From an uncultured Thermoplasmata archaeon (GTDB lineage: Archaea; Thermoplasmatota; Thermoplasmata; Lutacidiplasmatales; UBA184): a stretch of 64,000 nt of DNA. The notes below the pieces were generated by a model. The model ran no database searches, had not been told where the DNA came from, and was given only the letters and a program-made list of their open reading frames with translations. The stretch is from NCBI GenBank assembly GCA_963797975.1, contig CAWCRH010000006.1:347967-411966 (forward strand). The letters run 5' to 3'. A program made the translations under genes and the position numbers. This document shows positions 1-64,000 of the stretch, piece after piece; position 1 is the first letter of the stretch; every line of letters begins with the position of its first letter.

Positions 1-932
1 GACTCGACCGCGCGGACGATGACGCTACGGAACGGATTGCGGACGACCGGCTCGAGGCCGACCTCGCGGACGATGGCATCGGCGCGGGGGCCGAGACGGT
101 CGCGGTTGAGAGCGTAGCGCGACAGGGGACCGACCAGGTAAGAGCCTCCGTCCCGTCGAACCGAGTGGAGCGCATGGGAGTGAGGGACCTGGACCTCGTG
201 GAACTCCTCCTCGTAGCGGGCCACCGGAATCTTCAGACCCCGACTGGAAACAACCTCCCCTTCGTTCATGGGGTACTCGTCGGGGTGCCGGAGGCTGACG
301 AACTCGTAATCCTCCTCGACCGCGGGGAAGGTGAGTCCCGCCGTGAACCGAACCGTCTCTTCCGCGAGAGCGAGGGCGGCCTCGAGCTCCGGGCGAAGCG
401 CCTGGACCTCCTCCCGGGCCGGGCAGCGATAGAACCCCCCGACCCGGACGTTGACCGGGTGGATCTCCCGCCCACCCAGGACCGTCATCAAGTGGTTACC
501 CGCCTTCTTGAGCTGGAGCCCCTGCTGGACGGCCTTGGGGTGGTCCTTCGCCAGCCGGATCGCGTCCGGGTAGCCGAGGAAGTCGGGAAGATGGAGGAGG
601 TAGATGTGGAGCGCGTGGCTTTCGATCCACTCACCGCAGTAGAGCAGGCGTCGCAGCGATCGGACCTCGGGTGCGACGGTGAGCTCCAGTCCCCGCTCCA
701 TCGCGTGGCAGGCGCTCATCTGGTAGGCGACCGGGCATATCCCGCAGATGCGGGCGGTGATGTCCGGGGCTTCCCGGTAGGAGCGCCCGCGTAGGAACGC
801 CTCGAAGAACCTCGGCGGCTCGAAGATCCTGAGCTCGACCTCTTCCACCTTGCGGTCGTGGATCCGCACGTGAAGGGCGCCCTCGCCTTCGACCCGGGTG
901 AGGTAATCGACCTGGAGGGTGCGCTCGGTCAT
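1..932 (-). CDS. hydA: [NiFe]-hydrogenase large (alpha) subunit, group-3b-like. Only the N-terminal ~310 aa are present; the C-terminus runs off the left edge.
   Basis: My own translation from the ATG at 930-932 (minus) gives [25 protein letters not shown]...[27 protein letters not shown], which contains the N-terminal RxCGxC Ni-binding motif. The start forms an ATGA overlap with the stop of the small-subunit gene. It is absent from the ORF track because it is truncated. Confidence 0.85.
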
Positions 933-1723
933 GTAGCTCCCGAGGAGGCCTGCGCGGCATCCGCTGCGGCGCGGAACGTCGGCGCGTTCGCATTGAACGT
1001 TCGGTAAAAGCGCTTCAACGTCGGTGGGTCCATGCCGAGCTCGCCCAGCTTATGCGAGAGGGCCGCGGCGTTGGGCGTGTCCTGAGGTCCGAAGCAGCCG
1101 TAGCATCCGCGGTTGAACGAAGGACAGATTGCACCGCAGCCCGTCTGGGTGACGGGGCCTAGGCATGGCGTCCCGTGCGCGACCACGACGCAGACCGTCC
1201 CGCGCCGCTTGCACTCGACGCAGACGCTCTCGGCCGGGACGTTGGGGGCCCGTCCGCCGAGGAAGGCGGAGAGCACCTCGATGAGCTGGTACTTGCTGAT
1301 GGGGCAGCCCCGGAGCTCGAAGTCGACCCGAACGTGGTCCTGGATGGGGGTCGACGTGGCGAGCGTACGGATGTACTCGGGCCGGGCGTAGACGGCCTTC
1401 TGGTATTCCTCGATGTTCGCGAAGTTCCGTAGGCCTTGGATGCCCCCGGCCGTCGCGCACGCGCCGATCGTGACCAGCACGCGAGAGTTCGCGCGGATCT
1501 CATGGAGGCGCTGGGCGTCCTCGGGCGTCGTGACGGACCCCTCGACGAGCGTGAGGTCGAACGGGCCTCCGGCCACCGCGCTGGACGCTTCCCGAAAGTC
1601 GGCGATCTCGACACGGTCGGTGATGGGAAGGAGCTCGTCCTCGCAGTCGAGGAGCGTGAGCTGGCAGCCGTCGCACGACGCGAACTTGAAGACCGCGACC
1701 TTCGGGCGAGGGGTCGGCGACAC
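929..1723 (-). CDS. hydD: [NiFe]-hydrogenase small (delta) subunit, group-3b-like
   Basis: 264-aa ORF. It has [18 protein letters not shown] plus further Cys clusters ([23 protein letters not shown]) typical of HydD/HoxY-type small subunits. It is tightly coupled to the flanking hyd genes. Confidence 0.85.
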
Positions 1724-1724
1724 G

Positions 1725-2582
1725 CTATAGCTCCCTCAGCGAAAAGGCTCGCTCGATCGCACTGTAACGGAAGACGGGCCCGTTGCGGCAGACGAAGTCG
1801 GGACCGAACTGACAGTGTCCGCAAATTCCGATAGCGCACTTCATGTTCCGCTCCATCGAGACCCAGATCGCGCTCGGGGGAACGCCACGGGCGACGAGCA
1901 CCTGGGCGGTGAGCTTCATCATGATCTCCGGGCCGCAGAGGTAGGCCACGGTATTCTTCGGCTCGAAACGGGCGTCCGGGAGCCGCGTGGTGACGACGCC
2001 GACGTCCCCGTACCACTCGCGGCCCGCAGTATCGACCGTCGTCTGGAAGCGGAGGTCGGAGCGGGCCCGCCAGGCCTGGATCTCATCGTAAAAGACGAGG
2101 TCCTTCGGCGTCTTGGCTCCGTAGATGACCTCGATGCGACCGAAACGGTCGCGGTTGCGCATCATCTCGTAGAGGAGGGGCCGAAGCGGGGGGAGGCCGA
2201 GGCCGCCTCCGACGACCACCACGTCCCTGCCGTAGGCTTCCTCAAGGGGCCAACCGACGCCGTAGGGTCCGCGCACCCCGATGACCGAGCCCGGGCCTGC
2301 GTTACTCAAGGCACCGCTGATCTTGCCGGCCACACGAATCGTATGCACGTAGCGGTCCGTCACCTTGGTGTCGCCGCAGATCGAGATGGGCACCTCCCCG
2401 ACCCCGAAGAAGTAGAGCATGTTGAACTGGCCCGGGAGGAAGGAGAGCGCGCGGGAACGGTTCTGTGGGGTCAGGACGATGGTGATGGTGTCCGCGGTCT
2501 CGGACTTCCTCTCTCGGACCGAGTACGGGACCGGGGTCCAGGGACTGGGAGCCGCTTCGGCTCGGGCCCCATTCGTCGCCAT
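1725..2582 (-). CDS. hydG: Hydrogenase gamma subunit (FAD/NAD(P)-binding ferredoxin-reductase-like protein with a C-terminal 2Fe-2S Cys cluster)
   Basis: 285-aa ORF. It has [21 protein letters not shown] (FAD-binding barrel), [12 protein letters not shown] (NAD-binding) and C-terminal [12 protein letters not shown]. It sits between the cNMP gene and the small subunit. Confidence 0.8.
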
Positions 2583-2583
2583 C

Positions 2584-3054
2584 TTAGACCCCGTGCAGGT
2601 CGAGGAGCTGCAGCTGGGTGTTCTCGAGCCGCTCGGCGATCACCGGGAGCAGCCTCAACAGGAACCCATAGCCGTGCACCGGGTCCGCGTTCAGTACCGC
2701 GCGCAGATGCGCGGCGGCGAGCCCCAGTGCCCGGGTCGGTTTGAGGGCCCGCGCGTCGAGCCTCCAACGGTGCGGCGGGAAGAGCCACGACCACCCGATG
2801 ACCTCGCCGGGCCCCAGAGTCTGGATCGTCGTGCGGGGCCGACCCGGTAGCACGATCTCGAGCGCGACCTTCCCCGAGAAGACCAGTAGGAACTCGTCGG
2901 CGGGGTCCCCCTCTCGGACCAGGAGGTCGCCCGTATCGAACGCGCGCTCGTAGGCGATCGTGCTGAGGTGGGCGAGAAACGCCTCGTCCATCCCACGGAA
3001 GAATCGATGCGTCTCGAGCCGGAGCTCTGACCCCGACACGCCCCGGGAGCTCAC
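2584..3054 (-). CDS. Cyclic-nucleotide-binding (cNMP/CAP effector) domain protein embedded in the hydrogenase operon
   Basis: [49 protein letters not shown]...[11 protein letters not shown] matches the cNMP-binding beta-barrel pattern. I place the start at the GTG at 3052-3054, which overlaps the hydB stop TGA (GTGA). The track ORF extends to 3168 but would then overlap hydB by 118 nt. Confidence 0.7.
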
Positions 3055-4199
3055 GGGCCACCTCCCGATGGCTTCGCGAGCGGAGGGTTGGCTCGGATCG
3101 CGGCGACCTCTTCCGTGATGTCGATCCCGACCGGGCACCAGGTGATACACCGCCCGCAGCCGACGCACCCCGAGCTATCGAACTGGTCGTGCCACGTCGC
3201 GAGCTTGTGGGTCATCCACTGGCGGTAGCGGGATTGGGTACTCTTGCGGACCGGCGTCGCGTGCAGCTCACTGAAGCCGGTGTTAAAGCACGAGTCCCAC
3301 CGACGCCAGCGTTCGACCTTCTTGCCGGAGAGGTCGGGAACCTCTTCCGTCGTCTGGCAGAAGCAGGTCGGGCAGGCCATCGTGCAATTCGTGCAGGCGA
3401 GGCAGCGTCGGGCCACGATCTCCCATCGCGGATGCTCCGGATTGTTGACGAGGAGGTCGCGGATCCCTCGCACGTCCATCGTCCGACCCATCGATGCGGC
3501 CGCTCGCGCGACGATCGCCTCCGCGGTCTTTTCGTCCTCTTCGCTCGCAGGGCGAACGGGGACCGACGAGAGCACGGCCGCCCCCGCAGGGGAGCCGATC
3601 TCGACCAAGAAGACGTGGCGCTCCGGGGTCAGGATCTCGGTGAGCGCGAGGTCGTGCGACGTGCGCACGGCCGGGCCGGTTCCCATCGAGACGCAAAAGC
3701 AGGTACCGCCGGCCTGGCCACACTGCACGGCGATCCGAAGGGTGCGCGCACGCCGCGCGGCGTAGCTCGGGTCGCCGGCTTTCCAGAAGACCCGGTCCTG
3801 GATCGCAATCGCGGCGAGCTCGCACGCCCGCACGCCGAGGAGGGCGAGGGGAGCTCCGTCGAGCGTCTGCGGGGCGACCGTGAACGTACCGTCATTGGAC
3901 GTCGCCGTCCAGAGGCGCTCGTGGGAGGGGAACAGGTACTTCTTCCAACTGTGCGGGCCGACGACATAGCCGAAGAGGGCGCTGTCGTTCCGGCGTTCGA
4001 GCCGGTACGTGCCCGCGTCCTGATGCTCCGTCCACCCGACCGGAAGGTCCTCGACGTGCTCGATATCTCCGTAGACGATCGCCCCGTCGCGGACGGTCGG
4101 GCCGACGACGCGGTATCCGTGGGCCTTCAGGGAAGAGAGGAAGGCGGGGAACGACGCTCGGTCCAGCACGACCCTTTCACCGACGCTTCGCTCGGTCAT
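3051..4199 (-). CDS. hydB: Hydrogenase beta subunit (4Fe-4S protein, HydB / AsrA-like)
   Basis: From [44 protein letters not shown] onward, with the ferredoxin-type clusters [16 protein letters not shown] and [12 protein letters not shown]. The track ORF (to 4670) carries a 157-aa Arg/Ser/Pro-rich extension that overlaps the upstream gene. An alternative ATG lies at 4256. Confidence 0.75.
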
Positions 4200-4284
4200 G
4201 GTGTTCGGTCGGCGGATGGAGGGTTCAGCTCCGGGTGGGGTCCACGGTGCGCTCATAGACGTGAGTACGACAACACTACCCGCC

Positions 4285-5106
4285 TCAACCGGGCGGCGAT
4301 AGTTTCGCCGCGGCGCCCTCGTACGCCGCACTGATGTCAAGGTACCGCTGAACCCTCGCACGGAGCGCGGGCGCCTCCCGTTCGCTTCGGTCGAGGGCCG
4401 CAGACCACTGCTGAACGACCGTGGAGGTAAGATGGGTCGGGAGGCAGGTCTTTGCGTAATCCTCCTCGAACCCCTCCCACGCGAGCTCGGCCTGGGCCTC
4501 CCCGACCAAGATGAGGCCGAGGAGTTCCCGATAGCCCCCCACGTGGAAATTGTACCCGCTCCACATGGCGCGGATCGCCCGGATACGGTAGCTTCCCCGG
4601 TCGGGGTCGCTCTCGATGGCGATGAGGGCCACCGCGCAGCGATCGGAGTGATCCGGGTTGAGGCCCGCAAGGCGGAACTGTCCGACGTGGACGTCGTGCA
4701 AGTGGGTCAGGTAGGCCTCCCAGAGGACGAGCCCCTCTTCGACGACCTCGGGCGGAACGTCGTGGTCGTCCGTGAGGCGTTGCCCGATGGCCCTCAGTCG
4801 ACGAAGGAGGGGTTCGAGGATCTGCTCCCGCTCGGTTCGAAGGTCGTTCTGCACACGGGCCACGAGCTCGTCCGTGGGAACGGTGCCGGTCGCCTTCGTC
4901 GTTCGTCCCGACGGCCGCTCGCGGCGGTGATGATGGATCGCCGGACCGACCTTGCGCTCCACGCGTTGGAACCCCTCCGCAACGACCTGGCGAGGAGTCC
5001 TCTTGTGGCGGGCGGACGGGGGGGAGGGCGACGGGCTAGGAGCGGCCTCCCCATGGGAGAGCCCGGTGGCCATCTCTGCGCCAGGGGAGTCGGGACGCTT
5101 CCTCAT
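4285..5106 (-). CDS. Hypothetical protein
   Basis: 273-aa ORF with a coding-like, His-rich central part (LWEAYLTHLHDVHVGQF). No family was recognised. The start is uncertain (M1 or M12). Confidence 0.45.
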   Translation of the reverse strand: MRKRPDSPGAEMATGLSHGEAAPSPSPSPPSARHKRTPRQVVAEGFQRVERKVGPAIHHHRRERPSGRTTKATGTVPTDELVARVQNDLRTEREQILEPLLRRLRAIGQRLTDDHDVPPEVVEEGLVLWEAYLTHLHDVHVGQFRLAGLNPDHSDRCAVALIAIESDPDRGSYRIRAIRAMWSGYNFHVGGYRELLGLILVGEAQAELAWEGFEEDYAKTCLPTHLTSTVVQQWSAALDRSEREAPALRARVQRYLDISAAYEGAAAKLSPPG

Positions 5107-5174
5107 TCCGGTTCCTTCGAGTCGAGGTACGGCTAAAGTCCCTTAGTGAAAACCAGTTGACCCCCGCTCGGTCC

Positions 5175-6152
5175 CTATCCGTGGACCGAGGGCGCCAGCG
5201 CGGGTGGGTGAAGAGGAGCTCCCTCGCCGGTGGGCACGGGGGTGAGCCAGTGGGCGTATTCCTTCGCGCGCCCGTGGATCGCCTCCTCGTAGCGCTTCTG
5301 GAGGCGGTGCGTGACGGGGTACTTTCCGTTCCCGACGGGACGGCCGTCCACCTCTCGGATCGGGGTAATGCCAGCCGCGGTTCCCGTGAAAAGGAGCTCG
5401 TCCGCCGTGAACAGCTCTTCTCGGCTGAAGTCCGTGCGCTGGAAGACGAGTCCTTCATCCTTCACGAATTGGATTACCGAATCCCGAGTGACGCCGCGCA
5501 GGATGCCCGAGCTCGCCGGAGGCGTGCTGACGACGTCGTTCTTCACGCGGAAGATGTTCTCCCCCGGTCCCTCCGCGACCATGCCGGCGGGGTTGAGGAG
5601 GATCGCCTCATCGTAACCGGCCGCCGTCGCCTCCATCTTCGCGAGGGCCGAGTTGGCGTAATTCGCGGCGCACTTCGCCTGGGGTGGGAGAGAGCGAGAG
5701 TCGACGCGCGTCCAGCTCGAGACCATCGTCCGGACGCCCTTGCCGAGGTTCTGCTCCCCGAGGTAGGCCCCCCAGGCCCACTCGCCGATCGCGACCCGGA
5801 CCTTGCTCTTGGTGGGGTCGAGCCCCATCTCCCCGTAGCCGGAGAAGGCGATCGGGCGGATGTACGCCTCGGGAATCCCGTTGTCGCGCACTAGCTCGAC
5901 CGAGGCCTGCTCCAGATCCTCGCGCGTGAACGGAAGGTTCATGCGGTAGATCTTCGCGCTGTTCATGAAGCGGTCCAGGTGCTCGCGCAGGCGGAAGACC
6001 GCGGGCCCGCGGTCCGTGGCGAAGCACCGGATCCCCTCGAATATCGCATAGCCGTAATGCAGGCCGTGCGTCAGAACGTGGATCTCGGCATCGGCCCACG
6101 GAACCAGACGGCCGTCCATCCAGACGCTCTTGAGCGGGCGTATCGCGACCAT
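5175..6152 (-). CDS. ilvE: Branched-chain amino acid aminotransferase (class IV PLP fold)
   Basis: 325-aa ORF. The N-terminus VWMDGRLVPWADAEIHVLTHGLHYGYAIFEGIRCF and overall length fit the IlvE family. Confidence 0.85.
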   Translation of the reverse strand: MVAIRPLKSVWMDGRLVPWADAEIHVLTHGLHYGYAIFEGIRCFATDRGPAVFRLREHLDRFMNSAKIYRMNLPFTREDLEQASVELVRDNGIPEAYIRPIAFSGYGEMGLDPTKSKVRVAIGEWAWGAYLGEQNLGKGVRTMVSSWTRVDSRSLPPQAKCAANYANSALAKMEATAAGYDEAILLNPAGMVAEGPGENIFRVKNDVVSTPPASSGILRGVTRDSVIQFVKDEGLVFQRTDFSREELFTADELLFTGTAAGITPIREVDGRPVGNGKYPVTHRLQKRYEEAIHGRAKEYAHWLTPVPTGEGAPLHPPALAPSVHG

Positions 6153-6251
6153 CGGGGGAACTAGACCGGCTTTCTAAGGTAAAGGGAAGGTCAAGCCGGC
6201 CTGACTTGGGCTTCTTAGTGCCTTACCGTGCTCTTGGTACTCAAGGGCGTC

Positions 6252-7109
6252 ATGATCGAGGTGCGATTCCACGGCCGCGGAGGCCAGGGGGCGGTGCTCG
6301 CCTCCGAACTTCTCGCCCAGGCGGCGTTCCAGGACGGGAAGATGCCGCAGAGCTTCCCGTTCTTTGGCGTGGAGCGCCGAGGGGCCCCCGTAACCGCATA
6401 CACACGCGTGGACGACCGCCTGATCGGCCTGCGAACCTCCATCACCGCACCGGACGTGGTCGTCGTGCTCGACCCCGGGCTCCTTCGAACGGTTCCGGTC
6501 ACGGAGGGCCTGAAGCCGGGGGGTCTTCTGCTCGCGAACAGCCGCCTCCCTCCGGAGGCCCTGGAGGTCCCCGCGTCGGTCCGCACCGCGACCGTGGACG
6601 CGGCGATGATCGCGCGGGCCCACCATCTCGGGTCCCCGACGATGCCCATCGTGAACACGGCGGTACTCGGCGCGCTCGCCCGCGTCACGGGAATCGTAGC
6701 GCCGGAAGCGCTCGACCGAGCGATCGATGCCTTCGTCCCGGCGCACCGCCTCGATAACCGAGCCGCGGCCACCGACGGATACCAGATGGTGCGAACCGGC
6801 AAGATGGCGGTCAGCGCCGAGAGAAGGGTCGCCCCACCGATCATCGTCCCCCTCCCCGCCCTTCCCGAAGGACCCGTGGCCACGATGCCGAGCCGCACCC
6901 TCCATACCGCTGCCTGGCGCACGCTCACCCCGCAGATCCACTTGGACCATTGCACGAAGTGTAACTTCTGCTGGAAGTTCTGCCCCGACAACGCGATCGG
7001 GTTCGACAGTGCGGGATACCCCGTCATCCATCTCGAGTTCTGCAAGGGCTGCGGGATCTGCGTCGAGGAGTGCCCGCCGAAGACCATCGAGATGGTCGCG
7101 GAGGGCTAG
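6252..7109 (+). CDS. 2-oxoacid:ferredoxin oxidoreductase gamma subunit fused to the delta (2x[4Fe-4S]) subunit
   Basis: MIEVRFHGRGGQGAVLASELLAQAAF is a gamma-type N-terminus. The C-terminus CTKCNFCWKFCPDNAI...CKGCGICVEECPP is a ferredoxin-type delta domain. An ATG at 6252 lies inside the track ORF 6228..7109. Confidence 0.8.
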   Translation: MIEVRFHGRGGQGAVLASELLAQAAFQDGKMPQSFPFFGVERRGAPVTAYTRVDDRLIGLRTSITAPDVVVVLDPGLLRTVPVTEGLKPGGLLLANSRLPPEALEVPASVRTATVDAAMIARAHHLGSPTMPIVNTAVLGALARVTGIVAPEALDRAIDAFVPAHRLDNRAAATDGYQMVRTGKMAVSAERRVAPPIIVPLPALPEGPVATMPSRTLHTAAWRTLTPQIHLDHCTKCNFCWKFCPDNAIGFDSAGYPVIHLEFCKGCGICVEECPPKTIEMVAEG

Positions 7110-7119
7110 GGAGGGAACG

Positions 7120-8305
7120 ATGAGCCGAAAGGTCATCTCGGGGAACCAGGCCCAGTCCTACGCGGTGCTGCTCGCCGACGTGCAGGTGGTGTCCGCCTAC
7201 CCCATCACGCCCCAGACGACGATCGTCGAGAAGCTCGCCGATTTCGTCGCCTCCGGTGAGCTGAAGGCACAGTTCATCAAGGTCGAGTCGGAGCACAGCG
7301 CGCTCCAGGTCTGCGTGAGCGCGTCCGCGCTCGGGGCGCGGACGTACACCGCCACGTCGAGCCAGGGGCTTCTCCTCATGCACGAGCTCATGCACTGGGC
7401 CTCGGGGTTACGCACGCCCATCGTCATGGGCGTCGTCAACCGGGCGGTCGCGCCCCCATGGAACATCGGGGCCGACCACACCGACACCATCTCCCAGCGC
7501 GACACGGGCTGGATCCAGTTCTACGCCGAGAGCAACCAGGAGGTCCTCGACACGGTGCTCCAGGCGTTCCGTCTCGCGGAGGACCCGGCCGTTCGACTCC
7601 CCGTGATGATCAACGAGGATGCCTTCTACCTCTCCCACACCTACGAGCCGGTCGACATCCCCGAGCGGCAGGAGGTCCAGCGGTTCCTACCTCCCCGCGA
7701 CCCGCGGGCCGTGCTCATCCCCGGGAAGGCGATTCGGGTGGGTTCGTTCACGGGACCGGATCATTACGTTGAGTTCCGTCACGAACTCGCGAAGGCCACG
7801 GCCGCGGTCCTCCCGACCCTCCATAACGTGGAGGAGGAGTACCAGCGCATCACGGGGCGCTCCTACGGAGGGCCGGTCGCGAATTACCGCAGCGAGGGGG
7901 CGGACGCGGTGCTCGTCACGATGGGTACGGCGAGCACGACGGCCCGACGGGTCGTGGACGAGCTCCGCTCCGAAGGGAAGAAGGTAGGCCTCGCCAAGCT
8001 GAGGCTCTTCCGGCCGTTCCCCGTGGAGGAATGCCGCGCGTTGGCCCGGTCCGCGGGTCGCCTCGGAGTGGTCGACCGCTCGGTACACCTTCGGAATGGC
8101 GGGGGCGGCCGCCGAGGAGGTCCGGGCCGCGCTCTACGGCGCCTCCGACCGGCCGAGCGTCACATCGTTCCTTGCGGGCGTCGGGGGGCGTGACATTACC
8201 CCGAAGGCGATCCGCGGAATGTTCCGCAGCCTGCTCGATGGGCCACCGGTCGAGACCGTGTGGACCGACCTCGAGGCAGAAACGGAGGTGGTGGTCCATG
8301 GCTAA
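7120..8305 (+). pseudogene. 2-oxoacid:ferredoxin oxidoreductase alpha subunit, interrupted by a +1 frameshift near 8083 as assembled
   Basis: GGAGGG precedes the ATG at 7120. The N-terminus is MSRKVISGNQAQSYAVLLADVQVVSAYPITPQTTIVEKL. The frame-1 product ends in Gly/Arg junk after GVVDRS. The conserved C-terminus YTFGMAGAAAEEVRAALYG...FLAGVGGRDITPK continues in the +1 frame (track ORF 8096..8305). Confidence 0.85.
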
Positions 8306-9233
8306 GCTCACGATCCCGGCGGAAGAGTGGATGTATTCGGGGCACGCCGCGTGCCCGGGATGCGGCGCGGCTCTCTCCATGCGCCTCCTTCTGAAGGCGC
8401 TCGGGGCGAGAACGATCGTCTCGATCCCGGCCTGCTGCTGGACGGTGATCGCGACCCCGTACCCGACCACGGCGCTCGGTGTCTGCCTGATCGATAACCC
8501 GATCGAGGCGACCGGAGCGTCGATCTCCGGGCTTCGGGCCGCCGCCGACGCGCTCGGCCTGAAAGACATCACCGTCGTGGGATTCGCCGGCGACGGAGGC
8601 ACCGTGGACATCGGGCTCCAGGCCCTGAGCGGGATGCTCGAGCGAAGGACGGACGCGATCTACGTCATGTACGACAACGAGGCCTACATGAACACGGGCG
8701 TTCAGCGGAGCGGCGCGACCCCGATGGGGGCCTGGACGACCACGACGCCGGTCGTGAAACAGGCCCACGGCAAGACCGAGCCCAAGAAGGACATCATGGC
8801 CATCGTGCTCGGTCACCGGCCGGCGTATGCGGCGACGCTCAACCCAAGCTTCCCCGAGGATTTCGTGGCCAAGGCGGAGAAGGCGCGGGACATCCACGGC
8901 CCTCGGTTCCTCCACGTCTACGCCCCATGCCCTCCGGGGTGGCGCTACTCTTCGGAACAGACGATCCATCTGGGACGACTCGCCACCGACACCGGCGTCT
9001 TCCCTCTCTACGAGGTCGAGGACGGACACTACCGTATCACGCGTCAGATGGCGCACCTACGGCCCGTGGAAGAGTACATCAAGGCGCAGGGACGGTTCGC
9101 CCATCTTGACGCGGAAGAGATCGCGGCCAGCCAGGAACGGGTCACGGCGGGTTGGGAACGGCTGAAGGCCCGCGCGAAGGAATCGGCGACCCCGCCGCCC
9201 CCCGTCGCCCCCCTCGCGACCGCAGCCACGTAG
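8298..9233 (+). CDS. 2-oxoacid:ferredoxin oxidoreductase beta subunit (TPP-binding)
   Basis: MAKLTIPAEEWMYSGHAACPGCGAALSMRLLLKAL and GFAGDGGTVDIGLQALSG (TPP motif GDG). The start overlaps the alpha-subunit stop by 8 nt. Confidence 0.85.
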   Translation: MAKLTIPAEEWMYSGHAACPGCGAALSMRLLLKALGARTIVSIPACCWTVIATPYPTTALGVCLIDNPIEATGASISGLRAAADALGLKDITVVGFAGDGGTVDIGLQALSGMLERRTDAIYVMYDNEAYMNTGVQRSGATPMGAWTTTTPVVKQAHGKTEPKKDIMAIVLGHRPAYAATLNPSFPEDFVAKAEKARDIHGPRFLHVYAPCPPGWRYSSEQTIHLGRLATDTGVFPLYEVEDGHYRITRQMAHLRPVEEYIKAQGRFAHLDAEEIAASQERVTAGWERLKARAKESATPPPPVAPLATAAT

Positions 9234-9248
9234 GAGCGCGCGTGGTCC

Positions 9249-10881
9249 ATGAGACATCTCACGGACGTCGCGGCGTCGCTCGGTCTGACCCCGGAAGAGA
9301 TTGTTCCTTATGGCGCAGGGGTCGCGAAGATCCCAGCGTCCGTCGTTCACTCGCGGACCGGCTCTCCGCGCGCCAAGCTGATCCTGGTCACATCGATGAC
9401 CCCGACCGCGCACGGCGAGGGAAAGACCGTCACGGCGATCGGGACGGCGATGGCGCTCGTCCGCCAAGGATTCCGCGCGGTCCCCTGCCTCCGACAGCCT
9501 TCGTTCGGCCCGGTCTTCGGAGCCAAGGGAGGCGCCACGGGCGGTGGAAGAGCTACGGTCGAACCGAGCGCGGAGATCAACCTCGGCCTGACCGGCGACC
9601 TCTACGCCGTGGCGAGCGCGCAGAACCTGCTGGCATCGATGCTCGACAACCATCTTCACTACGGTAACCGCCTCGGGATTGACCCCGACCGAATCATCGT
9701 CCCTCGTACGATCGACCTGGACGACCGAGCCCTACGCCACGTTCGCGTGGGGCTCGGCGGCCACGGGAGTGGCCCCGAGCGGTCCGATGGGTTCGTGATC
9801 GCCGCCGCCTCCGAGGTCGCCGCGATCCACTGCCTCTCCCGTGACCTCGAGGACCTCACTCTCCGACTGAACCGCATGCTCGTGGGCTTCTCGCGGGACG
9901 GACGTCCGATCCGGGTCTCCGACCTCGGAGCCGGCGGTGCGATGGCGGCGATCCTGCGTCACGCGATGGAACCGAACCTGGTCCAGACCTCGGAAGGGAC
10001 ACCGGCGTTCGTGCACGCGGGCCCCTTCGCGAACCTGGGACCCGGGACGGCCAGCGTGATCTCAATCCGCCTGGCCCTCTCCCTCGCCGATTACGTGCTG
10101 GTCGAGGCCGGATTCGCCTCCGAACTCGGCGCCGAGAAGTTCGTCGACCTGGTCGGACCGGTCGGAGGGTTCCAACCGGTCGCTGCAATCGTCGTGGCCA
10201 CGGTCGCAGCCCTCCGCCATCACGGGCGGACCCTCTCTTCGGACCCCCCCGTCACCGGGCCGGACGCGATCCGGCGCGGGCTCGCCAACCTGGACCGCCA
10301 TCTGGCCAACGTGCACGCGCTGGGACTCGAACCGGTCGTCGCGGTGAACCAGCATCCCGAGGACACGCCCGAGGAGCTCGCGGTCCTTGAAGAGCACCTT
10401 CGCTCCCGCGCTCTTCGCTGGGCCCGCTCGACCGTGTACGCCGACGGCGGGGTGGGCGCCGACGCGGTCGCGACCGAAGTGCGTCAGCGTCGCAGCCCAA
10501 GGCCGGGTCGCTCGTCCGATCTTCGCGGCGGACCTACTCGTCACCGAGAAGCTTCGTGCCGTCGCCCGGACCCTCTACGGAGCCCGCGACGTGGTCGTGC
10601 TCCCGGACGCCATGAAGGACCTAGCTGCGCTCGAATCCGTGGGACTCGGCCGAAGCCCGCTCTGTGTTGCGAAGACGCCGCTCTCCCTGTCGGATGATGC
10701 GCACCTCCTGGGCGCGCCGCAAGGTTTCGATGTGAGCCTGCACACCTGGCACCCCTGGACGGGAGCGGGATTCGCGCTCGCATCGCTCGGCGAGATCCTG
10801 GCCATGCCGGGGCTTCCCGAGGACCCGGCCGCTCGGCATATCGGGGTGAACCTGCACGGAGAGGTCACCGGTCTCGTCTGA
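9249..10881 (+). pseudogene. fhs: Formate--tetrahydrofolate ligase, interrupted by a +1 frameshift near 10488-10492 as assembled
   Basis: The N-terminal 410 aa are typical FTHFS (LILVTSMTPTAHGEGKTVTAIG). The C-terminal conserved block EKLRAVARTLYGARDVVV...CVAKTPLSLSDD...MPGLPEDPAARHIGV lies in the +1 frame (track ORF 10387..10881). Confidence 0.85.
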
Positions 10882-10953
10882 CGCGCACCGCTCGGCGACG
10901 ATGGCCCGCCCCTACGGCACGCGCGGGCCGGGACCCATACGGCTTTCGCGCCG

Positions 10954-11523
10954 TCAGCCGGTCGAGCGCGGGCGGAGCCGGTCGGCGAACTTCTTTCGGA
11001 ACGCGGCCATCTTAGGAGCGATCACCAATTGGCAGTACCCGCGCTCGGGGTGGCGTTGGTAGTAGTTGCGGTGGTACTCCTCGGCCGGGTAGAAGACCGA
11101 GTACGGAACGATCTCGGTCACGATCTTCCGCCGCCACACCCGCTCGGCCCCCATCGCGTGGACGACCGTCTCCGCTTCCGAGCGCTGGCCCTCGTCGTGG
11201 TAGAAGATCGAAGAACGGTACTGCGTCCCCGCATCGTGGCCCTGTCGGTTGAGCGTGGTCGGGTCGTGGGTCGAGAAGAAGATGAGCAGCAGATCTCCGT
11301 AGCTCACGACCGTCGGGTCGAAGGCGATCTCGACCGCCTCGGCGTGGCCGGTCGTTCCCGTGCAGACCGCTTCGTACGATGGGTTCGCCACATGACCGCC
11401 GGTGTACCCCGGCGTCACTGAGCGGACGCCGTTCAGCTCGGAGAAGACCGCCTCGGTGCACCAAAAGCAACCTGCGGCGAACGTCGCGGCCCCCTTCGCG
11501 GACGGTCCCGTCGGATCGGCCAA
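10954..11523 (-). CDS. msrA: Peptide-methionine (S)-S-oxide reductase
   Basis: 189-aa ORF with the GCFWCTEAVF active-site motif and PGYTGGHVANPSYEAVCTGTTGHAEAV. Confidence 0.9.
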   Translation of the reverse strand: MADPTGPSAKGAATFAAGCFWCTEAVFSELNGVRSVTPGYTGGHVANPSYEAVCTGTTGHAEAVEIAFDPTVVSYGDLLLIFFSTHDPTTLNRQGHDAGTQYRSSIFYHDEGQRSEAETVVHAMGAERVWRRKIVTEIVPYSVFYPAEEYHRNYYQRHPERGYCQLVIAPKMAAFRKKFADRLRPRSTG

Positions 11524-11529
11524 TGTGGA

Positions 11530-12186
11530 TCACGCTCCGGCGTGGGCAACGGTCGTCACGTTCGCCTTCTCGAGAGGGACCCGCTCGTGGAGCGCTCCGA
11601 CCACATCGTGCAGTGTCGATTCGGGGAACAGGCCGCGTAAGTCGAGGGAGATCGAGTGGCGTCGCTCCCGGTGCAGGCGGCGGATGACGATGTCCGCGTG
11701 GAGGTTGCCGCGAGCTCCGAGCCGGAGCGAGAACGACCGGGCCTTGACGGCCTCCTTCCACGCTGGACTGTCCAGCGCTCGGAGGAACTGGCCGAGCGGC
11801 GTTTCCGACCCTGACCGACCTCCATCGGGCAGAGGGAGCCAGCCCCCCGGCTCGGCCTCCCAGTGAAAGACACGCAGGAAGCCGACCGAGCTGAACGCGT
11901 GCAGGACCGCCCCCGTGAGCTTGAGGAGGTCGGGGGCCTCCTCGATCTCCCGCTCGCGGAGCGCCTTCTCGATCCGCCGAAGGACGGGCGAGGTTCCCGC
12001 TGCGAGGGACTCGGGACGAAGGTCGATCTCGAGGTGGACGTGGGTGTACGGTCGTTGGCGGTGGCGACGGGTGGAGCGCGGTCCGGCCACCGGCCAGTTC
12101 AGGAAGGAGACCGGCCCGACCAGGTCCGGGGCCGAGGCACCGGTAGGAGGGAACGATGGGGGGCTCATGGAAGGGCCGATGCGCAC
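11530..12186 (-). CDS. Hypothetical protein
   Basis: 218-aa ORF sitting 6 nt upstream of msrA on the same strand. No family was recognised. Confidence 0.45.
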   Translation of the reverse strand: MRIGPSMSPPSFPPTGASAPDLVGPVSFLNWPVAGPRSTRRHRQRPYTHVHLEIDLRPESLAAGTSPVLRRIEKALREREIEEAPDLLKLTGAVLHAFSSVGFLRVFHWEAEPGGWLPLPDGGRSGSETPLGQFLRALDSPAWKEAVKARSFSLRLGARGNLHADIVIRRLHRERRHSISLDLRGLFPESTLHDVVGALHERVPLEKANVTTVAHAGA

Positions 12187-12217
12187 AACCCCATGAGGCT
12201 TTGCCGCGCGGGTCTCC

Positions 12218-13858
12218 TCAACTCGAGGCCGGGTCGAACAAGCGGTCGAAGAGACCGATCGGCGGACATCCGAAACCGAGCAGGGTGTCGTGGAAACCGC
12301 GCAACGAACCTCCGAACTTCGGCTGGAGGTAGCGCTTCCGGGCCTCGAGGATCGCGAGCTTGCCCAACGTGTAGCAGAAGTACTCGGGGTTGAAGGTCCC
12401 TCGGATCGCCTCGCGCTCCGCGGGGAGACGTTCGAAGTGGGCTTCGCGCTGGAAGAGCTGGGTCGCCTGCTCCACGGTCATCCCGCGGGTGTGCAGGCCG
12501 ATCGACGCGATCAGGCGGCAGTCCCGCAGCAGCGCGTCGTGGATCTGCGCCACCTCGGCCTCGACTCCGGGGGAACCGAACCCTTCCTCGATCACGAGCT
12601 GCTCGGCGTAGTGGGCCCATCCCTCGACGAAGGAGGGGGAGAGGTAGGCCTTGCGTGCGAGGGAGAGCGAGGCTGCTCGGAAATGCAGGAACTGCAGGTA
12701 GTGCCCGGGGTAGACCTCGTGGACGGTGATGTTCCCTAGCATCGTCCGGTTCAAGGAGCGCAGCCATTCCTCCTGCTGGTGCGGGCTCCACTGGGCATCG
12801 ACGGGCGTCACGTAGTAGATCCCTTCCCCGCTCGTCGTGTCGAAGGGGCCCGGGGAGTCCATGCTGGCGGTAGAGAGGGCTCGGCCCCACGCCGGCGTCT
12901 CCTCCACGCGGGTCTTTGCGTCGTGAGGAACGGTCGCGAGCCCGTGCTCTTCCACGAACCGCCGGGCCCCGTCCACGAGGGCGCGGGCCGAGGGGATGAG
13001 TGCGGAAGCGGAAGGGTGGTCCCGATAGAGACCTTCGAGAAGCCGGGGGATGGTGGCATGGGCCTCTCGCGCGATCTGCTCCAGCCGGCGTTGGTTCCGC
13101 TCGAGGTCGGCGCGTCCCGCTTTCTCAATCTCGTGGAAGGGACGCTCGAGTCCTTCCCGGACGAACAAGAGGCGCTGGAAGCGTTCGGGACCGAGGGCGA
13201 ACTCGTCGTTGGCGCGCGGCAGGTACTCGTCGCGGAGCGCCTGCAGGAAGTGGGAGAGCGCGGGCTCGGCGAGGTGGCGGGCGGCGGAGACCCGGTCGCC
13301 GAGCGCTCGGTCCGCGCGTCTCGCGAACTCTTCGGCTTCGGCAAAATGGGCGGGGAGGCCGGAGCCCATCGAGACCGCGAGCTGGAGGAAGGGCTTCGCG
13401 AGCACGGGCCTGAGCCGCCGAAGGCCCGCGTCCAGGTAGGCGGGGACCGCCTCCAGGATGGTTACGATCCCGCGGACACGCTCGGGAACGGGCGCGTAGT
13501 CTCGGGCGATGTACGATGTCAGCGACAGGGCGCCGAGGTAGGCCATCGGATTGCGGTCCAGGTCAGCGCTGTCCGCGAGGTCGAAACGGGCGCTCTCGAG
13601 CAGCAACCGCAGGAGGAAGAGGTCGATCTGACGGTCCGTCGGGACCTGGTCGCGAGCGATCGACGCGCGCTGGGCCTCGAGCGGCTGGGCTTCATCGAGC
13701 CAGCGGTCGGTCGATTCGCGGGCCACGAGGGGCAGCCGACCATCGTAGGCATGCAGCCCGAGGCTGACCGCGTAGTGGGGGTAGAGGACGAACATGTGCT
13801 CGACGATCTGCTGCTCGATCGCATCGATGGACCCCGCGTTCGAAGGAGAAGGCGTCAT
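12218..13858 (-). CDS. DUF885 family protein (putative metallopeptidase-like)
   Basis: 546-aa ORF. ITVHEVYPGHYLQF resembles the conserved HE..PGH..Q block of DUF885, and the length fits. Confidence 0.65.
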   Translation of the reverse strand: MTPSPSNAGSIDAIEQQIVEHMFVLYPHYAVSLGLHAYDGRLPLVARESTDRWLDEAQPLEAQRASIARDQVPTDRQIDLFLLRLLLESARFDLADSADLDRNPMAYLGALSLTSYIARDYAPVPERVRGIVTILEAVPAYLDAGLRRLRPVLAKPFLQLAVSMGSGLPAHFAEAEEFARRADRALGDRVSAARHLAEPALSHFLQALRDEYLPRANDEFALGPERFQRLLFVREGLERPFHEIEKAGRADLERNQRRLEQIAREAHATIPRLLEGLYRDHPSASALIPSARALVDGARRFVEEHGLATVPHDAKTRVEETPAWGRALSTASMDSPGPFDTTSGEGIYYVTPVDAQWSPHQQEEWLRSLNRTMLGNITVHEVYPGHYLQFLHFRAASLSLARKAYLSPSFVEGWAHYAEQLVIEEGFGSPGVEAEVAQIHDALLRDCRLIASIGLHTRGMTVEQATQLFQREAHFERLPAEREAIRGTFNPEYFCYTLGKLAILEARKRYLQPKFGGSLRGFHDTLLGFGCPPIGLFDRLFDPASS

Positions 13859-13949
13859 GGGCGATTCCCCCGACCTCCCCGCGCGGTCTAAAGGCTAGCG
13901 CGTAGCTCGGCGCGGCACCCTTTTTTGCTTGGGGCCATACCGTCGCTCG

Positions 13950-14411
13950 ATGGCGACACGGACGTCTCGGCTCGCCGAGCTCGGAATCGTTCTTCCCCCA
14001 CCTCCGCAGCCTCGAGGCACGTACGTTCCTGTGGTCGTCGCGGGCGGGATGGCCTGGGTCGCAGGGCAGATCACGCTCGACGAGCACGGGGTCGTTCAAC
14101 CTGGGTTGGTCGACCGGGACGTCTCCCTCCACGACGCCCAAGTGCTCGCGCGACGTGCGGCGCTCCAAGCCTTGAGCGCACTGAATGTGACCCTGCGCTC
14201 GCTCGACCGGATACGACGCGTGGTACGGGTCGCAGTCTACGTCGCGTCGTCCCCGGGCTTTGTCCACCAGCACGACGTTGGTAACGGGGCGACGGACCTC
14301 TTGGTCGAGATCTTCGGAGACGCGGGGCGACCGGCGCGGGTCTCGATGGGGGTTGCGAGCCTTCCGCTCAACGCTCCGGTGGAGGTTGAGGTCGCGGTCG
14401 CCATCGACTGA
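13950..14411 (+). CDS. RidA/YjgF/UK114 family protein
   Basis: LPPPPQPRGTYVPVVVAGGMAWVAGQ...RVVRVAVYVASSPGF...ARVSMGVASLPLNAPVEVEV fits the RidA-like fold pattern. An ATG at 13950 lies inside the TTG-started track ORF 13929. Confidence 0.7.
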   Translation: MATRTSRLAELGIVLPPPPQPRGTYVPVVVAGGMAWVAGQITLDEHGVVQPGLVDRDVSLHDAQVLARRAALQALSALNVTLRSLDRIRRVVRVAVYVASSPGFVHQHDVGNGATDLLVEIFGDAGRPARVSMGVASLPLNAPVEVEVAVAID

Positions 14412-14413
14412 GC

Positions 14414-15085
14414 GTGCGGAGCAACGTGGAGACGACGGGGTGGTCCGGGGTCCGCCGGGACGGACGTGACCTGTTCACGGCGAACGCTCGCCCCGGGGAG
14501 CGCGTGTACGGCGAGGTCGTGCGCACGATCGACGGGATCGAGTACCGTCACTGGGACCCGTTCCGTTCGAAGCTCGCGGCCTATCTTCTTCGGGCCGATC
14601 CCCCCACGGCACCGTGGTCTCCCGGAGGTTCGGTCCTCTACCTCGGAGGCGGGCACGGTACGACGGTGAGCCATATGTCGGACCTGGTCGGGTCCGGGGC
14701 CATCTTCGTCGTAGAGAAGAGCCCCACCGCGTTCGCCCCGCTCCTCGCCCTCGCTCGGAAACGGCCCAACCTGTTCCCGATCCTCGCCGACGCGCAGCTT
14801 CCCGAGCGCTACCAATCGGACGTCGGTCGGGTGGAGTTCATCTACCAGGACGTCGCCCAGCGCAACCAGGCGGGGATCTTCGTCGAGAACGTGCGGGCCT
14901 GCCTCGCTCCCGGAGGACAGGGCCTCCTCATGCTCAAGGTGCGGTCGGTGACGCAGCGGCGTCCGGCGAACGCGATCGTCCGGGAGGCTCGCAATGAGGT
15001 GGGACGGGCCGGCCTCACGGTCGCCGCAGAATGTTCCCTCTCGCCGTTCTCGAAAGAGCACGTCGCGCTCGCGGTCACGAGCTGA
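14414..15085 (+). CDS. flpA: Fibrillarin-like rRNA/tRNA 2'-O-methyltransferase
   Basis: GERVYGE...GIEYRHWDPFRSKLAAYLL...VLYLGGGHGTTVSHMSDLVG...FPILADAQLPERY...IYQDVAQRNQAGIF are classic archaeal fibrillarin blocks. Confidence 0.9.
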   Translation: MRSNVETTGWSGVRRDGRDLFTANARPGERVYGEVVRTIDGIEYRHWDPFRSKLAAYLLRADPPTAPWSPGGSVLYLGGGHGTTVSHMSDLVGSGAIFVVEKSPTAFAPLLALARKRPNLFPILADAQLPERYQSDVGRVEFIYQDVAQRNQAGIFVENVRACLAPGGQGLLMLKVRSVTQRRPANAIVREARNEVGRAGLTVAAECSLSPFSKEHVALAVTS

Positions 15086-15175
15086 CCCGCCCAACGGTCC
15101 TGAGCACCTTCCAGCATTCGCGACCTCGCAACGCCCCAAGTAGGCCGACCCGGGTCGGAGGGTCGGCGATGAGCT

Positions 15176-15487
15176 ATGGGTGGTGCGAGAGAACGAGGGG
15201 CTGCGGCCCGAAGGCGCGAGACGAGCGCGGGACGGAGAGCGACCCAGGCTATCTCCTGGAACTCGAAGAGGGAAGCGACCGATGTGCTACGACGGATCCT
15301 CGAGACGACCGGCTGGGTGGACCGCCCCGCGGTCGAGGTCCAGGCGGAGGGGTACGGCGTGTCGTGGCGCTCGGTGCGCCATGAGATCGACCGACTGATC
15401 CGAGCGGGCCGGATCCGCACGCGCACGCGGCCGGGCGGGTTCGAGCGGATCGCGTGGGTCCCCGCGTCCCAAGCCGAGGGACCATGA
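15176..15487 (+). CDS. Small winged-helix-like protein; first gene of the T4SS-like operon
   Basis: 103-aa ORF. The C-terminal 65 aa (VLRRILETTGWVDRP...WRSVRHEIDRLIRAGRIRTRTRPGG) look like a wHTH. Its stop overlaps the next start (ATGA at 15484-15487). The start codon is uncertain. Confidence 0.5.
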   Translation: MGGARERGAAARRRETSAGRRATQAISWNSKREATDVLRRILETTGWVDRPAVEVQAEGYGVSWRSVRHEIDRLIRAGRIRTRTRPGGFERIAWVPASQAEGP

Positions 15488-15879
15488 GGCGCGCGTTCGC
15501 TCACGTCGCCCTCGCCTTGCTCGTGGTGGGAATTCTCCTGGGGATTGGCGGCAGTTGGACGTCCTCCGCCCCGACCGGGCTGGCCGCGCATGCGGTGGGG
15601 CTGGCGGGAACGAACCCACCCGCGGCCTCCTCTTCGAACCCGGTGTCGAACTTCACGAGCTCGATCAATCGCCTGGTCGAGCTCGTCGCCGCCGCCGGCG
15701 GAGGGATCCTCGCGCTGGTCTGGGCGCGGGTCGCGATGAGCTGGTTCTCGAATGACATCACGAAGAAGGTCCAGGCGAAGGACCGGGCCCGTGACGCGCT
15801 CGTTGGGACCCTCGTCTTCACGGCGGCGATCACCGGGCTCGTCTGGGGTCTCGCTCAGTGGGTGTTGACCGGGGCATGA
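15484..15879 (+). CDS. VirB2/TrbC/CedA1-like pilin candidate (signal peptide plus two hydrophobic helices)
   Basis: MRRAFAHVALALLVVGILLGIGG is signal-like. Two hydrophobic helices follow: LVELVAAAGGGILALVWARVAM and LVGTLVFTAAITGLVWGLAQWVL. The size (131 aa) and topology fit T4SS pilins. The call is based on topology only. Confidence 0.55.
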   Translation: MRRAFAHVALALLVVGILLGIGGSWTSSAPTGLAAHAVGLAGTNPPAASSSNPVSNFTSSINRLVELVAAAGGGILALVWARVAMSWFSNDITKKVQAKDRARDALVGTLVFTAAITGLVWGLAQWVLTGA

Positions 15880-15891
15880 GGCGGGGCAACG

Positions 15892-17010
15892 ATGGACCTG
15901 GGCTCGATCGGATCGATCGTTCAGGCGATCCTCTTCGCCTTCTTCGCGCTTCTCACGGCCGCGCTGGCAGCGATCGTCGGACCGACCTACGACAACCTGG
16001 TCGTTCCCGAGTTGCAGACCGGCCAGCTTTTTCCCTCCCTCACGAGCGCGGCCGGAGGGGGACCCGGCTACCTGGTCCAGGCGTCCCACTTCAGCTCGTA
16101 CCTCTTGGTCTCGGTCGTCGACCCCCTGATCGCCCTGGTCGCAGTGGGATTGGGCCTCGTCTACCTCTCTCGAGCGCTCTGGTCACGCTCCGGCCCGTGG
16201 GCCGAGGGGCTGATCGCCCGATTCGTCATCGCGGTGGTCCTCGCGAACTTCGCGGTGCCCATCGCGGGAGGAATCCTCGGCGTGGCCGGCGCCGTCTATC
16301 CGGTGGTCGCCGGCTGGGACGGGGGTGCCTGGCAGCACTGGACGAACCTCGCCGGGTACGGAGAGTTCTCGCTCTCCTGGCAGAACGGGGCGCTCGCCTT
16401 CGTCCTCGCGTTCGTCGAGTTCTCGGTCGTGCTCCTGCTGGCCCTGATGATCGGGCTCCGGGACGCGACCCTCGCGGTGCTCCTGGTCCTTCTCCCGCTG
16501 TTCACGCTCGTCTGGCCGCTCAAGCCGCTCTCCCCGCTGGCCCGCAGGGGCTGGCTGCTCTTCGGGGAACTCGCCTTCTTGCCGTGCGTCCTGGTCGTCC
16601 CGCTCGAGCTCGCGGTGGGCAGCGCGAACGTCATCATGCTCATCGCCTACCTCTCGCTCGCGCTCGCCTCCCCGTTCCTCCTCTCGGTGGCCGGCACTCA
16701 CCTACCCTCGCTCGGCTTCCCGTCGGTGGGACCCGCTCTCACGGGAGGGGTGGAGCGGGGTCTGCTCGGAGCGTCGCGCTCCTCCAGCGCCACGTTCTCC
16801 GGGCTCGGCTCGGGCGGTGGGGGTGCCAGCGTCGCGGAGACGGCTGGCGGCCTCGCCCGCAACGCGGGGGCGGTCACGCTCCCGGCGTCGGCCCCGATGC
16901 TCGTCGCCGACGCGATCGGGCGCGGTGCCTCCCACCTGGCCCGTCACATCCGGGCCCCGAAGGAGGACCGACCCCGATTCGCGCCGGTCAAGCCCGGAGA
17001 AGGCGGCTGA
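15892..17010 (+). CDS. Polytopic membrane protein (in the VirB6/TrbL/CedA-like position)
   Basis: 372-aa ORF with at least 6 long hydrophobic segments followed by a Gly/Ser-rich tail. It lies between the pilin-like gene and the ATPase. Confidence 0.5.
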   Translation: MDLGSIGSIVQAILFAFFALLTAALAAIVGPTYDNLVVPELQTGQLFPSLTSAAGGGPGYLVQASHFSSYLLVSVVDPLIALVAVGLGLVYLSRALWSRSGPWAEGLIARFVIAVVLANFAVPIAGGILGVAGAVYPVVAGWDGGAWQHWTNLAGYGEFSLSWQNGALAFVLAFVEFSVVLLLALMIGLRDATLAVLLVLLPLFTLVWPLKPLSPLARRGWLLFGELAFLPCVLVVPLELAVGSANVIMLIAYLSLALASPFLLSVAGTHLPSLGFPSVGPALTGGVERGLLGASRSSSATFSGLGSGGGGASVAETAGGLARNAGAVTLPASAPMLVADAIGRGASHLARHIRAPKEDRPRFAPVKPGEGG

Positions 17011-17011
17011 G

Positions 17012-17795
17012 ATGTACGAGACCGCCGGACCCCCTCGGGTCGGCCTTCGCACGAGCGCAGAGCGTCGCCTTCGTTTCGGACCGTTCCCTTCCGTGGGCGA
17101 CGCCATGCGATTCGTCGGATACGCGGCTGTCGGAGCCCTGGTCATCCCCTGGCTGGGCACCCTCGCCTGGCTCCCGATCCTCGCCGCCGGCTTCGTTCTC
17201 GCGGTCTGGCAGCCGGGAGGCATCGCGCTGGACGCACGCCTCTTCGCCCACATCGCCTGGTGGGAGCGAGCGCTCCAGCCCTGGGAGGTGCGGATGAGTT
17301 CGCGGGGGCGCAGCGTTCACGGCGGGAAGGCACGCGTCGACCCCGGCTGTCTCGTAACGGTCCTTAAGTGCGGCGGCCGGCCGATCGCTTTCCTCCCACC
17401 GGAAGAGCTCCACCAAAAGTTCCGCCAGTACCCGTGAACTCCTCCGCTCGCTGGACGAGGGGATCGTCCTCGTCGGGGTCGGTCTCCCGGTCGACTCACG
17501 GCCATGGGTCCCGCCGGATCCGACCTCGGAAGGTCCGGACGGGATGGCGCGGGCGGGATACGCCGAGATGGTCGGCGTCCTTTGTCGCCACCGCCAAAGC
17601 CGCCGTGTCTACCTCCTCCAGTGGGCCCTCGAAGGAGAAGGGGACTCCTCGACGAAGCTCGAGGAGCGGACCGGGGCGCTCGCGGAGCGCCTGGAGGGAC
17701 TGGGCGTCTCGCCCGTACGGCTCGAGGGTGCTGCGTTGGGCGCCGCCCTCACCCGCTTCGGGTGGAACGAAGTAGGCACCGCGGAGGGTCGATGA
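17012..17795 (+). pseudogene. 2-TM membrane protein (VirB3/PrgI-like position) with a soluble C-terminal domain. It is split by a +1 frameshift at 17432 as assembled.
   Basis: The ORF from 17012 stops at TGA 17435-17437 right after CAGTACCCG. Skipping c17432 reads on without stops as ...HQKFRQYRELLRSLDEGIVLVGVGLPV... into track ORF 17544..17795. Its stop overlaps the next start (ATGA at 17792). Confidence 0.55.
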
Positions 17796-18154
17796 AGGGG
17801 GCGGGTCCCGCAACGGCGTTGGATGTCGATCCTTGCGGCCTCGCAATCCTCCTCGCCGTCGTGACCGGGCTCGCAGCGATCATCGACAGCGCGCTCGCGG
17901 CCCTTACCCTCGTCCTCGTCGCGCTCGGTCTAGGTGCGTTCATGATCGGCCTGCGTCCGCGTCACGCCGGTCGACTCGTGATCGACGCTCGGACCGTCGC
18001 CGCACTTTCGATGCTGGCGCTCGGGGTAGTGGCCTTCTTCTCGCTGCCCTCGAACGTCGCACCGTTGCGCGCGTTTCTCCTCGGAGTTTCCGCGACCCCG
18101 CTATGGTGGGCGCATCGAGCGCTCTCCCCGGGTCGGTTGGGAGGTCGGGCGTGA
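17792..18154 (+). CDS. Small membrane protein (3-4 TM) of the T4SS-like operon
   Basis: MKGAGPATALDVDPCGLAILLAVVTGLAAII... is a hydrophobic 120-aa product. It has an ATGA overlap upstream and a GTGA overlap with the ATPase start downstream. Confidence 0.5.
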   Translation: MKGAGPATALDVDPCGLAILLAVVTGLAAIIDSALAALTLVLVALGLGAFMIGLRPRHAGRLVIDARTVAALSMLALGVVAFFSLPSNVAPLRAFLLGVSATPLWWAHRALSPGRLGGRA

Positions 18155-19842
18155 GCGACATTCGCCTTCCCACGGTGGAAGGGCCGGGGTGGCTTAGGCT
18201 CCCACGACGTACCGTCGCCCCGGTGGTGCTCGCGGGCCTGCCTCCCGAGGTCGCCTTCGGTTTCCTCGGTCGGATCGCGCCGACCTCGGAGGCGACGACG
18301 TTCTACATCGAGGCCCACCCGATCTCCTCCCCGCACGCCCTCGAGATCCTGCACGGGGCGCGCGCGGTCGCACAGGTCGAGCTCGCCCGGGGCGGCGCGG
18401 ACGACGCACGGGCCGCGGAGCTCGAGGAGGAACGGACGGCAGCCGAAGAGCTGGGTCGCCAAGTGGCGTCCCGGGAGCAAGAGCTCTGGCGAGTCGGTCT
18501 TCGATTCGATGCTCACGGAGGTTCGCCGGCCGAAGCCGAACGGGCCCGAGGCGCCCTCGAGAATCGTCTGGCCGCTCTCGGGTTCCGTTCCCGGGTCCCT
18601 CGATACCAGGTCCGCATGGCTATCGACCCGCCGGACCTGGGTCAGCTTCACCCGCGACCGAAGGGATTCTACCACACGCTCTCCACCGACGGGGTCGCCG
18701 CGTTCTACCCGTTCATCGACGAGACGATCTTGGAGCGCGGAGGGACGCTCGTCGGCCTCGCCCTCGAGGACGCCGCGCCCATCTTCATCGACCGATGGGC
18801 GCACGGAAGTTACTCGTGGGGGATCTTCGGGGCGACGGGCAGCGGTAAGTCGTTCCTGGCGGCGCTCACGCTGCAGCGCACGGTTTGGCTAAAGCCCGAG
18901 ACGACCGTCATCGTCCTCGACCCGTTGGGAGAGTTCGGCGGCTGGGCCGAGGCGCTCGGTGGGAGCGTCCTCAGGCTGGACGGGACCCCCGGCCTTCGTC
19001 TCAACCCTCTCGACCCGGTCACCACGGGAGGGGATCGCCAGGAGAAGGCCGGTCGCGTCGCGGCGATGCTTCGAGCGCTCTTCCCGACGCTGCGGGACGA
19101 GGAAGCCGCGACCCTCGACGCGGCCGTGAGCCATCTCTACGACCAGGGGCCGGACGTACCGACCCTCTCCGATCTATCGGCGGAGATCGTTCGGCGAGGC
19201 GCGGATAGCGGCCGGCTCACGACCCTCCTCGAGGTTTTTCGCTCCGGCTCGCTCCGGTCGCTGGACGGTATGACCACGGTGGCGGAGTCGGCGAGCCCCG
19301 TCGTGGTCGACTTTCGAGGCGTTGCGGAGGACCATCTCCCGTTCCATCTCGCCTACGTGCTCGACTGGGCCTACGGGCGCCTCAAGGACCGACCGGGCCC
19401 GAAGCTCCTCGTCGTCGACGAAGCCCACCTGCTCGCGCGCCACGGGTCGACCAGTGAGTTCCTCGACCGGGTCGTCCGCCACGTTCGGCACTTTGAGGGA
19501 GGAGTTCTCCTGTTGAGCCAACACCCGAACGATTTCCTGCGACATGCCAGCGGACGGTCACTGCTGGGCAACCTGGCGGCCAACATTCTCCTTAGGCTTC
19601 CCCCTCCCGACGGGGAGTTGGCCTCCTTCTTCGGCCTTACGCGCTCGGAGGTCGAATGGATCCCTCGCGCTCGGCTGCCGCGCGAGGCCGGGTATAGCGA
19701 GGGCCTGCTGCGCATGGGCGAGCTCCACCTTCCTCTCGCGATCGTCGCCTCGACGCCCGAGTTCGAGTTCCTCACACGGCACATGGGTGGGACACGGTCG
19801 GATGGGAGGGCTTTGGGTGCGCCTCCAACACCAGGCTTATGA
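18151..19842 (+). CDS. VirB4/TrbE/CedB-family conjugation-type ATPase
   Basis: Walker A is GIFGATGSGKSF and Walker B is KLLVVDEAHLL. A VirB4-type N-domain is present (LAGLPPEVAFGFLGRI...ELWRVGLRFDAHG...RVPRYQVRMAI), and the C-terminus reads LLLSQHPNDF. The GTG start at 18151 overlaps the preceding stop. Confidence 0.8.
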   Translation: MSDIRLPTVEGPGWLRLPRRTVAPVVLAGLPPEVAFGFLGRIAPTSEATTFYIEAHPISSPHALEILHGARAVAQVELARGGADDARAAELEEERTAAEELGRQVASREQELWRVGLRFDAHGGSPAEAERARGALENRLAALGFRSRVPRYQVRMAIDPPDLGQLHPRPKGFYHTLSTDGVAAFYPFIDETILERGGTLVGLALEDAAPIFIDRWAHGSYSWGIFGATGSGKSFLAALTLQRTVWLKPETTVIVLDPLGEFGGWAEALGGSVLRLDGTPGLRLNPLDPVTTGGDRQEKAGRVAAMLRALFPTLRDEEAATLDAAVSHLYDQGPDVPTLSDLSAEIVRRGADSGRLTTLLEVFRSGSLRSLDGMTTVAESASPVVVDFRGVAEDHLPFHLAYVLDWAYGRLKDRPGPKLLVVDEAHLLARHGSTSEFLDRVVRHVRHFEGGVLLLSQHPNDFLRHASGRSLLGNLAANILLRLPPPDGELASFFGLTRSEVEWIPRARLPREAGYSEGLLRMGELHLPLAIVASTPEFEFLTRHMGGTRSDGRALGAPPTPGL

Positions 19843-19866
19843 ACGGCTCGCTGGGGTTTCCGAGCA

Positions 19867-20340
19867 ATGCCGGACGCGGACGAGGCGACGGCTCGTCGGC
19901 CGCCCAGACGCCGCGCCCCGTGGAGCCTCCGCTCGATCGTCATCGACGTTACGGGCAAGCCGATGTCCGAGTTCCAGGAGGTCGCCCCTCCTCGGCCTCG
20001 CCCTGCGATGGTTCACCCGCAGGTGGAGAGCCCAGAGGAGGACGCCATCGACCCGGTCGACCACTTCTATCCCCCGCTCTCCGGCCCGCGGGCCCGCGCA
20101 CTCCATGGGCTGAAGATGGAGCAGCACCCCGACACCCTGGTGCGGCACCATAGCGGTCCCGTCGGAACCGAGACGCTCCGCCCCTCTCCGTCACCGCATC
20201 CGGAGCGGATCTATCTCCACTACCTTCTCCTCCACCTGGACCGGCTGAGTCTCTCTTCGCTTTGGTATCTGAGACGCCAGGTCAACGACGAGATCGCCGG
20301 CCGCGCGCGCCCTCCGTCCTCGCCCCCTCCCGCGGAATGA
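19867..20340 (+). CDS. Hypothetical protein (Pro-rich; weak coding signal)
   Basis: 157-aa ORF immediately after the ATPase. Its 3' end overlaps the convergent methyltransferase by 59 nt. No family was recognised. Confidence 0.3.
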   Translation: MPDADEATARRPPRRRAPWSLRSIVIDVTGKPMSEFQEVAPPRPRPAMVHPQVESPEEDAIDPVDHFYPPLSGPRARALHGLKMEQHPDTLVRHHSGPVGTETLRPSPSPHPERIYLHYLLLHLDRLSLSSLWYLRRQVNDEIAGRARPPSSPPPAE

Positions 20341-21145
20341 GAGAGAGCGCCTGAGCTTGCTCCGCGAGCGCGCGGTAGACCTTCGGGTCCCGCTCGACCC
20401 CCACCGCGGAACGGCCGAGCCGTGCCGCTTCCCAAAGCGTCGTGCCGGTACCGGCGAACGGGTCGAGCACCGTGTCCCCGCGAACGCTGAACATGCGGAT
20501 CAGCCGCCGCGGGATCTCCGCCGGGAACGCGCCCGTCCTCGCTCCGTGGTGGCCTTGGCGTTGCCCCCGTACGTCGGTCCACACCTGGCTGAACCACGTG
20601 TCCCGCTCGGCTCGACTCAGCCGGCTCGCAGCGCGTTCGGGGTCGTGGGGAGGAAATCGACGAAGCGCTCCCTTACGGAAGAGCAAGATGAACTCGCAGT
20701 CCAGCGTGACGTAGGCGTTCGGCGGAAGGAACCCGGAGCCCAGGAACGCGTTCGGCTTGTTCGTCGGTTTCTTCCATAGGATGTAGGGGAGCGGCGTGAA
20801 CCCGCTTTGGACCGCGCGCCGCGAGACCTCGGCCTGGTTGGGCCACAGTTGAAAGCTCCCGTCGGTCGAGCGCAGCGCGTCGCCTACGTTGATCGCGAGG
20901 ATCCCCCCAGGAACGAGGACGCGGTAGGCGGCCGACCACGCCGACCCGAGCAGGTCGTGCATGCGGAGGAAATCGGTCGCGCCCTGCTCGCGGAAGGAGG
21001 CATCCCATTGCGCGATCATCGGGTACGGTGGCGACGTGACGATGAGGTGCACGCTCGCGTCAGCGATCGGCCTCAGCGTGCGCGCATCGGCCTTTAGGAC
21101 TCGTACGGGGGTTGAGGACAACGCGGGCACCGGGAATCGGGACAC
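20282..21145 (-). CDS. Orphan beta-class DNA methyltransferase (N4-cytosine or N6-adenine)
   Basis: Motif IV (LIVTSPPYP) is near the N-terminus and motif I (VLDPFAGTGTT) near the C-terminus, which is the beta-class order. No restriction endonuclease gene is adjacent. Confidence 0.8.
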   Translation of the reverse strand: MSRFPVPALSSTPVRVLKADARTLRPIADASVHLIVTSPPYPMIAQWDASFREQGATDFLRMHDLLGSAWSAAYRVLVPGGILAINVGDALRSTDGSFQLWPNQAEVSRRAVQSGFTPLPYILWKKPTNKPNAFLGSGFLPPNAYVTLDCEFILLFRKGALRRFPPHDPERAASRLSRAERDTWFSQVWTDVRGQRQGHHGARTGAFPAEIPRRLIRMFSVRGDTVLDPFAGTGTTLWEAARLGRSAVGVERDPKVYRALAEQAQALSLIPREGARTEGARGRRSRR

Positions 21146-21186
21146 CCTCAGGACAGTTAATACGCGCCTCGCGCTCCGACGGGTCG

Positions 21187-22491
21187 ATGCGGCTCGAACG
21201 TCCGGTTCTCCAGGTCGCGCTCGATTTCGAGAACCTGTCCCGGGCCCTGACCGCGGCCCGGGAGGCCGTCGAAGGCGGCGCGGATTGGGTCGAGGCCGGG
21301 ACCCCGCTCATCAAGAGCGAAGGGCTGGATGCCGTCCGGGAGCTGAAGAAGGCCTTTCCCCAGCACCGGATCGTCGCGGACCTCAAGGTGATGGACACCG
21401 GAGCCTTCGAGGTCGAGATCGCGGCGAAGGCCGGCGCCGACATCGTGACCGTCCTGGGCGCGTCCGACGACGACACGATCGCCGAGGCCGTCCGAGGCGG
21501 GGAGCTCTACGGCGCCGAGATCGTTGTCGACCTACTGAACGTTCCTGACCCGATTGCCCGAGCGCGACGCTCCGCGGAGCTCGGGGCGGCGGCGGTCTGC
21601 TGGCACGTCGGCATCGACATGCAGATGCAGGCGAAGACTCCCTTCGAGCGGCTCGAAGCCCTCGCGCAAGCCTCGCCCATCCCGGTCGCGGTCGCGGGGG
21701 GCCTCAACAGCGAGAGCGTCGCACGCGCGACCCGGGCCGGCGCGCAGATCCTCATCGTCGGCGGGGCGATCACAAAGAGCACGGACATCGTCGCCGCGAC
21801 CCGGGCGATCCGCACGGCCATCGACTCGCGCACGGAGGTCAAGACCGAGCACTTCCGCCGCTACGCTGCGCCCGAGGTCCGTGAGGCGTTCCTCAAGGTA
21901 TCCACTCCTAACCTCACCGACGCGATGCAGCGTCAGGGAGCCCTGCACGGGCTGGTACCCCACCTCAAGGGCCCGAACGTCAAGATGGTCGGTCCCGCCG
22001 TCACGGTCGTCACTCGGGACGGGGACTGGGCCAAGCCCGTCGAGGCGATCGACCGGGCGGGCGTCGGCGATGTGATCGTGATCGATGCGGGCGGAGGGGA
22101 CACCGCCGTGTGGGGCGAGCTCGCGAGCTGGAGCGCCCACGGGCGGGGGATCTCGGGCGTCGTGATCGATGGGGCGGGCCGGGACATCGACGCCGTCCTC
22201 GAGCTCGGGTTCCCCCTCTTCAGCCGGCGGGTGAGCCCGAACGCCGGCGAGCCGAAAGGGCACGGGGAGATCGGCGTGGAGGTCGTGGTCGGTGGTCAGA
22301 AGGTACGCCCGGGCGACTGGGTCGTGGGAGACCTGAGCGGCCTTGTCGTCATCCCTCGCGAACGGGCGCACGAGGTCGCGAACCGGGCGCTGGACGTCCT
22401 CGAGCACGAGAACCGGGTGCGGGAAGAGATCCAGCGCGGCTCCACGCTCGGCCAGGTCCAGAAGCTCGAACGCTGGGAACGCGTCGGCTAA
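21187..22491 (+). CDS. Bifunctional 3-hexulose-6-phosphate synthase (OMPdecase-fold) / RraA-like domain fusion
   Basis: The N-domain reads LQVALDFENLSRALTAAREAVEGGADWVEAGTPLI...IVADLKVMDTG (HPS-like). The C-domain reads VTVVTRDGDWAKPVEAIDRAGVGDVIVIDAGG...WGELASWSAHGRGISGVVIDGAGRD (RraA/DlpA-like). Confidence 0.75.
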   Translation: MRLERPVLQVALDFENLSRALTAAREAVEGGADWVEAGTPLIKSEGLDAVRELKKAFPQHRIVADLKVMDTGAFEVEIAAKAGADIVTVLGASDDDTIAEAVRGGELYGAEIVVDLLNVPDPIARARRSAELGAAAVCWHVGIDMQMQAKTPFERLEALAQASPIPVAVAGGLNSESVARATRAGAQILIVGGAITKSTDIVAATRAIRTAIDSRTEVKTEHFRRYAAPEVREAFLKVSTPNLTDAMQRQGALHGLVPHLKGPNVKMVGPAVTVVTRDGDWAKPVEAIDRAGVGDVIVIDAGGGDTAVWGELASWSAHGRGISGVVIDGAGRDIDAVLELGFPLFSRRVSPNAGEPKGHGEIGVEVVVGGQKVRPGDWVVGDLSGLVVIPRERAHEVANRALDVLEHENRVREEIQRGSTLGQVQKLERWERVG

Positions 22492-22558
22492 AAGAGACCG
22501 TGCTCCCACGCGAAAACTCCATAGGACCAACCGCGGCTACGCCCGCGCGGACTCGGAT

Positions 22559-22633
22559 GCTCCCGTAGTCTAGTCCGGTCAAGGATCCGTGGCCTTCGAC
22601 CACGAAACGCGGGTTCGAATCCCGCCGGGAGCA
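22559..22633 (+). tRNA. tRNA-Glu (anticodon UUC) with an unusual C at position 33
   Basis: Hand-folded cloverleaf. The acceptor stem pairs GCTCCCG with CGGGAGC. The anticodon stem pairs CGTGG with CCACG, with loop CCTTCGA. The T-arm is GCGGG-TTCGAAT-CCCGC, and the discriminator is A. CCA is not fully encoded. Confidence 0.8.
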
Positions 22634-22714
22634 CCCCTCACGGCCTGCCCAATCTCGTCGGAGACGTGGAAAGCTTATCGCCCGCACGTCCCCCTTAAGG
22701 GGCCGGTCCTTTCG

Positions 22715-23464
22715 TTGAAGAACTCCATCAAGAGTAGGCTCCATTCGTCCAGGGCCCCTTCCTTTGGGACGTGGATCTCGTCCTCATCGTTCGTTTGCCT
22801 CGACGCGCTCAAGGGGGTCGGCTTCGAGTGGTTCATGATCGACACGGAGCACGCTCAGGTGAACCCAGAGACCCTGGGTGCGATGATGGCCATCCTGGGG
22901 GATGCCGGTCCCGCTCCGCTCGTCCGAGTCGGTAACGTAGACCAGTACTTGATCAAGCAGGCGCTGGACTCGGGCGCGCACGGGATCCTGGTGCCGCTCG
23001 TGAACACGGAAGCCCAAGCCAAGGCGGCTGTCGCCTTCGCCAAGTACCCTCCCGAAGGAGTGCGGGGGGCCGCCGCGGCCGCTTCCTCCCGCTATGGCAT
23101 CGAGCTCGCGTCCTATCTCCGTAACGCCAACGACGAAACCATGGTCGGGGTCCAGATCGAGGCCCGGGAGGCGTTGGACAATCTTGACGCGATAGCGAGC
23201 GTGAAGGGGGTGGACGTGCTCTTCGTGGGACCGCAGGACCTGACCCTGAGCCTGGGCCTCCTGGACGACCGGACGAATCCCAAGGTGCGAGACGCCATGC
23301 GTCAGGTGGTCGACGCGTGCGAGAGGCACGGGAAGATCCCGGGGACGCTCGTGATAAACCCCGACGAGAAGAAGACGGCCGTCGACCTGGGCTTTAGGTT
23401 CATCTCCCTCGCTTCGGACGTCCGTTTCCTCATCCAAGGCGCGAAGTCCTACCTGGGCAGTTGA
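22715..23464 (+). CDS. HpcH/HpaI family aldolase
   Basis: FGTWISSSSFVCLDALKGVGFEWFMIDTEHA...LVRVGNVDQYLIKQALDSGAHGILVPLV...VQIEAREALDNLDAIASVKGVDVLFVGPQDL fits the family. The track ORF starts at a GTG inside the tRNA (22589). I prefer the TTG at 22715 (MKNSIKSRL...). Confidence 0.75.
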   Translation: MKNSIKSRLHSSRAPSFGTWISSSSFVCLDALKGVGFEWFMIDTEHAQVNPETLGAMMAILGDAGPAPLVRVGNVDQYLIKQALDSGAHGILVPLVNTEAQAKAAVAFAKYPPEGVRGAAAAASSRYGIELASYLRNANDETMVGVQIEAREALDNLDAIASVKGVDVLFVGPQDLTLSLGLLDDRTNPKVRDAMRQVVDACERHGKIPGTLVINPDEKKTAVDLGFRFISLASDVRFLIQGAKSYLGS

Positions 23465-23563
23465 GACACGACGGGCTGAGAGACCATTTCAAATCCCGCC
23501 GCTGTCACTCACCTTACGACGGTCACAGGATGACGGGCGGCATCGAGAGCGGAGGCTCGGAAG

Positions 23564-25753
23564 CTACGAGGGGACCCGGTCCCGGCCTTGCGGGAGGCTC
23601 TCAATGAGGTCGACCTCTCGTTGACTGCCGCTGGACACCGTCGCCTCGCCGGCCCGCGTGACGAGGGTGAGCGGAGCAGGGCCGGACCATTGGACCACGA
23701 GCCGGCGGGGGGACCACTCGAGGTCGACCGAGCCCGCGCCCAGCGTGAGCTGGCCGATCGACGCCGAGGTCCAGGTCGCTGGGAACTGCGGACGCACCTC
23801 GAGCCGGGCCCGTTGCGCGTCGACGCGAAGTCCCCACAGACGTTCGAACAGCACGGTGAGGAAGGGCGCCACGCTTAATCCGAGGAGGAAGCAAGAATCG
23901 AACGGCTCCGGTTGGTCCCCTCGATAGCACTCGTTCGCGAATCCGCCCTCTTCCTCGATGCGGCAGGCGATGCACTCAAGATAGGAAACGCCGATCTCGG
24001 GCTCGTTTGCGGCGAACGCGGCATCCGCCGCCCAGGCGGTGGCGATCGTCCACACCTGCCCATCGTGGTAGGCGTGCGGGTCGTACGTGGGATGATGGTC
24101 GGAGAGCGTGCGAACACCCCAATGGGTCGTGAGGTCTTCCCGCGCGGCGCGCTGAACGACCGATCGGGCGAACGCCGTGTCGAACCATCCGGCGCTTACC
24201 GCACGCAAGGCGTTCGGTCGCACCTTGCGCACGGGTCCATCAGAGTCGATGGAGTCGAAGAGATACTCTTCGTCGGTCCATGGATACAAGCGACGGACCG
24301 AGTCCGCCACCTGCCCCGCCATCGCTGTCCATCGAGTCGAGCGGGGGTCGCTCGTTCCTGTAGACAAGAGTCGGGCTCCCGCGAGCAGCGCCTCGTGCCA
24401 AAGGACTTGGAGGTCGATGGCGTGGTCCCGCCGATCGGTGGAATCCCATATCGTCGTGTCCGGCGCGTTGATACCATAGCGCACGGAGGCGAGCGAGGAA
24501 CGGACCGCACCGATCGACTGAGCCTCCCCCCCATTGTGAAGGAGTCCCGTTTGGGGGTCAGTGCGCGCCTCGCCCCAACCGACGATCTGTTCGACCACCC
24601 GGGACCAGACTTCCGCTACGGCCGGGCGCGTCGAATGGCGGACGAATCGTTCGATGAGACCGGGGTAGTACAGGGTGGTGTCCGAGGTTCCGTAGAGGAA
24701 GATCGGGCCGGGCGAGATCTGCATCGGGAGCTCGCCCGGGGTTGCTCCGAGGATGGGAACGTGGGCGTGGGACTGGAAGCGGAAGACGGAAGTGAGCGAC
24801 CGCTCGGCCCAGTCGACGTCGCCCAGCCAGAGCACCGCAGGGAGCATCCACGCCAGGTCCCGGCACCATATCGCCGAGTACCAAGGGTAGCCTGCTACGA
24901 GCCCGAACAGCCCGTCTCCCGGTGCGGTGTACAGCCGTCGGAGCGACGCCCGTGCGAGGGGGTACGCACGATCGAGCTCCGGCGCGTCGGGAAACCGAAG
25001 TACGGGCGTTCGCGCGGTCCACGCCGCCTCCGCTGTCCCGAGACCGCTGGCCGCCGATCGAGGATCTCGGAGCGCTGGCTCGACGGCGGTCCCTCGCCCG
25101 AGCTCTCGCTCGAGCCCACCATGAACGAGGAATGTGATCTCCGCCGTCGAGCCCGGAGGAACCCGAAGCTCGTGCTCCGAGGCGACCTCTTCGATCTGGC
25201 CCTCGAAACGGCCCCCGCGCCACGACCCGCGGTTGAGGTAGAGTCGAGTCGGGAGGACGGTCGACCGGAACGATAGCCCGAACTCCCGCTGGCGGAGGTG
25301 AAGCTCCTCGCCTCGCGTCTCGGCGTGGTAGCGTATCGGTCGGATGCCCTCGATCAGGACCGGTAGGAGATACGGCGACCAATGGCTCGCGATTACCAAG
25401 GGTAATGGTAGCTCTTCCGAGGTGCTCACACGCAGCGTGCGTATCACGCCGGGAGGGTCGGAGAGGGCGGCGACGACCTGCTCCACTTCGAGCGTTCGCC
25501 AACGATGTAGGCTATGCCAGACGCCCGCCGTCGACCCAGAGGAAACCTGAGTCGTAGGCAGTCCGCTAACAGAATCTCCCGCGATGAGGGAGAGCCGCCA
25601 GGGCCCTGTGAGGCGCACGAGCTGCCCATAGACCCCGCCCCAATCGACCGGCGTCCCCCGGGTTTCTCGCATCAGCTCGATGTCACCACGGCCGTCCAGA
25701 AGAGCCGCGGAGGTGAGGCTCGTCAGCAAGACGGGCTGCCCCTTTGCCGTCAT
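23564..25753 (-). CDS. Amylo-alpha-1,6-glucosidase / glycogen-debranching-enzyme-like (GDE_C, six-hairpin glycosidase) protein
   Basis: It has the conserved blocks YPWYSAIWCRDLAWMLPAVLW, YGTSDTTLYYP and AYHDGQVWTIATAWAA. The ATG at 25751-25753 forms an ATGA overlap with the stop of the upstream 160-aa ORF. The track ORF extends to 25948. Confidence 0.7.
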   Translation of the reverse strand: MTAKGQPVLLTSLTSAALLDGRGDIELMRETRGTPVDWGGVYGQLVRLTGPWRLSLIAGDSVSGLPTTQVSSGSTAGVWHSLHRWRTLEVEQVVAALSDPPGVIRTLRVSTSEELPLPLVIASHWSPYLLPVLIEGIRPIRYHAETRGEELHLRQREFGLSFRSTVLPTRLYLNRGSWRGGRFEGQIEEVASEHELRVPPGSTAEITFLVHGGLERELGRGTAVEPALRDPRSAASGLGTAEAAWTARTPVLRFPDAPELDRAYPLARASLRRLYTAPGDGLFGLVAGYPWYSAIWCRDLAWMLPAVLWLGDVDWAERSLTSVFRFQSHAHVPILGATPGELPMQISPGPIFLYGTSDTTLYYPGLIERFVRHSTRPAVAEVWSRVVEQIVGWGEARTDPQTGLLHNGGEAQSIGAVRSSLASVRYGINAPDTTIWDSTDRRDHAIDLQVLWHEALLAGARLLSTGTSDPRSTRWTAMAGQVADSVRRLYPWTDEEYLFDSIDSDGPVRKVRPNALRAVSAGWFDTAFARSVVQRAAREDLTTHWGVRTLSDHHPTYDPHAYHDGQVWTIATAWAADAAFAANEPEIGVSYLECIACRIEEEGGFANECYRGDQPEPFDSCFLLGLSVAPFLTVLFERLWGLRVDAQRARLEVRPQFPATWTSASIGQLTLGAGSVDLEWSPRRLVVQWSGPAPLTLVTRAGEATVSSGSQREVDLIESLPQGRDRVPS

Positions 25754-26232
25754 GCCACGTTCTCCCCGCGCAGGGTATCCGTGAACTCGAGCCACACGAG
25801 AGGCGGGATCGCCGTCGACTGCAGCTCGAGACGGACCGTGAGCTCCTTCGCTTCCGCCGGCGGAGCCCCGTCCACCGCGATCTCCGTCGGATCGCCGGGG
25901 CGTAGCTCGAGAGGTCTCTCTCCGCAGAGGTCCGCCAGCACGCGCCACGGAAGGCCGGGACCCCCGCGCACGCGCGCCCGCCCCGCGGGCACCTCCGCTC
26001 CGTTGACGGACAGTCGGAGCGACGAAAAGGCACCGGTGCGCAGCGGCGGGTTGTTCAACCGGAAGCTGAGGCCACGTGAGGTCCGCACGAGCGAACCGTG
26101 TTCATAGACCGACTCCTCAACCATCTCCGCGACCGAGAGCAGCGCTTCGAGCGAATGGGTACCGAACTCCTTCTCGACCGAGAGCCCCTGCCGAAGGAGC
26201 GAGAGCAGCGAGCCGAACCTTCGGTCGCTCAC
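25750..26232 (-). CDS. Hypothetical protein co-transcribed with the debranching-like enzyme
   Basis: 160-aa ORF translationally coupled (ATGA) to the downstream gene. No family was recognised. Confidence 0.45.
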   Translation of the reverse strand: MSDRRFGSLLSLLRQGLSVEKEFGTHSLEALLSVAEMVEESVYEHGSLVRTSRGLSFRLNNPPLRTGAFSSLRLSVNGAEVPAGRARVRGGPGLPWRVLADLCGERPLELRPGDPTEIAVDGAPPAEAKELTVRLELQSTAIPPLVWLEFTDTLRGENVA

Positions 26233-26511
26233 GAAGTAGGGACGGTGCCGTAGACCATTATGCGTTCGGAGACGGATGCCGGCCGCGCCCGCGGGCAGGA
26301 AAGCGCGACGCTAAAAGGCTCCTCGGGACCGCCGAACCCACCCCGGCCCTCCCTAGGCTGACCGAACGGAGCAAGCGAGCCGTAGCGGCTCAAATAACCG
26401 GGTCTGCTGGCAACCCCGAGGATGGGCGGACCTACCGCAGACCCCGGCGTGACCGGCCCGCGCCATGAAGAGCTGGCGCCGACCCCGCCTCCGCCGCCCG
26501 CCGGGCCTCGT

Positions 26512-27399
26512 ATGGCTCCCTTCGACGTTACGCTGCTCGCGGTCTTGGGCTTGCTCTGGGGCTCGGCCTATGTATTCATCAAGGAGGGGATCGAACTCGG
26601 GGCCTCCCCGCTCCTCTTCGCTTCCGTTCGCTATGGGCTATCGGCCGCTGCATTCGCCGCGATCGCAATCGTCCGCAAGGAATCGCTGCCGAGCGGGCGG
26701 ACCCTCGCTATCTCGGCGGCCATCGGGGGAATCCTTTTCATCGGTCTTTATGGCGGATTCCTCTACTGGGGAGAGCAGTACACCACAGGGGGATACGCCG
26801 CCGTCCTCTCGACCACCGGCCCCATCCTGACGGTGGTCGTTGCCTTCTTCCTGCTCCCCGCCGAGCGGTTCGGTCGACTCTCTCTGATCGGATTGGCCGT
26901 CGGCGTCGTCGGGGTGGTGACCCTGGTCGCGCCTGAGCTCGCCGGAGGGGTGGGAACGAGCTGGCAGGGACCCGTGTTCATCGTCGCCGCGTTCCTCGCC
27001 GCCGCGTTCGGGACGGTCCTGCTGCGCCGGTTTGGAGGAGGTCGCCAGGGCCTTTGGCAGATCGGCTCGCAGTTCGCCATGGGCGGCCTCCTGTTGGGCG
27101 TCGCCGCGCTGGTACTTCCGTTTCCCGAAGCGCTTCCGTCCATCCCCGGCATCTGGGCCTCCCTCGCGTCGCTGGTGGTCTTCTCCTCGGTCATCGGATA
27201 CTTCATCTATTTCACCCTCCACCACCGGGTCGGACCGGTCCGGGCGAACATCGTCGCATATCTGATCCCACTCGCCGGGATCGGGATCGGAACCGGGTTC
27301 TTCGGGGAACCCATCAGCGTCTGGGAGGTGGTCGGTTTCTTTGTGGTGATCTTGGGCGTGACCCTCATCATATTGGAATCGTCCCGGTCGCGACGGTAA
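26512..27399 (+). CDS. EamA/DMT-superfamily transporter
   Basis: About 10 hydrophobic helices. The N-terminus is MAPFDVTLLAVLGLLWGSAYVFIKEG, and a two-fold repeat architecture is visible. The ATG at 26512 lies inside the track ORF. Confidence 0.75.
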   Translation: MAPFDVTLLAVLGLLWGSAYVFIKEGIELGASPLLFASVRYGLSAAAFAAIAIVRKESLPSGRTLAISAAIGGILFIGLYGGFLYWGEQYTTGGYAAVLSTTGPILTVVVAFFLLPAERFGRLSLIGLAVGVVGVVTLVAPELAGGVGTSWQGPVFIVAAFLAAAFGTVLLRRFGGGRQGLWQIGSQFAMGGLLLGVAALVLPFPEALPSIPGIWASLASLVVFSSVIGYFIYFTLHHRVGPVRANIVAYLIPLAGIGIGTGFFGEPISVWEVVGFFVVILGVTLIILESSRSRR

Positions 27400-27523
27400 G
27401 AGGGCCAGCGTTCCATGGGGGTCGCCCAGGATCCGCGCTCACCTCATCGGCAGACGCCCAAGCACGGCCCAGGCCGGGTCGACAGCCTATATCGAACTTC
27501 GATGATGGGGTTCGCGCGAGGTC

Positions 27524-27976
27524 ATGACGGCGGCAGCGAGGGTTGTTCGTCAAGACGAGCCGGTGCGTCTGCGGCGCTACGACCCCAACGATTTCGTCGC
27601 GGTCCGGCGCCTCTGGAAGGCGAGCGGGCTGGAGCTCGGTCCCTCCGACACCCGCCGGGAAATCGTCCGATCGCTGGGACGGGACCCCGACCTGTTTCTG
27701 GTCGCGGAGGAAGGAGACCAGGTGATCGGTACCGTCCTGGGGCGCTTTGACGGCCGGCGAGGATGGGTCCACCGTCTCGCGGTGGACCCGCGAGCGCGCT
27801 CGCGAGGTGTAGGCTCCGCACTCATGCGCGAGGTGGAGCGGCGTCTTCGGGCGAAACGGTGCCGAAAGGTGAACCTCCACGTGGCCCTGAACAACCGAGG
27901 CGTCTGTGCGTTCTATGAGAAGCTCGGCTACGACCGGGCGGATATCATCTTCATGGAGAAGTGGCTTCGGGACTGA
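27524..27976 (+). CDS. GNAT family N-acetyltransferase
   Basis: 150-aa ORF with the acetyl-CoA motif HRLAVDPRARSRGVGSALM and C-terminal FYEKLGY. Confidence 0.8.
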   Translation: MTAAARVVRQDEPVRLRRYDPNDFVAVRRLWKASGLELGPSDTRREIVRSLGRDPDLFLVAEEGDQVIGTVLGRFDGRRGWVHRLAVDPRARSRGVGSALMREVERRLRAKRCRKVNLHVALNNRGVCAFYEKLGYDRADIIFMEKWLRD

Positions 27977-28119
27977 TCGGGTCCATCGTAGGCTCGATCT
28001 CCCCGCATCGCGCGACCGGTCGCGGATCCCGAGCTCGCGCATCCCCTTCGTGACTCCGGTCGCTTCCCGCGGTCTCAGGACGAACAGCTATTGTTCCAAC
28101 CGCACTCTTCCTCGGTCCG

Positions 28120-28623
28120 ATGAAGGCCTTTCAGGACTACTATCCGGACGACCTTGCCTACTGCTTCGGTTGCGGTCGGTTGAACGAACAGGGCCATCAT
28201 CTTCGAAGCTTCTGGGTGGGCGACACCACCGAGGCCCGGTTCACGCCCAAGGAGTATCACATCGCGATCCCCGGATGGGTGAACGGAGGGCTGATCGCCT
28301 CTCTGGTCGACTGCCATGGGACGGGAACCGCCGCGGCGGCGGCGTATCGCGCCGAAGGTCGTGAACTGGATACTCTACCGTCTCACCGCTTCGTCACGGC
28401 CTCCCTTCGAGTGGACTACCTGCGGCCGACGCCGCTCGGGCCGGAGCTCCTCCTGCGGGGCCAGGTGCGCTCGGTGGTCGGACGCAAGGTGGTGGTCGAC
28501 ATCACGGTGTCCGTGGGCGGCGAGGTCACCGCGCGCGGCGAGGTCGTCGCCGTCGAGATGCCCGAATCGATGCGGACGAAGGCGTCCTCGCACGGAGGCG
28601 CGAGCGGTCTCGCTCGCTCGTGA
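28120..28623 (+). CDS. PaaI/hotdog-fold thioesterase family protein
   Basis: 167-aa ORF. NGGLIASLVDCHGTGTAAA...ASLRVDYLRPTPLG...GRKVVVDITV fits the PaaI hotdog pattern. Confidence 0.65.
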   Translation: MKAFQDYYPDDLAYCFGCGRLNEQGHHLRSFWVGDTTEARFTPKEYHIAIPGWVNGGLIASLVDCHGTGTAAAAAYRAEGRELDTLPSHRFVTASLRVDYLRPTPLGPELLLRGQVRSVVGRKVVVDITVSVGGEVTARGEVVAVEMPESMRTKASSHGGASGLARS

Positions 28624-28637
28624 CGCCCGCGGCCGGC

Positions 28638-29027
28638 CTATCTCTTGCCGGGCTGCCAAAGCCCGATGACGTTCCCCTCGGTGTCACGGAAGTAGGCGGT
28701 GAATCCCATCGTTCCGTCGCCGATCGGTTGCTTCTTTTGGATGACTTTTCCGCCGTTCTTCGCGATCTCCTTCTCCGCGGCCGCTATCTCATCGACGTGG
28801 ATCGTGATTACCGGGTGCTCGAGGGGCCCTCCCCTCTTCCCCATCCCACCGTTGATCGTCCCGGGTTCTGTCGGCATTCCGTCCTTGTCGGCGGGGGCGG
28901 TCCCGATCATCGTGTAGTTGAACTCTGGCATCGGCATCAACTTCCAGCCGAAGGTCTTCTGATAGAACTTGCCCGCTCGTTCGACGTCGTCGGCCGGTAC
29001 CTCAAAGTGTACGACTGCTCCGCTCAT
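28638..29027 (-). CDS. VOC (glyoxalase/bleomycin-resistance fold) family protein
   Basis: MSGAVVHFEVPADDVERAGKFYQKTFGW...GFTAYFRDTEGNVIGLWQ. The ATG at 29025-29027 lies inside the longer track ORF. Confidence 0.75.
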   Translation of the reverse strand: MSGAVVHFEVPADDVERAGKFYQKTFGWKLMPMPEFNYTMIGTAPADKDGMPTEPGTINGGMGKRGGPLEHPVITIHVDEIAAAEKEIAKNGGKVIQKKQPIGDGTMGFTAYFRDTEGNVIGLWQPGKR

Positions 29028-29133
29028 GGCTCCCTCGGCCCTCCTACTGACGCTTAGGATAAAGACGCACGGTGAGGTCATGAAACGCTCCAGCGTTGCC
29101 GTGCGCGGCGGCGCTCCCCGGCCGGGCCCGTGC

Positions 29134-29925
29134 CTATAGGACTTTGACCACGCGCGCTCGGACCTCGGCTCGGCGTCGCGCCTCGCGGAGATGAGCCTCT
29201 TGCTCCCGGGTCCGACGGGGGTAACGCACCGTCCAACGAACCGGATATCGAACATCCCACAGGACCAGCGCGTCCGCGGGGGCCAACGGTAGTGAAAGTC
29301 GCCGCGTCCCATTCGCTGCCTCGGTCAGCTGGTTCAACGGTAGGTGGCCCTCCTCGCAGGCAAGTAGCCCCGCGACGATCTTGCGAACCATTCCCCAAAC
29401 GAACGACCGGGCGCGAATGTCGATGCGCACTCCGCTTCCATCGAAGCGTACCCGAAGCCGGTCGATAGGCCGCTGGACCGGGCCGGCGGCGGCAAACCCG
29501 CGACCGAAGCTTCGGACATCGACCGCCGAGGGGAGGTGGCTCGCGATCCGCCGAAGTCGTTCGGTTCGTCGACGGTCCCCCGGGAGGTAGTAACGGTCCT
29601 CTCGCCACGACGCCCCACGGACCCGAAAATCAGGGGGGACCTCCCGGGCCGCCGTGAAGTAGATCTTGGGGGCCAGTCCGTTCATTCCGCGCAGGAGCGA
29701 CGCGACCGGCAGCGCGCTCGAGATCGTCAGTGCGTTTCCCCGCGCGCTGACCCCTGCGTCGGTCCGGCTCGCGACCTCGACCCGGGCGGAGTCCAGGTTG
29801 CGGACGAGAGCGCTGCGAAGAAGGCCGTCCCGGATCGTCCCTTCGACCGTCGGCCGACCGGGCTGGCGCGCCCATCCGAAGAATCCCTCTCCGTCATAGC
29901 CGAAGCGAATCAGCCATCTCGGCAC
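29134..29925 (-). CDS. truA: tRNA pseudouridine(38-40) synthase
   Basis: 263-aa ORF with FGYDGEGFFGWARQPG and the catalytic block SRTDAGVSARGN. Confidence 0.85.
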   Translation of the reverse strand: MPRWLIRFGYDGEGFFGWARQPGRPTVEGTIRDGLLRSALVRNLDSARVEVASRTDAGVSARGNALTISSALPVASLLRGMNGLAPKIYFTAAREVPPDFRVRGASWREDRYYLPGDRRRTERLRRIASHLPSAVDVRSFGRGFAAAGPVQRPIDRLRVRFDGSGVRIDIRARSFVWGMVRKIVAGLLACEEGHLPLNQLTEAANGTRRLSLPLAPADALVLWDVRYPVRWTVRYPRRTREQEAHLREARRRAEVRARVVKVL

Positions 29926-30018
29926 GGACGGGGGGACGGCGACCCGACCACATCAGTCCTATCCACCCGACGCGAAGGTGCGAACCAACGGTGGCTAGGG
30001 AAGGCTCGCGGGTTGGCC

Positions 30019-31389
30019 CTAGGGTGCCGCGGGGTCGACTAGCGCGTCCGCGAGCGCGAGCGCGCGGTCAAGCACGTCCAGCCCGTGGTCGAGCTCCTCG
30101 CGCGTCACGATGAGCGGCGGCGCGACGATCAGGTGCGAGACCCAGCTGATGCAGTAGACCCCTTCCTTCATCATCGCCTGGGTGACGGCGTCAGCGACCA
30201 GCGGACGGCCGGCGATCTTGTCCTCCTCCGTGTTGAACGGAGCCTTGGTCGTCCGGTTTCTAACCAGCTCGACCGCGGCGAACAGCCCGAGCCCCCGCAC
30301 CTCTCCTACGGAGGGGTGGTGCTCCTGGATCTCCTGCAGCCTTCGAAGGAGGTACTCTCCGTCGCGTCGTGATTTCTGGATGAGGTCGAGCCGCCGATAC
30401 TCGTCAATGGCCGCCACCGCCGGAGCGAGCGTGAGGGGGTGGGCCTCGTAGGTATGCCCGTGGGGGAAGTAGCGCTCGCGGAACGTCTCGTGGATCTCGT
30501 GGCTCGTCGCGGTGAGACCCAGGGGAACGGCCGCACCGGTGATCCCCTTCGCGGTCGTGAGAATATCCGGGACTACGTTCCAGTGTTGGACCGCGAACCA
30601 TTCTCCCACCCGTCCCCAGGCGCTCATCACCTCGTCCGCGATCAGGAGCACGTTGTGCCGTTTTGTGATCTCGCGGATCCGAGGCAGATACTCCGGGACC
30701 GGAACGATCACCCCGTTCGTCCCGACGACCGGCTCGAGGATCATGGCCGCGATATCGCCTTCCCGACGGATCTGGTCATCCAATGTGTCCGCGCACGCCA
30801 CGTTACAGCTCGGATACGTCAGGCCGAACGGGCAGCGATAGCAGTAGCAGTCCGGGGCGAAGACGGTGCCCGGGACCTTCTGATGGCGTTCGATGACCCG
30901 GCGCCGGAACTCGCCGGTCACGCTGATCGAGGCCGCGGTCGCACCGTGATAGGAACGGTAGCGAGAGACGACCTTCGAGCGCCCGGTCACGGCACGGGCG
31001 ATCTTCAATGCGGCCTCGTTCGCCTCCGTACCGGAGGTGCTGAAGAAGAACCGGTCGAGGCCGGTCGGGACGACCTCTCGAAGACGCTCGCTCAGCGCGG
31101 CCCGCACAGGCGTGGACATCCCGGGTGCGACGTAGGGTAGCGTGCGCGCCTGGTCGATGATCGCCTGCGTGACCCGGGGGTTGGCGTGTCCGAGGTTGGT
31201 CGCGATGAGCTGGGAGGATAGGTCGAGGTACTCTTTTCCCTGGGCATCCCAGAAACGGCAGCCCTCCGCGCGCGTGATGACGAGAGGGCTCCATCCTCCT
31301 TGACGGCGCCAGGTCACGTAGTTCGTCTCTTGTACGAGCCGCTTTCCCGATTCCGGGTCGAGGGCCGAGGACCCTGTGGATTCGCTCAC
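30019..31389 (-). CDS. Class-III (omega-type) PLP aminotransferase
   Basis: 456-aa ORF with FFSTSGTEANEAALKIAR, LIADEVMSAWGRVGEWF and TTAKGITG (PLP Lys). Confidence 0.8.
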   Translation of the reverse strand: MSESTGSSALDPESGKRLVQETNYVTWRRQGGWSPLVITRAEGCRFWDAQGKEYLDLSSQLIATNLGHANPRVTQAIIDQARTLPYVAPGMSTPVRAALSERLREVVPTGLDRFFFSTSGTEANEAALKIARAVTGRSKVVSRYRSYHGATAASISVTGEFRRRVIERHQKVPGTVFAPDCYCYRCPFGLTYPSCNVACADTLDDQIRREGDIAAMILEPVVGTNGVIVPVPEYLPRIREITKRHNVLLIADEVMSAWGRVGEWFAVQHWNVVPDILTTAKGITGAAVPLGLTATSHEIHETFRERYFPHGHTYEAHPLTLAPAVAAIDEYRRLDLIQKSRRDGEYLLRRLQEIQEHHPSVGEVRGLGLFAAVELVRNRTTKAPFNTEEDKIAGRPLVADAVTQAMMKEGVYCISWVSHLIVAPPLIVTREELDHGLDVLDRALALADALVDPAAP

Positions 31390-31405
31390 GGTTTCGCTCC
31401 GTCGC

Positions 31406-32894
31406 TCAGAGTCCGGAGTAGTTCACGGAGATGAGCTTGACCTCGGTCATCTCGAGCATCGCGGAACGCAGTCCCTCTCGACCGAGCCCGCTCTCCTTCA
31501 CCCCTCCGAACGGTAGCGCATCCCACCGGATGTTCGTGGGGTCGTTGAGATGGACACCGCCCGCGCGGACCCGCCGGGCGATAGAAAAGGCGTGGGCCAT
31601 GTTCTGAGTATACACGGCGGCCTGCAGCCCGTACGGGGTCGCGTTCGCGATGGTGACCGCTTCATCGACCGACTCGAAGCGAAGGATGGGAGCGATCGGG
31701 CCGAACGGTTCCTCCTGGACCATCCGCGCCCGCGGCGGAACCCTGTCCAACACGGTGGGTTGGAAGTAATAGCCCGAACCCGGCGTGGTCGGGGAGGCCC
31801 CCCCCGCGAGGACGGTGGCCCCGCCCGAGCGCGCTTCGTCGACCATCGATTTGAGCCGTCCGAGCGCCGGTGCGTCGATCACGGGACCGACCTCCGTCGT
31901 CTCCTCCATCGCAGAGCCGACCCGAAGCGAACGAGCGCGTTCAGCGAGCGCGCGCGCGAACTCGTCGGCAATCTTCGCGTGGACCAAGAGGCGTTTGGAG
32001 GCCGTACACACCTGACCGGAGTAGAGGAAGGCACCCCGGCTCGCCGCATCGACCGCGCGCGAGAAGGGGGCGTCGTCGAGCACGATCATCGGGTCCATCC
32101 CTCCCATCTCGAGCAGAAGTCGCTTGGCGTGACGACCCGCGGCCTCGGCAATACGCTTGCCGACGTCGGTCGAGCCCGTGAACGTCACGAGTCGCGTCCG
32201 TGGGTGCTCGACCAGCGCCCCGCCGACCGAGTCACCGGGGCCGGTGATGACGTTGAAGGCTCCGGCGGGAAGGCCGGCGTCGGCCAGGTGCTGGGCGAGA
32301 CGAAGGGCGGTGAACGGAGCGTGGCTCGTCGGCTTCGCCACGACCGGGTTGCCGACCGCGAGGGCAGGGGCGACCTTGTGGCAGAGCAGATTGAGCGGGA
32401 AGTTGAACGGGCCGATGGCGACGACGACGCCCATCGGGTCGTGCACGCTGAACAGGAATCGGGTCTCGTTCCCTTCGGGCCGTGAATAGGCGTCGGCGGG
32501 GAACGTTTCACCTCCGAGATGTCGGATCTCCTCCGCCGCCAGCTCGAACACACCCGACGCCCGGTCGACCTCACCGCGGGCCTCTCGGATCGGCTTGCCG
32601 ACCTCGAGCGAGATGAGGCGGGCCATGGTCTCGCGATCGATTCGGATCCGTTCGGCGGTGGCGCGAAGGATCCGGGCCCGTTCATGACCCGGGACCGCCG
32701 CCCATGGCTCCTCCATCGCCGCTGCGGCGTCAACGGCGGCCCGGGCCTCCCCGCGGCTCAGCGACGGGAGCCTCCCCAATGGACCGGCCGGTGGAAGGGT
32801 CGACGACCGGGGCATAGCGGCCCTCCTGGGGAGCCCGCCATTCCCCCGCGATGAAGAGCTGGCCCTTGCCACCCGCCGGGATCCCATCGACCAT
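31406..32894 (-). pseudogene. NAD(P)-dependent aldehyde dehydrogenase (candidate 2-oxoglutarate-semialdehyde dehydrogenase) with an N-terminal +1 frameshift in the C4 run at 32749-32752 as assembled
   Basis: The body carries ALDH motifs (FTGSTDVGKRI, LEMGGMDP, catalytic SGQVCTASKR, EEPFGP). The true N-terminus MVDGIPAGGKGQLFIAGEWRAPQEGRYAPVVDPSTGRSIGEAPVAEPR reads from the ATG at 32892-32894 in another frame. It joins at ...EARAAVDAAA. Confidence 0.85.
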
Positions 32895-32985
32895 AGGGGC
32901 TCATGAGCCGACCGGGAGCTATAATCCCGGTCCCTGACCCCCCTCCGTCGGAGCGAACTCCCCCGCCCCCGAAGCCTCAAGGACC

Positions 32986-34005
32986 GTGGAGGTTCACGAG
33001 AACGTGCCCTCGGTCTCCACCCCAACCCGTCGCGCGGCGGCGACAGGCCCGGCGCCCGCGCCCTCGACCTCTGCACGCAGGATCCGTTACGTCGACAGCC
33101 ACACGGAAGGCGAGCCGACGCGGGTCGTCATCGGGGGCGGGCCGGATCTCGGTATCGGGTCCCTGGCCGAGAGGCGGGAGCGATTCCGGCTGAGCCACGA
33201 TGACTTTCGTCGCCTCGTCATCGACCCCCCGCGCGGGTCGTCGGAGCGGGTCGGGGCTCTGCTCGTCCCACCGCGCGGACCCTCGACGTTCGGGACGATC
33301 TTCTTCAACAACGCGGGAACCTTGGGAATGTGCGGCCACGGTAGCATCGGTGTGGCCGTCACCCTCGCCCATCTGGGCGAGGTCACCGTTCCCGGCCGCT
33401 TCGAGCTCGAGACCCCCGTCGGGCCGGTGAACGTGGAGCTCCACTCCGGAACCGAAGCGTCCATCACGAACGTGGCTAGTTACCGACATCAGTCGGCGGT
33501 CCGCGTCGACGTGCCCGCCTACGGTTCCGTGGTCGGAGATGTTGCCTGGGGAGGTAACTGGTTCTTCCTGGTCGACGTCGGAGAGGAGCTCCTTCGTGTC
33601 GAGGACGCTTCGCAGCTCGTCGCTCGAACGGAGGCGATCCGCGCCGCGCTCCAGCGCAAGGGGATCACGGGACGGAACGGAGCCCCGATCGACCACATCG
33701 AGCTCTCGGGCGCTCCGGTGCGAGCGGATGCCGACTCTCGAAATTTCGTACTGTGCCCGGGCGGCGCGTACGACCGCTCGCCGTGCGGGACCGGAACGAG
33801 CGCCAAGATGGCCTGCCTCTACGCCGACCGCCGGCTGAAGGAGGGAGAGCTCTGGCGACAGGAGGGGATCCTGGGAACCCGGTTCGTCGGGACCGCGCAC
33901 ATCCGCGATGGTCTCTTCACGCCCATCGTGCGCGGCCGGGCGTTCATCACGAACGAGGGAGAACTGGTCGCTGACCCGGCGGACCCGCTCCTTCCCCGCA
34001 CATGA
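32986..34005 (+). CDS. Proline racemase / 4-hydroxyproline 2-epimerase family protein (two catalytic Cys)
   Basis: VDSHTEGEPTRVVIGG, GTLGMCGHGSIG and DRSPCGTGTSAKMA are the family signature blocks. Both Cys residues are present. Confidence 0.85.
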   Translation: MEVHENVPSVSTPTRRAAATGPAPAPSTSARRIRYVDSHTEGEPTRVVIGGGPDLGIGSLAERRERFRLSHDDFRRLVIDPPRGSSERVGALLVPPRGPSTFGTIFFNNAGTLGMCGHGSIGVAVTLAHLGEVTVPGRFELETPVGPVNVELHSGTEASITNVASYRHQSAVRVDVPAYGSVVGDVAWGGNWFFLVDVGEELLRVEDASQLVARTEAIRAALQRKGITGRNGAPIDHIELSGAPVRADADSRNFVLCPGGAYDRSPCGTGTSAKMACLYADRRLKEGELWRQEGILGTRFVGTAHIRDGLFTPIVRGRAFITNEGELVADPADPLLPRT

Positions 34006-35159
34006 AGGACCGCACCGAGCCGACCGACGTCCTCGTGGTCGGCGGCGGGATCGTCGGGGTCGCGTGTGCGGAGGCGTGTGCGACATCGGGCCTGCAGGTC
34101 CGCCTCATCGAACAAGACCGAGTCGGGTCGGGAACGACGGGGGCGGGGATGGGGCACGTCGTCCTAATGCCGGGCGACCTCCTTCCCCTGACGCGCTACT
34201 CCCAAAAGCTCTGGCGCGCCCGCGCATCCGATTGGGTCGGTCAGGTGCCGATCCGATCGACGGGAACGATCTGGCTCGCGCGCGACGAGAGAGAGCAGGC
34301 TCGGCTCGACTCACTCGAGGCGGCGCTCGCCGTTCCGAAGGTCTCGATGCAACGCCTGGAGGGAGAGGAGCTCCACCGCCAGGAGCCAGCGCTCTCCTCC
34401 GCGGTGACGAACGGTCTATGGGTAAAGGACGACCTCTTGGTCGACCCGGTGGCGGCGACCCTTAGGCTGGCCGCCCTCGCCCAGGCCCGCAAGGTGGATC
34501 TCATGGAGGGAATGCGCGTAGAATCGATCGTCGATAGTGGGGTCCGATTGGCGGAGGGGACTACCCTGCGTGCGAGGCACGTGGTCATCGCGGCGGGTGT
34601 CGAAACCACTCGCCTCCTTCCGGAACTGGGGATCTACCCCCGCAAGGGACACATCGTACAGCTCGCGACTCCGAACGGGTACGTACGCTCCCAGCTGGGC
34701 GAGGTCGGCTACGCGCTGGGCGCCGAGTTCGACGCCGAGGAGAGCGTAGCCTTCAACGTCTATCCGGCGCACCCCGGCGGTATCTGGGTTGGCGCCTCTC
34801 GTCAGAAGGGGGTGGAATCGCCCGAGGTCGAGCAACGGATCGTAGACCGGCTCCTCGCCCGAGCCCTCGACTACCTACCGGACGCTTCCGACCTTCCCGT
34901 CGTCCACCGCTGGACGGGGCTACGGCCGGCGAGCCCCGACCACCGGCCCTTCATCGGAGCGTGGCCGGGCCGGTCGGACCTCCTCGTTGCCGCGGGGCAC
35001 GAGGGACTCGGAGTCACCACCTCTCTCGCCACCGGTCGCCTCATCGCCGACCTCGTGGCCGGGCATCGCTCGGAGATCGATCGAGAGCGGTTCGCGCTCA
35101 CGGGACGGCTTGGGTCTGAGGCGAAACCACGAAAGCCCCCACGCCGTTCGTCGGCGTGA
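34002..35159 (+). CDS. FAD-dependent oxidoreductase (DAO family; candidate D-hydroxyproline/D-proline dehydrogenase)
   Basis: DVLVVGGGIVGVACAEAC is a dinucleotide-binding motif. The product is 385 aa. It has an ATGA overlap with the epimerase stop. Confidence 0.75.
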   Translation: MKDRTEPTDVLVVGGGIVGVACAEACATSGLQVRLIEQDRVGSGTTGAGMGHVVLMPGDLLPLTRYSQKLWRARASDWVGQVPIRSTGTIWLARDEREQARLDSLEAALAVPKVSMQRLEGEELHRQEPALSSAVTNGLWVKDDLLVDPVAATLRLAALAQARKVDLMEGMRVESIVDSGVRLAEGTTLRARHVVIAAGVETTRLLPELGIYPRKGHIVQLATPNGYVRSQLGEVGYALGAEFDAEESVAFNVYPAHPGGIWVGASRQKGVESPEVEQRIVDRLLARALDYLPDASDLPVVHRWTGLRPASPDHRPFIGAWPGRSDLLVAAGHEGLGVTTSLATGRLIADLVAGHRSEIDRERFALTGRLGSEAKPRKPPRRSSA

Positions 35160-36097
35160 GCCGGGGGGAGGGGAGAACCATGCCGTGGTCGGGAGTTTGG
35201 CCCGCGATCACCACCCCCTTCGACGCCCGCGGCGCGGTCGACCTCGACCTCCTCGAACGGCACGTACGATGGCTCGTCGCCTCGGGCTGCACGGGGGTGG
35301 TCGCCCTGGGCTCCCTCGGCGAGACGGCGACGCTCTCCTGGGAGGAGAAGATAGCCATCGTCACGCACGCCCGCTCCGCGGTCGGTGCCTCCGCTCGGAT
35401 CTTGGTCGGGGTCTCGGCTGGCTCGACCGAAGAGGCCGTGCGCTGGGCGCGCGAGGCCGAGCGGCGTGACGTCGGCGGGCTGATGGTCCTCCCTCCGTAC
35501 GTCTACCGAGGCGATCCCCGAGAGACCGCGCTCCACTTCGACGCGGTGCTGGACGCAGTTTCCCTTCCGGTCATGCTGTACAACAACCCCGTCGCCTACG
35601 GGACGGATGTCCCGCCGGATGAGGTCATCGCGCTCGCCCATCGCCATCGAAACCTGGTTGCCGTGAAGGAGTCGAGCGGAGACCTGCGACGATTGACGGC
35701 ACTGGCCCTATACGGGTCCCGTCCGATCGACCTCTTCATCGGGATCGACGACCAGATCCTGGAAGGGCTCGCGCTCGGAGCGCACGGTTGGATCGCCGGG
35801 CTCGCGAACGCCCTGCCGGTCGAATCGGTCGTGCTCTTCGAACGAGCCCGCGCCGGTCGGTCCGACGAGGCGAGGGCCCTCTACCGCTGGTTCCTTCCCC
35901 TCCTTAGGATGGACACCGAGCCGAAGTTCGTCCAACTCATCAAGCTCGTGGAGGAGGCGGTCGGAGTGGGTTCGCCAAGGGTGCGGCCTCCGCGTCAGGA
36001 ATTGTCGGGCCCCGAGCTCGAACACACCCGGGCGCTCGTCCGTTCCGTGCTCTCGAAGAGGCCCGAGCTCCCGAGAGCTCCCCCGCAACTCCCCTGA
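35156..36097 (+). CDS. DapA/dihydrodipicolinate-synthase family lyase (candidate pyrroline-4-hydroxy-2-carboxylate deaminase)
   Basis: ITTPFDARGAVDLDLLERHV, GSLGETATLSWEEK and VAVKESSGD (Schiff-base Lys). The GTG start at 35156 overlaps the previous stop; an alternative ATG lies at 35180. Confidence 0.75.
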   Translation: MSRGEGRTMPWSGVWPAITTPFDARGAVDLDLLERHVRWLVASGCTGVVALGSLGETATLSWEEKIAIVTHARSAVGASARILVGVSAGSTEEAVRWAREAERRDVGGLMVLPPYVYRGDPRETALHFDAVLDAVSLPVMLYNNPVAYGTDVPPDEVIALAHRHRNLVAVKESSGDLRRLTALALYGSRPIDLFIGIDDQILEGLALGAHGWIAGLANALPVESVVLFERARAGRSDEARALYRWFLPLLRMDTEPKFVQLIKLVEEAVGVGSPRVRPPRQELSGPELEHTRALVRSVLSKRPELPRAPPQLP

Positions 36098-36106
36098 GTG
36101 GGCTCC

Positions 36107-36742
36107 TCAGGTCTTGGGAGACGAGGGTCGTCGCTTGCGCGGTGCTTTCGTTTCCGACGCGACCGTATTCTCCTCCGCAGGGGCCTTCGGGGCGGGGGTC
36201 GCGTTCGCGGTGCGCACGAGAAGGTCGCGGAAGGTATCGAAGAAGCGGAGGTACGGGTCGGCCCGACGGATCTCCTCGAGCTCGCCGAGGGCGATCTCGT
36301 ACTGGGCTTTGGCCGTGGGGTCCCCGCTCGTGGCCCTAAGGGCGTGGATGCACAGGACCTGGTAGTGCGGAAGGACGAAGGCGTCCGGGCGCGGCCGGCT
36401 CATGTCCCCCTTCCGAGGCCGGTAGATCCTCTCGAGCGGCACCCGCTCGGCGACGGCCCGTCGATGGGAGAATCCGAAGTAGTGGCCCGGGCCGAGGACG
36501 CGGTTGGCCTCGCGGACGTTCCCCTGGAACGCCAAGGTCAACCGGTCACACTCATGCCAGCACCACAGGCCGAAGCCGTAGTCCCCCTCCTGGTACGCAT
36601 CCCAGGCCTTGGCGTACAGACGTCGAGCCTTCTCCTCCGGTGACCACTCGGGAAGGAGCTCCGCTCGCCAATCGGAGATGAGAAGGTCGACTCGCATCGA
36701 CGCGGAAATCGTCCGGAACTCGGGGATGTCCGAATCGGCCAT
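36107..36742 (-). CDS. Hypothetical protein
   Basis: From MADSDIPEFRTISASMRVDLL..., with a Lys/Pro-rich C-terminal tail. The start was chosen so that it does not overlap the amidohydrolase. No family was recognised. Confidence 0.45.
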   Translation of the reverse strand: MADSDIPEFRTISASMRVDLLISDWRAELLPEWSPEEKARRLYAKAWDAYQEGDYGFGLWCWHECDRLTLAFQGNVREANRVLGPGHYFGFSHRRAVAERVPLERIYRPRKGDMSRPRPDAFVLPHYQVLCIHALRATSGDPTAKAQYEIALGELEEIRRADPYLRFFDTFRDLLVRTANATPAPKAPAEENTVASETKAPRKRRPSSPKT

Positions 36743-36764
36743 GGCCCGCCCTTCCCTTACGGAC

Positions 36765-38357
36765 TTAGACCGTTTGCGGGCTCGACCCTGAGGAGGGTTG
36801 GCAGTAGACCCGAGCGCCGTCCACCCAGGTTTCGCGGACCGTCGCCACGCCTGCCTCGATGGCCTGCTCGAGAGAGGGGGCATGCAGGCGAACGAGGTCG
36901 GCCCGGCGCCCGGGTTCGAGCTCGCCGATCTCGGGTTCTCCGAGCGCCTGCGCGCCCCCCCGCGTGTAAAGGCTCACCGCCATTTCGGCGGTGAGCTCCT
37001 CCTCCCGTTCGGGGTTCGCCGACCGTCCGTTCGGTCCCACGCGGTGGATGGCCGCCCTCAGCCCGAGCCAGGGATCGAACGCATCGAAGGGGGCGTCGCT
37101 CGACCCGGCGAGGATGTGACCGTGTTCGAGCAGCGTCCGAAAGGGGTACGCCCATCGCGCTCGGTCGTTCCCGAGGCGGCCGGTGAGCCACCCATCACTC
37201 CAGACGAAGACCGGCTGGACCACGAGGACCGGGCGGACCCGGTCGACCTTGGGAAGAAGCGCAGGAGGGACCAGTCCTGCATGCTCGACCCGCTCGGGAC
37301 GCGCGAGAGGATGGTCGACCGGAGGTTCGAGGCACTGAAGCGCTTGGTCCAACCCTCGATCCCCCAGCGCGTGGACCGCGGGCGAGAGTCCGAGCGACCG
37401 GGCCCGGTCGAACGCTTCCCGCATCACGTCGAGGGAGTCGACCGACATCCCCGCGTTGCTGGGATCGTCGGTGTACGGCTCGCTCAGCCAGGCCGTCCGC
37501 GTCCCGAAGGCGCCATCGGCGAACGCCTTCACGCCGGCGACCCCGAACCGACCGTCGGAGCTACGCAGCGCGGCGACCTTCCGCGAGCCCATCAGGGCGA
37601 AGCCGCGGAGACCGACCCATGCCCGCACCCGGATCGGCAGCCGATCCTCTTCGGCGAGCGCGTCGATCGCCTCGAGCTCCTCCGGGCCCGCGTTCATGGT
37701 CCCCACGGCCGTGAGCCCATGAGCGGCGGCTCGCTCCAACCTTCTACCGACGGCACCCGGCTCGGACGCAAGCGCCGTGTGAGCAAGCCCGTTCACCCGG
37801 CGTGTCGCAGCCTCAAAGAGACAGCCGTTCGGCTCGTCTCGCGCGTCTCGTCCCACGCGCCCCCCCGGTGGGTCCGGCGTGTGACGGTCGATCCCGAGGG
37901 TCTCTAGGGCGACGGAGTTGACGATCACCGCGTGGCCCGAGGCGTGGTAGAGGAGGACCGGGCGGCCGGCGTCGATCCGGTCGAGGTCACGACGCTGCGG
38001 CCACTCGGACTCGAGCGAGTCCCCCGTGTCCCACCCCCGAGCGACGATGGGTCCCGAAGGGTGCGCATCTCCCCAAGCACGAGCACGGTCGATGAACGCG
38101 GCGGTCGACGTACCCCGTTCGAGGAGGACCCCCTGCGCCTCGAGTGCCAGCTCTCCGAGATGCAGATGCGCATCAATGAGGCCCGGGATGATCGCCTCGC
38201 CGTTCAGCGGATGGTTCTCGACCCCCGTCGGCCGCAGGGGGCGCAGCGCCGTCTCCGACCCGACTGCGACGACCCGGCCGTCGTCGACCAGCAGGGCCTC
38301 GTGGAAACGGCGGCCCGTAAAGACCCGACCCCCCGACCAGAAGTGCGACTCGGTCAC
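36765..38357 (-). CDS. Amidohydrolase family (YtcJ-like metal-dependent hydrolase)
   Basis: 530-aa ORF with IIPGLIDAHLHLGE (metal-binding HxH), AVHALGDRG and GSSDAPFD. Confidence 0.75.
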   Translation of the reverse strand: MTESHFWSGGRVFTGRRFHEALLVDDGRVVAVGSETALRPLRPTGVENHPLNGEAIIPGLIDAHLHLGELALEAQGVLLERGTSTAAFIDRARAWGDAHPSGPIVARGWDTGDSLESEWPQRRDLDRIDAGRPVLLYHASGHAVIVNSVALETLGIDRHTPDPPGGRVGRDARDEPNGCLFEAATRRVNGLAHTALASEPGAVGRRLERAAAHGLTAVGTMNAGPEELEAIDALAEEDRLPIRVRAWVGLRGFALMGSRKVAALRSSDGRFGVAGVKAFADGAFGTRTAWLSEPYTDDPSNAGMSVDSLDVMREAFDRARSLGLSPAVHALGDRGLDQALQCLEPPVDHPLARPERVEHAGLVPPALLPKVDRVRPVLVVQPVFVWSDGWLTGRLGNDRARWAYPFRTLLEHGHILAGSSDAPFDAFDPWLGLRAAIHRVGPNGRSANPEREEELTAEMAVSLYTRGGAQALGEPEIGELEPGRRADLVRLHAPSLEQAIEAGVATVRETWVDGARVYCQPSSGSSPQTV

Positions 38358-38435
38358 CGTCGGCGTCCCTCCACGGGAAGAGCCGGGACATTGATGAGCC
38401 CCACGCGGCGGACGGGGGTTCCGGAGGCCCCCCGC

Positions 38436-39898
38436 TCACACGTCGAGGTACCGATAGAACTCGTACGGGTGCGGACGCAGGTTGAGCTCCAGCTGCTCCT
38501 GCCGTTTGAGTTCGACGTACGTCTCGATGAGCGAGGGGGCGAACGCCGGCTTCAGGAACTCGTGGTCCGATTCGAGACAGTCGAGCGCCTCACCGAGCGA
38601 ACCCGGGAGCTCGCGCACCTGGAGGTCCTTGCGCTGCGCCGTGGTGAGCTTGTAGATGTCTTGGTCGACGGGGGGCGGGGGCTCGATCTTACGTCGGATA
38701 CCGTCCAGCCCGGCGAGCGCGAGGGCGGCCTCGGTGAGGTAGATGTTCGCGGCGGAGTCCGGCGTGCGGTATTCGACCCGCTTCGCCGCCGGCCGACCCC
38801 GATGGTAGGCGGGGATGCGGACGCTGGCCGACCGGTTCCCCGGCTCCACGCGATGAAGACGGGGGCCTCGAAGCCGGGGACCAGGCGTCGGTAGGAGTTC
38901 GTGATGGGGTTCGTGATCGCGCAGAGCGCTCGGGAGTGCTCGAGGAGTCCGCCGACATAGTAGTGGCAGGTCTGGCTGACCTCGGCGTAGGCGTCCTTCT
39001 CGTCGTAGAACGTGTTCGTCTCCTTCTGCCAGAGCGACTGGTTCGTGTGCATGCCGATGGCGTTGTCGCCGTAGACCGGCTTCGGCATCAGACACGCGAT
39101 CTTCCCGTGGCGGTGGGCGACGTTCTTGATCACGTAACGGACGTCCTGGATGTGGTCGGCCATCGGCACGAGCTCGTCGAAGCGGACGTTGAGCTCACCC
39201 TGGCCGGCCGTCGACACCTCGTGGTGGTGGGCGTCCATGACGATGTGGAAGTCGTCCTCGAGGATGTTCGCCATCTCGGCCCGCATCCCGATGTCGGAAT
39301 CCTGGGGCGCACTACGGTGGTACCCCTCCTTGAACCGAATGGGGGATTGGAGCGTTCCGGTCTGCCAGGGGGCCTCTTCCTGGTGGATCAAGTAGCCCGA
39401 CCCGCTCCAGGCGTCACGAACCCCCTGCATCGAGGGAATCATCTCGATCGAGTCGAAGACGAAGAACTCGATCTCGGGGCCCCAATAGGAACGATCGAAG
39501 CCGGCCTCGGCGAGGACATGCTCGCTCCGCCGCGCGACCCACCGCGGGTCGTGCGCGTACGGTTCGCGGGTCCCTCCGATCCGTACGTCGCAGATGAACC
39601 GAACCGTTCCCCCCACCTCCGGGTCCCACGGAAGGCGCGCGAGCGTTGCGGGGTCCGGGACGAGGAGCATGTCGGAGTCATGGATCTCCCGGAAGCCACG
39701 GACCGAGGAGCCGTCGAGCTTCGGGACCCCGGAGGTGAACGAGTCGACGTCGAGCGTGTAGAGCGGGACGGCGACCTGGTTGAACGCCCCGAAGACGTCC
39801 GTGTAGAACAGCTGAACCCAGCGAACCCCTTCCGTCCTCAGTTCTTCGAGCAGCTGACCGATGTCCCTGCGCTCGCTCTGAACCTTCGATGGCGACAC
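38436..39898 (-). pseudogene. glnA: Glutamine synthetase type I, interrupted by a -1 frameshift (one base missing) in the C4 run at 38838-38841 as assembled
   Basis: The N-terminal 340 aa are typical GS (KPVYGDNAIGMHTNQSLW, NSYRRLVPGFEAPVFIAWS). The conserved NRSASVRIPAY...RVEYRTPDSAANIYL continues in another frame (track ORF 38436..39095). Confidence 0.9.
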
Positions 39899-40015
39899 GT
39901 TGGGCCTCGGACGGGGCGAGCGTTCGGCGCTACATCAATATGTTGACTGGAAAAATGGACGATTGTCCAATATTGATATGGGAGGCGTTATCTTGTAGTG
40001 TCATCTTGGGTAACC

Positions 40016-40522
40016 ATGGGACGTTCGTCCATGCTCGACGACCTTGACCGCGCGATTCTCGAGGAACTGAACGTCGACGCGCGGAGAAGCCATCGGGAGA
40101 TTGCCCACCGGCTCAAGGTCTCCCCCACCACCGTCAGCGCCCGCATCGACCGGCTCGAAGGCCAAGGCGTGATCCGCGGCTACGTTCCAATCCTGGACGA
40201 CGAGCTCCTCGGCTGGGACCTCGGGGCGACGATCGGCATCCGGATCTCGAAGGGGCGCCTACGTGAGGTCGAGGAACAGCTCGCCCGGGATCCCCACGCC
40301 TACGCGATCTACGACCTCACGGGAGAGTACGATGCGTTGCTCATCGGACGGTTCCGTGACCGGCGGGACCTCGACCGCTTCGTGAAGCATGCTCTCCAGA
40401 ACCCGCACGTCGAGCGTACGAACACCCAAGTGGTGCTCAACCGGGTCAAGGAGGACCGACGGGTCCCCGTGACACTGCGTTCCTCCTCCGTTCGGGATTC
40501 GATGCCGGTCCGGGTCGTCTGA
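40016..40522 (+). CDS. Lrp/AsnC family transcriptional regulator
   Basis: LDDLDRAILEELNVDARRSHREIAHRLKVSPTTVSARIDRLEGQGVIRGY is the HTH, followed by a RAM-like domain. Possible starts are 39998 (GTG), 40016 or 40031 (ATG). Confidence 0.85.
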   Translation: MGRSSMLDDLDRAILEELNVDARRSHREIAHRLKVSPTTVSARIDRLEGQGVIRGYVPILDDELLGWDLGATIGIRISKGRLREVEEQLARDPHAYAIYDLTGEYDALLIGRFRDRRDLDRFVKHALQNPHVERTNTQVVLNRVKEDRRVPVTLRSSSVRDSMPVRVV

Positions 40523-40593
40523 CCCGCGACGGGACGTGGGTCGGGTAACGCCTAATAGGGAGGCTTCCCCTCGTGCCTCCGCAGGGAGGCAAC

Positions 40594-41418
40594 ATGGACT
40601 GGGGTCTCCGCAACCGGATCAGCCGCATGTTCCCCGGGACGAGCGGGAACACGGTCATGCTCGCGGTCGACCACGGCTACTTCATGGGACCGACGCGCAA
40701 GCTCGAGAACGCGCGCGCGACGATCGCGCCCCTCGTGAACCACGCGGACGCGCTCGCGCTGACCCGAGGCATTCTTCGGACCTCGGTCCCTCCTACGATC
40801 ACGACCCCGATTGTCTTGCGGGTCTCGGGCGGGGCTACCATCCTCAAGGAAGACCTCTCGGACGAGGAGATCACCGTCGGGATGGAGGACGCGCTGAGGC
40901 TCAACGTGAATGCGGTCGCTCTGAGCGTGTTCGTCGGGTCGCCCCACGAACATGACTCCCTGGTCCATCTGGCACAGCTCGTCGACGGGGGCGAGGAGGT
41001 CGGTATGCCCGTGATGGCGATCACCGCGGTCGGCAAGGAGCTCGAGAAGCGGGACGCCCGTTACCTGGCTCTCGCCTGCCGTGTTTCGGCCGAGCTCGGA
41101 GCCCACCTCGTCAAGACCTACTACTGCGAGGAGTTCGAGAAGGTAGTCGAGGGCTGTCCCGTGCCCATCGTGGTCGCCGGGGGTCCCAAGCTCGATACGG
41201 AACGGGCCGTCCTCGAACTTGCTCACGACGCCATCGCGCTCGGAGCCCACGGTATCGACATGGGCCGCAATGTCTGGCAATCGGACAACCCGGTCGCGAT
41301 GCTGAAGGCGTTGCGCGGCATCGTCCATGAGCGCGCGAGCGTGGTGGAAGCGCTCGACGTGCTACGGCACGAGAAGTCCCGGGCCGCGCCCCCGGCACCG
41401 ACCATCTCGCCGTCGTAG
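40594..41418 (+). CDS. Class I aldolase of the DhnA/FbaB/LsrF (DeoC-superfamily) type
   Basis: VMLAVDHGYFMGP...NAVALSVFVGS...GAHLVKTYY (Schiff-base Lys context)...PIVVAGGPK...GIDMGRNVWQ. Confidence 0.7.
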   Translation: MDWGLRNRISRMFPGTSGNTVMLAVDHGYFMGPTRKLENARATIAPLVNHADALALTRGILRTSVPPTITTPIVLRVSGGATILKEDLSDEEITVGMEDALRLNVNAVALSVFVGSPHEHDSLVHLAQLVDGGEEVGMPVMAITAVGKELEKRDARYLALACRVSAELGAHLVKTYYCEEFEKVVEGCPVPIVVAGGPKLDTERAVLELAHDAIALGAHGIDMGRNVWQSDNPVAMLKALRGIVHERASVVEALDVLRHEKSRAAPPAPTISPS

Positions 41419-41510
41419 AGCGGGCCGTCGCCCGAATGAGAAGGCATTCGCCCGTTGGACGGTGTGCGCCTCGCAGGCGTCATAACCCCGGTTCGACTCA
41501 CTCCCCATGC

Positions 41511-41595
41511 GCGGGGATCGCCCAGCCTGGTCAAAGGCGCCAGATTCAGGGTCTGGTCTCGTAGGAGTTCGTGGGTTCAAATCCCTCTCCCCGCA
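41511..41595 (+). tRNA. tRNA-Leu (anticodon CAG), class II with a long variable arm
   Basis: Hand-folded. The acceptor stem pairs GCGGGGA with TCCCCGC. The anticodon stem pairs CCAGA with TCTGG, with loop TTCAGGG. The variable arm is TCTCGTAGGAGTTC. The T-arm is GTGGG-TTCAAAT-CCCTC with one U-U mismatch. Confidence 0.85.
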
Positions 41596-42398
41596 CTCGA
41601 ACTTTTCGGCGAATCCCGGGCTTTGATTTCCGACGGCTCATGCGTACCCTTCGTCCCGATAACCGTCGTGCGGGAAACCCTCCGGTCGAGTATGGGACAA
41701 CCTCGATCCGACCGTATGCGGCACGGTCGACCACCACGGACCGCTCTTCCGCGCTGGGGTTGCGTAACGAGACAAGAAGGCCATCGACCGGGGGCCGGCC
41801 GGACCATCGCCCGAATCAGGTCGTGGCGCGTGATGATACCGACCAGGCGCCCGTGCTCAACCACGGGCAAGCGATTGATTTCGTGCTCCCGCATGACCTC
41901 GGCGGCGGAGTCGAGTCGGGCCTGCGGCCCAATCACGAACGGGGGCGCGGACATGACCTCCCCGACCCGGGTGGTCTCGAGTTTCTCCAGTAGATCCTTC
42001 AGTGACTCCAGCGGCTGGTGTTCGAAACCCGACATCAGCATGTTGAGAATCCCACGGACCTCCGGGGAACCAGCTCCACCCATCATCACCCGGGCGAGAT
42101 CCCGTTCGCTGATGACGCCCACCACCGTGCCGGCCGCACCGACGACCGGGAGCCCAGAGGTGCCCCGGCTGCGCAGCAGCGCGACGGCTTCGAACAGCGT
42201 GGCGTCGGCTCCGATGGTGACCGCGGGCGAGGTCATGACATCGGAGACGCGGACGTGGACCGACCGGGTGCGTGGTTCCGCGGTCCCGGACGCTCGGGTT
42301 TCCCGGGAGTCGGCGCGACCGCCTTGCTGGACCGGCCGGGCTCGGCGAGCCGGGGGCCCGGCCCTCGTGGCTCGATGGGCGGTGCGCGAGGTAGGCAT
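41577..42398 (-). CDS. CBS-pair domain protein (both termini uncertain)
   Basis: There are two CBS repeats (VSDVMTSPAVTIGADATLFEAVALL...GLPVV...GVISERDL and VGEVMSAPPFVIGPQARLDSAAEVM...RLPVVEHGRLVGIITRHDLI). The Arg-rich N-terminal ~46 aa and C-terminal ~70 aa look non-native. The 3' end overlaps tRNA-Leu antisense by 19 nt. Confidence 0.6.
   Translation of the reverse strand: MPTSRTAHRATRAGPPARRARPVQQGGRADSRETRASGTAEPRTRSVHVRVSDVMTSPAVTIGADATLFEAVALLRSRGTSGLPVVGAAGTVVGVISERDLARVMMGGAGSPEVRGILNMLMSGFEHQPLESLKDLLEKLETTRVGEVMSAPPFVIGPQARLDSAAEVMREHEINRLPVVEHGRLVGIITRHDLIRAMVRPAPGRWPSCLVTQPQRGRAVRGGRPCRIRSDRGCPILDRRVSRTTVIGTKGTHEPSEIKARDSPKSSSAGRGI
41585..41596 (+). repeat. Left copy of the 12-bp direct repeat CTCTCCCCGCAC (3' end of tRNA-Leu)
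   Basis: It is identical to 46898..46909 on the same strand. Confidence 0.6.
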
Positions 42399-42593
42399 GG
42401 TCTATCAATCCGTTGGGTGATGTGGGATGGCTCTCGGTTCATATTGCACTTTGCGTCGACAGGTTCCCGATCGGGCGGAGGCACTCGGACGGGCGGGGCA
42501 AGCGGCCGCTCCGAGGGGAGGATGAACGACGCCCCCGCTCCGGGAACGCCGGCATCCATCTCAGTTTCCGCCCGACCGCCGCTCGGAACTCGC

Positions 42594-43059
42594 TCAGATT
42601 CTTCCGTAGATCCCCATGAACTCGGCCCTTTCGATGGACTTGGCACGGGCCGCCGCTTCGACCTCCTTCGCGCCGAGACCCGGGGCAGCGCCCAGAGACT
42701 CGCGTAGCGCGTAGAGTCGGAAGAAGTAACGATGCGGCTTCCCGGGTGGTGGGGACGGGCCACCGTCAGCCGGTCCTCTTCCAACTGTTCCGCCCCTGAC
42801 GGCTACCATCGAAAAGGATTGCGTCCGTGGCGACTCCTTCGGGGAGTCCCTTCGCAGTTCCGGGGATGTCGTAGATGACCCAATGGACCCACGTCCCCAC
42901 CGGGGCATCCGGGTCGTCGCAGATCAAGACGAACGACTTCGTTCCGGGGGGAATCCCTTCAAAGAGGAGCGGCGGTGAGAAGTCGGCCCCATCGCCCGTG
43001 TACTTCTTCGGGATGACCCCTCCGTGCTTCCACTGCGGCGAACTTACCCTAAGCGTCAT
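42594..43059 (-). pseudogene. PEBP/YbhB family protein, interrupted by a +1 frameshift near 42766-42770 as assembled
   Basis: The N-part is MTLRVSSPQWKHGGVIPKKYTGDGADFSPPL...LICDDPDAPVGTWVHWVIYDIP...GRNSWKRTG. The C-part, GGPSPPPGKPHRYFFRLYAL, lies in the +1 frame (track ORFs 42766..43170 and 42594..42908). Confidence 0.8.
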
Positions 43060-43225
43060 CGTTCCTCGGTCTGTCCTGTCCGCAGCGCGGTTGGCGTAGA
43101 CCGGGTTCCAGTGGGTCCAAGCGCTACGGCAAATCAAACGTTCGGGTCGGGTGACTTCGCCGAGGCGCACTACGCTTGCGCGCCGATCAGATAGACGATT
43201 GGGCGCGCAGGGAGGAGAGTCGTGT

Positions 43226-43738
43226 TTAGAGCTCTCGGACGATCTCGCCGAGAGGGCGTCGGGAGGTCGCTTCGGGGATCTCCGCCCCGTGACCGACCGG
43301 TACTATGGCGATGGGTCGCAGCTTCATCTCCCCGCAGACGGCGCTGACCTTGGAATCATCGAAAGCGCCGACCCATGCGCTAGAGAGACCTTCGCTCGTA
43401 GCCGCGAGGATGGCGTACGCCGCCGCGATCGTCGCATCCTGGATGGCGTACAGGGACGCACCTCGTTTCCCGTATGTCACGGCCGAACGGTCGGAATCGG
43501 CAAAGAAGACGAGGTCGAGCGGAGCCTGAGCGAGGAAATCCTGGTCGCCCGCCGCCGCGGCGAGGGCCCGTCGCTTCAGGACGCGGCGTACGATGTCAAT
43601 TCGGTACGCCTGCAGGTTTCCCGCCGACGGAGCTCGCGAGACGGCGTGGAGGATCCGCTCGAGAACCGCGGGGTCGACAGGGTTCGCTGAGTACGCGCGG
43701 ACCGAACACCGACGCTGGATCAGCTCGTAAAACTCCAT
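43226..43738 (-). CDS. Nitroreductase family protein
   Basis: MEFYELIQRRCSVRAYSANPVDPAVLERILHAVSRAPSAGNLQ is a classic nitroreductase N-terminus. The ATG at 43736-43738 lies inside the track ORF. Confidence 0.8.
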   Translation of the reverse strand: MEFYELIQRRCSVRAYSANPVDPAVLERILHAVSRAPSAGNLQAYRIDIVRRVLKRRALAAAAGDQDFLAQAPLDLVFFADSDRSAVTYGKRGASLYAIQDATIAAAYAILAATSEGLSSAWVGAFDDSKVSAVCGEMKLRPIAIVPVGHGAEIPEATSRRPLGEIVREL

Positions 43739-43873
43739 GAGCCCACCTCGGTCGGGTCGACTGATCACCGAAGACTTAGCGTAAGGATCAACCGGTTCTG
43801 AGAGCGAGTCCGAGGGGTAGCCGTTTCGTCGGCAGATCTTAGTAGCTTCGGACAACGATTCGGCCGTTCCCCC

Positions 43874-44875
43874 CTATTCGAACGCTCGGGCCGGCGTCCT
43901 CCAACGTTTGCGGGTGGTGACGGCACCAGTCAGTGTGTCGACGTGCGCGACCACTCCGGCCGCGCGACCCCAGAAATTCATCTCCAGCGAGTACCAGAAG
44001 ACGTCAAAACCGCCCGGCCCGTGTCGAACCTCGGCAAAGGGGTGAGTCTCACCCAAGATCCAGCTCGAGGCGAATGCAGGGGCGTAGCTTCGGGCCAAGG
44101 CTTCTGAGGCGTCTTTGATGGGCAGAGACTCAGAAACCGCCAAGGGGACTTCTACCGCGCGCGGGGGAGACTCAACCCCTCGAACCAGATGGTAAGGAAC
44201 GAACTCGAACTTTCGGTAGACGTCGGTCTGCTCTTCTTGGAACAACACGAAGGCGAGCGGGTTTCCCTGGGGGATGACCGCGGTGCAACCCTCCCGGCGT
44301 TGAACGATGCCCGCCCTCCAGCGTCCCAGGATCCGGATGACGAAGTACGCCGCCGCCGTCACGAGCAAGGCATCGGTGGTGACGGTCCAGAGCTCAACGG
44401 ATACGCGACCACGCTCGTAGATTAGCAACCCGTATGCGAAGACCGTGAAGGCCATCGACCCGATGTTCACGATCCGGTCGACGTCGAACTTGTATTCCTT
44501 CGAAGAGAACGGGGCGAAGATTGGGACGGACCAGTGGTCAAGAGAGTCCAGGAACACGTGCGATAAGCCGCCGACCTCCAGCGCAACGAAGAACACGAAG
44601 GTGGAGCCGCTCGAGTAGCTGGGACCCAACCCCCATGCCATTACCGGGGGGACGACGAGAGAGCCGACGGCCGCGATGATGGTGACCCCTACGATCGAGT
44701 GGGAGATTCCGCGGTGACGGAGGAGCGGAAATCGCTGGGAGAGCGGATACAGTGCAATGTCCGCGTCGGGGAGAGCGCCCCCGATCGCCGCGGCCACTAC
44801 GTACTGGAGGCCGGCCGAGCCCCAGATGCCGAACCCCAGGAGGTATCCCAGCAGGAGGTGGCTGAACGGATCCAT
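43874..44875 (-). CDS. Membrane-bound metal-dependent hydrolase-like protein (YdjM/DUF457-type N-terminal domain)
   Basis: MDPFSHLLLGYLLG...ALPDADI...HRGISHS fits the DUF457 pattern, with several TM helices and an extra soluble C-terminal ~150 aa. Confidence 0.6.
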   Translation of the reverse strand: MDPFSHLLLGYLLGFGIWGSAGLQYVVAAAIGGALPDADIALYPLSQRFPLLRHRGISHSIVGVTIIAAVGSLVVPPVMAWGLGPSYSSGSTFVFFVALEVGGLSHVFLDSLDHWSVPIFAPFSSKEYKFDVDRIVNIGSMAFTVFAYGLLIYERGRVSVELWTVTTDALLVTAAAYFVIRILGRWRAGIVQRREGCTAVIPQGNPLAFVLFQEEQTDVYRKFEFVPYHLVRGVESPPRAVEVPLAVSESLPIKDASEALARSYAPAFASSWILGETHPFAEVRHGPGGFDVFWYSLEMNFWGRAAGVVAHVDTLTGAVTTRKRWRTPARAFE

Positions 44876-45103
44876 ACGAGAGTTTTCCAGGGAGGAACCC
44901 AAGGTTAAGAAACTGTCTTGAAACGGTGGGTGCGCGAATGGGGACCGCCCCACTACCGTGCTGCGTCGGCGTCGAGCACCCCGGAAGCTCCTATCGCCAC
45001 TACGCCGGTTCGGCGCCGATGCTCGGGTACGAACCCGGGTTCGAAATCGGATCGCTGGTAGAGTTCATCCCCCCGGGCTCATTCGGACCACGGGAGCACT
45101 TTC

Positions 45104-45709
45104 ATGGTGTCGCTGGGAGACATCGTCACGTACCTCAGCGCGATCAGCGCCATCGCGGTCATCCTAGGCGTCGGCTTCGTGGTCGTGCAGCTCCGTCAGA
45201 ACGCGCGAATCCTCCAGGCCACCCTGCGCCAGCAGCGATCGGACGTAACTGTCTCGTTGATTGAGCGTATCACCGACCCATCGTTTCCCCAGAGGCGCAG
45301 CCGCATGCACGCGGTCGTACGTCAATTCGTCGAGACAGGCTGGAAGGACGCGTTCGAAACACCTGACGATTTTGAGATTAGGAACTTTGCCTACATCTAC
45401 GAGCTCATCGGCGTCATGGGTAAGCACGGCCTCATCGACGTCGACATTCTCACGGACGTGCTCCAGTACCTGGTTGTCAGGGACTGGCAGATTTTCGAGC
45501 CCCACGCTACCTTCTTGAAGGCAAAGTACGGGGTTTCGTACAGTCCCTACTCCAATTTCGCGTGGCTCGCAAAGGAAACTGAGCGGCGGCTCGGGCCCTC
45601 CGGTATCGGGCGATTGTCGAGAGGTTCGGAGAGCTCCGCCCCGGTCGGCGCAGCAGTCCCGCACTCACCAGGCGTGAGTAGAGTTCGACCGCGGTTTCCG
45701 ACGGGGTAA
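45104..45709 (+). CDS. N-terminally membrane-anchored hypothetical protein, DUF4760-like
   Basis: There is one N-terminal TM helix (IVTYLSAISAIAVILGVGFVVV). FEIRNFAYIYELIGVMGKHGLIDVDILTDVLQYLV resembles my recollection of DUF4760, but this was not verified. Confidence 0.45.
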   Translation: MVSLGDIVTYLSAISAIAVILGVGFVVVQLRQNARILQATLRQQRSDVTVSLIERITDPSFPQRRSRMHAVVRQFVETGWKDAFETPDDFEIRNFAYIYELIGVMGKHGLIDVDILTDVLQYLVVRDWQIFEPHATFLKAKYGVSYSPYSNFAWLAKETERRLGPSGIGRLSRGSESSAPVGAAVPHSPGVSRVRPRFPTG

Positions 45710-45900
45710 ACGGACCCCTTTCGGACAGCTTCGACGTGCCGGAAGGAGGGAGCCCTCTTTTGCGATGCACTCTTCCTCACCTCAACTCCACGGGCTCGGT
45801 CACCACCGAAACGTCACTCCGTGGGCCGAGGTGTGAGCCGGACCCATTCATCTTAGCATCGTTCGTGGGCTCACCACCGGGTCTCCTTCTTCTGTAACAG

Positions 45901-45919
45901 TATACATAAAATATATTAT
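45901..45919 (+). promoter_or_regulatory. AT-rich TATA-box-like element upstream of the wHTH gene
   Basis: TATACATAAAATATATTAT sits in an otherwise GC-rich context and is centred ~32 nt upstream of the ATG at 45942. This spacing fits an archaeal TATA box with a leaderless or short-leader transcript. Confidence 0.55.
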
Positions 45920-45941
45920 CACGAAGTGACATTACACGATT

Positions 45942-46259
45942 ATGCGAATGGACACCCTCTTCGGAAGTAAGGTGAGAGCCGGTGCTCTCGAAACCTTGGC
46001 TTCAACATCCAAGCCGCTCACGGCCTATCGAGTGGCCAAGGTGATCGGGGCGCAGCCGATCCAGGTCTTGACCATCCTCAAGTCCCTACAACCAGATGTG
46101 GTGCGACGGACCGACGAAGGCTGGGTCCTGAACAACGACGCACTCCGGCGCTTCCTCCGGGACGAAGTGACCCAGCGGGAAGCGGAAGTGCGAACGGAGA
46201 AGGATGAGTTGCTAACTCGCTTGGGACTAAGGCCGAGGTTCGGGCGTGGACGCCGCTGA
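45942..46259 (+). CDS. Small winged-helix DNA-binding protein (putative antitoxin/regulator)
   Basis: 105-aa ORF. RAGALETLASTSKPLTAYRVAKVIGAQPIQVLTILKSLQPDVVRR...GWVL has a wHTH pattern. It overlaps the next gene by 14 nt. Confidence 0.6.
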   Translation: MRMDTLFGSKVRAGALETLASTSKPLTAYRVAKVIGAQPIQVLTILKSLQPDVVRRTDEGWVLNNDALRRFLRDEVTQREAEVRTEKDELLTRLGLRPRFGRGRR

Positions 46260-46794
46260 ATTCGCCCGAGTGATTCGAAAGGCACGAACCGCCGAGGACC
46301 GGATTGCGTGGTTCGGCGCTCTCCTCGCAAGCGAGACCCGAACGGCGGTCGAGGTGGTCGGAGGCTCGGCCATCGAAATCTATCTCTCTTCGGCGTCCTA
46401 CGTTTCTCAAGACGTTGATCTGGTGGGAGATTCGACCGCGATCGAATCCGTCCTGCGCCGATGGGGTTTTCGGCCGGTAGAGGGGAGGAGCCACCGGACC
46501 TACTGGACCGACGGGTCCGTAGGGTTGGTGGACCTCGTCGGACCTATGGACCGCTCCGGCCTTCCGCCGCGCAAGGTCACAACACCCTTTGGGCCGGTGA
46601 CCCTGAGCGCGCCGGAACCACTCATCATCCGCCGTCTTATGCGCGCGGACCGGGAAAACTCGGCGGAGCTCTTTCGCCAGGCGGTTGCGCTGGCCCGGCT
46701 GGGGAATCTGGATTGGGAGTATCTCCGCAGTGAAGCTCGCTATGAGCAGGTCGAGCCGCAGCTCAGGAGACTCCGAAAACTCATCGGACTCTGA
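46246..46794 (+). CDS. Minimal nucleotidyltransferase-fold protein (MNT/AbiEii-like candidate)
   Basis: 182-aa ORF. VVGGSAIEIYLSSASYVSQDVDLVG matches the pol-beta-type NTase signature G[GS]x9-13DxD. Confidence 0.55.
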   Translation: MDAAEFARVIRKARTAEDRIAWFGALLASETRTAVEVVGGSAIEIYLSSASYVSQDVDLVGDSTAIESVLRRWGFRPVEGRSHRTYWTDGSVGLVDLVGPMDRSGLPPRKVTTPFGPVTLSAPEPLIIRRLMRADRENSAELFRQAVALARLGNLDWEYLRSEARYEQVEPQLRRLRKLIGL

Positions 46795-46897
46795 CCAGGA
46801 CTCGTCCGGACCCTTCTCAGAGGAGGTGTCCTGCTCCGAGAGCTCAGTTCATCACTTCAAGGGTAAGTAGTGAACTTTGGAACTTTGCTGCTATGCG

Positions 46898-46909
46898 CTC
46901 TCCCCGCAC
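46898..46909 (+). repeat. Right copy of the 12-bp direct repeat CTCTCCCCGCAC
   Basis: It is identical to the tRNA-Leu 3' end at 41585..41596. It lies in the intergenic DNA between the NTase gene and the ABC permease gene. Confidence 0.6.
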
Positions 46910-46958
46910 CTCCTCGGCGCGTGGGAGGGTCGGCGCTCAAACGCGCGACGTCCGTGCT

Positions 46959-47930
46959 CTACGGTAGCAGGGGTTCAGGTTCGCGGGACGAGGCTTCCAG
47001 GATTTCCGGTGGGGTCGGAAGGGCTGGCATGGCGGTGACCCGAGAGCGCGTGCCCCCTGTCGAGGTCTCCCGCCATGGGAACAGGCACGCCATGAACGGA
47101 AGGAGCCGTACGATGACGTAGATGACGAAAACGATGGTGACGATGAAGAAACTGGTGGGTTCAATCTCGTAGAACCCGATGAAGATTCCGGCCCACGTCG
47201 CGAACAACGCAACGGCCACGGAGATCATCACCGCAAACAGCGGTCGCTTTGCGAGCCGAAAGCCGATCGCCGCCGGCGTCACGGTGAGTGCGAAGATGAG
47301 GAGGACGCCGATGATGGTGACCGCGATCGAGATCGCCACGGCCAGAGCGAGCATGAAAATGACGCCGAGCACCAGCGTGTGCATTCCTTTGGCTTCGGCG
47401 ACGTCCTCATCCAGGGAGGCGAACAGGAGCTTTCGATACACGAGCCCGAGCACCACGAGGACGGGCAAACTCGCTTCGAGCGTGAACAGCACTTGGCTGT
47501 TGCTGATGCCTACGATGTCCCCGAACAGGATCGAGTAGGCCTCCGTAGCGTATCCGTTGTAGAAACTGAGGAAGAGCAGCCCGAGGCCGAGCATGAAGGC
47601 GAGCACGGTTCCGATCTCCACATCGCGATGGGAGGCCTTCTGGCCGAGCAGGGCGATCCCGCCGCCGGAGACCGTCGTAAACAAGAGCAGCCCGTAGAGA
47701 GGGTTCACGCCAATGAGCACCGCGCCGGCCGCACCGGAGAATCCCACATGGCCGAGAGCATGGGCGGCGAAGGAGGAACGACGCAACACCACGAGATAAC
47801 TGACGATGCCGGCAACGATGGCGATGATCGTCCCGGCCTCGAAGGCGTTGCGCACGAATTCGTACTGGAGCATGTAGCGAAGGTCACCGACGATGTTCCA
47901 GTCCCACCAGACCCACTGGAGGTTCGTCAT
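46959..47930 (-). CDS. Metal (Zn/Mn) ABC transporter permease, ABC-3 family
   Basis: 323-aa, highly hydrophobic ORF with 8-9 TM helices. It has an ATGA-type overlap with the upstream ATPase gene. The C-terminal ~45 aa tail may be over-extended. Confidence 0.8.
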   Translation of the reverse strand: MTNLQWVWWDWNIVGDLRYMLQYEFVRNAFEAGTIIAIVAGIVSYLVVLRRSSFAAHALGHVGFSGAAGAVLIGVNPLYGLLLFTTVSGGGIALLGQKASHRDVEIGTVLAFMLGLGLLFLSFYNGYATEAYSILFGDIVGISNSQVLFTLEASLPVLVVLGLVYRKLLFASLDEDVAEAKGMHTLVLGVIFMLALAVAISIAVTIIGVLLIFALTVTPAAIGFRLAKRPLFAVMISVAVALFATWAGIFIGFYEIEPTSFFIVTIVFVIYVIVRLLPFMACLFPWRETSTGGTRSRVTAMPALPTPPEILEASSREPEPLLP

Positions 47931-48772
47931 TCTGCCGGGTCCGGGTGGGAATCTTCGCCACCCACGATCACCATGTTTCCGCGGGAGTCTCGCAGAACCT
48001 CCACGTGCACCCCGTAGAGCGCCGTGAGCCTCTCCGTCGTCAGGACCTCCGCCGGGAGTCCCGTGGCCACCCGTCCGTTAGCGATGTAGATGACCTTGTC
48101 CAAGCAGTGGATGAGCGGGTTGATGTCGTGGGCCACCAGCAGCGTGGTCACGTTTCTCGTTTTGACAAGGTCGTTGATCAGTTGGACCATTTCCCGAGCC
48201 CGCCGGATGTCGAGACTCGCGAGCGGTTCGTCCATCAGCAGCATCTCCGGCTGGCCGACGAGCGCCTCCGCCAAGAAGATCCTCTGGAGTTCCCCGCCGG
48301 ACATCGAGCCCAACGATTTCTTTCCCAACTCCTCAGCCCCTACCGCATGTAGGGCACCGTCCGTCGCCTCGCGCTCTCGGCGGAACATGTGGGGGGTTAG
48401 GTTCGGGATCCACTGATTGGCGGAGTACGCCAACCGGACGAGCTGGAGCGCCTCGACGTTCGTCTCCTTGTCCACGGTATGGCTCTGGGGGACGTAGCCG
48501 ATCTTCGAACTGCCGCGGCGAGGCGGGGCGCCGAAGATCTCGAGATGTCCTCCGGTCGGCCGCATCAACCCAAGGAGCAGGCGGAACAGCGTCGTCTTCC
48601 CCGCGCCATTTGGGCCGATGACCGCGACGAACTCACCGCGACGGATGCGGAAGTTGGCGTCCCTCCAGACGGGGTGGTCCCGGTATCCTACTTCCAGGTG
48701 GTCGGCCCGGGCAATCTCCAGGCTGCACCGGTGGCTCTCCCCCGCGTAGCGGTCCTCTACGCTCGAGGTCAA
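47927..48772 (-). CDS. Metal ABC transporter ATP-binding protein
   Basis: Walker A is GPNGAGKTT, the signature is MSGGELQR, and Walker B is LLMDEP. I place the start at the TTG at 48770-48772, which overlaps the binding-protein stop (TTGA). The track ORF extends to 48832. Confidence 0.8.
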   Translation of the reverse strand: MTSSVEDRYAGESHRCSLEIARADHLEVGYRDHPVWRDANFRIRRGEFVAVIGPNGAGKTTLFRLLLGLMRPTGGHLEIFGAPPRRGSSKIGYVPQSHTVDKETNVEALQLVRLAYSANQWIPNLTPHMFRREREATDGALHAVGAEELGKKSLGSMSGGELQRIFLAEALVGQPEMLLMDEPLASLDIRRAREMVQLINDLVKTRNVTTLLVAHDINPLIHCLDKVIYIANGRVATGLPAEVLTTERLTALYGVHVEVLRDSRGNMVIVGGEDSHPDPAE

Positions 48773-49738
48773 TTTCCGAGGGCGTAGGCGTTGAGCGCGT
48801 TGTACAGGTAGAGGTATTCCGCCCCCATCCATTGCTGGAACGAATAGTTCGGCGGCTGGATGGTCTCGGTTACGCTGATGACCGTGACGTTATTCTGCTG
48901 AGCGATCTGCTTCATGCTCGTCGTGATCGGCGTCACGGTCTGCGCGTTGTAGACCAGCACGCTAATGTTCCCGCTCTCGAGTTGATTCTGGAACTGCACC
49001 ACACTCTGGTCGGGGGGGTCGTTCCCTTCCGCGACGGCCTCCATGAACGCCGTAGGAGAGACCAGGTCGAGGTCCGTCGCGTTGGCCAGATACACGAAGA
49101 TGCTCTCCGTGGAGGCTACCTCCGTGCCCGCGAAGTGCGCTTTGATCTGGGTGACCTCGAGAGTACAGCGATCCCAAGGAGGCGGTCAAATTGTCATACT
49201 GATCGGTGAAGTACCCCGTGAGGCAGGGGGCGATCGTCGTGAGGTTGTGGTACATCCAGGCCACCGTCTCATTCACGTAGGTCGGGTTGTACCACAGGTG
49301 AGGGTTTCCCGTAACGATCCCACCGGTGACGTAGACTCCTAGGCTGTCGCCCACGTTCAGGATGGTCTGACCGCTATCGCCGTCCGCGGCAATGATCCCG
49401 GTGGCCCAATCGTCGTACCCGACGTTGTTGACAATCACGTACTGCGCATTGGTGATGCCGATGGCATCCGACGCGTTTGCTTGGTACTCGTGTGGGTCCG
49501 TATTCGGGTCGCTGACGATGCTCGTCACACGGACGTGAGTCCCACCGATCTGAGAGACCAGACTACCCCAGAAGTTCTCGGCGGCGACCACGTTAACGAC
49601 CGTGCTGGAGGTGCAGGAGGTGCTAGAGAGACCGCTCGGGCTGGTGGGCCCGCTCAGGGCGTATCCTACGACGATCCCCGAAGTGATCAGCCCGCCGGCC
49701 ACGACGACCGCAATGATGACCTTCGTGCTCTTCTGCAT
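48769..49738 (-). pseudogene. Metal ABC transporter substrate-binding protein (TroA/ZnuA-like), interrupted by a +1 frameshift within 49155-49170 as assembled
   Basis: The N-part has a signal anchor, DPNTDPHEYQ and GNPHLWYNP. The C-part, EVTQIKAHFAGTEVASTESIFVYLANATDLDLV..., reads in the +1 frame (track ORFs 48962..49738 and 48769..49095). Confidence 0.8.
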
Positions 49739-49851
49739 GGGTCAATCCCCCTCGGGGGCGAGCCCATGGCCGCCCTCGAACCCCGTCACCGCCATCCGAT
49801 CATGGTTCTCTGGCTCGGGGCTGGATTCCATCGTTCGCGAATCGGTCATGC

Positions 49852-50284
49852 TCAGCTACTCCCCCTTCGGCCGGAATGGGAAGTGATCGGTTCGCCGTGA
49901 GGGCAGACGGCGGGGTGGCCCGCCGCCGCATAGATTCGTTCCACGGTCTCGTGTGAGATGGCGAGGTCCACTTCCTTCGCCGCGGCGCAGATTGCTTTCG
50001 GGGAGAGGCCGAGGTGGCTGAACAGGCCTTCCGCGATCCGGTGGTGGCGCCGGGTACTCGACCAGGGTGTTTACGCCCTTGGAGGAGAGCCGGGTCTTTC
50101 CCCTGTATCGTGACACCAGTCCCAGCTTCTCAAGCTGGGTGAGATGTCCGAGCGCGGACGGAGGAGAAATCTCGAGACTCAAGGCCACCGCGTTCAGGGA
50201 GACACCCCGGTCGGGGGTCTCCTGAATGCCGATCACCTCGAGCGTCTGGACCTGCCGACGGGTGAGTCTCAGGAGGGTCTCCAC
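49852..50284 (-). pseudogene. DtxR/MntR-family metal-dependent repressor, interrupted by a +1 frameshift at 50052-50054 as assembled
   Basis: The wHTH is LTRRQVQTLEVIGIQE...VSLNAVALSLEISPPSALGHLTQLEKLGLVSRY. After ...LVEY the conserved RRHHRIAEGLFSHLGLSP...HPAVCPHGEPI continues in the +1 frame to the TGA at 49852. The start is the GTG at 50284. Confidence 0.8.
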
Positions 50285-50319
50285 GACCGCGAATAAACAG
50301 GGCGCGATATAAAGCGATA

Positions 50320-50332
50320 CCTAATTTTTAGG
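50320..50332. promoter_or_regulatory. CCTAA-TTT-TTAGG palindrome next to a TATA-like element; candidate DtxR-family operator
   Basis: This is a perfect 5+3+5 palindrome. TTAGG/CCTAA half-sites occur in the classical DtxR consensus. It lies directly upstream of CTTTATAT (minus strand, 50307-50314) and ~36-48 nt upstream of the repressor GTG. Confidence 0.4.
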
Positions 50333-50394
50333 CTTTACAAATGATTGGCTAGTGCCGCAGGACGCCGGACGCGCAGCTACGGAGGGGGATGGGT

Positions 50395-51564
50395 TCACTT
50401 CAACGATTCCTTTCTACTTCCGTAGAGGTCCCGCGCCGGGCTCAAAAGGTCGAACACTTCAGGGTCGATCGTGGGTCGCCCGTGGATCGCGAGGGAGGCC
50501 AGGTTCATCCCGACGCCGGGACCCAGCATGAAGCCCTGGCCGCACATCCCAATCCCGAGCAGGAGGCCGCGGACGTTCGGGGGCTTCCCGAGAATGGGAC
50601 TTCCGTCCGGGGTCATCGGGTAGAGTCCGCGCCAGACCCGGCGGATCGTCAGGTTCTTGAGCCGGGGGATGAGGTTCACGAGCCGGGCGGCGATGATCGG
50701 CATGAACTCGAACGTCGAGGTACGGTTCTCACCGGAGAACCGCTCCTTCGGGGTGTAGCAGAAGATGATCTGACCGTCCGAGTCCTGCCCGAAGTAGAAG
50801 TTGATGGTCTTCCCCTCGGGCCCGGGGCGGATGTCCACCACCAACGGGTCGAGGAACTGCTTGACGGGTGCTGAAATCCCTGCTTCGTGACTTTCGGGCA
50901 GCACCGGCAGGTCGAGGCCGGCCATGGTGCAGATGCGGCTCGCGTGCGCGCCGGCGGTGTTGATCACGACGGGGGCATGGTACTCTTCCCGGTCCGTTCT
51001 CACGCCGGTCACCGTGTGGTCCTCCATCACCAGGCCCGTGACCGATTCTTGGTAGCGGTACTCGGCGTGCAGGCGGACGGCCTCGTGGGTGAACGATTCC
51101 GACGCCTTGAGAGGGCTTACCTGACCGTCGTCCGGCGAGTACGTCCCGCCGCGAAGGCCGTGCGGTGTGATCCCGGAGACCACGCGCCGGATCCCCTCCG
51201 CATCCAGCCAGTCGATGTTGAGATGGAAGGACTTCTGGATCGGCAGGAGCTTCTGGAGAGTGGATTCAACGTTCTCGTCGAACGCGGGGAAACAGTAGCC
51301 GCCTTTCTTCCAACCGATATTGGTCCCGGTCGACTCCTTCCAGTGAGAGAAGATCTCGAGGCTCAGCTGAGCGAGCCGGATCTTCGCCGGGTCGGAGTGC
51401 GTTGCCCGCACCCCTCCGATGGCCGCCTTGTTCTGACCTTGTCCGGAGGACGCCATCTCGTCCAGGACGACGACCCGCAGGCCTTCTCGCGCGAGGAAGT
51501 AGGCGGTGGGGTTGCCGACCGACCCCGCACCGATGACGATGGCATCAAACTCAGGGTGTGCCAT
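50395..51564 (-). CDS. FAD-dependent oxidoreductase, sarcosine-oxidase-beta / L-proline dehydrogenase beta-like
   Basis: 389-aa ORF with FDAIVIGAGSVGNPTAYFLAREG (GxGxxG). Its start overlaps the alpha-like gene by 14 nt. Confidence 0.75.
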   Translation of the reverse strand: MAHPEFDAIVIGAGSVGNPTAYFLAREGLRVVVLDEMASSGQGQNKAAIGGVRATHSDPAKIRLAQLSLEIFSHWKESTGTNIGWKKGGYCFPAFDENVESTLQKLLPIQKSFHLNIDWLDAEGIRRVVSGITPHGLRGGTYSPDDGQVSPLKASESFTHEAVRLHAEYRYQESVTGLVMEDHTVTGVRTDREEYHAPVVINTAGAHASRICTMAGLDLPVLPESHEAGISAPVKQFLDPLVVDIRPGPEGKTINFYFGQDSDGQIIFCYTPKERFSGENRTSTFEFMPIIAARLVNLIPRLKNLTIRRVWRGLYPMTPDGSPILGKPPNVRGLLLGIGMCGQGFMLGPGVGMNLASLAIHGRPTIDPEVFDLLSPARDLYGSRKESLK

Positions 51565-53638
51565 CTTCCACCGCGACGAAGGCGGTGATCGGGACTTCCT
51601 GAGCGAACGGACGATGCACGGGAGAGGTCACGTTCCGCGGGTCCACTCCCAGCTCGCGGAAGACGCGCAGGATCAACTCGCCGCACGTCTTACCCCCACA
51701 GGGCCCCATCCCGCTCCGTAGCCCGGCCTTGACCGCGTTCAGGTCCCGCGTCCCGGTCCGTTGGATGTACTCGATGACGGTCTCGCGCGTGACGCGCTCG
51801 CACCGGCAGAGGATGGTCTCGGCAACGCCGTCCGTCGCGAATCCCTCCGCGCGCACCAGCGGTTCCGGTTCCCGGATCCGGACCCCCGCGATGCGGTCCG
51901 CCTCCGATGCAGGGACGTCCAAGACCATCATCCGGCGTCGATTGAGGGCCTTTCCGGATAGGATGCGGATCACTCTCCCGGTACCTACCGCCTCCCCCTC
52001 GAAACCGGTCGTCGGAACGAGCTGGCCGGGCCGCACGAGCTCCTCGGGCATCTCCCACGGGATCGTCACTTTCGCCCGTTCACCGCCGGGGTCGTAGCGC
52101 CGGTCCACCATGCTGATCGCGAGCCCGGGGCAAACGGCCACGCATTTCAGGCACCCGACACAGCCCCCGACGAGCTTCGGGCGTCCGAGGATGTTCCCCT
52201 CCAGGATGATGATGCTATCTTCGGGGCAGACCGTGGTGCACGGGTTACAGGGGATCTCCTGGGCACAGCGGATGACCGGATAGACCTTGAGGTCGGTCGG
52301 CGGAGGGTACGACCCCCGGATGGGCCCGGGATGCGAGGCGAGCAGCGCTCCCATACTTCGCCACGCCTCGGGAACCTCGACCGCAACGCCCAGGTCGCGA
52401 AGGATGGTTCGCGCCACGATCTTCCCGGAGAACATCGCCGCGGACGCCTCCGCGATCTCGTTGGCATCGCCGGCGGCGTAGACCCGCATTCCGAGCCGTC
52501 GTCCCTCTTCGAACATCTCGTTCACAGAGGAGAGCCCGACCGCGACGAGCACGGTGTCCACGTCAAAGACGACCTCGGTTCCCTCGATCGGGTGGAAATG
52601 GTCATCGACCCGAGCCGCGATCACCCGCTCGACGCGGCCCATCCCCTCCGCGCGGAGGACCGTGTGCGAAGTGTACACGGGCACGCCCAGTCGGAGGATC
52701 TTGTCCCGATGGACCTGATAGCCCCCGACCCGGGGCAGGATCTCGACCAGGGCGACGACGTCGATGCCGGCCTGGAGCGCTTGGTAGGCGACGATGAGGC
52801 CTACGTTCCCTCCTCCTATGATGAGCAGTCGCTGGGACGGCTTGATCAGGTCGCGGTTGACGAGCGTCTGAAAGGCACCCCCTCCGTAGACCCCGGGGAG
52901 GTCCGCTCCCGCGAACGCGAGAGCCTTCTCGCGAGCTCCCGACGCCACGAGGAGGGACTTCGGCTTGACCACCGTGAAGCGCCCGTGCTTCACGACGCCG
53001 ACCCGGCCGCCATCGAAGATCCCCACGACCGGTGAATCGGTCCAAACGTCGATCCCCGGCTGGGCTCGCACCTTCTCTTCGAGGATCTCTCCGATCTCGG
53101 TGCCCCGGTGGCCGGCGTAACACTCATCCGCCGAGCCGAAGAAGTTGTGCGTCTGGAGGCTCAGCTTCCCTCCCAGCGACTGCTTGTCGTCGCACAGGGT
53201 TACTCTGACCCCGTAGGAGGCGAGCTCGGCCGCGGCCGTCAGACCCGCCGGTCCCCCGCCGACGACCAGGACGTCGGTCTCGACCTGCTCGATCCGCGGG
53301 CTCGCCCGAAGGGGGGCGTCGTCCGCCTCGAGCTCTGGATTGCCCACTAAGGTTCGGACCCGCATGCCGGGTCGAACGGGCGTGATACAGGCCTTCACCG
53401 CGCGGCCGTCCGCCACCACGAGGCATTGCGCGCACTGACCGTTGGCACAGAAGATCCCCTGGGGCGCGCCGTCCTTGACGTGGCGGCCGAAAACATGGAT
53501 GCCGTTTGCGAACATGGCCGACGAGATCATCTCGGACTTCCGCGCCGAGAGGACATGACCATCGAGAGTGAACTCGACCATCTCCGGGTTCGCCGGCACC
53601 TTTAGAATCGGGTGTTGTTCGAGCCGGTCGGCCGCCAT
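51551..53638 (-). CDS. Multidomain FAD/NAD(P)-binding iron-sulfur oxidoreductase (sarcosine-oxidase-alpha / proline dehydrogenase alpha-like, with 2Fe-2S, 4Fe-4S and BFD-like domains)
   Basis: It contains the 2Fe-2S cluster CANGQCAQCLV, VLVVGGGPAGLTAA, LLIIGGGNVGL, the ferredoxin cluster CVGCLKCVAVCP and the BFD-like CRCERVTRETV...GPCGGKTC. Confidence 0.7.
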   Translation of the reverse strand: MAADRLEQHPILKVPANPEMVEFTLDGHVLSARKSEMISSAMFANGIHVFGRHVKDGAPQGIFCANGQCAQCLVVADGRAVKACITPVRPGMRVRTLVGNPELEADDAPLRASPRIEQVETDVLVVGGGPAGLTAAAELASYGVRVTLCDDKQSLGGKLSLQTHNFFGSADECYAGHRGTEIGEILEEKVRAQPGIDVWTDSPVVGIFDGGRVGVVKHGRFTVVKPKSLLVASGAREKALAFAGADLPGVYGGGAFQTLVNRDLIKPSQRLLIIGGGNVGLIVAYQALQAGIDVVALVEILPRVGGYQVHRDKILRLGVPVYTSHTVLRAEGMGRVERVIAARVDDHFHPIEGTEVVFDVDTVLVAVGLSSVNEMFEEGRRLGMRVYAAGDANEIAEASAAMFSGKIVARTILRDLGVAVEVPEAWRSMGALLASHPGPIRGSYPPPTDLKVYPVIRCAQEIPCNPCTTVCPEDSIIILEGNILGRPKLVGGCVGCLKCVAVCPGLAISMVDRRYDPGGERAKVTIPWEMPEELVRPGQLVPTTGFEGEAVGTGRVIRILSGKALNRRRMMVLDVPASEADRIAGVRIREPEPLVRAEGFATDGVAETILCRCERVTRETVIEYIQRTGTRDLNAVKAGLRSGMGPCGGKTCGELILRVFRELGVDPRNVTSPVHRPFAQEVPITAFVAVEDGTP

Positions 53639-53737
53639 CGAATACCTGCCAACGATTCGACCGGGAGGGGTCGTCTTAACCTCCGCGTCAAGGCGATTTC
53701 ACGAAACCGTTAGCAGGGTAGGCCCGGTGGGACCATC

Positions 53738-55357
53738 ATGAGCTGGAATATCGAGCGCCCAGTCAACGACGTCAACACCATCCGCTCCTACGCCCCCGGC
53801 TCTCCCGACCGTCGGAAACTCGAGGAAGAGCTGGCCGCGATGCGCAAGGCGACGGTCGAGATCCCTCTCGTCGTGGGGGGGCGAGAGGTCCGCACCGGGA
53901 CGGTCGTCGATGTCCCCTGCTCCGACGACACGTCGACCATCCTCGGTCGGGCGCATCTGGCCGGCCCGAACGAGCTTCTCCGCGCCGCGGAGAGCGCCCT
54001 CGCAGCGCACGCGGCGTGGGCCAGCATGGATTCCTACCATCGAACGGCCGTCTTCGTGAAGGCCGCGACGTTGCTCGCGGGACCCCGCCGAACGCGGAAC
54101 ATCGCCGCGATCATGCTCAACCACTCGAAAAACCCGTACGAGGCCGAGATCGACCTCGCCGAGCTCGTGGACTTCTGGAACTTCAACGCCTATTTCGCGC
54201 ACCAGATCTACGAGATCCAGCCGAACCAGTACCCGGGGGAGACCAACCGCCTCGACTGGCGCCCGCTCGAAGGGTTCATCCTGGCGGTGCCGCCGTTCAA
54301 CTTCTACTCGATCGCGGGGAACCTTCCGACGGCTCCCGCGATGGTCGGCAACGTGGCGCTGTGGAAGCCAGCGCGCTCGGTGATCTTCTCGAACTACGAG
54401 ATCTTCAAGGTGCTGGTCGAAGCCGGCCTTCCGGCCGGGGCGATCAACTTTGTCCCGTTCTCGAGCAAGGATGCGAACGTCCTGCTCGACCACCGTGACC
54501 TGGCGGGCATCCATTTCACGGGGAGCTACGACACCCTCGTGCACATCTGGAAGCGGGTCGGCGAGAACCTCGAGAAGTACCGTAACTTCCCTCGCATCGT
54601 CGGGGAGGCCGGTGGGAAGGACTTCATTTTCATGCACCCATCCGCCGACGCGCGCGGTACCGCGTTCAATCTCCTCCGTGGCGCCTTCGAGTACCAGGGT
54701 CAGAAGTGCTCTGCGTGCTCTCGGGCCTACATCCCGCAGAGCCGGTGGCCCGATGTGGAACGGATCCTGAAGGAGGAACTCCCGAAGGTCCCGGTCGGTC
54801 CGGTGAGCGATCTCAAGAACCTGATGGGCGCGGTCATCGACGAGGCGGCGTTCATGAACATCGAGCGCTACCTCGATTTCGCCCGCCAGCATCCCAAGGA
54901 GTACTCCTTCGTCGTGGACGGAGGGACCGACCGCACGAAGGGTTGGTTCGTCCGGCCGACCGTGATCCGAACGACGGACCCCCGCGGGAGACTGATGTCG
55001 GAGGAGATATTCGGCCCGGTCCTGACGCTCTACGTCTACCCCGATGAGAAGTTCGAGGAGACTCTCGCCCTTTGCGATACGACCTCCCCCTACGCACTCA
55101 CGGGGGCGATCTTCGCCCACGACGCGTACGCGGTCGCGAAGGCCGAGGCGATGCTCCGCTGGAGCGCGGGGAACTTCTACGTCAACGACAAGCCGACTGG
55201 GGCGATTGTCGGCCGTCAGCCGTTCGGGGGTGCTCGTCGCTCGGGGACCAACGACAAGGCCGGGTCGATCCTCAACGTCCTACGGTGGGTGACCCCCCGC
55301 AACATCAAGGAGAGCGCGGTGCTACCGGACGACTGGCGTCGCCCCTTCATGGGCTAA
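53738..55357 (+). CDS. pruA: L-glutamate gamma-semialdehyde (1-pyrroline-5-carboxylate) dehydrogenase
   Basis: 539-aa ORF. It has an ALDH fold with PruA-type blocks (EIDLAELVDFWNFNAYFA, FTGSYDT, GEAGGKDF, GQKCSACSRAYI, EEIFGPV). Confidence 0.8.
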   Translation: MSWNIERPVNDVNTIRSYAPGSPDRRKLEEELAAMRKATVEIPLVVGGREVRTGTVVDVPCSDDTSTILGRAHLAGPNELLRAAESALAAHAAWASMDSYHRTAVFVKAATLLAGPRRTRNIAAIMLNHSKNPYEAEIDLAELVDFWNFNAYFAHQIYEIQPNQYPGETNRLDWRPLEGFILAVPPFNFYSIAGNLPTAPAMVGNVALWKPARSVIFSNYEIFKVLVEAGLPAGAINFVPFSSKDANVLLDHRDLAGIHFTGSYDTLVHIWKRVGENLEKYRNFPRIVGEAGGKDFIFMHPSADARGTAFNLLRGAFEYQGQKCSACSRAYIPQSRWPDVERILKEELPKVPVGPVSDLKNLMGAVIDEAAFMNIERYLDFARQHPKEYSFVVDGGTDRTKGWFVRPTVIRTTDPRGRLMSEEIFGPVLTLYVYPDEKFEETLALCDTTSPYALTGAIFAHDAYAVAKAEAMLRWSAGNFYVNDKPTGAIVGRQPFGGARRSGTNDKAGSILNVLRWVTPRNIKESAVLPDDWRRPFMG

Positions 55358-55418
55358 GGGCGGACGGGTCCGCCCCGCCGGTCGGGGTCCCTCCGCGAAC
55401 CGATAGGCCTTGCCGGCG

Positions 55419-56612
55419 TCAGCGAGAGCCCGGCACTGGGCCGACCTCGACGGGCCTTTCGTCCGACGTTTTTCCGAACGCTGGGAGGAGACGAACGGTC
55501 GATGGGAGCCCGGAAGGTGGGCGATACTCGGAGGGCGGCCGGCCCCCGATCCGAACGACCTTCTCGGCGACCGTTCCACAATAGCCGCACTCCAGGCACG
55601 CAATGTGCTCGCAATCGGTGGCGGCGATTCGCCGGAGAAACCCCGGCGGGAATGCGTCGTTATCGATCGTCACGTCGTCGAGGCGGGCGAACGCCTCCCG
55701 CAGGGGTTCGACCACCTCCGGAGCTACCCCTCGGTGGGCGAGCGTCGACAAGGCCTTGGACGGTCCTTTGATCTGGACGAAGCTCAGGATGTCCAGAAGG
55801 TTCCCGTGGTAGCTACGGTCGGCGTAGGCCTGGGCCACGCGTACCAGCCACTCGGTCGGGCGGTTACGACCGGATATCTTGAAGCGGTGTACGCCGGCCT
55901 CCTCGTAGACCGAGAGGTCCTCGGGCCGGACCCAGATCGAGGAGATCAGCTTCTGGGGGTCGCGGACGACCTCAAGTCCACACTCCAGGATCGGGAACTC
56001 GAACCAGAGGTGGTCCCCGTCGGGTTGTGAGCACAACGAACTCGTGTTCAAGTGGTGGGCTCGGTACGGGCACTCGTGGATACAGGTCTGGTTGGTCAGT
56101 ACCTCCACGCGAGCGCCGGTACGGACCAGTCCGCGGATGAGCGGAAAATCGCGGTTACCTTCCTCGAGAATCACCGTGTCAGCCCCGAGCCGGAGGAAGT
56201 ACTCGGCCTGGCTGACCGAATGGATCCGCGCGAAGGAGGAGACCGAGATGGGAACCTCCGGGTAGGCGCGGTGGACCGCCTCGACGAGCGCCGGGATCGC
56301 GATGACGAACCCATCGACCCCCAGGTCGAGGAGGTCACCGACTTCCCGCTGGAACGCATCGAGGTAGCCCGGACGGTACTCCTTCAGCCCGAGGTCGTTG
56401 CTGTTGAGGGTCGCGTAGAAATCCCGTCCGGTTCGATGAACGGCCTTCAGGTGGCGACGGAATCCCTCCCGGTCCACGACGCGAAGGATGAAGGGGGGAC
56501 GTCCGGCTCCCGTGAGCGAGACCGCGAAGCCCCCGAAGAACGATCGGACCGGTAGGCCCGAGACCAGGTCGGGAAGCGCGTCGTCCAGGTTCGTTGCCAG
56601 TACCAGCTCCAT
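55419..56612 (-). CDS. Peptidase-U32-family protein (family includes the prephenate-dependent hydroxylases RlhA/TrhP/UbiU-UbiV)
   Basis: MELVLATNLDD..., DFYATLNSNDLGL, GVDGFVIAIPALVEAV and a Cys-rich region (QTCIHECPYRAHH, CEHIACLECGYCG) fit a U32 TIM-barrel plus Fe-S ligands. The ATG at 56610-56612 is preferred over the track start at 56708. Confidence 0.6.
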   Translation of the reverse strand: MELVLATNLDDALPDLVSGLPVRSFFGGFAVSLTGAGRPPFILRVVDREGFRRHLKAVHRTGRDFYATLNSNDLGLKEYRPGYLDAFQREVGDLLDLGVDGFVIAIPALVEAVHRAYPEVPISVSSFARIHSVSQAEYFLRLGADTVILEEGNRDFPLIRGLVRTGARVEVLTNQTCIHECPYRAHHLNTSSLCSQPDGDHLWFEFPILECGLEVVRDPQKLISSIWVRPEDLSVYEEAGVHRFKISGRNRPTEWLVRVAQAYADRSYHGNLLDILSFVQIKGPSKALSTLAHRGVAPEVVEPLREAFARLDDVTIDNDAFPPGFLRRIAATDCEHIACLECGYCGTVAEKVVRIGGRPPSEYRPPSGLPSTVRLLPAFGKTSDERPVEVGPVPGSR

Positions 56613-56701
56613 CGTCCCGAAAAGGGCCCCGAACCTCGTCACGCTGACCCCGCACCGGTGCGGCACAAGTGGCTTCGGGACCTGTTTCCTCTTCTTTTGC
56701 C

Positions 56702-57109
56702 ATGGCATCGAACGGCCCCCCTACTGAATCGCTCACCCGGCTACGGCAGGAGATTGAGAGCGTGGACCGGTCGATCGTGCTTCTGCTCGCCGCCCGCTTG
56801 GATGCTGCCCAGCGGGCCATTCATGCACGGGTCGGGCACGACCCCCGTCGGACCACCGACGCGGCCCAGGAGCGGCGCGTCCTCCAGCGGAGCCGGGCGT
56901 GGGCTCGCGAGGTGGGGCTCCCGGAGAAGCTCGTGGAGACGCTGTTCCGCACTCTCATCGAGGAAGGGAAGGCGCGCTTCCACCGGGGCGAGAGACCGAC
57001 CAATCCTTTGCCGTTCGTGACCGTCCTGATGGCCGTCCCCGAGAGGTCCGAGGAGGACCTAGGGAGTGGCGCGGACCCTCAGCTCGTCGCCGTATCGGCC
57101 CCCCGCTAG
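56702..57109 (+). CDS. Chorismate mutase, AroQ (type II) class
   Basis: LTRLRQEIESVDRSIVLLLAARLDAAQRAIHAR...RRVLQRSRAWAREVGLPEKLVETLFRTLIEE is the canonical CM_2 helix pattern. Confidence 0.75.
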   Translation: MASNGPPTESLTRLRQEIESVDRSIVLLLAARLDAAQRAIHARVGHDPRRTTDAAQERRVLQRSRAWAREVGLPEKLVETLFRTLIEEGKARFHRGERPTNPLPFVTVLMAVPERSEEDLGSGADPQLVAVSAPR

Positions 57110-57805
57110 CTTGGCGGTGGCTCGGCGCAGGAGCTCGAGCGTCGCGGATCGACCGCTTCCGAGCGTCCGGGCGACGTCTCCGAGCGATCCCCTTCGAGGG
57201 TAGTCAAAGTAGCCGATGTCGTAGGCGATGCGTAGCGCCCGGTCCTGCCGCCGCGTGAGCGCCGCGCCGGATCGGTAGGGCTTCAGCCGAGCGATCGCGA
57301 GCCGTCCGCTGCTCCCCACCGGGAGGTCTCGAAGGAACGCCTTCGTCCGGGCTCCCCGAGGAAGGACGATCCGCCAGGCGTCCCGCTCCTTGCGGGACAT
57401 GAGAGGACAGGCCACGCAGATCCCCCCGGCACGGTATGTCGCGGTGCAGATCGACGGGGCCGGCTCACTGACCCGCATCATCACGCGCCCCGGCGCGATG
57501 TGAGCAAGAGCGACGTGCCGAAGGCGGAGACGACGTCGCAGGGCATGGAGAAGGCGGTCCGTTCGCTCCGGAGCGACCTCGACGTCCAGCCATCGCAGTA
57601 GACGTCGCGGTGCGCGGTCGGTCAGCCGACAGGCGATGAGATGCGTCTCGGCCCCCTCCCGCTGGAAGAGTTCAGAGAGGGAATGGGCTTCCCGCCGGTG
57701 GTCGAGCCGGACCTCGAACAGGGGGGGCAGGTGGGGGGTCGCGGGCGCTCGCTTCGGGCGCGGAGCCGGCGGGACGGGACGATGAGTGGAGCTCGCCACG
57801 GGCAT
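57059..57805 (-). CDS. HTH_10 (Bat-type) DNA-binding domain protein
   Basis: The C-terminus LTRRQDRALRIAYDIGYFDYPRRGSLGDVARTLGSGRSATLELLRRATAKL is the archaeal HTH_10 signature. The N-terminal domain is unknown. Confidence 0.75.
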   Translation of the reverse strand: MPVASSTHRPVPPAPRPKRAPATPHLPPLFEVRLDHRREAHSLSELFQREGAETHLIACRLTDRAPRRLLRWLDVEVAPERTDRLLHALRRRLRLRHVALAHIAPGRVMMRVSEPAPSICTATYRAGGICVACPLMSRKERDAWRIVLPRGARTKAFLRDLPVGSSGRLAIARLKPYRSGAALTRRQDRALRIAYDIGYFDYPRRGSLGDVARTLGSGRSATLELLRRATAKLAGGRYGDELRVRATP

Positions 57806-57919
57806 GGGCCTGCTGGCGCCCGACGCCGTCGTGACGCTATGAACGTATTGTCAACGCGAGCCTTCGTTGCCGGCCCGTCTGCGCGTCCGGGGCAAGCGGC
57901 CGGGGGCCTACCGGGCTCT

Positions 57920-58967
57920 CTATGAGCGCGTGTCCTTCCGCGCCGTGAAGGCGAGGTTCTCTTCGGGTCCGGTCGGCGGGAGGAAGTTCACTACCAGGAG
58001 GAGGCGGACGGCCGCTTCCCCCCGCCCGGTCAGGCGGTACCTGCTCCCCTTCGTGCGTGACCAGCCCCGCGTCGACGAGCCGGCGAAGGTGGAACGAAAG
58101 CTTCGGGGAGTCCACGAGCCCTGTGGATTGCATCGCGTCGCCGAAGGAGGCCGGACCTTCGGCCAGGCGATGTAGGACGTTGCGTCGGATGGGGCTCGCG
58201 AGCGCCTCGAGCGTGCTGTCGGTTTCGTCCTTGGCCACTGCCCCCGCGAGCGCGGTAGCGACCGACTCGGAGACCCGACGCGGGTTGAGCCCCACCCGAA
58301 GCGGACCGTGGCCGGCGAGGTCTGAGCGGAGCTGGTCGAGCACCGCGACGATATCCTCGAGCCGGTGGCCCTCCACCATTCGGTCGATCCCGGCGATCAC
58401 CACTGCGGCCTTCGGGTGCGACGCGACGAACCCCTCGACCCGGTCGACGAGCAGGACCGGCTGGCCCGGGTCATAGGGTTCAATGGTCAGGTGCTCCTCC
58501 GAGGACGCCGAATAGGGGCCGAGCAGCAGGACGTCGTGCTGGCCGGTCTCGGCGAGGGCGCGTGCCTCGCGCATCGGATCCCGAAAGGAGTCCGGAGCCG
58601 ATTCATAGGCGTGTTCCTGCGCCACGAGCCGCAGGGTCTCCTGGACCTGTTCCGCGCGGAACGGCTTGCGGATGTAGTCGAACGCCCCGAGCTTCATCGC
58701 CTCGAGGGCCGTCTCGACCGTGGCGTAGCCCGTGATCATCACCACCAAGGTCCGTGGCCATCGGTGCCGGATCTCCGCCAGGAGCTCGAGTCCGCTCTGG
58801 CGGGGCATCTTGAGGTCGGTGAGGACAACGTCCACTTCCTGGTTCGTGAGCACGTCGATGGCTTTCGGTGCGCTGGAGGCGCTCGCCACATTATGTCCGT
58901 CCTCGACGAGCAGGTCGGAGAGCTCCTGGCGGAAGACGGGGTCGTCGTCCACGACCAGGATTCGCAT
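57920..58967 (-). pseudogene. Response regulator (REC, central domain, then ArsR-like wHTH), interrupted by a +1 frameshift at GGTACC 58036-58041 as assembled
   Basis: MRILVVDDDPVFRQEL...VVLTDLKMPRQSG...ITGY...KPF is the REC domain. The wHTH reads LASPIRRNVLHRLAEGPASFGDAMQSTGLVDSPKLSFHLRRLVDAGLVTHEGEQ. The expected YRLTGRGEAAVRLL continues in the +1 frame to the TAG at 57920. Confidence 0.8.
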
Positions 58968-59102
58968 GGGCGTCCTCACCCACGCGGGGAAAAATCGTTT
59001 GCACAGGCCGTAGAGCTCCCTAGACCCAGCCCAAAGACGCTCCCCGGGGCCTCGAGAACCCACGCCGAAACGACCCGAGAACAGGTCTCCCCGGGCGCCG
59101 CT

Positions 59103-60560
59103 TCACCCCGCCGCCGCGCCGGGCGAGCTGAGGGGAAGTCGGATCAGGAAGCTGGCGCCCGCCTCGGGATCGTTACGGGCAGTGATCGTGCCGTGGTGCG
59201 ACTGTACGATACCGTGGCAGATGGCGAGTCCCAGGCCAGTGCCCTGACCTTCTGGCTTGGTCGTGAAGAACGGCTCGAAGATGTGCGGAAGGATCTCGGC
59301 CGCGATCCCCGGCCCATGGTCGAGGACCTCGACCTCGGCGTAGGGACCCCGTCGCCGCACCGTGATCCGGATCGTTCCCTTCCCGTTCATCGCGTCGCAC
59401 GCGTTGTTGAGCAGATTGGTCAGGACCTGCATGAGCTGGCCACGATCCCCGTAGACCAGGACCGGCTCCGAGGGATACTCCTCCTCGATGTCGATGTCGG
59501 CCGACTGCTTACCGCGAAGGAAGGCGACCGACTCGCGGGAGACGGTCGTCAGATCGACCTCGGTGTTCCGCGGCTCGTTGCGACGGGCGAAGTCGAGCAG
59601 GCTGCGCACGATCCGCGCAGCCACGTCGACCTCGTTCGACAGCGTGTCGATCCGCGCGAGGGCCCACGGGTCCTTCGTGCGTCGGCGAAGGCTCTCGGCG
59701 ATGAGCATCACGTTCGCGAGCGGCGTGTTGATCTCGTGCGCCACCCCCGCTGCGAGCTGGCCGATCGAGGCGAGCTTGTCGGAGTGGGCGGCTCGGAGCT
59801 CGAGCTTGCGCTGCTCGGAGAGGTCGACCACGACCCCCAGGTAGTGGGTGACCGTGCCGGCCTGGTCTCGGATCGCTGTGATGCTCAGCTGCACGGGTCG
59901 GTCGCTGCCCGCGCGATCACGATTGACCAGTTCCCCCGACCACGCCCCCCGCTTTGGGTCGAGCAACGCGCTCCACATCGCCTCGTAGAGCGCGGGCGGG
60001 GTCTGCGGGCTCGAGACCAGGTTCGGCTTGCGGCCGATGCATTCGTACCGCGGGTAGCCGTAGATGCGCTCGAAGGCCGGATTCACGTCGACGATCACCC
60101 CCTGCGGGTCCGTGAGCTCCATCGCATCGGTCGAGGTCAGGAACGCCTCGTGGAACAGCTGGGCTCGCTCGTGCTCCAGCACTCGGTCGCTCACGTCCCG
60201 GATCACGAGCAGGGCGCGGGCCGGAGTTCGTTCGGCCGGGCCGACGGGCCGGACATCGACGTCGAGGAAGACCCCCTCCTCCCGGGCGCGGTAGCGCGCA
60301 CGGATCGAGCGGAAGGTGGTGCTCTCGTGAGCCGTCAGCGCGGCATCCACGGCTGCCCGGATGGGGAGGGACCAGGTGCCGTCGCTCTCCAAGATCGTAT
60401 GAAAGTCCGTCCCGAGGATGGACGCGCTACGTCCGGTCGTGCTGAAGTACCCGGAGTTCGCCCAGGTGATCGTTCCGGGTGCTTCGATCATCGCCAACCC
60501 GAACGGCACGCTCTCGAGCGCATCTCTGGAGGGGTGGACGGCCGCCTTGGACTTGGGCAT
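59103..60560 (-). CDS. PAS-domain sensor histidine kinase
   Basis: There are two PAS-like segments, the H-box AAGVAHEINTPL, the N-box LLNNACDAM, and G-boxes DHGPGI and GTGLGLAI. Confidence 0.85.
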   Translation of the reverse strand: MPKSKAAVHPSRDALESVPFGLAMIEAPGTITWANSGYFSTTGRSASILGTDFHTILESDGTWSLPIRAAVDAALTAHESTTFRSIRARYRAREEGVFLDVDVRPVGPAERTPARALLVIRDVSDRVLEHERAQLFHEAFLTSTDAMELTDPQGVIVDVNPAFERIYGYPRYECIGRKPNLVSSPQTPPALYEAMWSALLDPKRGAWSGELVNRDRAGSDRPVQLSITAIRDQAGTVTHYLGVVVDLSEQRKLELRAAHSDKLASIGQLAAGVAHEINTPLANVMLIAESLRRRTKDPWALARIDTLSNEVDVAARIVRSLLDFARRNEPRNTEVDLTTVSRESVAFLRGKQSADIDIEEEYPSEPVLVYGDRGQLMQVLTNLLNNACDAMNGKGTIRITVRRRGPYAEVEVLDHGPGIAAEILPHIFEPFFTTKPEGQGTGLGLAICHGIVQSHHGTITARNDPEAGASFLIRLPLSSPGAAAG

Positions 60561-60658
60561 GGAACGCTCGATGCCGGAACCCCCCGGGCGTAGAAATGGT
60601 CTGGGTCTGCCGGCCAGAATCCCCGGACCGCACGGGGCGCACCGCGGTCCCAGAAATC

Positions 60659-60674
60659 GTCAACCATGGTTGAC
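60659..60674. promoter_or_regulatory. 16-bp perfect palindrome GTCAACCATGGTTGAC in the divergent intergenic region
   Basis: It was read directly from the sequence. It lies between the kinase start (60560, minus) and the 60712 gene (plus). One such palindrome per window could occur by chance. Confidence 0.3.
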
Positions 60675-60711
60675 CGCGGTTTGATAGGATGCCCACCAGT
60701 GAATCTGCGCG

Positions 60712-61479
60712 ATGCCAGGTTCCCGGGTGCTCGTCGTCGCCGAAACGCCTAGCCTGGCCCGATCCCTGAGCTACCTCTTGGAATCGGCGGGGATCCCCAC
60801 CGATACGGTCGCCGCGCTCGAGGGTGGGGAATCGCGGGCGACGGCGACCGAGCCGGTGGGCCACTCGCTCATCATCGCCGCGAGCAGCGGACCGTACTGC
60901 GCAACGGCGCGACGGTGGATCCAGGGCGGATTTCCGGGAACGGAGCTCATCGTGGTCGGTTCACGGGACCCCACCCTCGCGAGTGCTCCGCATATACGAC
61001 AGGTCGACCTGCCGCTACGGCCCGGAGACCTTTTGGAGCTGGTGCGGAAACGATTGCCTCCGATCGCGCCCTCGAACGCGAACTCGATCTCACCGGCGCC
61101 CGCCGACGGGCCGCTGGGTCGATGGGACCTCTTGGCCCTCCCGTCTCGGGACCGCTCAAATACGCCTAGCGGCGTGGCCGCCCCCGTGACGACCCGGCGT
61201 ACCCAGAAGCGCACCACGGGGCCTCGAGCGACGCGAAGGCGGACCTCGGCCCGACCCTCCGCCCCCCGCCGGGCCCTGGGCCTTTCCCTGGCGGAGCCGC
61301 CGCACGGCCACATCGTCTGTCGACTGTGCGGACGGATCCACCCCCTCGACCTGCAGCCCGAAGACATCCGGCTCCTCGTAGAGCTCTCCGCACGTGGGCC
61401 TCGCGGCTGGACGGTCGAACGGATCGCCTACTCCCTCGCCGCCGTCTGCCCGAGCTGCGCTGCGAACCTGCCGAAGTAG
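60712..61479 (+). CDS. Pseudo-receiver-like N-domain fused to a Fur-C-terminal-like Cys4 domain; function unknown
   Basis: The N-terminus RVLVVAETPSLARSLSYLLESAGI... has a REC-like beta-alpha pattern but lacks the acidic pocket. The C-terminus HGHIVCRLCGRIHPLD...WTVERIAYSLAAVCPSCA resembles the Fur dimerisation/zinc domain. The linker is Arg/Thr/Pro-rich. Confidence 0.45.
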   Translation: MPGSRVLVVAETPSLARSLSYLLESAGIPTDTVAALEGGESRATATEPVGHSLIIAASSGPYCATARRWIQGGFPGTELIVVGSRDPTLASAPHIRQVDLPLRPGDLLELVRKRLPPIAPSNANSISPAPADGPLGRWDLLALPSRDRSNTPSGVAAPVTTRRTQKRTTGPRATRRRTSARPSAPRRALGLSLAEPPHGHIVCRLCGRIHPLDLQPEDIRLLVELSARGPRGWTVERIAYSLAAVCPSCAANLPK

Positions 61480-61501
61480 CCTTTGACGCGGGGACCCACC
61501 G

Positions 61502-62659
61502 ATGATGGGGTTCTTCACCAACCCGAAGATCGCCTTCGGACCCGGCGCGATCGAACAGCTCGCCGCGCTCGCTCCTCGCGAGGTCACCGTTCTCGTCGCC
61601 CCCGCGGTCGCTCGTCTCGACCCGGTCCGTCGCCTCGTCGACTGGCTCGGTGAGTTCGCTACCCGCCCTACGGTCCTCGAGGGCTCCGGGCTCTCGCCCA
61701 CTCTGGAGGAGGTCGACCGTCTGGTCGCCGCGCTCTCCGGCCCGCCGGATCTGATCGTGGCCGTGGGAGGAGGAAGCCTGATCGATGCCTCGAAGGGCCT
61801 TCGCGGACGCCTTCTGCGACCCGACATCGCGCTGACGCAGTGGACCCCCCTCACCGAGATCCCGTCCGGACCTTCCTCCAGACTGGTCACGATCCCGACG
61901 ACGTGCGGCAGCGGGAGCGAGATGAGCGGAACGGCGCACCTTCTGGACCGCGATGGCGACACGTGGGAGGTGACCCACCGAGCGATCACGGCAGATTGGG
62001 CCCTTCTGGACCCTGAGTTCTCCCGGAGCCTTCCGGCATCGGAGACGGCCGCCACCGGTATGGAAGCGATCGCCCACGCGCTGGAGGCGCTCGCGTCCGA
62101 GTGGGCGAACCCGTTCACCGACGCGTTCGCTCGGGACGCGCTCGCGCTCGGGCTCCCGGCCCTCACCCGACTCGCCCGACAGCCGAGGGACGTGGAGGCA
62201 CGCGCGACCGTCCATTACGCGGCGAGCCGCGCGGGGCTAGCGGCAGCGAACTCCTCGCTGGGACTGGCCCACGCCTGGGCCCGCGCGCTGCTTCCCGAGA
62301 TCCCTAAGGCCGACTACGGCCGCCTGCTCGCCGCAGCTCTTCCCACGGTCGTCGAGTACAACTTCCCCTCCAAGCGCGACGTCTACGAAGGGATCCTACC
62401 GCTGTTCGCTTCGTTCTCGGACGCGGTGACGGAGACCTTCGGAGCCCGGCTCACATCGCTTCTACGTCAGCTCTCTCTCCCGACCGACCTGCGCGGAGCC
62501 GGCGCTGAGCTGGACGGGCTGCGCTCCGGACGGGACCGGATCGTCCGGCGGGTCCTCGCTTCGACCGCGACCGTCGCTAACCCCCGGGTTCCATCGGCCG
62601 CCGATGCCGGACGGCTGCTCGACTCGATGGTGAGCGGGGTCGCTCGCCGACCCCCATAG
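61502..62659 (+). CDS. Iron-containing (group III) alcohol dehydrogenase family protein
   Basis: LIVAVGGGSLIDASKG, and His-rich metal-site regions (GMEAIAHALEA, LGLAHAW). The product is 385 aa. Confidence 0.75.
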   Translation: MMGFFTNPKIAFGPGAIEQLAALAPREVTVLVAPAVARLDPVRRLVDWLGEFATRPTVLEGSGLSPTLEEVDRLVAALSGPPDLIVAVGGGSLIDASKGLRGRLLRPDIALTQWTPLTEIPSGPSSRLVTIPTTCGSGSEMSGTAHLLDRDGDTWEVTHRAITADWALLDPEFSRSLPASETAATGMEAIAHALEALASEWANPFTDAFARDALALGLPALTRLARQPRDVEARATVHYAASRAGLAAANSSLGLAHAWARALLPEIPKADYGRLLAAALPTVVEYNFPSKRDVYEGILPLFASFSDAVTETFGARLTSLLRQLSLPTDLRGAGAELDGLRSGRDRIVRRVLASTATVANPRVPSAADAGRLLDSMVSGVARRPP

Positions 62660-62680
62660 CCACGGTACTTTCCGAGGGAA

Positions 62681-63775
62681 CTACGTAGGAACGGGTCCGG
62701 CGACCATTCGACGCGCCGGCCGCTCTCCGGGCGCGGGCCCGGGCGGGGGGGTGGGAGGCGCTTCCACCGCGTGGTTGATCGCGATCTCGGCGAGGTCGGT
62801 CGCGTAGAGCCCCGTCCGTTCGATGCTCTCAAGCACGTAGGCGAGACCGACCGCGATGCGGCCCTTTTTGGTCGCGAGCTCGGCCAGGACGTGGGCACGT
62901 TCTTCGACCAGCCGGTGGACCGTGTCGATGACCTCGTTCGCCCGGTCGATGTCCCGTTGTTCGAGGCTGTCGAGCGCGTCCGAGAGTGCTTTGGTCGCCG
63001 TAGTGGCCATCGCTTCGAGCTCGTCCACCATCGCGGCGGGGGGTTTGTCCTTGTCGAGGAGCGCCACCGTTTCCGCGATGCGCACGGCGTGGTCGGCCAC
63101 CCGCTCGAGCAGGCGGGAGGTCAGCAAGTACGTCGAGCAGTCGGGGAGGGTGAGGTCGAGCGAGGAGAGCACCCGGGCGTCGCGGAGTGCAGAGTTCACC
63201 TGTTTTTCCATGAACCAGTGCAAGCGATCGACCTCCCAGTCGCGCTCGACCACGTCGCGGGCGATCGATGCGCCCTGGCTACGGAGCGCCGCCATGGCGT
63301 CCGTGTGCATCGCCCGGACCATCTGGTGCATCCGGCGGATGACCGAGGGGATCGGGAGAGGGTTGGCCCCGACGACGTCCTGGAGAATAACGGACTCGGC
63401 CGTCTCCTCGAGGATCTCGGGACCGATGACGCGCTGGGCGAATCCGCGGACCACGTCTCTCGTTCGGGCGCTCATCCGACCTTCGGTCCGGATCTCGAGA
63501 AGCGACGAGCCCGCGATGTACTCGGCGATGAGGCGGCGAAGGAGGTAGTCTTCTTGCATATCGTTCGAGACGACGATCACGCGGCGAGCGACCTCCCCCG
63601 TTCCTCCATCCTCGGGGGAGACAGTGAGCGAGCCATCGGGCCGCGGCGTGAAGGAGAGAAGATCCCCCGCGTGCAGGCCGCGGCTGGTCACCCAGTTCTT
63701 CGGGAGCGAGATGATGAACGTTGATCCCCCGGTCTTCTGGATACGACGGCCGTGGAATCCCCCGGTACTGCGCAT
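62681..63775 (-). CDS. Phosphate uptake regulator: AbrB/SpoVT-type N-domain plus two PhoU repeats (archaeal type)
   Basis: RRIQKTGGSTFIISLPKNWVTSRGLHAGDLL is the AbrB-like swapped-hairpin domain. PhoU-like helical repeats follow (VERDWEVDRLHWF, LLERVADHAVRIAE, SIERTGLYATDLAE). Confidence 0.8.
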   Translation of the reverse strand: MRSTGGFHGRRIQKTGGSTFIISLPKNWVTSRGLHAGDLLSFTPRPDGSLTVSPEDGGTGEVARRVIVVSNDMQEDYLLRRLIAEYIAGSSLLEIRTEGRMSARTRDVVRGFAQRVIGPEILEETAESVILQDVVGANPLPIPSVIRRMHQMVRAMHTDAMAALRSQGASIARDVVERDWEVDRLHWFMEKQVNSALRDARVLSSLDLTLPDCSTYLLTSRLLERVADHAVRIAETVALLDKDKPPAAMVDELEAMATTATKALSDALDSLEQRDIDRANEVIDTVHRLVEERAHVLAELATKKGRIAVGLAYVLESIERTGLYATDLAEIAINHAVEAPPTPPPGPAPGERPARRMVAGPVPT

Positions 63776-64000
63776 CGCGACCGGCTGGTCTCACGACACT
63801 ATATAGTTTCGGCCCAGGTTCGGATGCACGAAGGGGGGCCGGGGCGGTCGGCGATCGCCCGACCGGGGCGACGTGCCTTGTACCCACCCCGGCGAGCGTA
63901 ATGAACTGCCCGGCTGTCGCGCTCCCCCTCCAACGATCCATGAGTATTCCGACGTCCTCCTCCTCGAAGATATCCTCCCCCGAGGAACGCCCCTCTTCGC

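Follow-up and report, generated by a model that had tools for sequence, protein, structure and literature searches.

A fixed, T4SS-like operon in the chromosomes of soil and peat Thermoplasmata probably serves DNA exchange

A chain of membrane-protein genes ending in a VirB4-like ATPase gene lies in a stretch of Thermoplasmata DNA of 64,000 nucleotides (the window). We asked whether this cluster is a conjugation-derived apparatus domesticated in a new lineage or what decay has left of an integrated conjugative element, the two options raised by a preliminary description of the sequence.

A seven-gene operon

We found seven closely spaced genes (g1-g7) on the same strand (+) at 15176-20340 of the window. 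Six genes had been named before and all are present; a seventh, g7, sits within the same span and had been missed. The start/stop overlaps described earlier are exact (ATGA at 15484 for g1/g2, ATGA at 17792 for g4/g5 and GTGA at 18151 for g5/g6), and the other gaps are 12 nt (g2-g3), 1 nt (g3-g4) and 24 nt (g6-g7). As had been noted, the composition is that of the flanks, with a GC of 0.69-0.71 in the operon vs 0.67-0.69 outside it. Transmembrane (TM) topologies of g2-g7 were taken from hydropathy and AF2, which give no TM segments for g6 and g7. The features are:

15111..15175, +, upstream region (alignment of 42 upstream regions)
15176..15487, +, g1, 103-aa soluble winged-helix-like protein (tblastn homology, weak Pfam matches)
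15484..15879, +, g2, 131-aa pilin-like protein (alignments A2 and A4, AF2 model, sub-threshold Pfam T4SS_pilin)
15892..17010, +, g3, 372-aa polytopic membrane protein (family matches of distant relatives, Foldseek on a low-confidence model)
17012..17795, +, g4, 260 aa after removing one C of CCC at 17431-17433 (orthologue alignment A6, member-wise scans)
17792..18154, +, g5, 120-aa 3-TM protein (ATGA/GTGA overlaps on both sides, hydropathy and AF2)
18151..19842, +, g6, 563-aa VirB4-clade ATPase of the short type (NCBIfam, PDB and plasmid matches)
19867..20340, +, g7, 157-aa soluble protein, last gene of the operon (conserved directly after VirB4)
20282..21145, -, orphan N6/N4 DNA methyltransferase (Pfam N6_N4_Mtase, 2.9e-34)

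In the upstream region, a TATA-like AAGTA at 15138-15142 matches a conserved RAAATA box, which relatives carry roughly 35 nt ahead of their first start codon; farther 5', the alignment of the 42 regions shows a TTCCAYC-like motif. Conservation of RNA structure was checked in the relatives' upstream regions and none was found. The 14-bp palindrome at 15145-15158, singled out earlier, is present but carries little meaning: the window holds 13 such palindromes vs about 10 expected by chance, and this one is not kept in the relatives' upstream regions.

The operon is fixed at one chromosomal site

Scanning genome contigs matched 123 species, from which 80 loci were kept. All lie in Thermoplasmata MAGs, including one labelled Ca. 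Lutacidiplasmatales; the organism of the window is itself a Thermoplasmata archaeon and, as suspected, not crenarchaeal. By tblastn mapping, the order fibrillarin, surface protein (where present), g2-g7, methylase and HPS-RraA is common to about 80 species-level MAGs. All seven genes occur in 45 of the 51 loci with enough flank, three others lack only the surface protein, and the ORFs are intact across loci. The operon genes are under purifying selection, with dN/dS values of 0.09-0.30 (g6 0.09, g3 0.11, g4 0.17, g7 0.18, g2 0.20, g5 0.23) that are comparable to those of the flanking housekeeping genes (fibrillarin 0.11, YjgF 0.13). Synteny had been proposed as the check that separates domestication from a mobile element, and the shared site in about 80 species, with no att-like repeats around it, points to domestication. 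Recent independent insertions as the source of the conserved loci were considered and are excluded by the shared flanks.

The reported lack of mobility genes holds up: in the near-identical contig and in relatives alike, the surrounding 10 kb or so holds no gene for a relaxase, a coupling ATPase, an integrase or replication. A coupling ATPase or relaxase could be encoded farther away in the genome. Neither a VirB4 paralogue nor a homologue of the 1311-aa 'conjugal transfer protein' of a haloarchaeal plasmid occurs in the 64-kb window or the loci, and a search of viral contigs found nothing.

The split of g4 by a frameshift, described earlier, is present in the assembly and results from an extra C in the CCC run (window TACCCGTGAA vs TACCGTGAA in L088), which is missing from L088, a 99.84% identical and independent contig. 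Hence, the frameshift is almost certainly an assembly error and not a real mutation. With one C deleted, g4 is intact and collinear with 63 orthologues (alignment A6). L088 has its own homopolymer indel, at 17344, and 52 gap openings separate L087 from the window over 20 kb; the assemblies of L087, L088 and the window are indel-rich long-read assemblies.

These results bear on whether the locus is a dead remnant of an integrated conjugative element. The assembled frameshift, the truncated first gene g1 and the absence of integrase, relaxase and T4CP would fit decay, but the indel is almost certainly an artefact, about 80 species share the same locus and gene order with intact ORFs, dN/dS is low throughout, att repeats are absent and GC equals that of the flanks. 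Hence, synteny and selection refute this reading, to which we give next to no weight.

g6 is a VirB4-clade ATPase

Both ATPase motifs reported for g6, Walker A (GATGSGKS) and Walker B (LLVVDEAH), were found. The best NCBIfam matches are conju_CD1110 (6e-35), VirB4_plasma (1e-23), VirB4_CagE (4e-17) and TraC (1.5e-14); non-VirB4 models are weaker (CedD 8.5e-8, with 31 bits against a cut-off of 600, and HerA 6e-6). Against the PDB, g6 matches the VirB4 structure 4AG5 at 5.6e-13 as a single sequence and at 2.5e-26 as a profile, and HerA-like structures at 3.5e-8 or weaker. The VirB4-type assignment, tested against HerA/FtsK, thus stands: VirB4 models and the VirB4 crystal structure are ahead of HerA by at least 18 orders of magnitude. 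On sequence grounds, the identity of g6 as a true VirB4-clade ATPase, not HerA/FtsK, is solid. Its N-terminal region is about 250 residues shorter than in the 800-aa bacterial VirB4 proteins.

Candidate pilin, channel and platform proteins

The pilin-type topology noted for g2 is borne out by hydropathy and AF2, with a signal/TM helix at 4-22 and two hydrophobic helices. Orthologue alignments A2 and A4 divide g2 into a variable leader of about 50 aa that holds the signal/TM helix and a strongly conserved domain of about 78 aa, in which two hydrophobic helices are separated by a basic loop (KK..K.R.R) and an N-F-T/S sequon is invariant. The AF2 model (pLDDT 72) has helices at 3-25, 53-92 and 99-129. 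Pfam T4SS_pilin (PF18895) is matched below threshold by 13 of 33 g2 orthologues (best E 0.0027), and an out-of-clade homologue, L089, matches the g2 HMM at 2e-24 and PF18895 with 24.6 bits vs a cut-off of 26.6. The PDB yielded no match to g2, neither by sequence nor by Foldseek on the AF2 model. This weak but convergent evidence suggests that g2 is a VirB2-like pilin.

As described before, g3 is polytopic, with at least 6 TM segments (hydropathy, AF2); its tail is rich in Ser, Gly and Ala. Direct searches of Pfam, NCBIfam and the PDB gave no match. Of 1.84 billion proteins searched with the family profile, 64 matched at E<=1e-3. Among 40 distant relatives scanned, Pfam TrbL is matched by 5 (best 5.3e-8), TrbL_4 by 1 and the NCBIfam CD3337/EF1877 mobilome membrane protein by 2. 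With a poor model of g3 (pLDDT 56), Foldseek placed R388 TrwI/VirB6 chains at the top (E 0.19, prob 0.85) and in 5 of the top 10 matches. These signals, weak but convergent, point to a VirB6/TrbL-like channel subunit.

g4 has a 2-TM hairpin (residues 34-65) of PrgI/VirB3-like form and a cytoplasmic domain of about 150 aa. In member-wise scans, 17 of 40 g4 proteins match NCBIfam SCO6880_fam (best 6.7e-6), 8 of 40 match Pfam PrgI (best 0.008) and 4 of 40 match TraC_F_IV (best 0.049), weak but convergent evidence that g4 is PrgI/VirB3-like. For the window's own g2, g3 and g4 proteins, the pilin, VirB6 and VirB3 matches are all below curated thresholds. The VirB3-like role had earlier been given to g5, but the PrgI/SCO6880 signals belong to the 2-TM g4 instead. 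g5 lies between g4 and g6 in 70 loci (113-131 aa), conserved in position and weakly in sequence, and matches no Pfam or NCBIfam family.

g1, previously described as a small wHTH protein, is indeed winged-helix-like but is a homologue of the cytoplasmic C-terminal tail of a surface protein: by tblastn it matches the 3' end of the gene for this protein in 49 loci at 35-48% identity. The full protein (about 740 aa) is membrane-anchored with Ig/PKD repeats, and in most relatives its gene lies ahead of that for the pilin. In the window's lineage the ectodomain is missing and the wHTH tail (g1) stands free; the gene is reduced to the tail in L081 and missing in L008 and L010. Pfam matches are weak (GntR 0.055 for g1; Rrf2 0.0018, DUF5817_CT 1.6e-4 and PKD 1.2e-6 for the surface protein).

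The nearest relatives are plasmid modules

Searching plasmids with g6 matched 980 records, 533 of them conjugative. As judged from sequence matches, the nearest relatives of the operon are monoderm/archaeal plasmid modules of the MPF-FATA type, such as CD1112 VirB6/PrgI/CD1110 VirB4 or the module with the haloarchaeal plasmid 'transfer complex protein', which give the best matches to g6 and share the order small 2-helix protein, polytopic protein, PrgI-like protein, VirB4. A Haloprofundus plasmid has the order pilin, polytopic protein, 2-TM protein, VirB4, as do the distant relatives L089 and L090 (in L090 together with ParA, MazE and AbiEii, an MGE-like setting) and a Streptococcus suis plasmid (CD1112 VirB6, PrgI, CD1110 VirB4). 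The short VirB4 architecture of g6 is also found in Bacillales megaplasmids and haloarchaeal plasmids. Unlike the Thermoplasmata operon, which is chromosomal, at a fixed locus and clade-wide, these modules belong to plasmids or ICEs and have VirD4-like coupling proteins, hydrolases and relaxases in their vicinity, genes that the operon lacks.

The shared gene order also weighs against a chance association of a HerA/FtsK-type ATPase with unrelated membrane proteins. The top Pfam match of g6 is DUF87 (the HerA central domain) and g3, g5 and g7 have no direct family matches, but the lead of VirB4 over HerA is large, and the T4SS_pilin, PrgI/SCO6880, TrbL and CD3337 signals agree with the VirB6 Foldseek top matches. 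We therefore consider a cluster unrelated to T4SS extremely improbable.

Comparison with known chromosomal systems

Ced and Ted, both domesticated T4SS, take up DNA (PMC9905601). Ted (TedA/TedB/TedC, Thermoproteales; Beltran et al. 2023, PMC9905601) resembles the Thermoplasmata operon in being chromosomal and without relaxase, and in having a true VirB4-clade ATPase, a VirB6-like polytopic protein and a VirB2-like pilin, TedC, with a cleavable N-terminal signal sequence. However, Ted belongs to another phylum, whereas the Thermoplasmata host is a mesophilic soil organism; HerA, ParA and Rad50 accompany Ted loci and none of them is in the Thermoplasmata locus; and the latter adds g4, whose cytoplasmic domain is long, as well as g5, g7 and the surface/wHTH protein, with every gene in one tight operon. 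By sequence, g2 does not detectably resemble the TedC pilin, whose structure is solved.

Ced (Sulfolobales/Desulfurococcales; CedA, CedA1, CedA2 and CedB, plus CedD and CedE) is likewise a chromosomal minimal T4SS derivative without relaxase, made of a pilin, a polytopic channel protein, small membrane proteins and an FtsK/HerA-superfamily ATPase. Its ATPases, CedB and CedD, fall into clades of their own, and their VirB4-like N-terminal domains are split (PMC11868833), whereas g6 is in the VirB4 clade, and Ced pilins are exported without processing (PMC9905601), in contrast to g2 with its leader of about 50 aa. None of the operon components is related at the sequence level to Ced proteins or to a conjugative pilin of solved structure. 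The label 'Ced/Ted-like' therefore fits in architecture and evolutionary status, but not as sequence-level orthology to Ced components or to the solved Ced/Ted pilins.

The T4SS of Patescibacteria (PMC12102498) is also MPF-FATA-derived, chromosomal and nearly universal in its clade, with a PF18895-type VirB2-like pilin, PrgI, VirB6 and VirB4 and with the relaxase mostly missing; its function is thought to be co-opted (PMC12102498). It differs in being bacterial, in epibiotic ultrasmall cells whose epibiotic growth requires it (PMC12102498), and in having variable component sets and arrangements vs one invariant operon in free-living archaea.

Within Thermoplasmata, the T4SS components of Cuniculiplasma (arCOG05340, arCOG04034 VirB4, arCOG05369; PMC5155288) are of the same class. 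Compared by its published description, this chromosomal cluster also combines VirB4, a multipass protein and other membrane proteins, and it likely belongs to the same superfamily of modules; PMC5155288 gives it a one-sentence annotation, without analysis of pilin, origin, conservation or function. In another relative, L092, a g3-like protein, a 244-aa protein and VirB4 lie beside archaeal housekeeping genes.

Cuniculiplasma (Thermoplasmatales) is also reported to have a VirD4/TraG-family ATPase, arCOG04816, at a separate locus (PMC5155288), and a large conjugal transfer protein adjoins VirB4 in plasmid relatives. Both would suit a mating-pair-formation half of a still conjugative donor/export system, with coupling and DNA processing encoded elsewhere and Hfr-like chromosomal transfer rather than Ced-like import. 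However, a gene of this kind is absent from the window and, to a distance of about 10 kb, from all of the roughly 80 loci, and we consider this arrangement improbable.

A candidate machine for DNA exchange

We favor, as reasonably probable, a fixed, vertically inherited minimal T4SS-like machine that arose from an MPF-FATA core in soil/peat Thermoplasmata (high-GC, Lutacidiplasmatales-like) and probably serves DNA exchange within a species. The conserved site, purifying selection and VirB4-clade ATPase agree with the earlier suggestion of a domesticated apparatus in a new lineage, which would likely be the third conjugation apparatus to have been 'domesticated' independently in archaea, following Ced and Ted.

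In such a machine, the long leader would direct the export of g2, which after processing would polymerise into a VirB2-like pilus, probably together with membrane lipid, and g3 (VirB6-like), g4 (PrgI/VirB3-like) and g5 would form the membrane platform and channel. A g6 hexamer docked on g4 would power both the extraction of pilin and the translocation of substrate. In species that have it, the Ig-repeat surface protein would make cell contact, and its wHTH tail, which in the window is g1 on its own, may act as a regulator of the operon. By analogy with Ced/Ted, which are likewise chromosomal and have neither a relaxase nor a dedicated coupling protein in the locus, the pilus is probably for cell-to-cell DNA exchange, and the likeliest substrate would be chromosomal DNA passed between cells of one species for recombination. 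The host is mesophilic; hence, the Ced/Ted rationale of repair in extreme heat is not directly transferable.

A domesticated T4SS-like machine could instead act as an adhesive or biofilm pilus, deliver proteins or effectors on contact or mediate symbiont/host interaction, as has been suggested for the T4SS that Patescibacteria carry on the chromosome without a relaxase (PMC12102498). That precedent has the same PF18895-type pilin and PrgI (PMC12102498), the locus lacks a relaxase, a coupling protein and any DNA-processing gene, and the first gene of the operon in most species encodes the large Ig/PKD-repeat surface protein, which fits adhesion or contact. Nevertheless, several lineages, the window's among them, do without this protein, the operon has no conserved effector-like or toxin/immunity genes as neighbors, and Ced, the sole experimentally characterised archaeal chromosomal T4SS derivative, moves DNA (PMC9905601). 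We regard a non-DNA role as possible but rather unlikely.

g7 and the neighboring methyltransferase

g7 adjoins the VirB4 gene in 74 loci and has three conserved motifs (RRRxSWSLKxIVEDVxGRPI, DPVxxxYPPL..GR..HG and PERLYLHYLLLHxDRL); it has no match in Pfam or NCBIfam. The methyltransferase gene is convergent with g7 and overlaps its 3' end by 59 nt. Reported earlier as lying just downstream, it is a conserved neighbor in essentially all loci (60-73% identity, tblastn) and may be part of the operon system. In some relatives, a HEPN/MNT pair sits between g7 and the methyltransferase.

The operon has seven genes, with g4 regarded as intact

The window is ~68% GC and consists of archaeal chromosomal DNA. 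The operon and its immediate neighbours are laid out as follows:

14414-15085: fibrillarin, left neighbour of the operon
15176-15487, + strand: g1, winged-helix (wHTH) protein
15484-15879, + strand: g2, pilin-like protein
15892-17010, + strand: g3, polytopic membrane protein
17012-17795, + strand: g4, 2-TM protein
17792-18154, + strand: g5, 3-TM protein
18151-19842, + strand: g6, VirB4-clade ATPase
19867-20340, + strand: g7, soluble protein
20282-21145, convergent to g7: orphan N6/N4 DNA methylase, right neighbour of the operon

A preliminary description, made from the sequence alone, had chained six of these genes by start/stop overlaps. The ATGA overlaps at 15484 and 17792 and the GTGA overlap at 18151 are exactly where it placed them, but the count is seven, because g7 lies within its coordinates for the operon, was left unlisted and is conserved in relatives. 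The 3' ends of g7 and the methylase overlap by 59 nt (20282-20340), comparable to the 88 nt in the related locus L001. In one subclade (L004-L006, L011 and L012), a HEPN/MNT (nucleotidyltransferase) toxin-antitoxin pair sits between these two genes (~12360-13170), and in three species (L025, L045 and L048) an insertion of ~1.2 kb separates the VirB4 gene from g7 (~11650-12950). Rfam found nothing but tRNA in the window.

The g4 reading frame is disrupted at 17431-17433 by one surplus C; the window reads TACCCGTGAA at this position, whereas the closest g4 orthologues and contig L088, which is 99.84% identical to the window, read TACCGTGAA. Deleting one C gives a g4 of 260 aa that is collinear with 63 orthologues. 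Hence, g4 is to be regarded as intact. L088 has its own homopolymer indel at 17344, 87 nt upstream of the one in the g4 of the window, and L087, a second near-identical contig, shows 52 gap openings in 20 kb relative to the window and has many split genes; these contigs are indel-rich long-read assemblies. L088 differs from the window at 16886-16893, 17344, 17431 and 19752-19754, and its variant at 19752 yields a fused VirB4 ORF of 653 aa. Since the near-identical contigs of other assemblies depart from the window almost exclusively by short insertions and deletions, several of which fall in homopolymer runs, further apparent frameshifts in the window may likewise be assembly artefacts.

The operon is fixed at one chromosomal site and is under selection

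We found more than 500 relatives of g6 at 56-85% identity, all of ~560 aa, and every named one comes from a 'Thermoplasmata archaeon' MAG. Scanning one genome per GTDB species with alignment-based patterns matched 123 species (single-sequence patterns gave no match in the same scan), and the 80 loci retained are from Thermoplasmata MAGs of soil, peat and freshwater, one of them labelled Ca. Lutacidiplasmatales. Published Lutacidiplasmatales genomes are ~2.1 Mb with ~69% GC, which fits the window, and secretion, conjugation and pili are absent from the paper that describes them (PMC9287336).

All loci with enough flanking sequence share one gene order: DUF885 (- strand), YjgF, fibrillarin, a ~740-aa surface protein (where present), g2 to g7, methylase (- strand) and HPS-RraA. 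The full seven-gene set occurs in 45 of the 51 species loci with adequate flanks, and only the first gene is missing in three. Pairwise dN/dS within a ten-species subclade was 0.09 for g6, 0.11 for g3, 0.17 for g4, 0.18 for g7, 0.20 for g2, 0.23 for g5 and 0.30 for the surface protein; for the flanking genes it was 0.11 (fibrillarin), 0.13 (YjgF) and 0.06 (HPS-RraA).

In agreement with the preliminary description, no relaxase, coupling ATPase (VirD4/TraG), integrase or replication gene was found within ~10 kb, and the same holds for the near-identical contig and the relatives. That contig was recovered through its identical pilin sequence; the exact VirB4 sequence of the window gave no contig. 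Searching by tblastn with the 1311-aa 'conjugal transfer protein' of a Haloprofundus plasmid and with VirB4 found nothing further in the window or in the 86 related loci L001-L086. A coupling ATPase may be encoded elsewhere in the genome, as reported for Cuniculiplasma (PMC5155288).

As an alternative to a domesticated apparatus, the cluster had been proposed to be the decayed core of an integrated conjugative element (ICE), with the g4 frameshift as a sign of decay and synteny as the check. We found the locus at one chromosomal site with the same flanks in ~80 species, neither patchiness nor att-like direct repeats flanking the operon, and, as noted earlier for composition, an operon GC equal to that of its flanks; the surplus C is absent from L088. 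The ICE reading is also disfavoured by the tRNA-Glu at 22558, which lies past the next housekeeping gene, beyond conserved genes, and by the lack of relatives among viral contigs. Hence, synteny, purifying dN/dS and the absence of mobility genes within ~10 kb rule out an ICE fragment or decaying remnant, and this T4SS-derived operon with a VirB4 motor is chromosomal, inherited vertically, functional and under selection.

Elsewhere in the window, a stretch after tRNA-Leu (41511-51600) has a lower GC of 0.59-0.63 and encodes a CBS protein, a nitroreductase, YdjM, a ZnuABC-type transporter and FAD oxidoreductases. Its genes at 43-51 kb are ordinary metabolic and transport genes, with no mobile-element genes among them.

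g6 belongs to the VirB4 clade

In NCBIfam, the matches of g6 to conju_CD1110 (6e-35), VirB4_plasma, VirB4_CagE (4e-17) and TraC were far stronger than those to CedD (8.5e-8; 31 bits, where the cut-off is 600) and HerA (6e-6). Similarly, the g6 family profile matched Thermoanaerobacter VirB4 (4AG5) in the PDB at 2.5e-26, with HerA-like helicases at 3.5e-8 or weaker. By tblastn, g6 matched 980 plasmids, 533 of them typed as conjugative; the best were haloarchaeal plasmids and elements of Firmicutes and Actinobacteria. By these profile and plasmid matches, g6 is a VirB4-clade ATPase, as first proposed, and the HerA/FtsK alternative is not borne out.

g2, g3 and g4 weakly resemble a pilin, VirB6 and VirB3

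Scanned directly against Pfam and NCBIfam, g2, g3, g5 and g7 yielded no usable match, and the family profiles of g2, g3 and g4 had zero matches to PDB sequences at E<=10. The solved CedA1 and TedC pilins are presumed to be in that set; the A. pernix CedA1 pilus and TedC structures were determined by Beltran et al. (PMC9905601). Foldseek with the AF2 model of g2 gave no meaningful match, which is unsurprising given that the protein is a short hairpin of helices behind a floppy leader. Hence, the suggested comparison of g2 with solved pilins, presumably including TedC, detected no similarity by sequence or by Foldseek.

The layout of g2 is that of a VirB2/TrbC-type pilin: a long leader, two hydrophobic helices, a basic loop and a mature domain of ~70-80 aa. 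Its variable leader of ~50 aa (signal/TM helix) is followed by a 78-aa domain with ~80% identity across the clade, and this domain is a hydrophobic helix pair with a short basic loop, so that the signal peptide and two helices seen in the preliminary description are supported by the alignment of orthologues, AF2 secondary structure and hydropathy. An Asn-Phe-Thr/Ser sequon at the start of the conserved domain (15649-15657, residues 56-58) is invariant in g2 and all orthologues and could be an N-glycosylation site or a marker of the leader-cleavage region. Pfam T4SS_pilin (PF18895) was found below threshold in 13 of 33 g2 orthologues (best E 0.0027) and CagC in one; g2 of the window had no match to PF18895. 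The g2 homologue of L089, an AT-rich locus outside the clade, matches the g2 HMM at 2e-24 and PF18895 at 24.6 bits (E 2.8e-5, cut-off 26.6).

The g3 profile found 64 proteins at E<=1e-3 among 1.84 billion. Among 40 distant relatives of g3, five matched Pfam TrbL (best 5.3e-8), one TrbL_4 and two the CD3337/EF1877 'mobilome membrane protein' family. Foldseek with the low-confidence AF2 model of g3 (pLDDT 56) placed R388 TrwI/VirB6 at ranks 1, 2, 3, 5 and 10, with E of 0.19-2.2 and prob <=0.85. A PF19590 TrbL_3 label carried by ten g3 relatives in precomputed tables was unmatched on rescan and was therefore discarded.

Matches among 40 g4 orthologues were to SCO6880_fam (17, best 6.7e-6), PrgI (8, best 0.008) and TraC_F_IV (4), those to PrgI and SCO6880_fam being below curated cut-offs, and the 2-TM topology of g4 and its position beside VirB4 suit PrgI/VirB3. 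Hence, the putative VirB3 equivalent is g4, and not the 120-aa g5. Searches of Pfam and NCBIfam detected no relatives of g5 or g7 beyond the operon family. The pilin, VirB6-like and VirB3-like identities are each weak alone and become coherent when combined with gene order.

Relatives outside the clade hint at a split VirB4

Four comparable modules are:

L090 (GCA_027081835.1, JALWJG010000201.1), 8179-14084, 41% GC: nearest out-of-clade relative of the module
L092, 44% GC: g3-like protein, 244-aa protein and VirB4, among archaeal housekeeping genes
Haloprofundus plasmid: 110-aa two-helix protein, 577-aa polytopic protein, 349-aa 2-TM protein, VirB4, then the 1311-aa 'conjugal transfer protein'
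Streptococcus suis plasmid: VirD4, SSB, Maff2, CD1112 VirB6, PrgI, CD1110 VirB4

L090 encodes, in order, a protein of 605 aa that is weakly pilin-like over its final ~60 residues, a g3-like protein, a g4-like protein (2e-7), a 140-aa membrane protein and the nearest outgroup VirB4 (291 bits). Its neighbours (ParA, MazE, AbiEii, MarR and PD-(D/E)XK genes) form a mobile-element-like setting, and its module could be a mobile ancestor-like form. Hence, by gene arrangement, the window operon corresponds to an MPF-FATA-type element reduced to its mating-pair-formation core, with the DNA-processing and coupling genes missing.

Short VirB4 proteins (560-640 aa), g6 among them, lack ~250 N-terminal residues of an 800-aa VirB4 and are preceded by an extra domain or protein, here the C-terminal domain of g4 and in Bacillales megaplasmids proteins of 270-330 aa. 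In megaplasmids L097, L098 and L100, a PrgI-like protein and such an unannotated protein come before a VirB4 of 620-645 aa. Using hhalign, we found P 5.7e-4 (prob 30%) for the g4 C-terminal domain against the Bacillales proteins and no significant match for g4 against the N-termini of long VirB4. The arrangement may point to repeated splitting of the N-terminal region of VirB4. A split VirB4 like that described for CedB/CedD (PMC11868833) is possible in the window operon, with the g4 C-terminal domain as a candidate for the missing piece.

The first gene is truncated in the window

In most species, the first gene encodes the ~740-aa surface protein (L015:5028-7289 and equivalents). Its N-terminal signal/TM helix precedes Ig/PKD-like repeats with many N-x-S/T glycosylation sequons, which are followed by a C-terminal TM helix and a cytoplasmic winged-helix-like tail of ~70 aa. 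g1 of the window is homologous to this tail only; the ectodomain is missing in the window and L081, and the whole large gene in L008 and L010. Since the surface-protein genes of relatives begin, in the alignment, at the window ATG at 15167, which is out of frame with g1 (start 15176), a ~2-kb internal deletion in the first gene of the window lineage is suggested.

Upstream, the alignment of 42 loci contains conserved TTCCAYC at ~-62, a TATA-like RAAATA at ~-35 and a GGTGG Shine-Dalgarno-like element, which would fit an archaeal promoter of the operon's own, distinct from that of fibrillarin. The window keeps the RAAATA-type box and TTCCAYC (15111-15142). The 14-bp palindrome reported upstream of g1 is present between the TATA-like box and the start codon; as a regulatory site it was rejected, with such palindromes at chance frequency (13 observed, ~10 expected), no conservation and no consensus structure.

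The operon is comparable to Ced and Ted, and is assigned to neither

Like conjugative T4SS of the MPF-FATA class, the window operon has a VirB4-family ATPase; unlike them, it lacks a coupling protein and relaxase at its loci (within ~10 kb) and is fixed between the same flanks in ~80 species rather than carried by mobile elements. Ced has CedB/CedD-type ATPases with split VirB4-like N-terminal domains, whereas the window operon has a single VirB4-clade ATPase, and g2, g3 and g5 had no NCBIfam match to CedA, CedA1 or CedA2. Hence, with a different ATPase clade and no orthologues, it is not a Ced member. The predicted architecture of the window operon matches that of Ted, with a chromosomal VirB4 (TedB), a VirB6-like TedA and a signal-peptide VirB2-like pilin (TedC). 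However, Ted occurs in Thermoproteales with HerA, ParA/MinD and Rad50, whereas the window operon is flanked by fibrillarin, YjgF, DUF885, methylase and HPS-RraA in a Thermoplasmata host. Given the other phylum, other accessory genes and no detectable pilin similarity, it is not to be called Ted. The initial Ced/Ted-like proposal stands for architecture and evolutionary status only, in which the operon resembles both.

In the literature searched, we found no description of this system; the sole precedent was a single sentence that annotates 'type IV secretion components' in Cuniculiplasma, of the Thermoplasmatales (PMC5155288), and the archaeal section of a 2025 T4SS review covers Sulfolobales plasmids and Thermococcus pT33-3 only. 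Conjugation machinery domesticated for cellular DNA exchange is described only for Ced and Ted of hyperthermophilic Thermoproteota, where it was explained as an adaptive response to the DNA damage of extremely hot habitats (PMC9905601).

The proposed machine would consist of a VirB2-like pilus built from g2 and a membrane platform made of g3, g4 and g5. By analogy with Ced and Ted, it probably serves the exchange or import of chromosomal DNA (PMC9905601). It may instead act in adhesion, contact or another process that does not involve DNA, for which a T4SS of Patescibacteria is a precedent (PMC12102498). A combined reading that extends the DNA-transfer role, and that we consider tentative and rather doubtful as a whole, is that mesophilic soil Thermoplasmata have an independently domesticated apparatus for pilus-dependent chromosomal DNA exchange or import, the first outside Thermoproteota, with two innovations specific to the lineage: the cytoplasmic wHTH tail of the membrane-anchored Ig-repeat surface protein would couple cell contact to operon control and the VirB3-like protein would supply the missing N-terminal piece of the short VirB4, analogous to CedB/CedD.

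The candidate third system would be MPF-FATA-derived, unrelated to Ced and Ted in sequence and fixed across an abundant uncultured order of mesophilic soil and peat archaea; it would mean that archaeal chromosomes captured T4SS recurrently and not in connection with hyperthermophily. If true, soil Thermoplasmata would have a concrete candidate for the mechanism behind their horizontal gene flow and recombination, and the seven genes would be a compact set to reconstruct in a heterologous host and to study by cryo-EM. The taming of the machine could then be followed along a natural series, which comprises L090 as a mobile-element-like relative, the modules on plasmids and the operon fixed in the chromosome.
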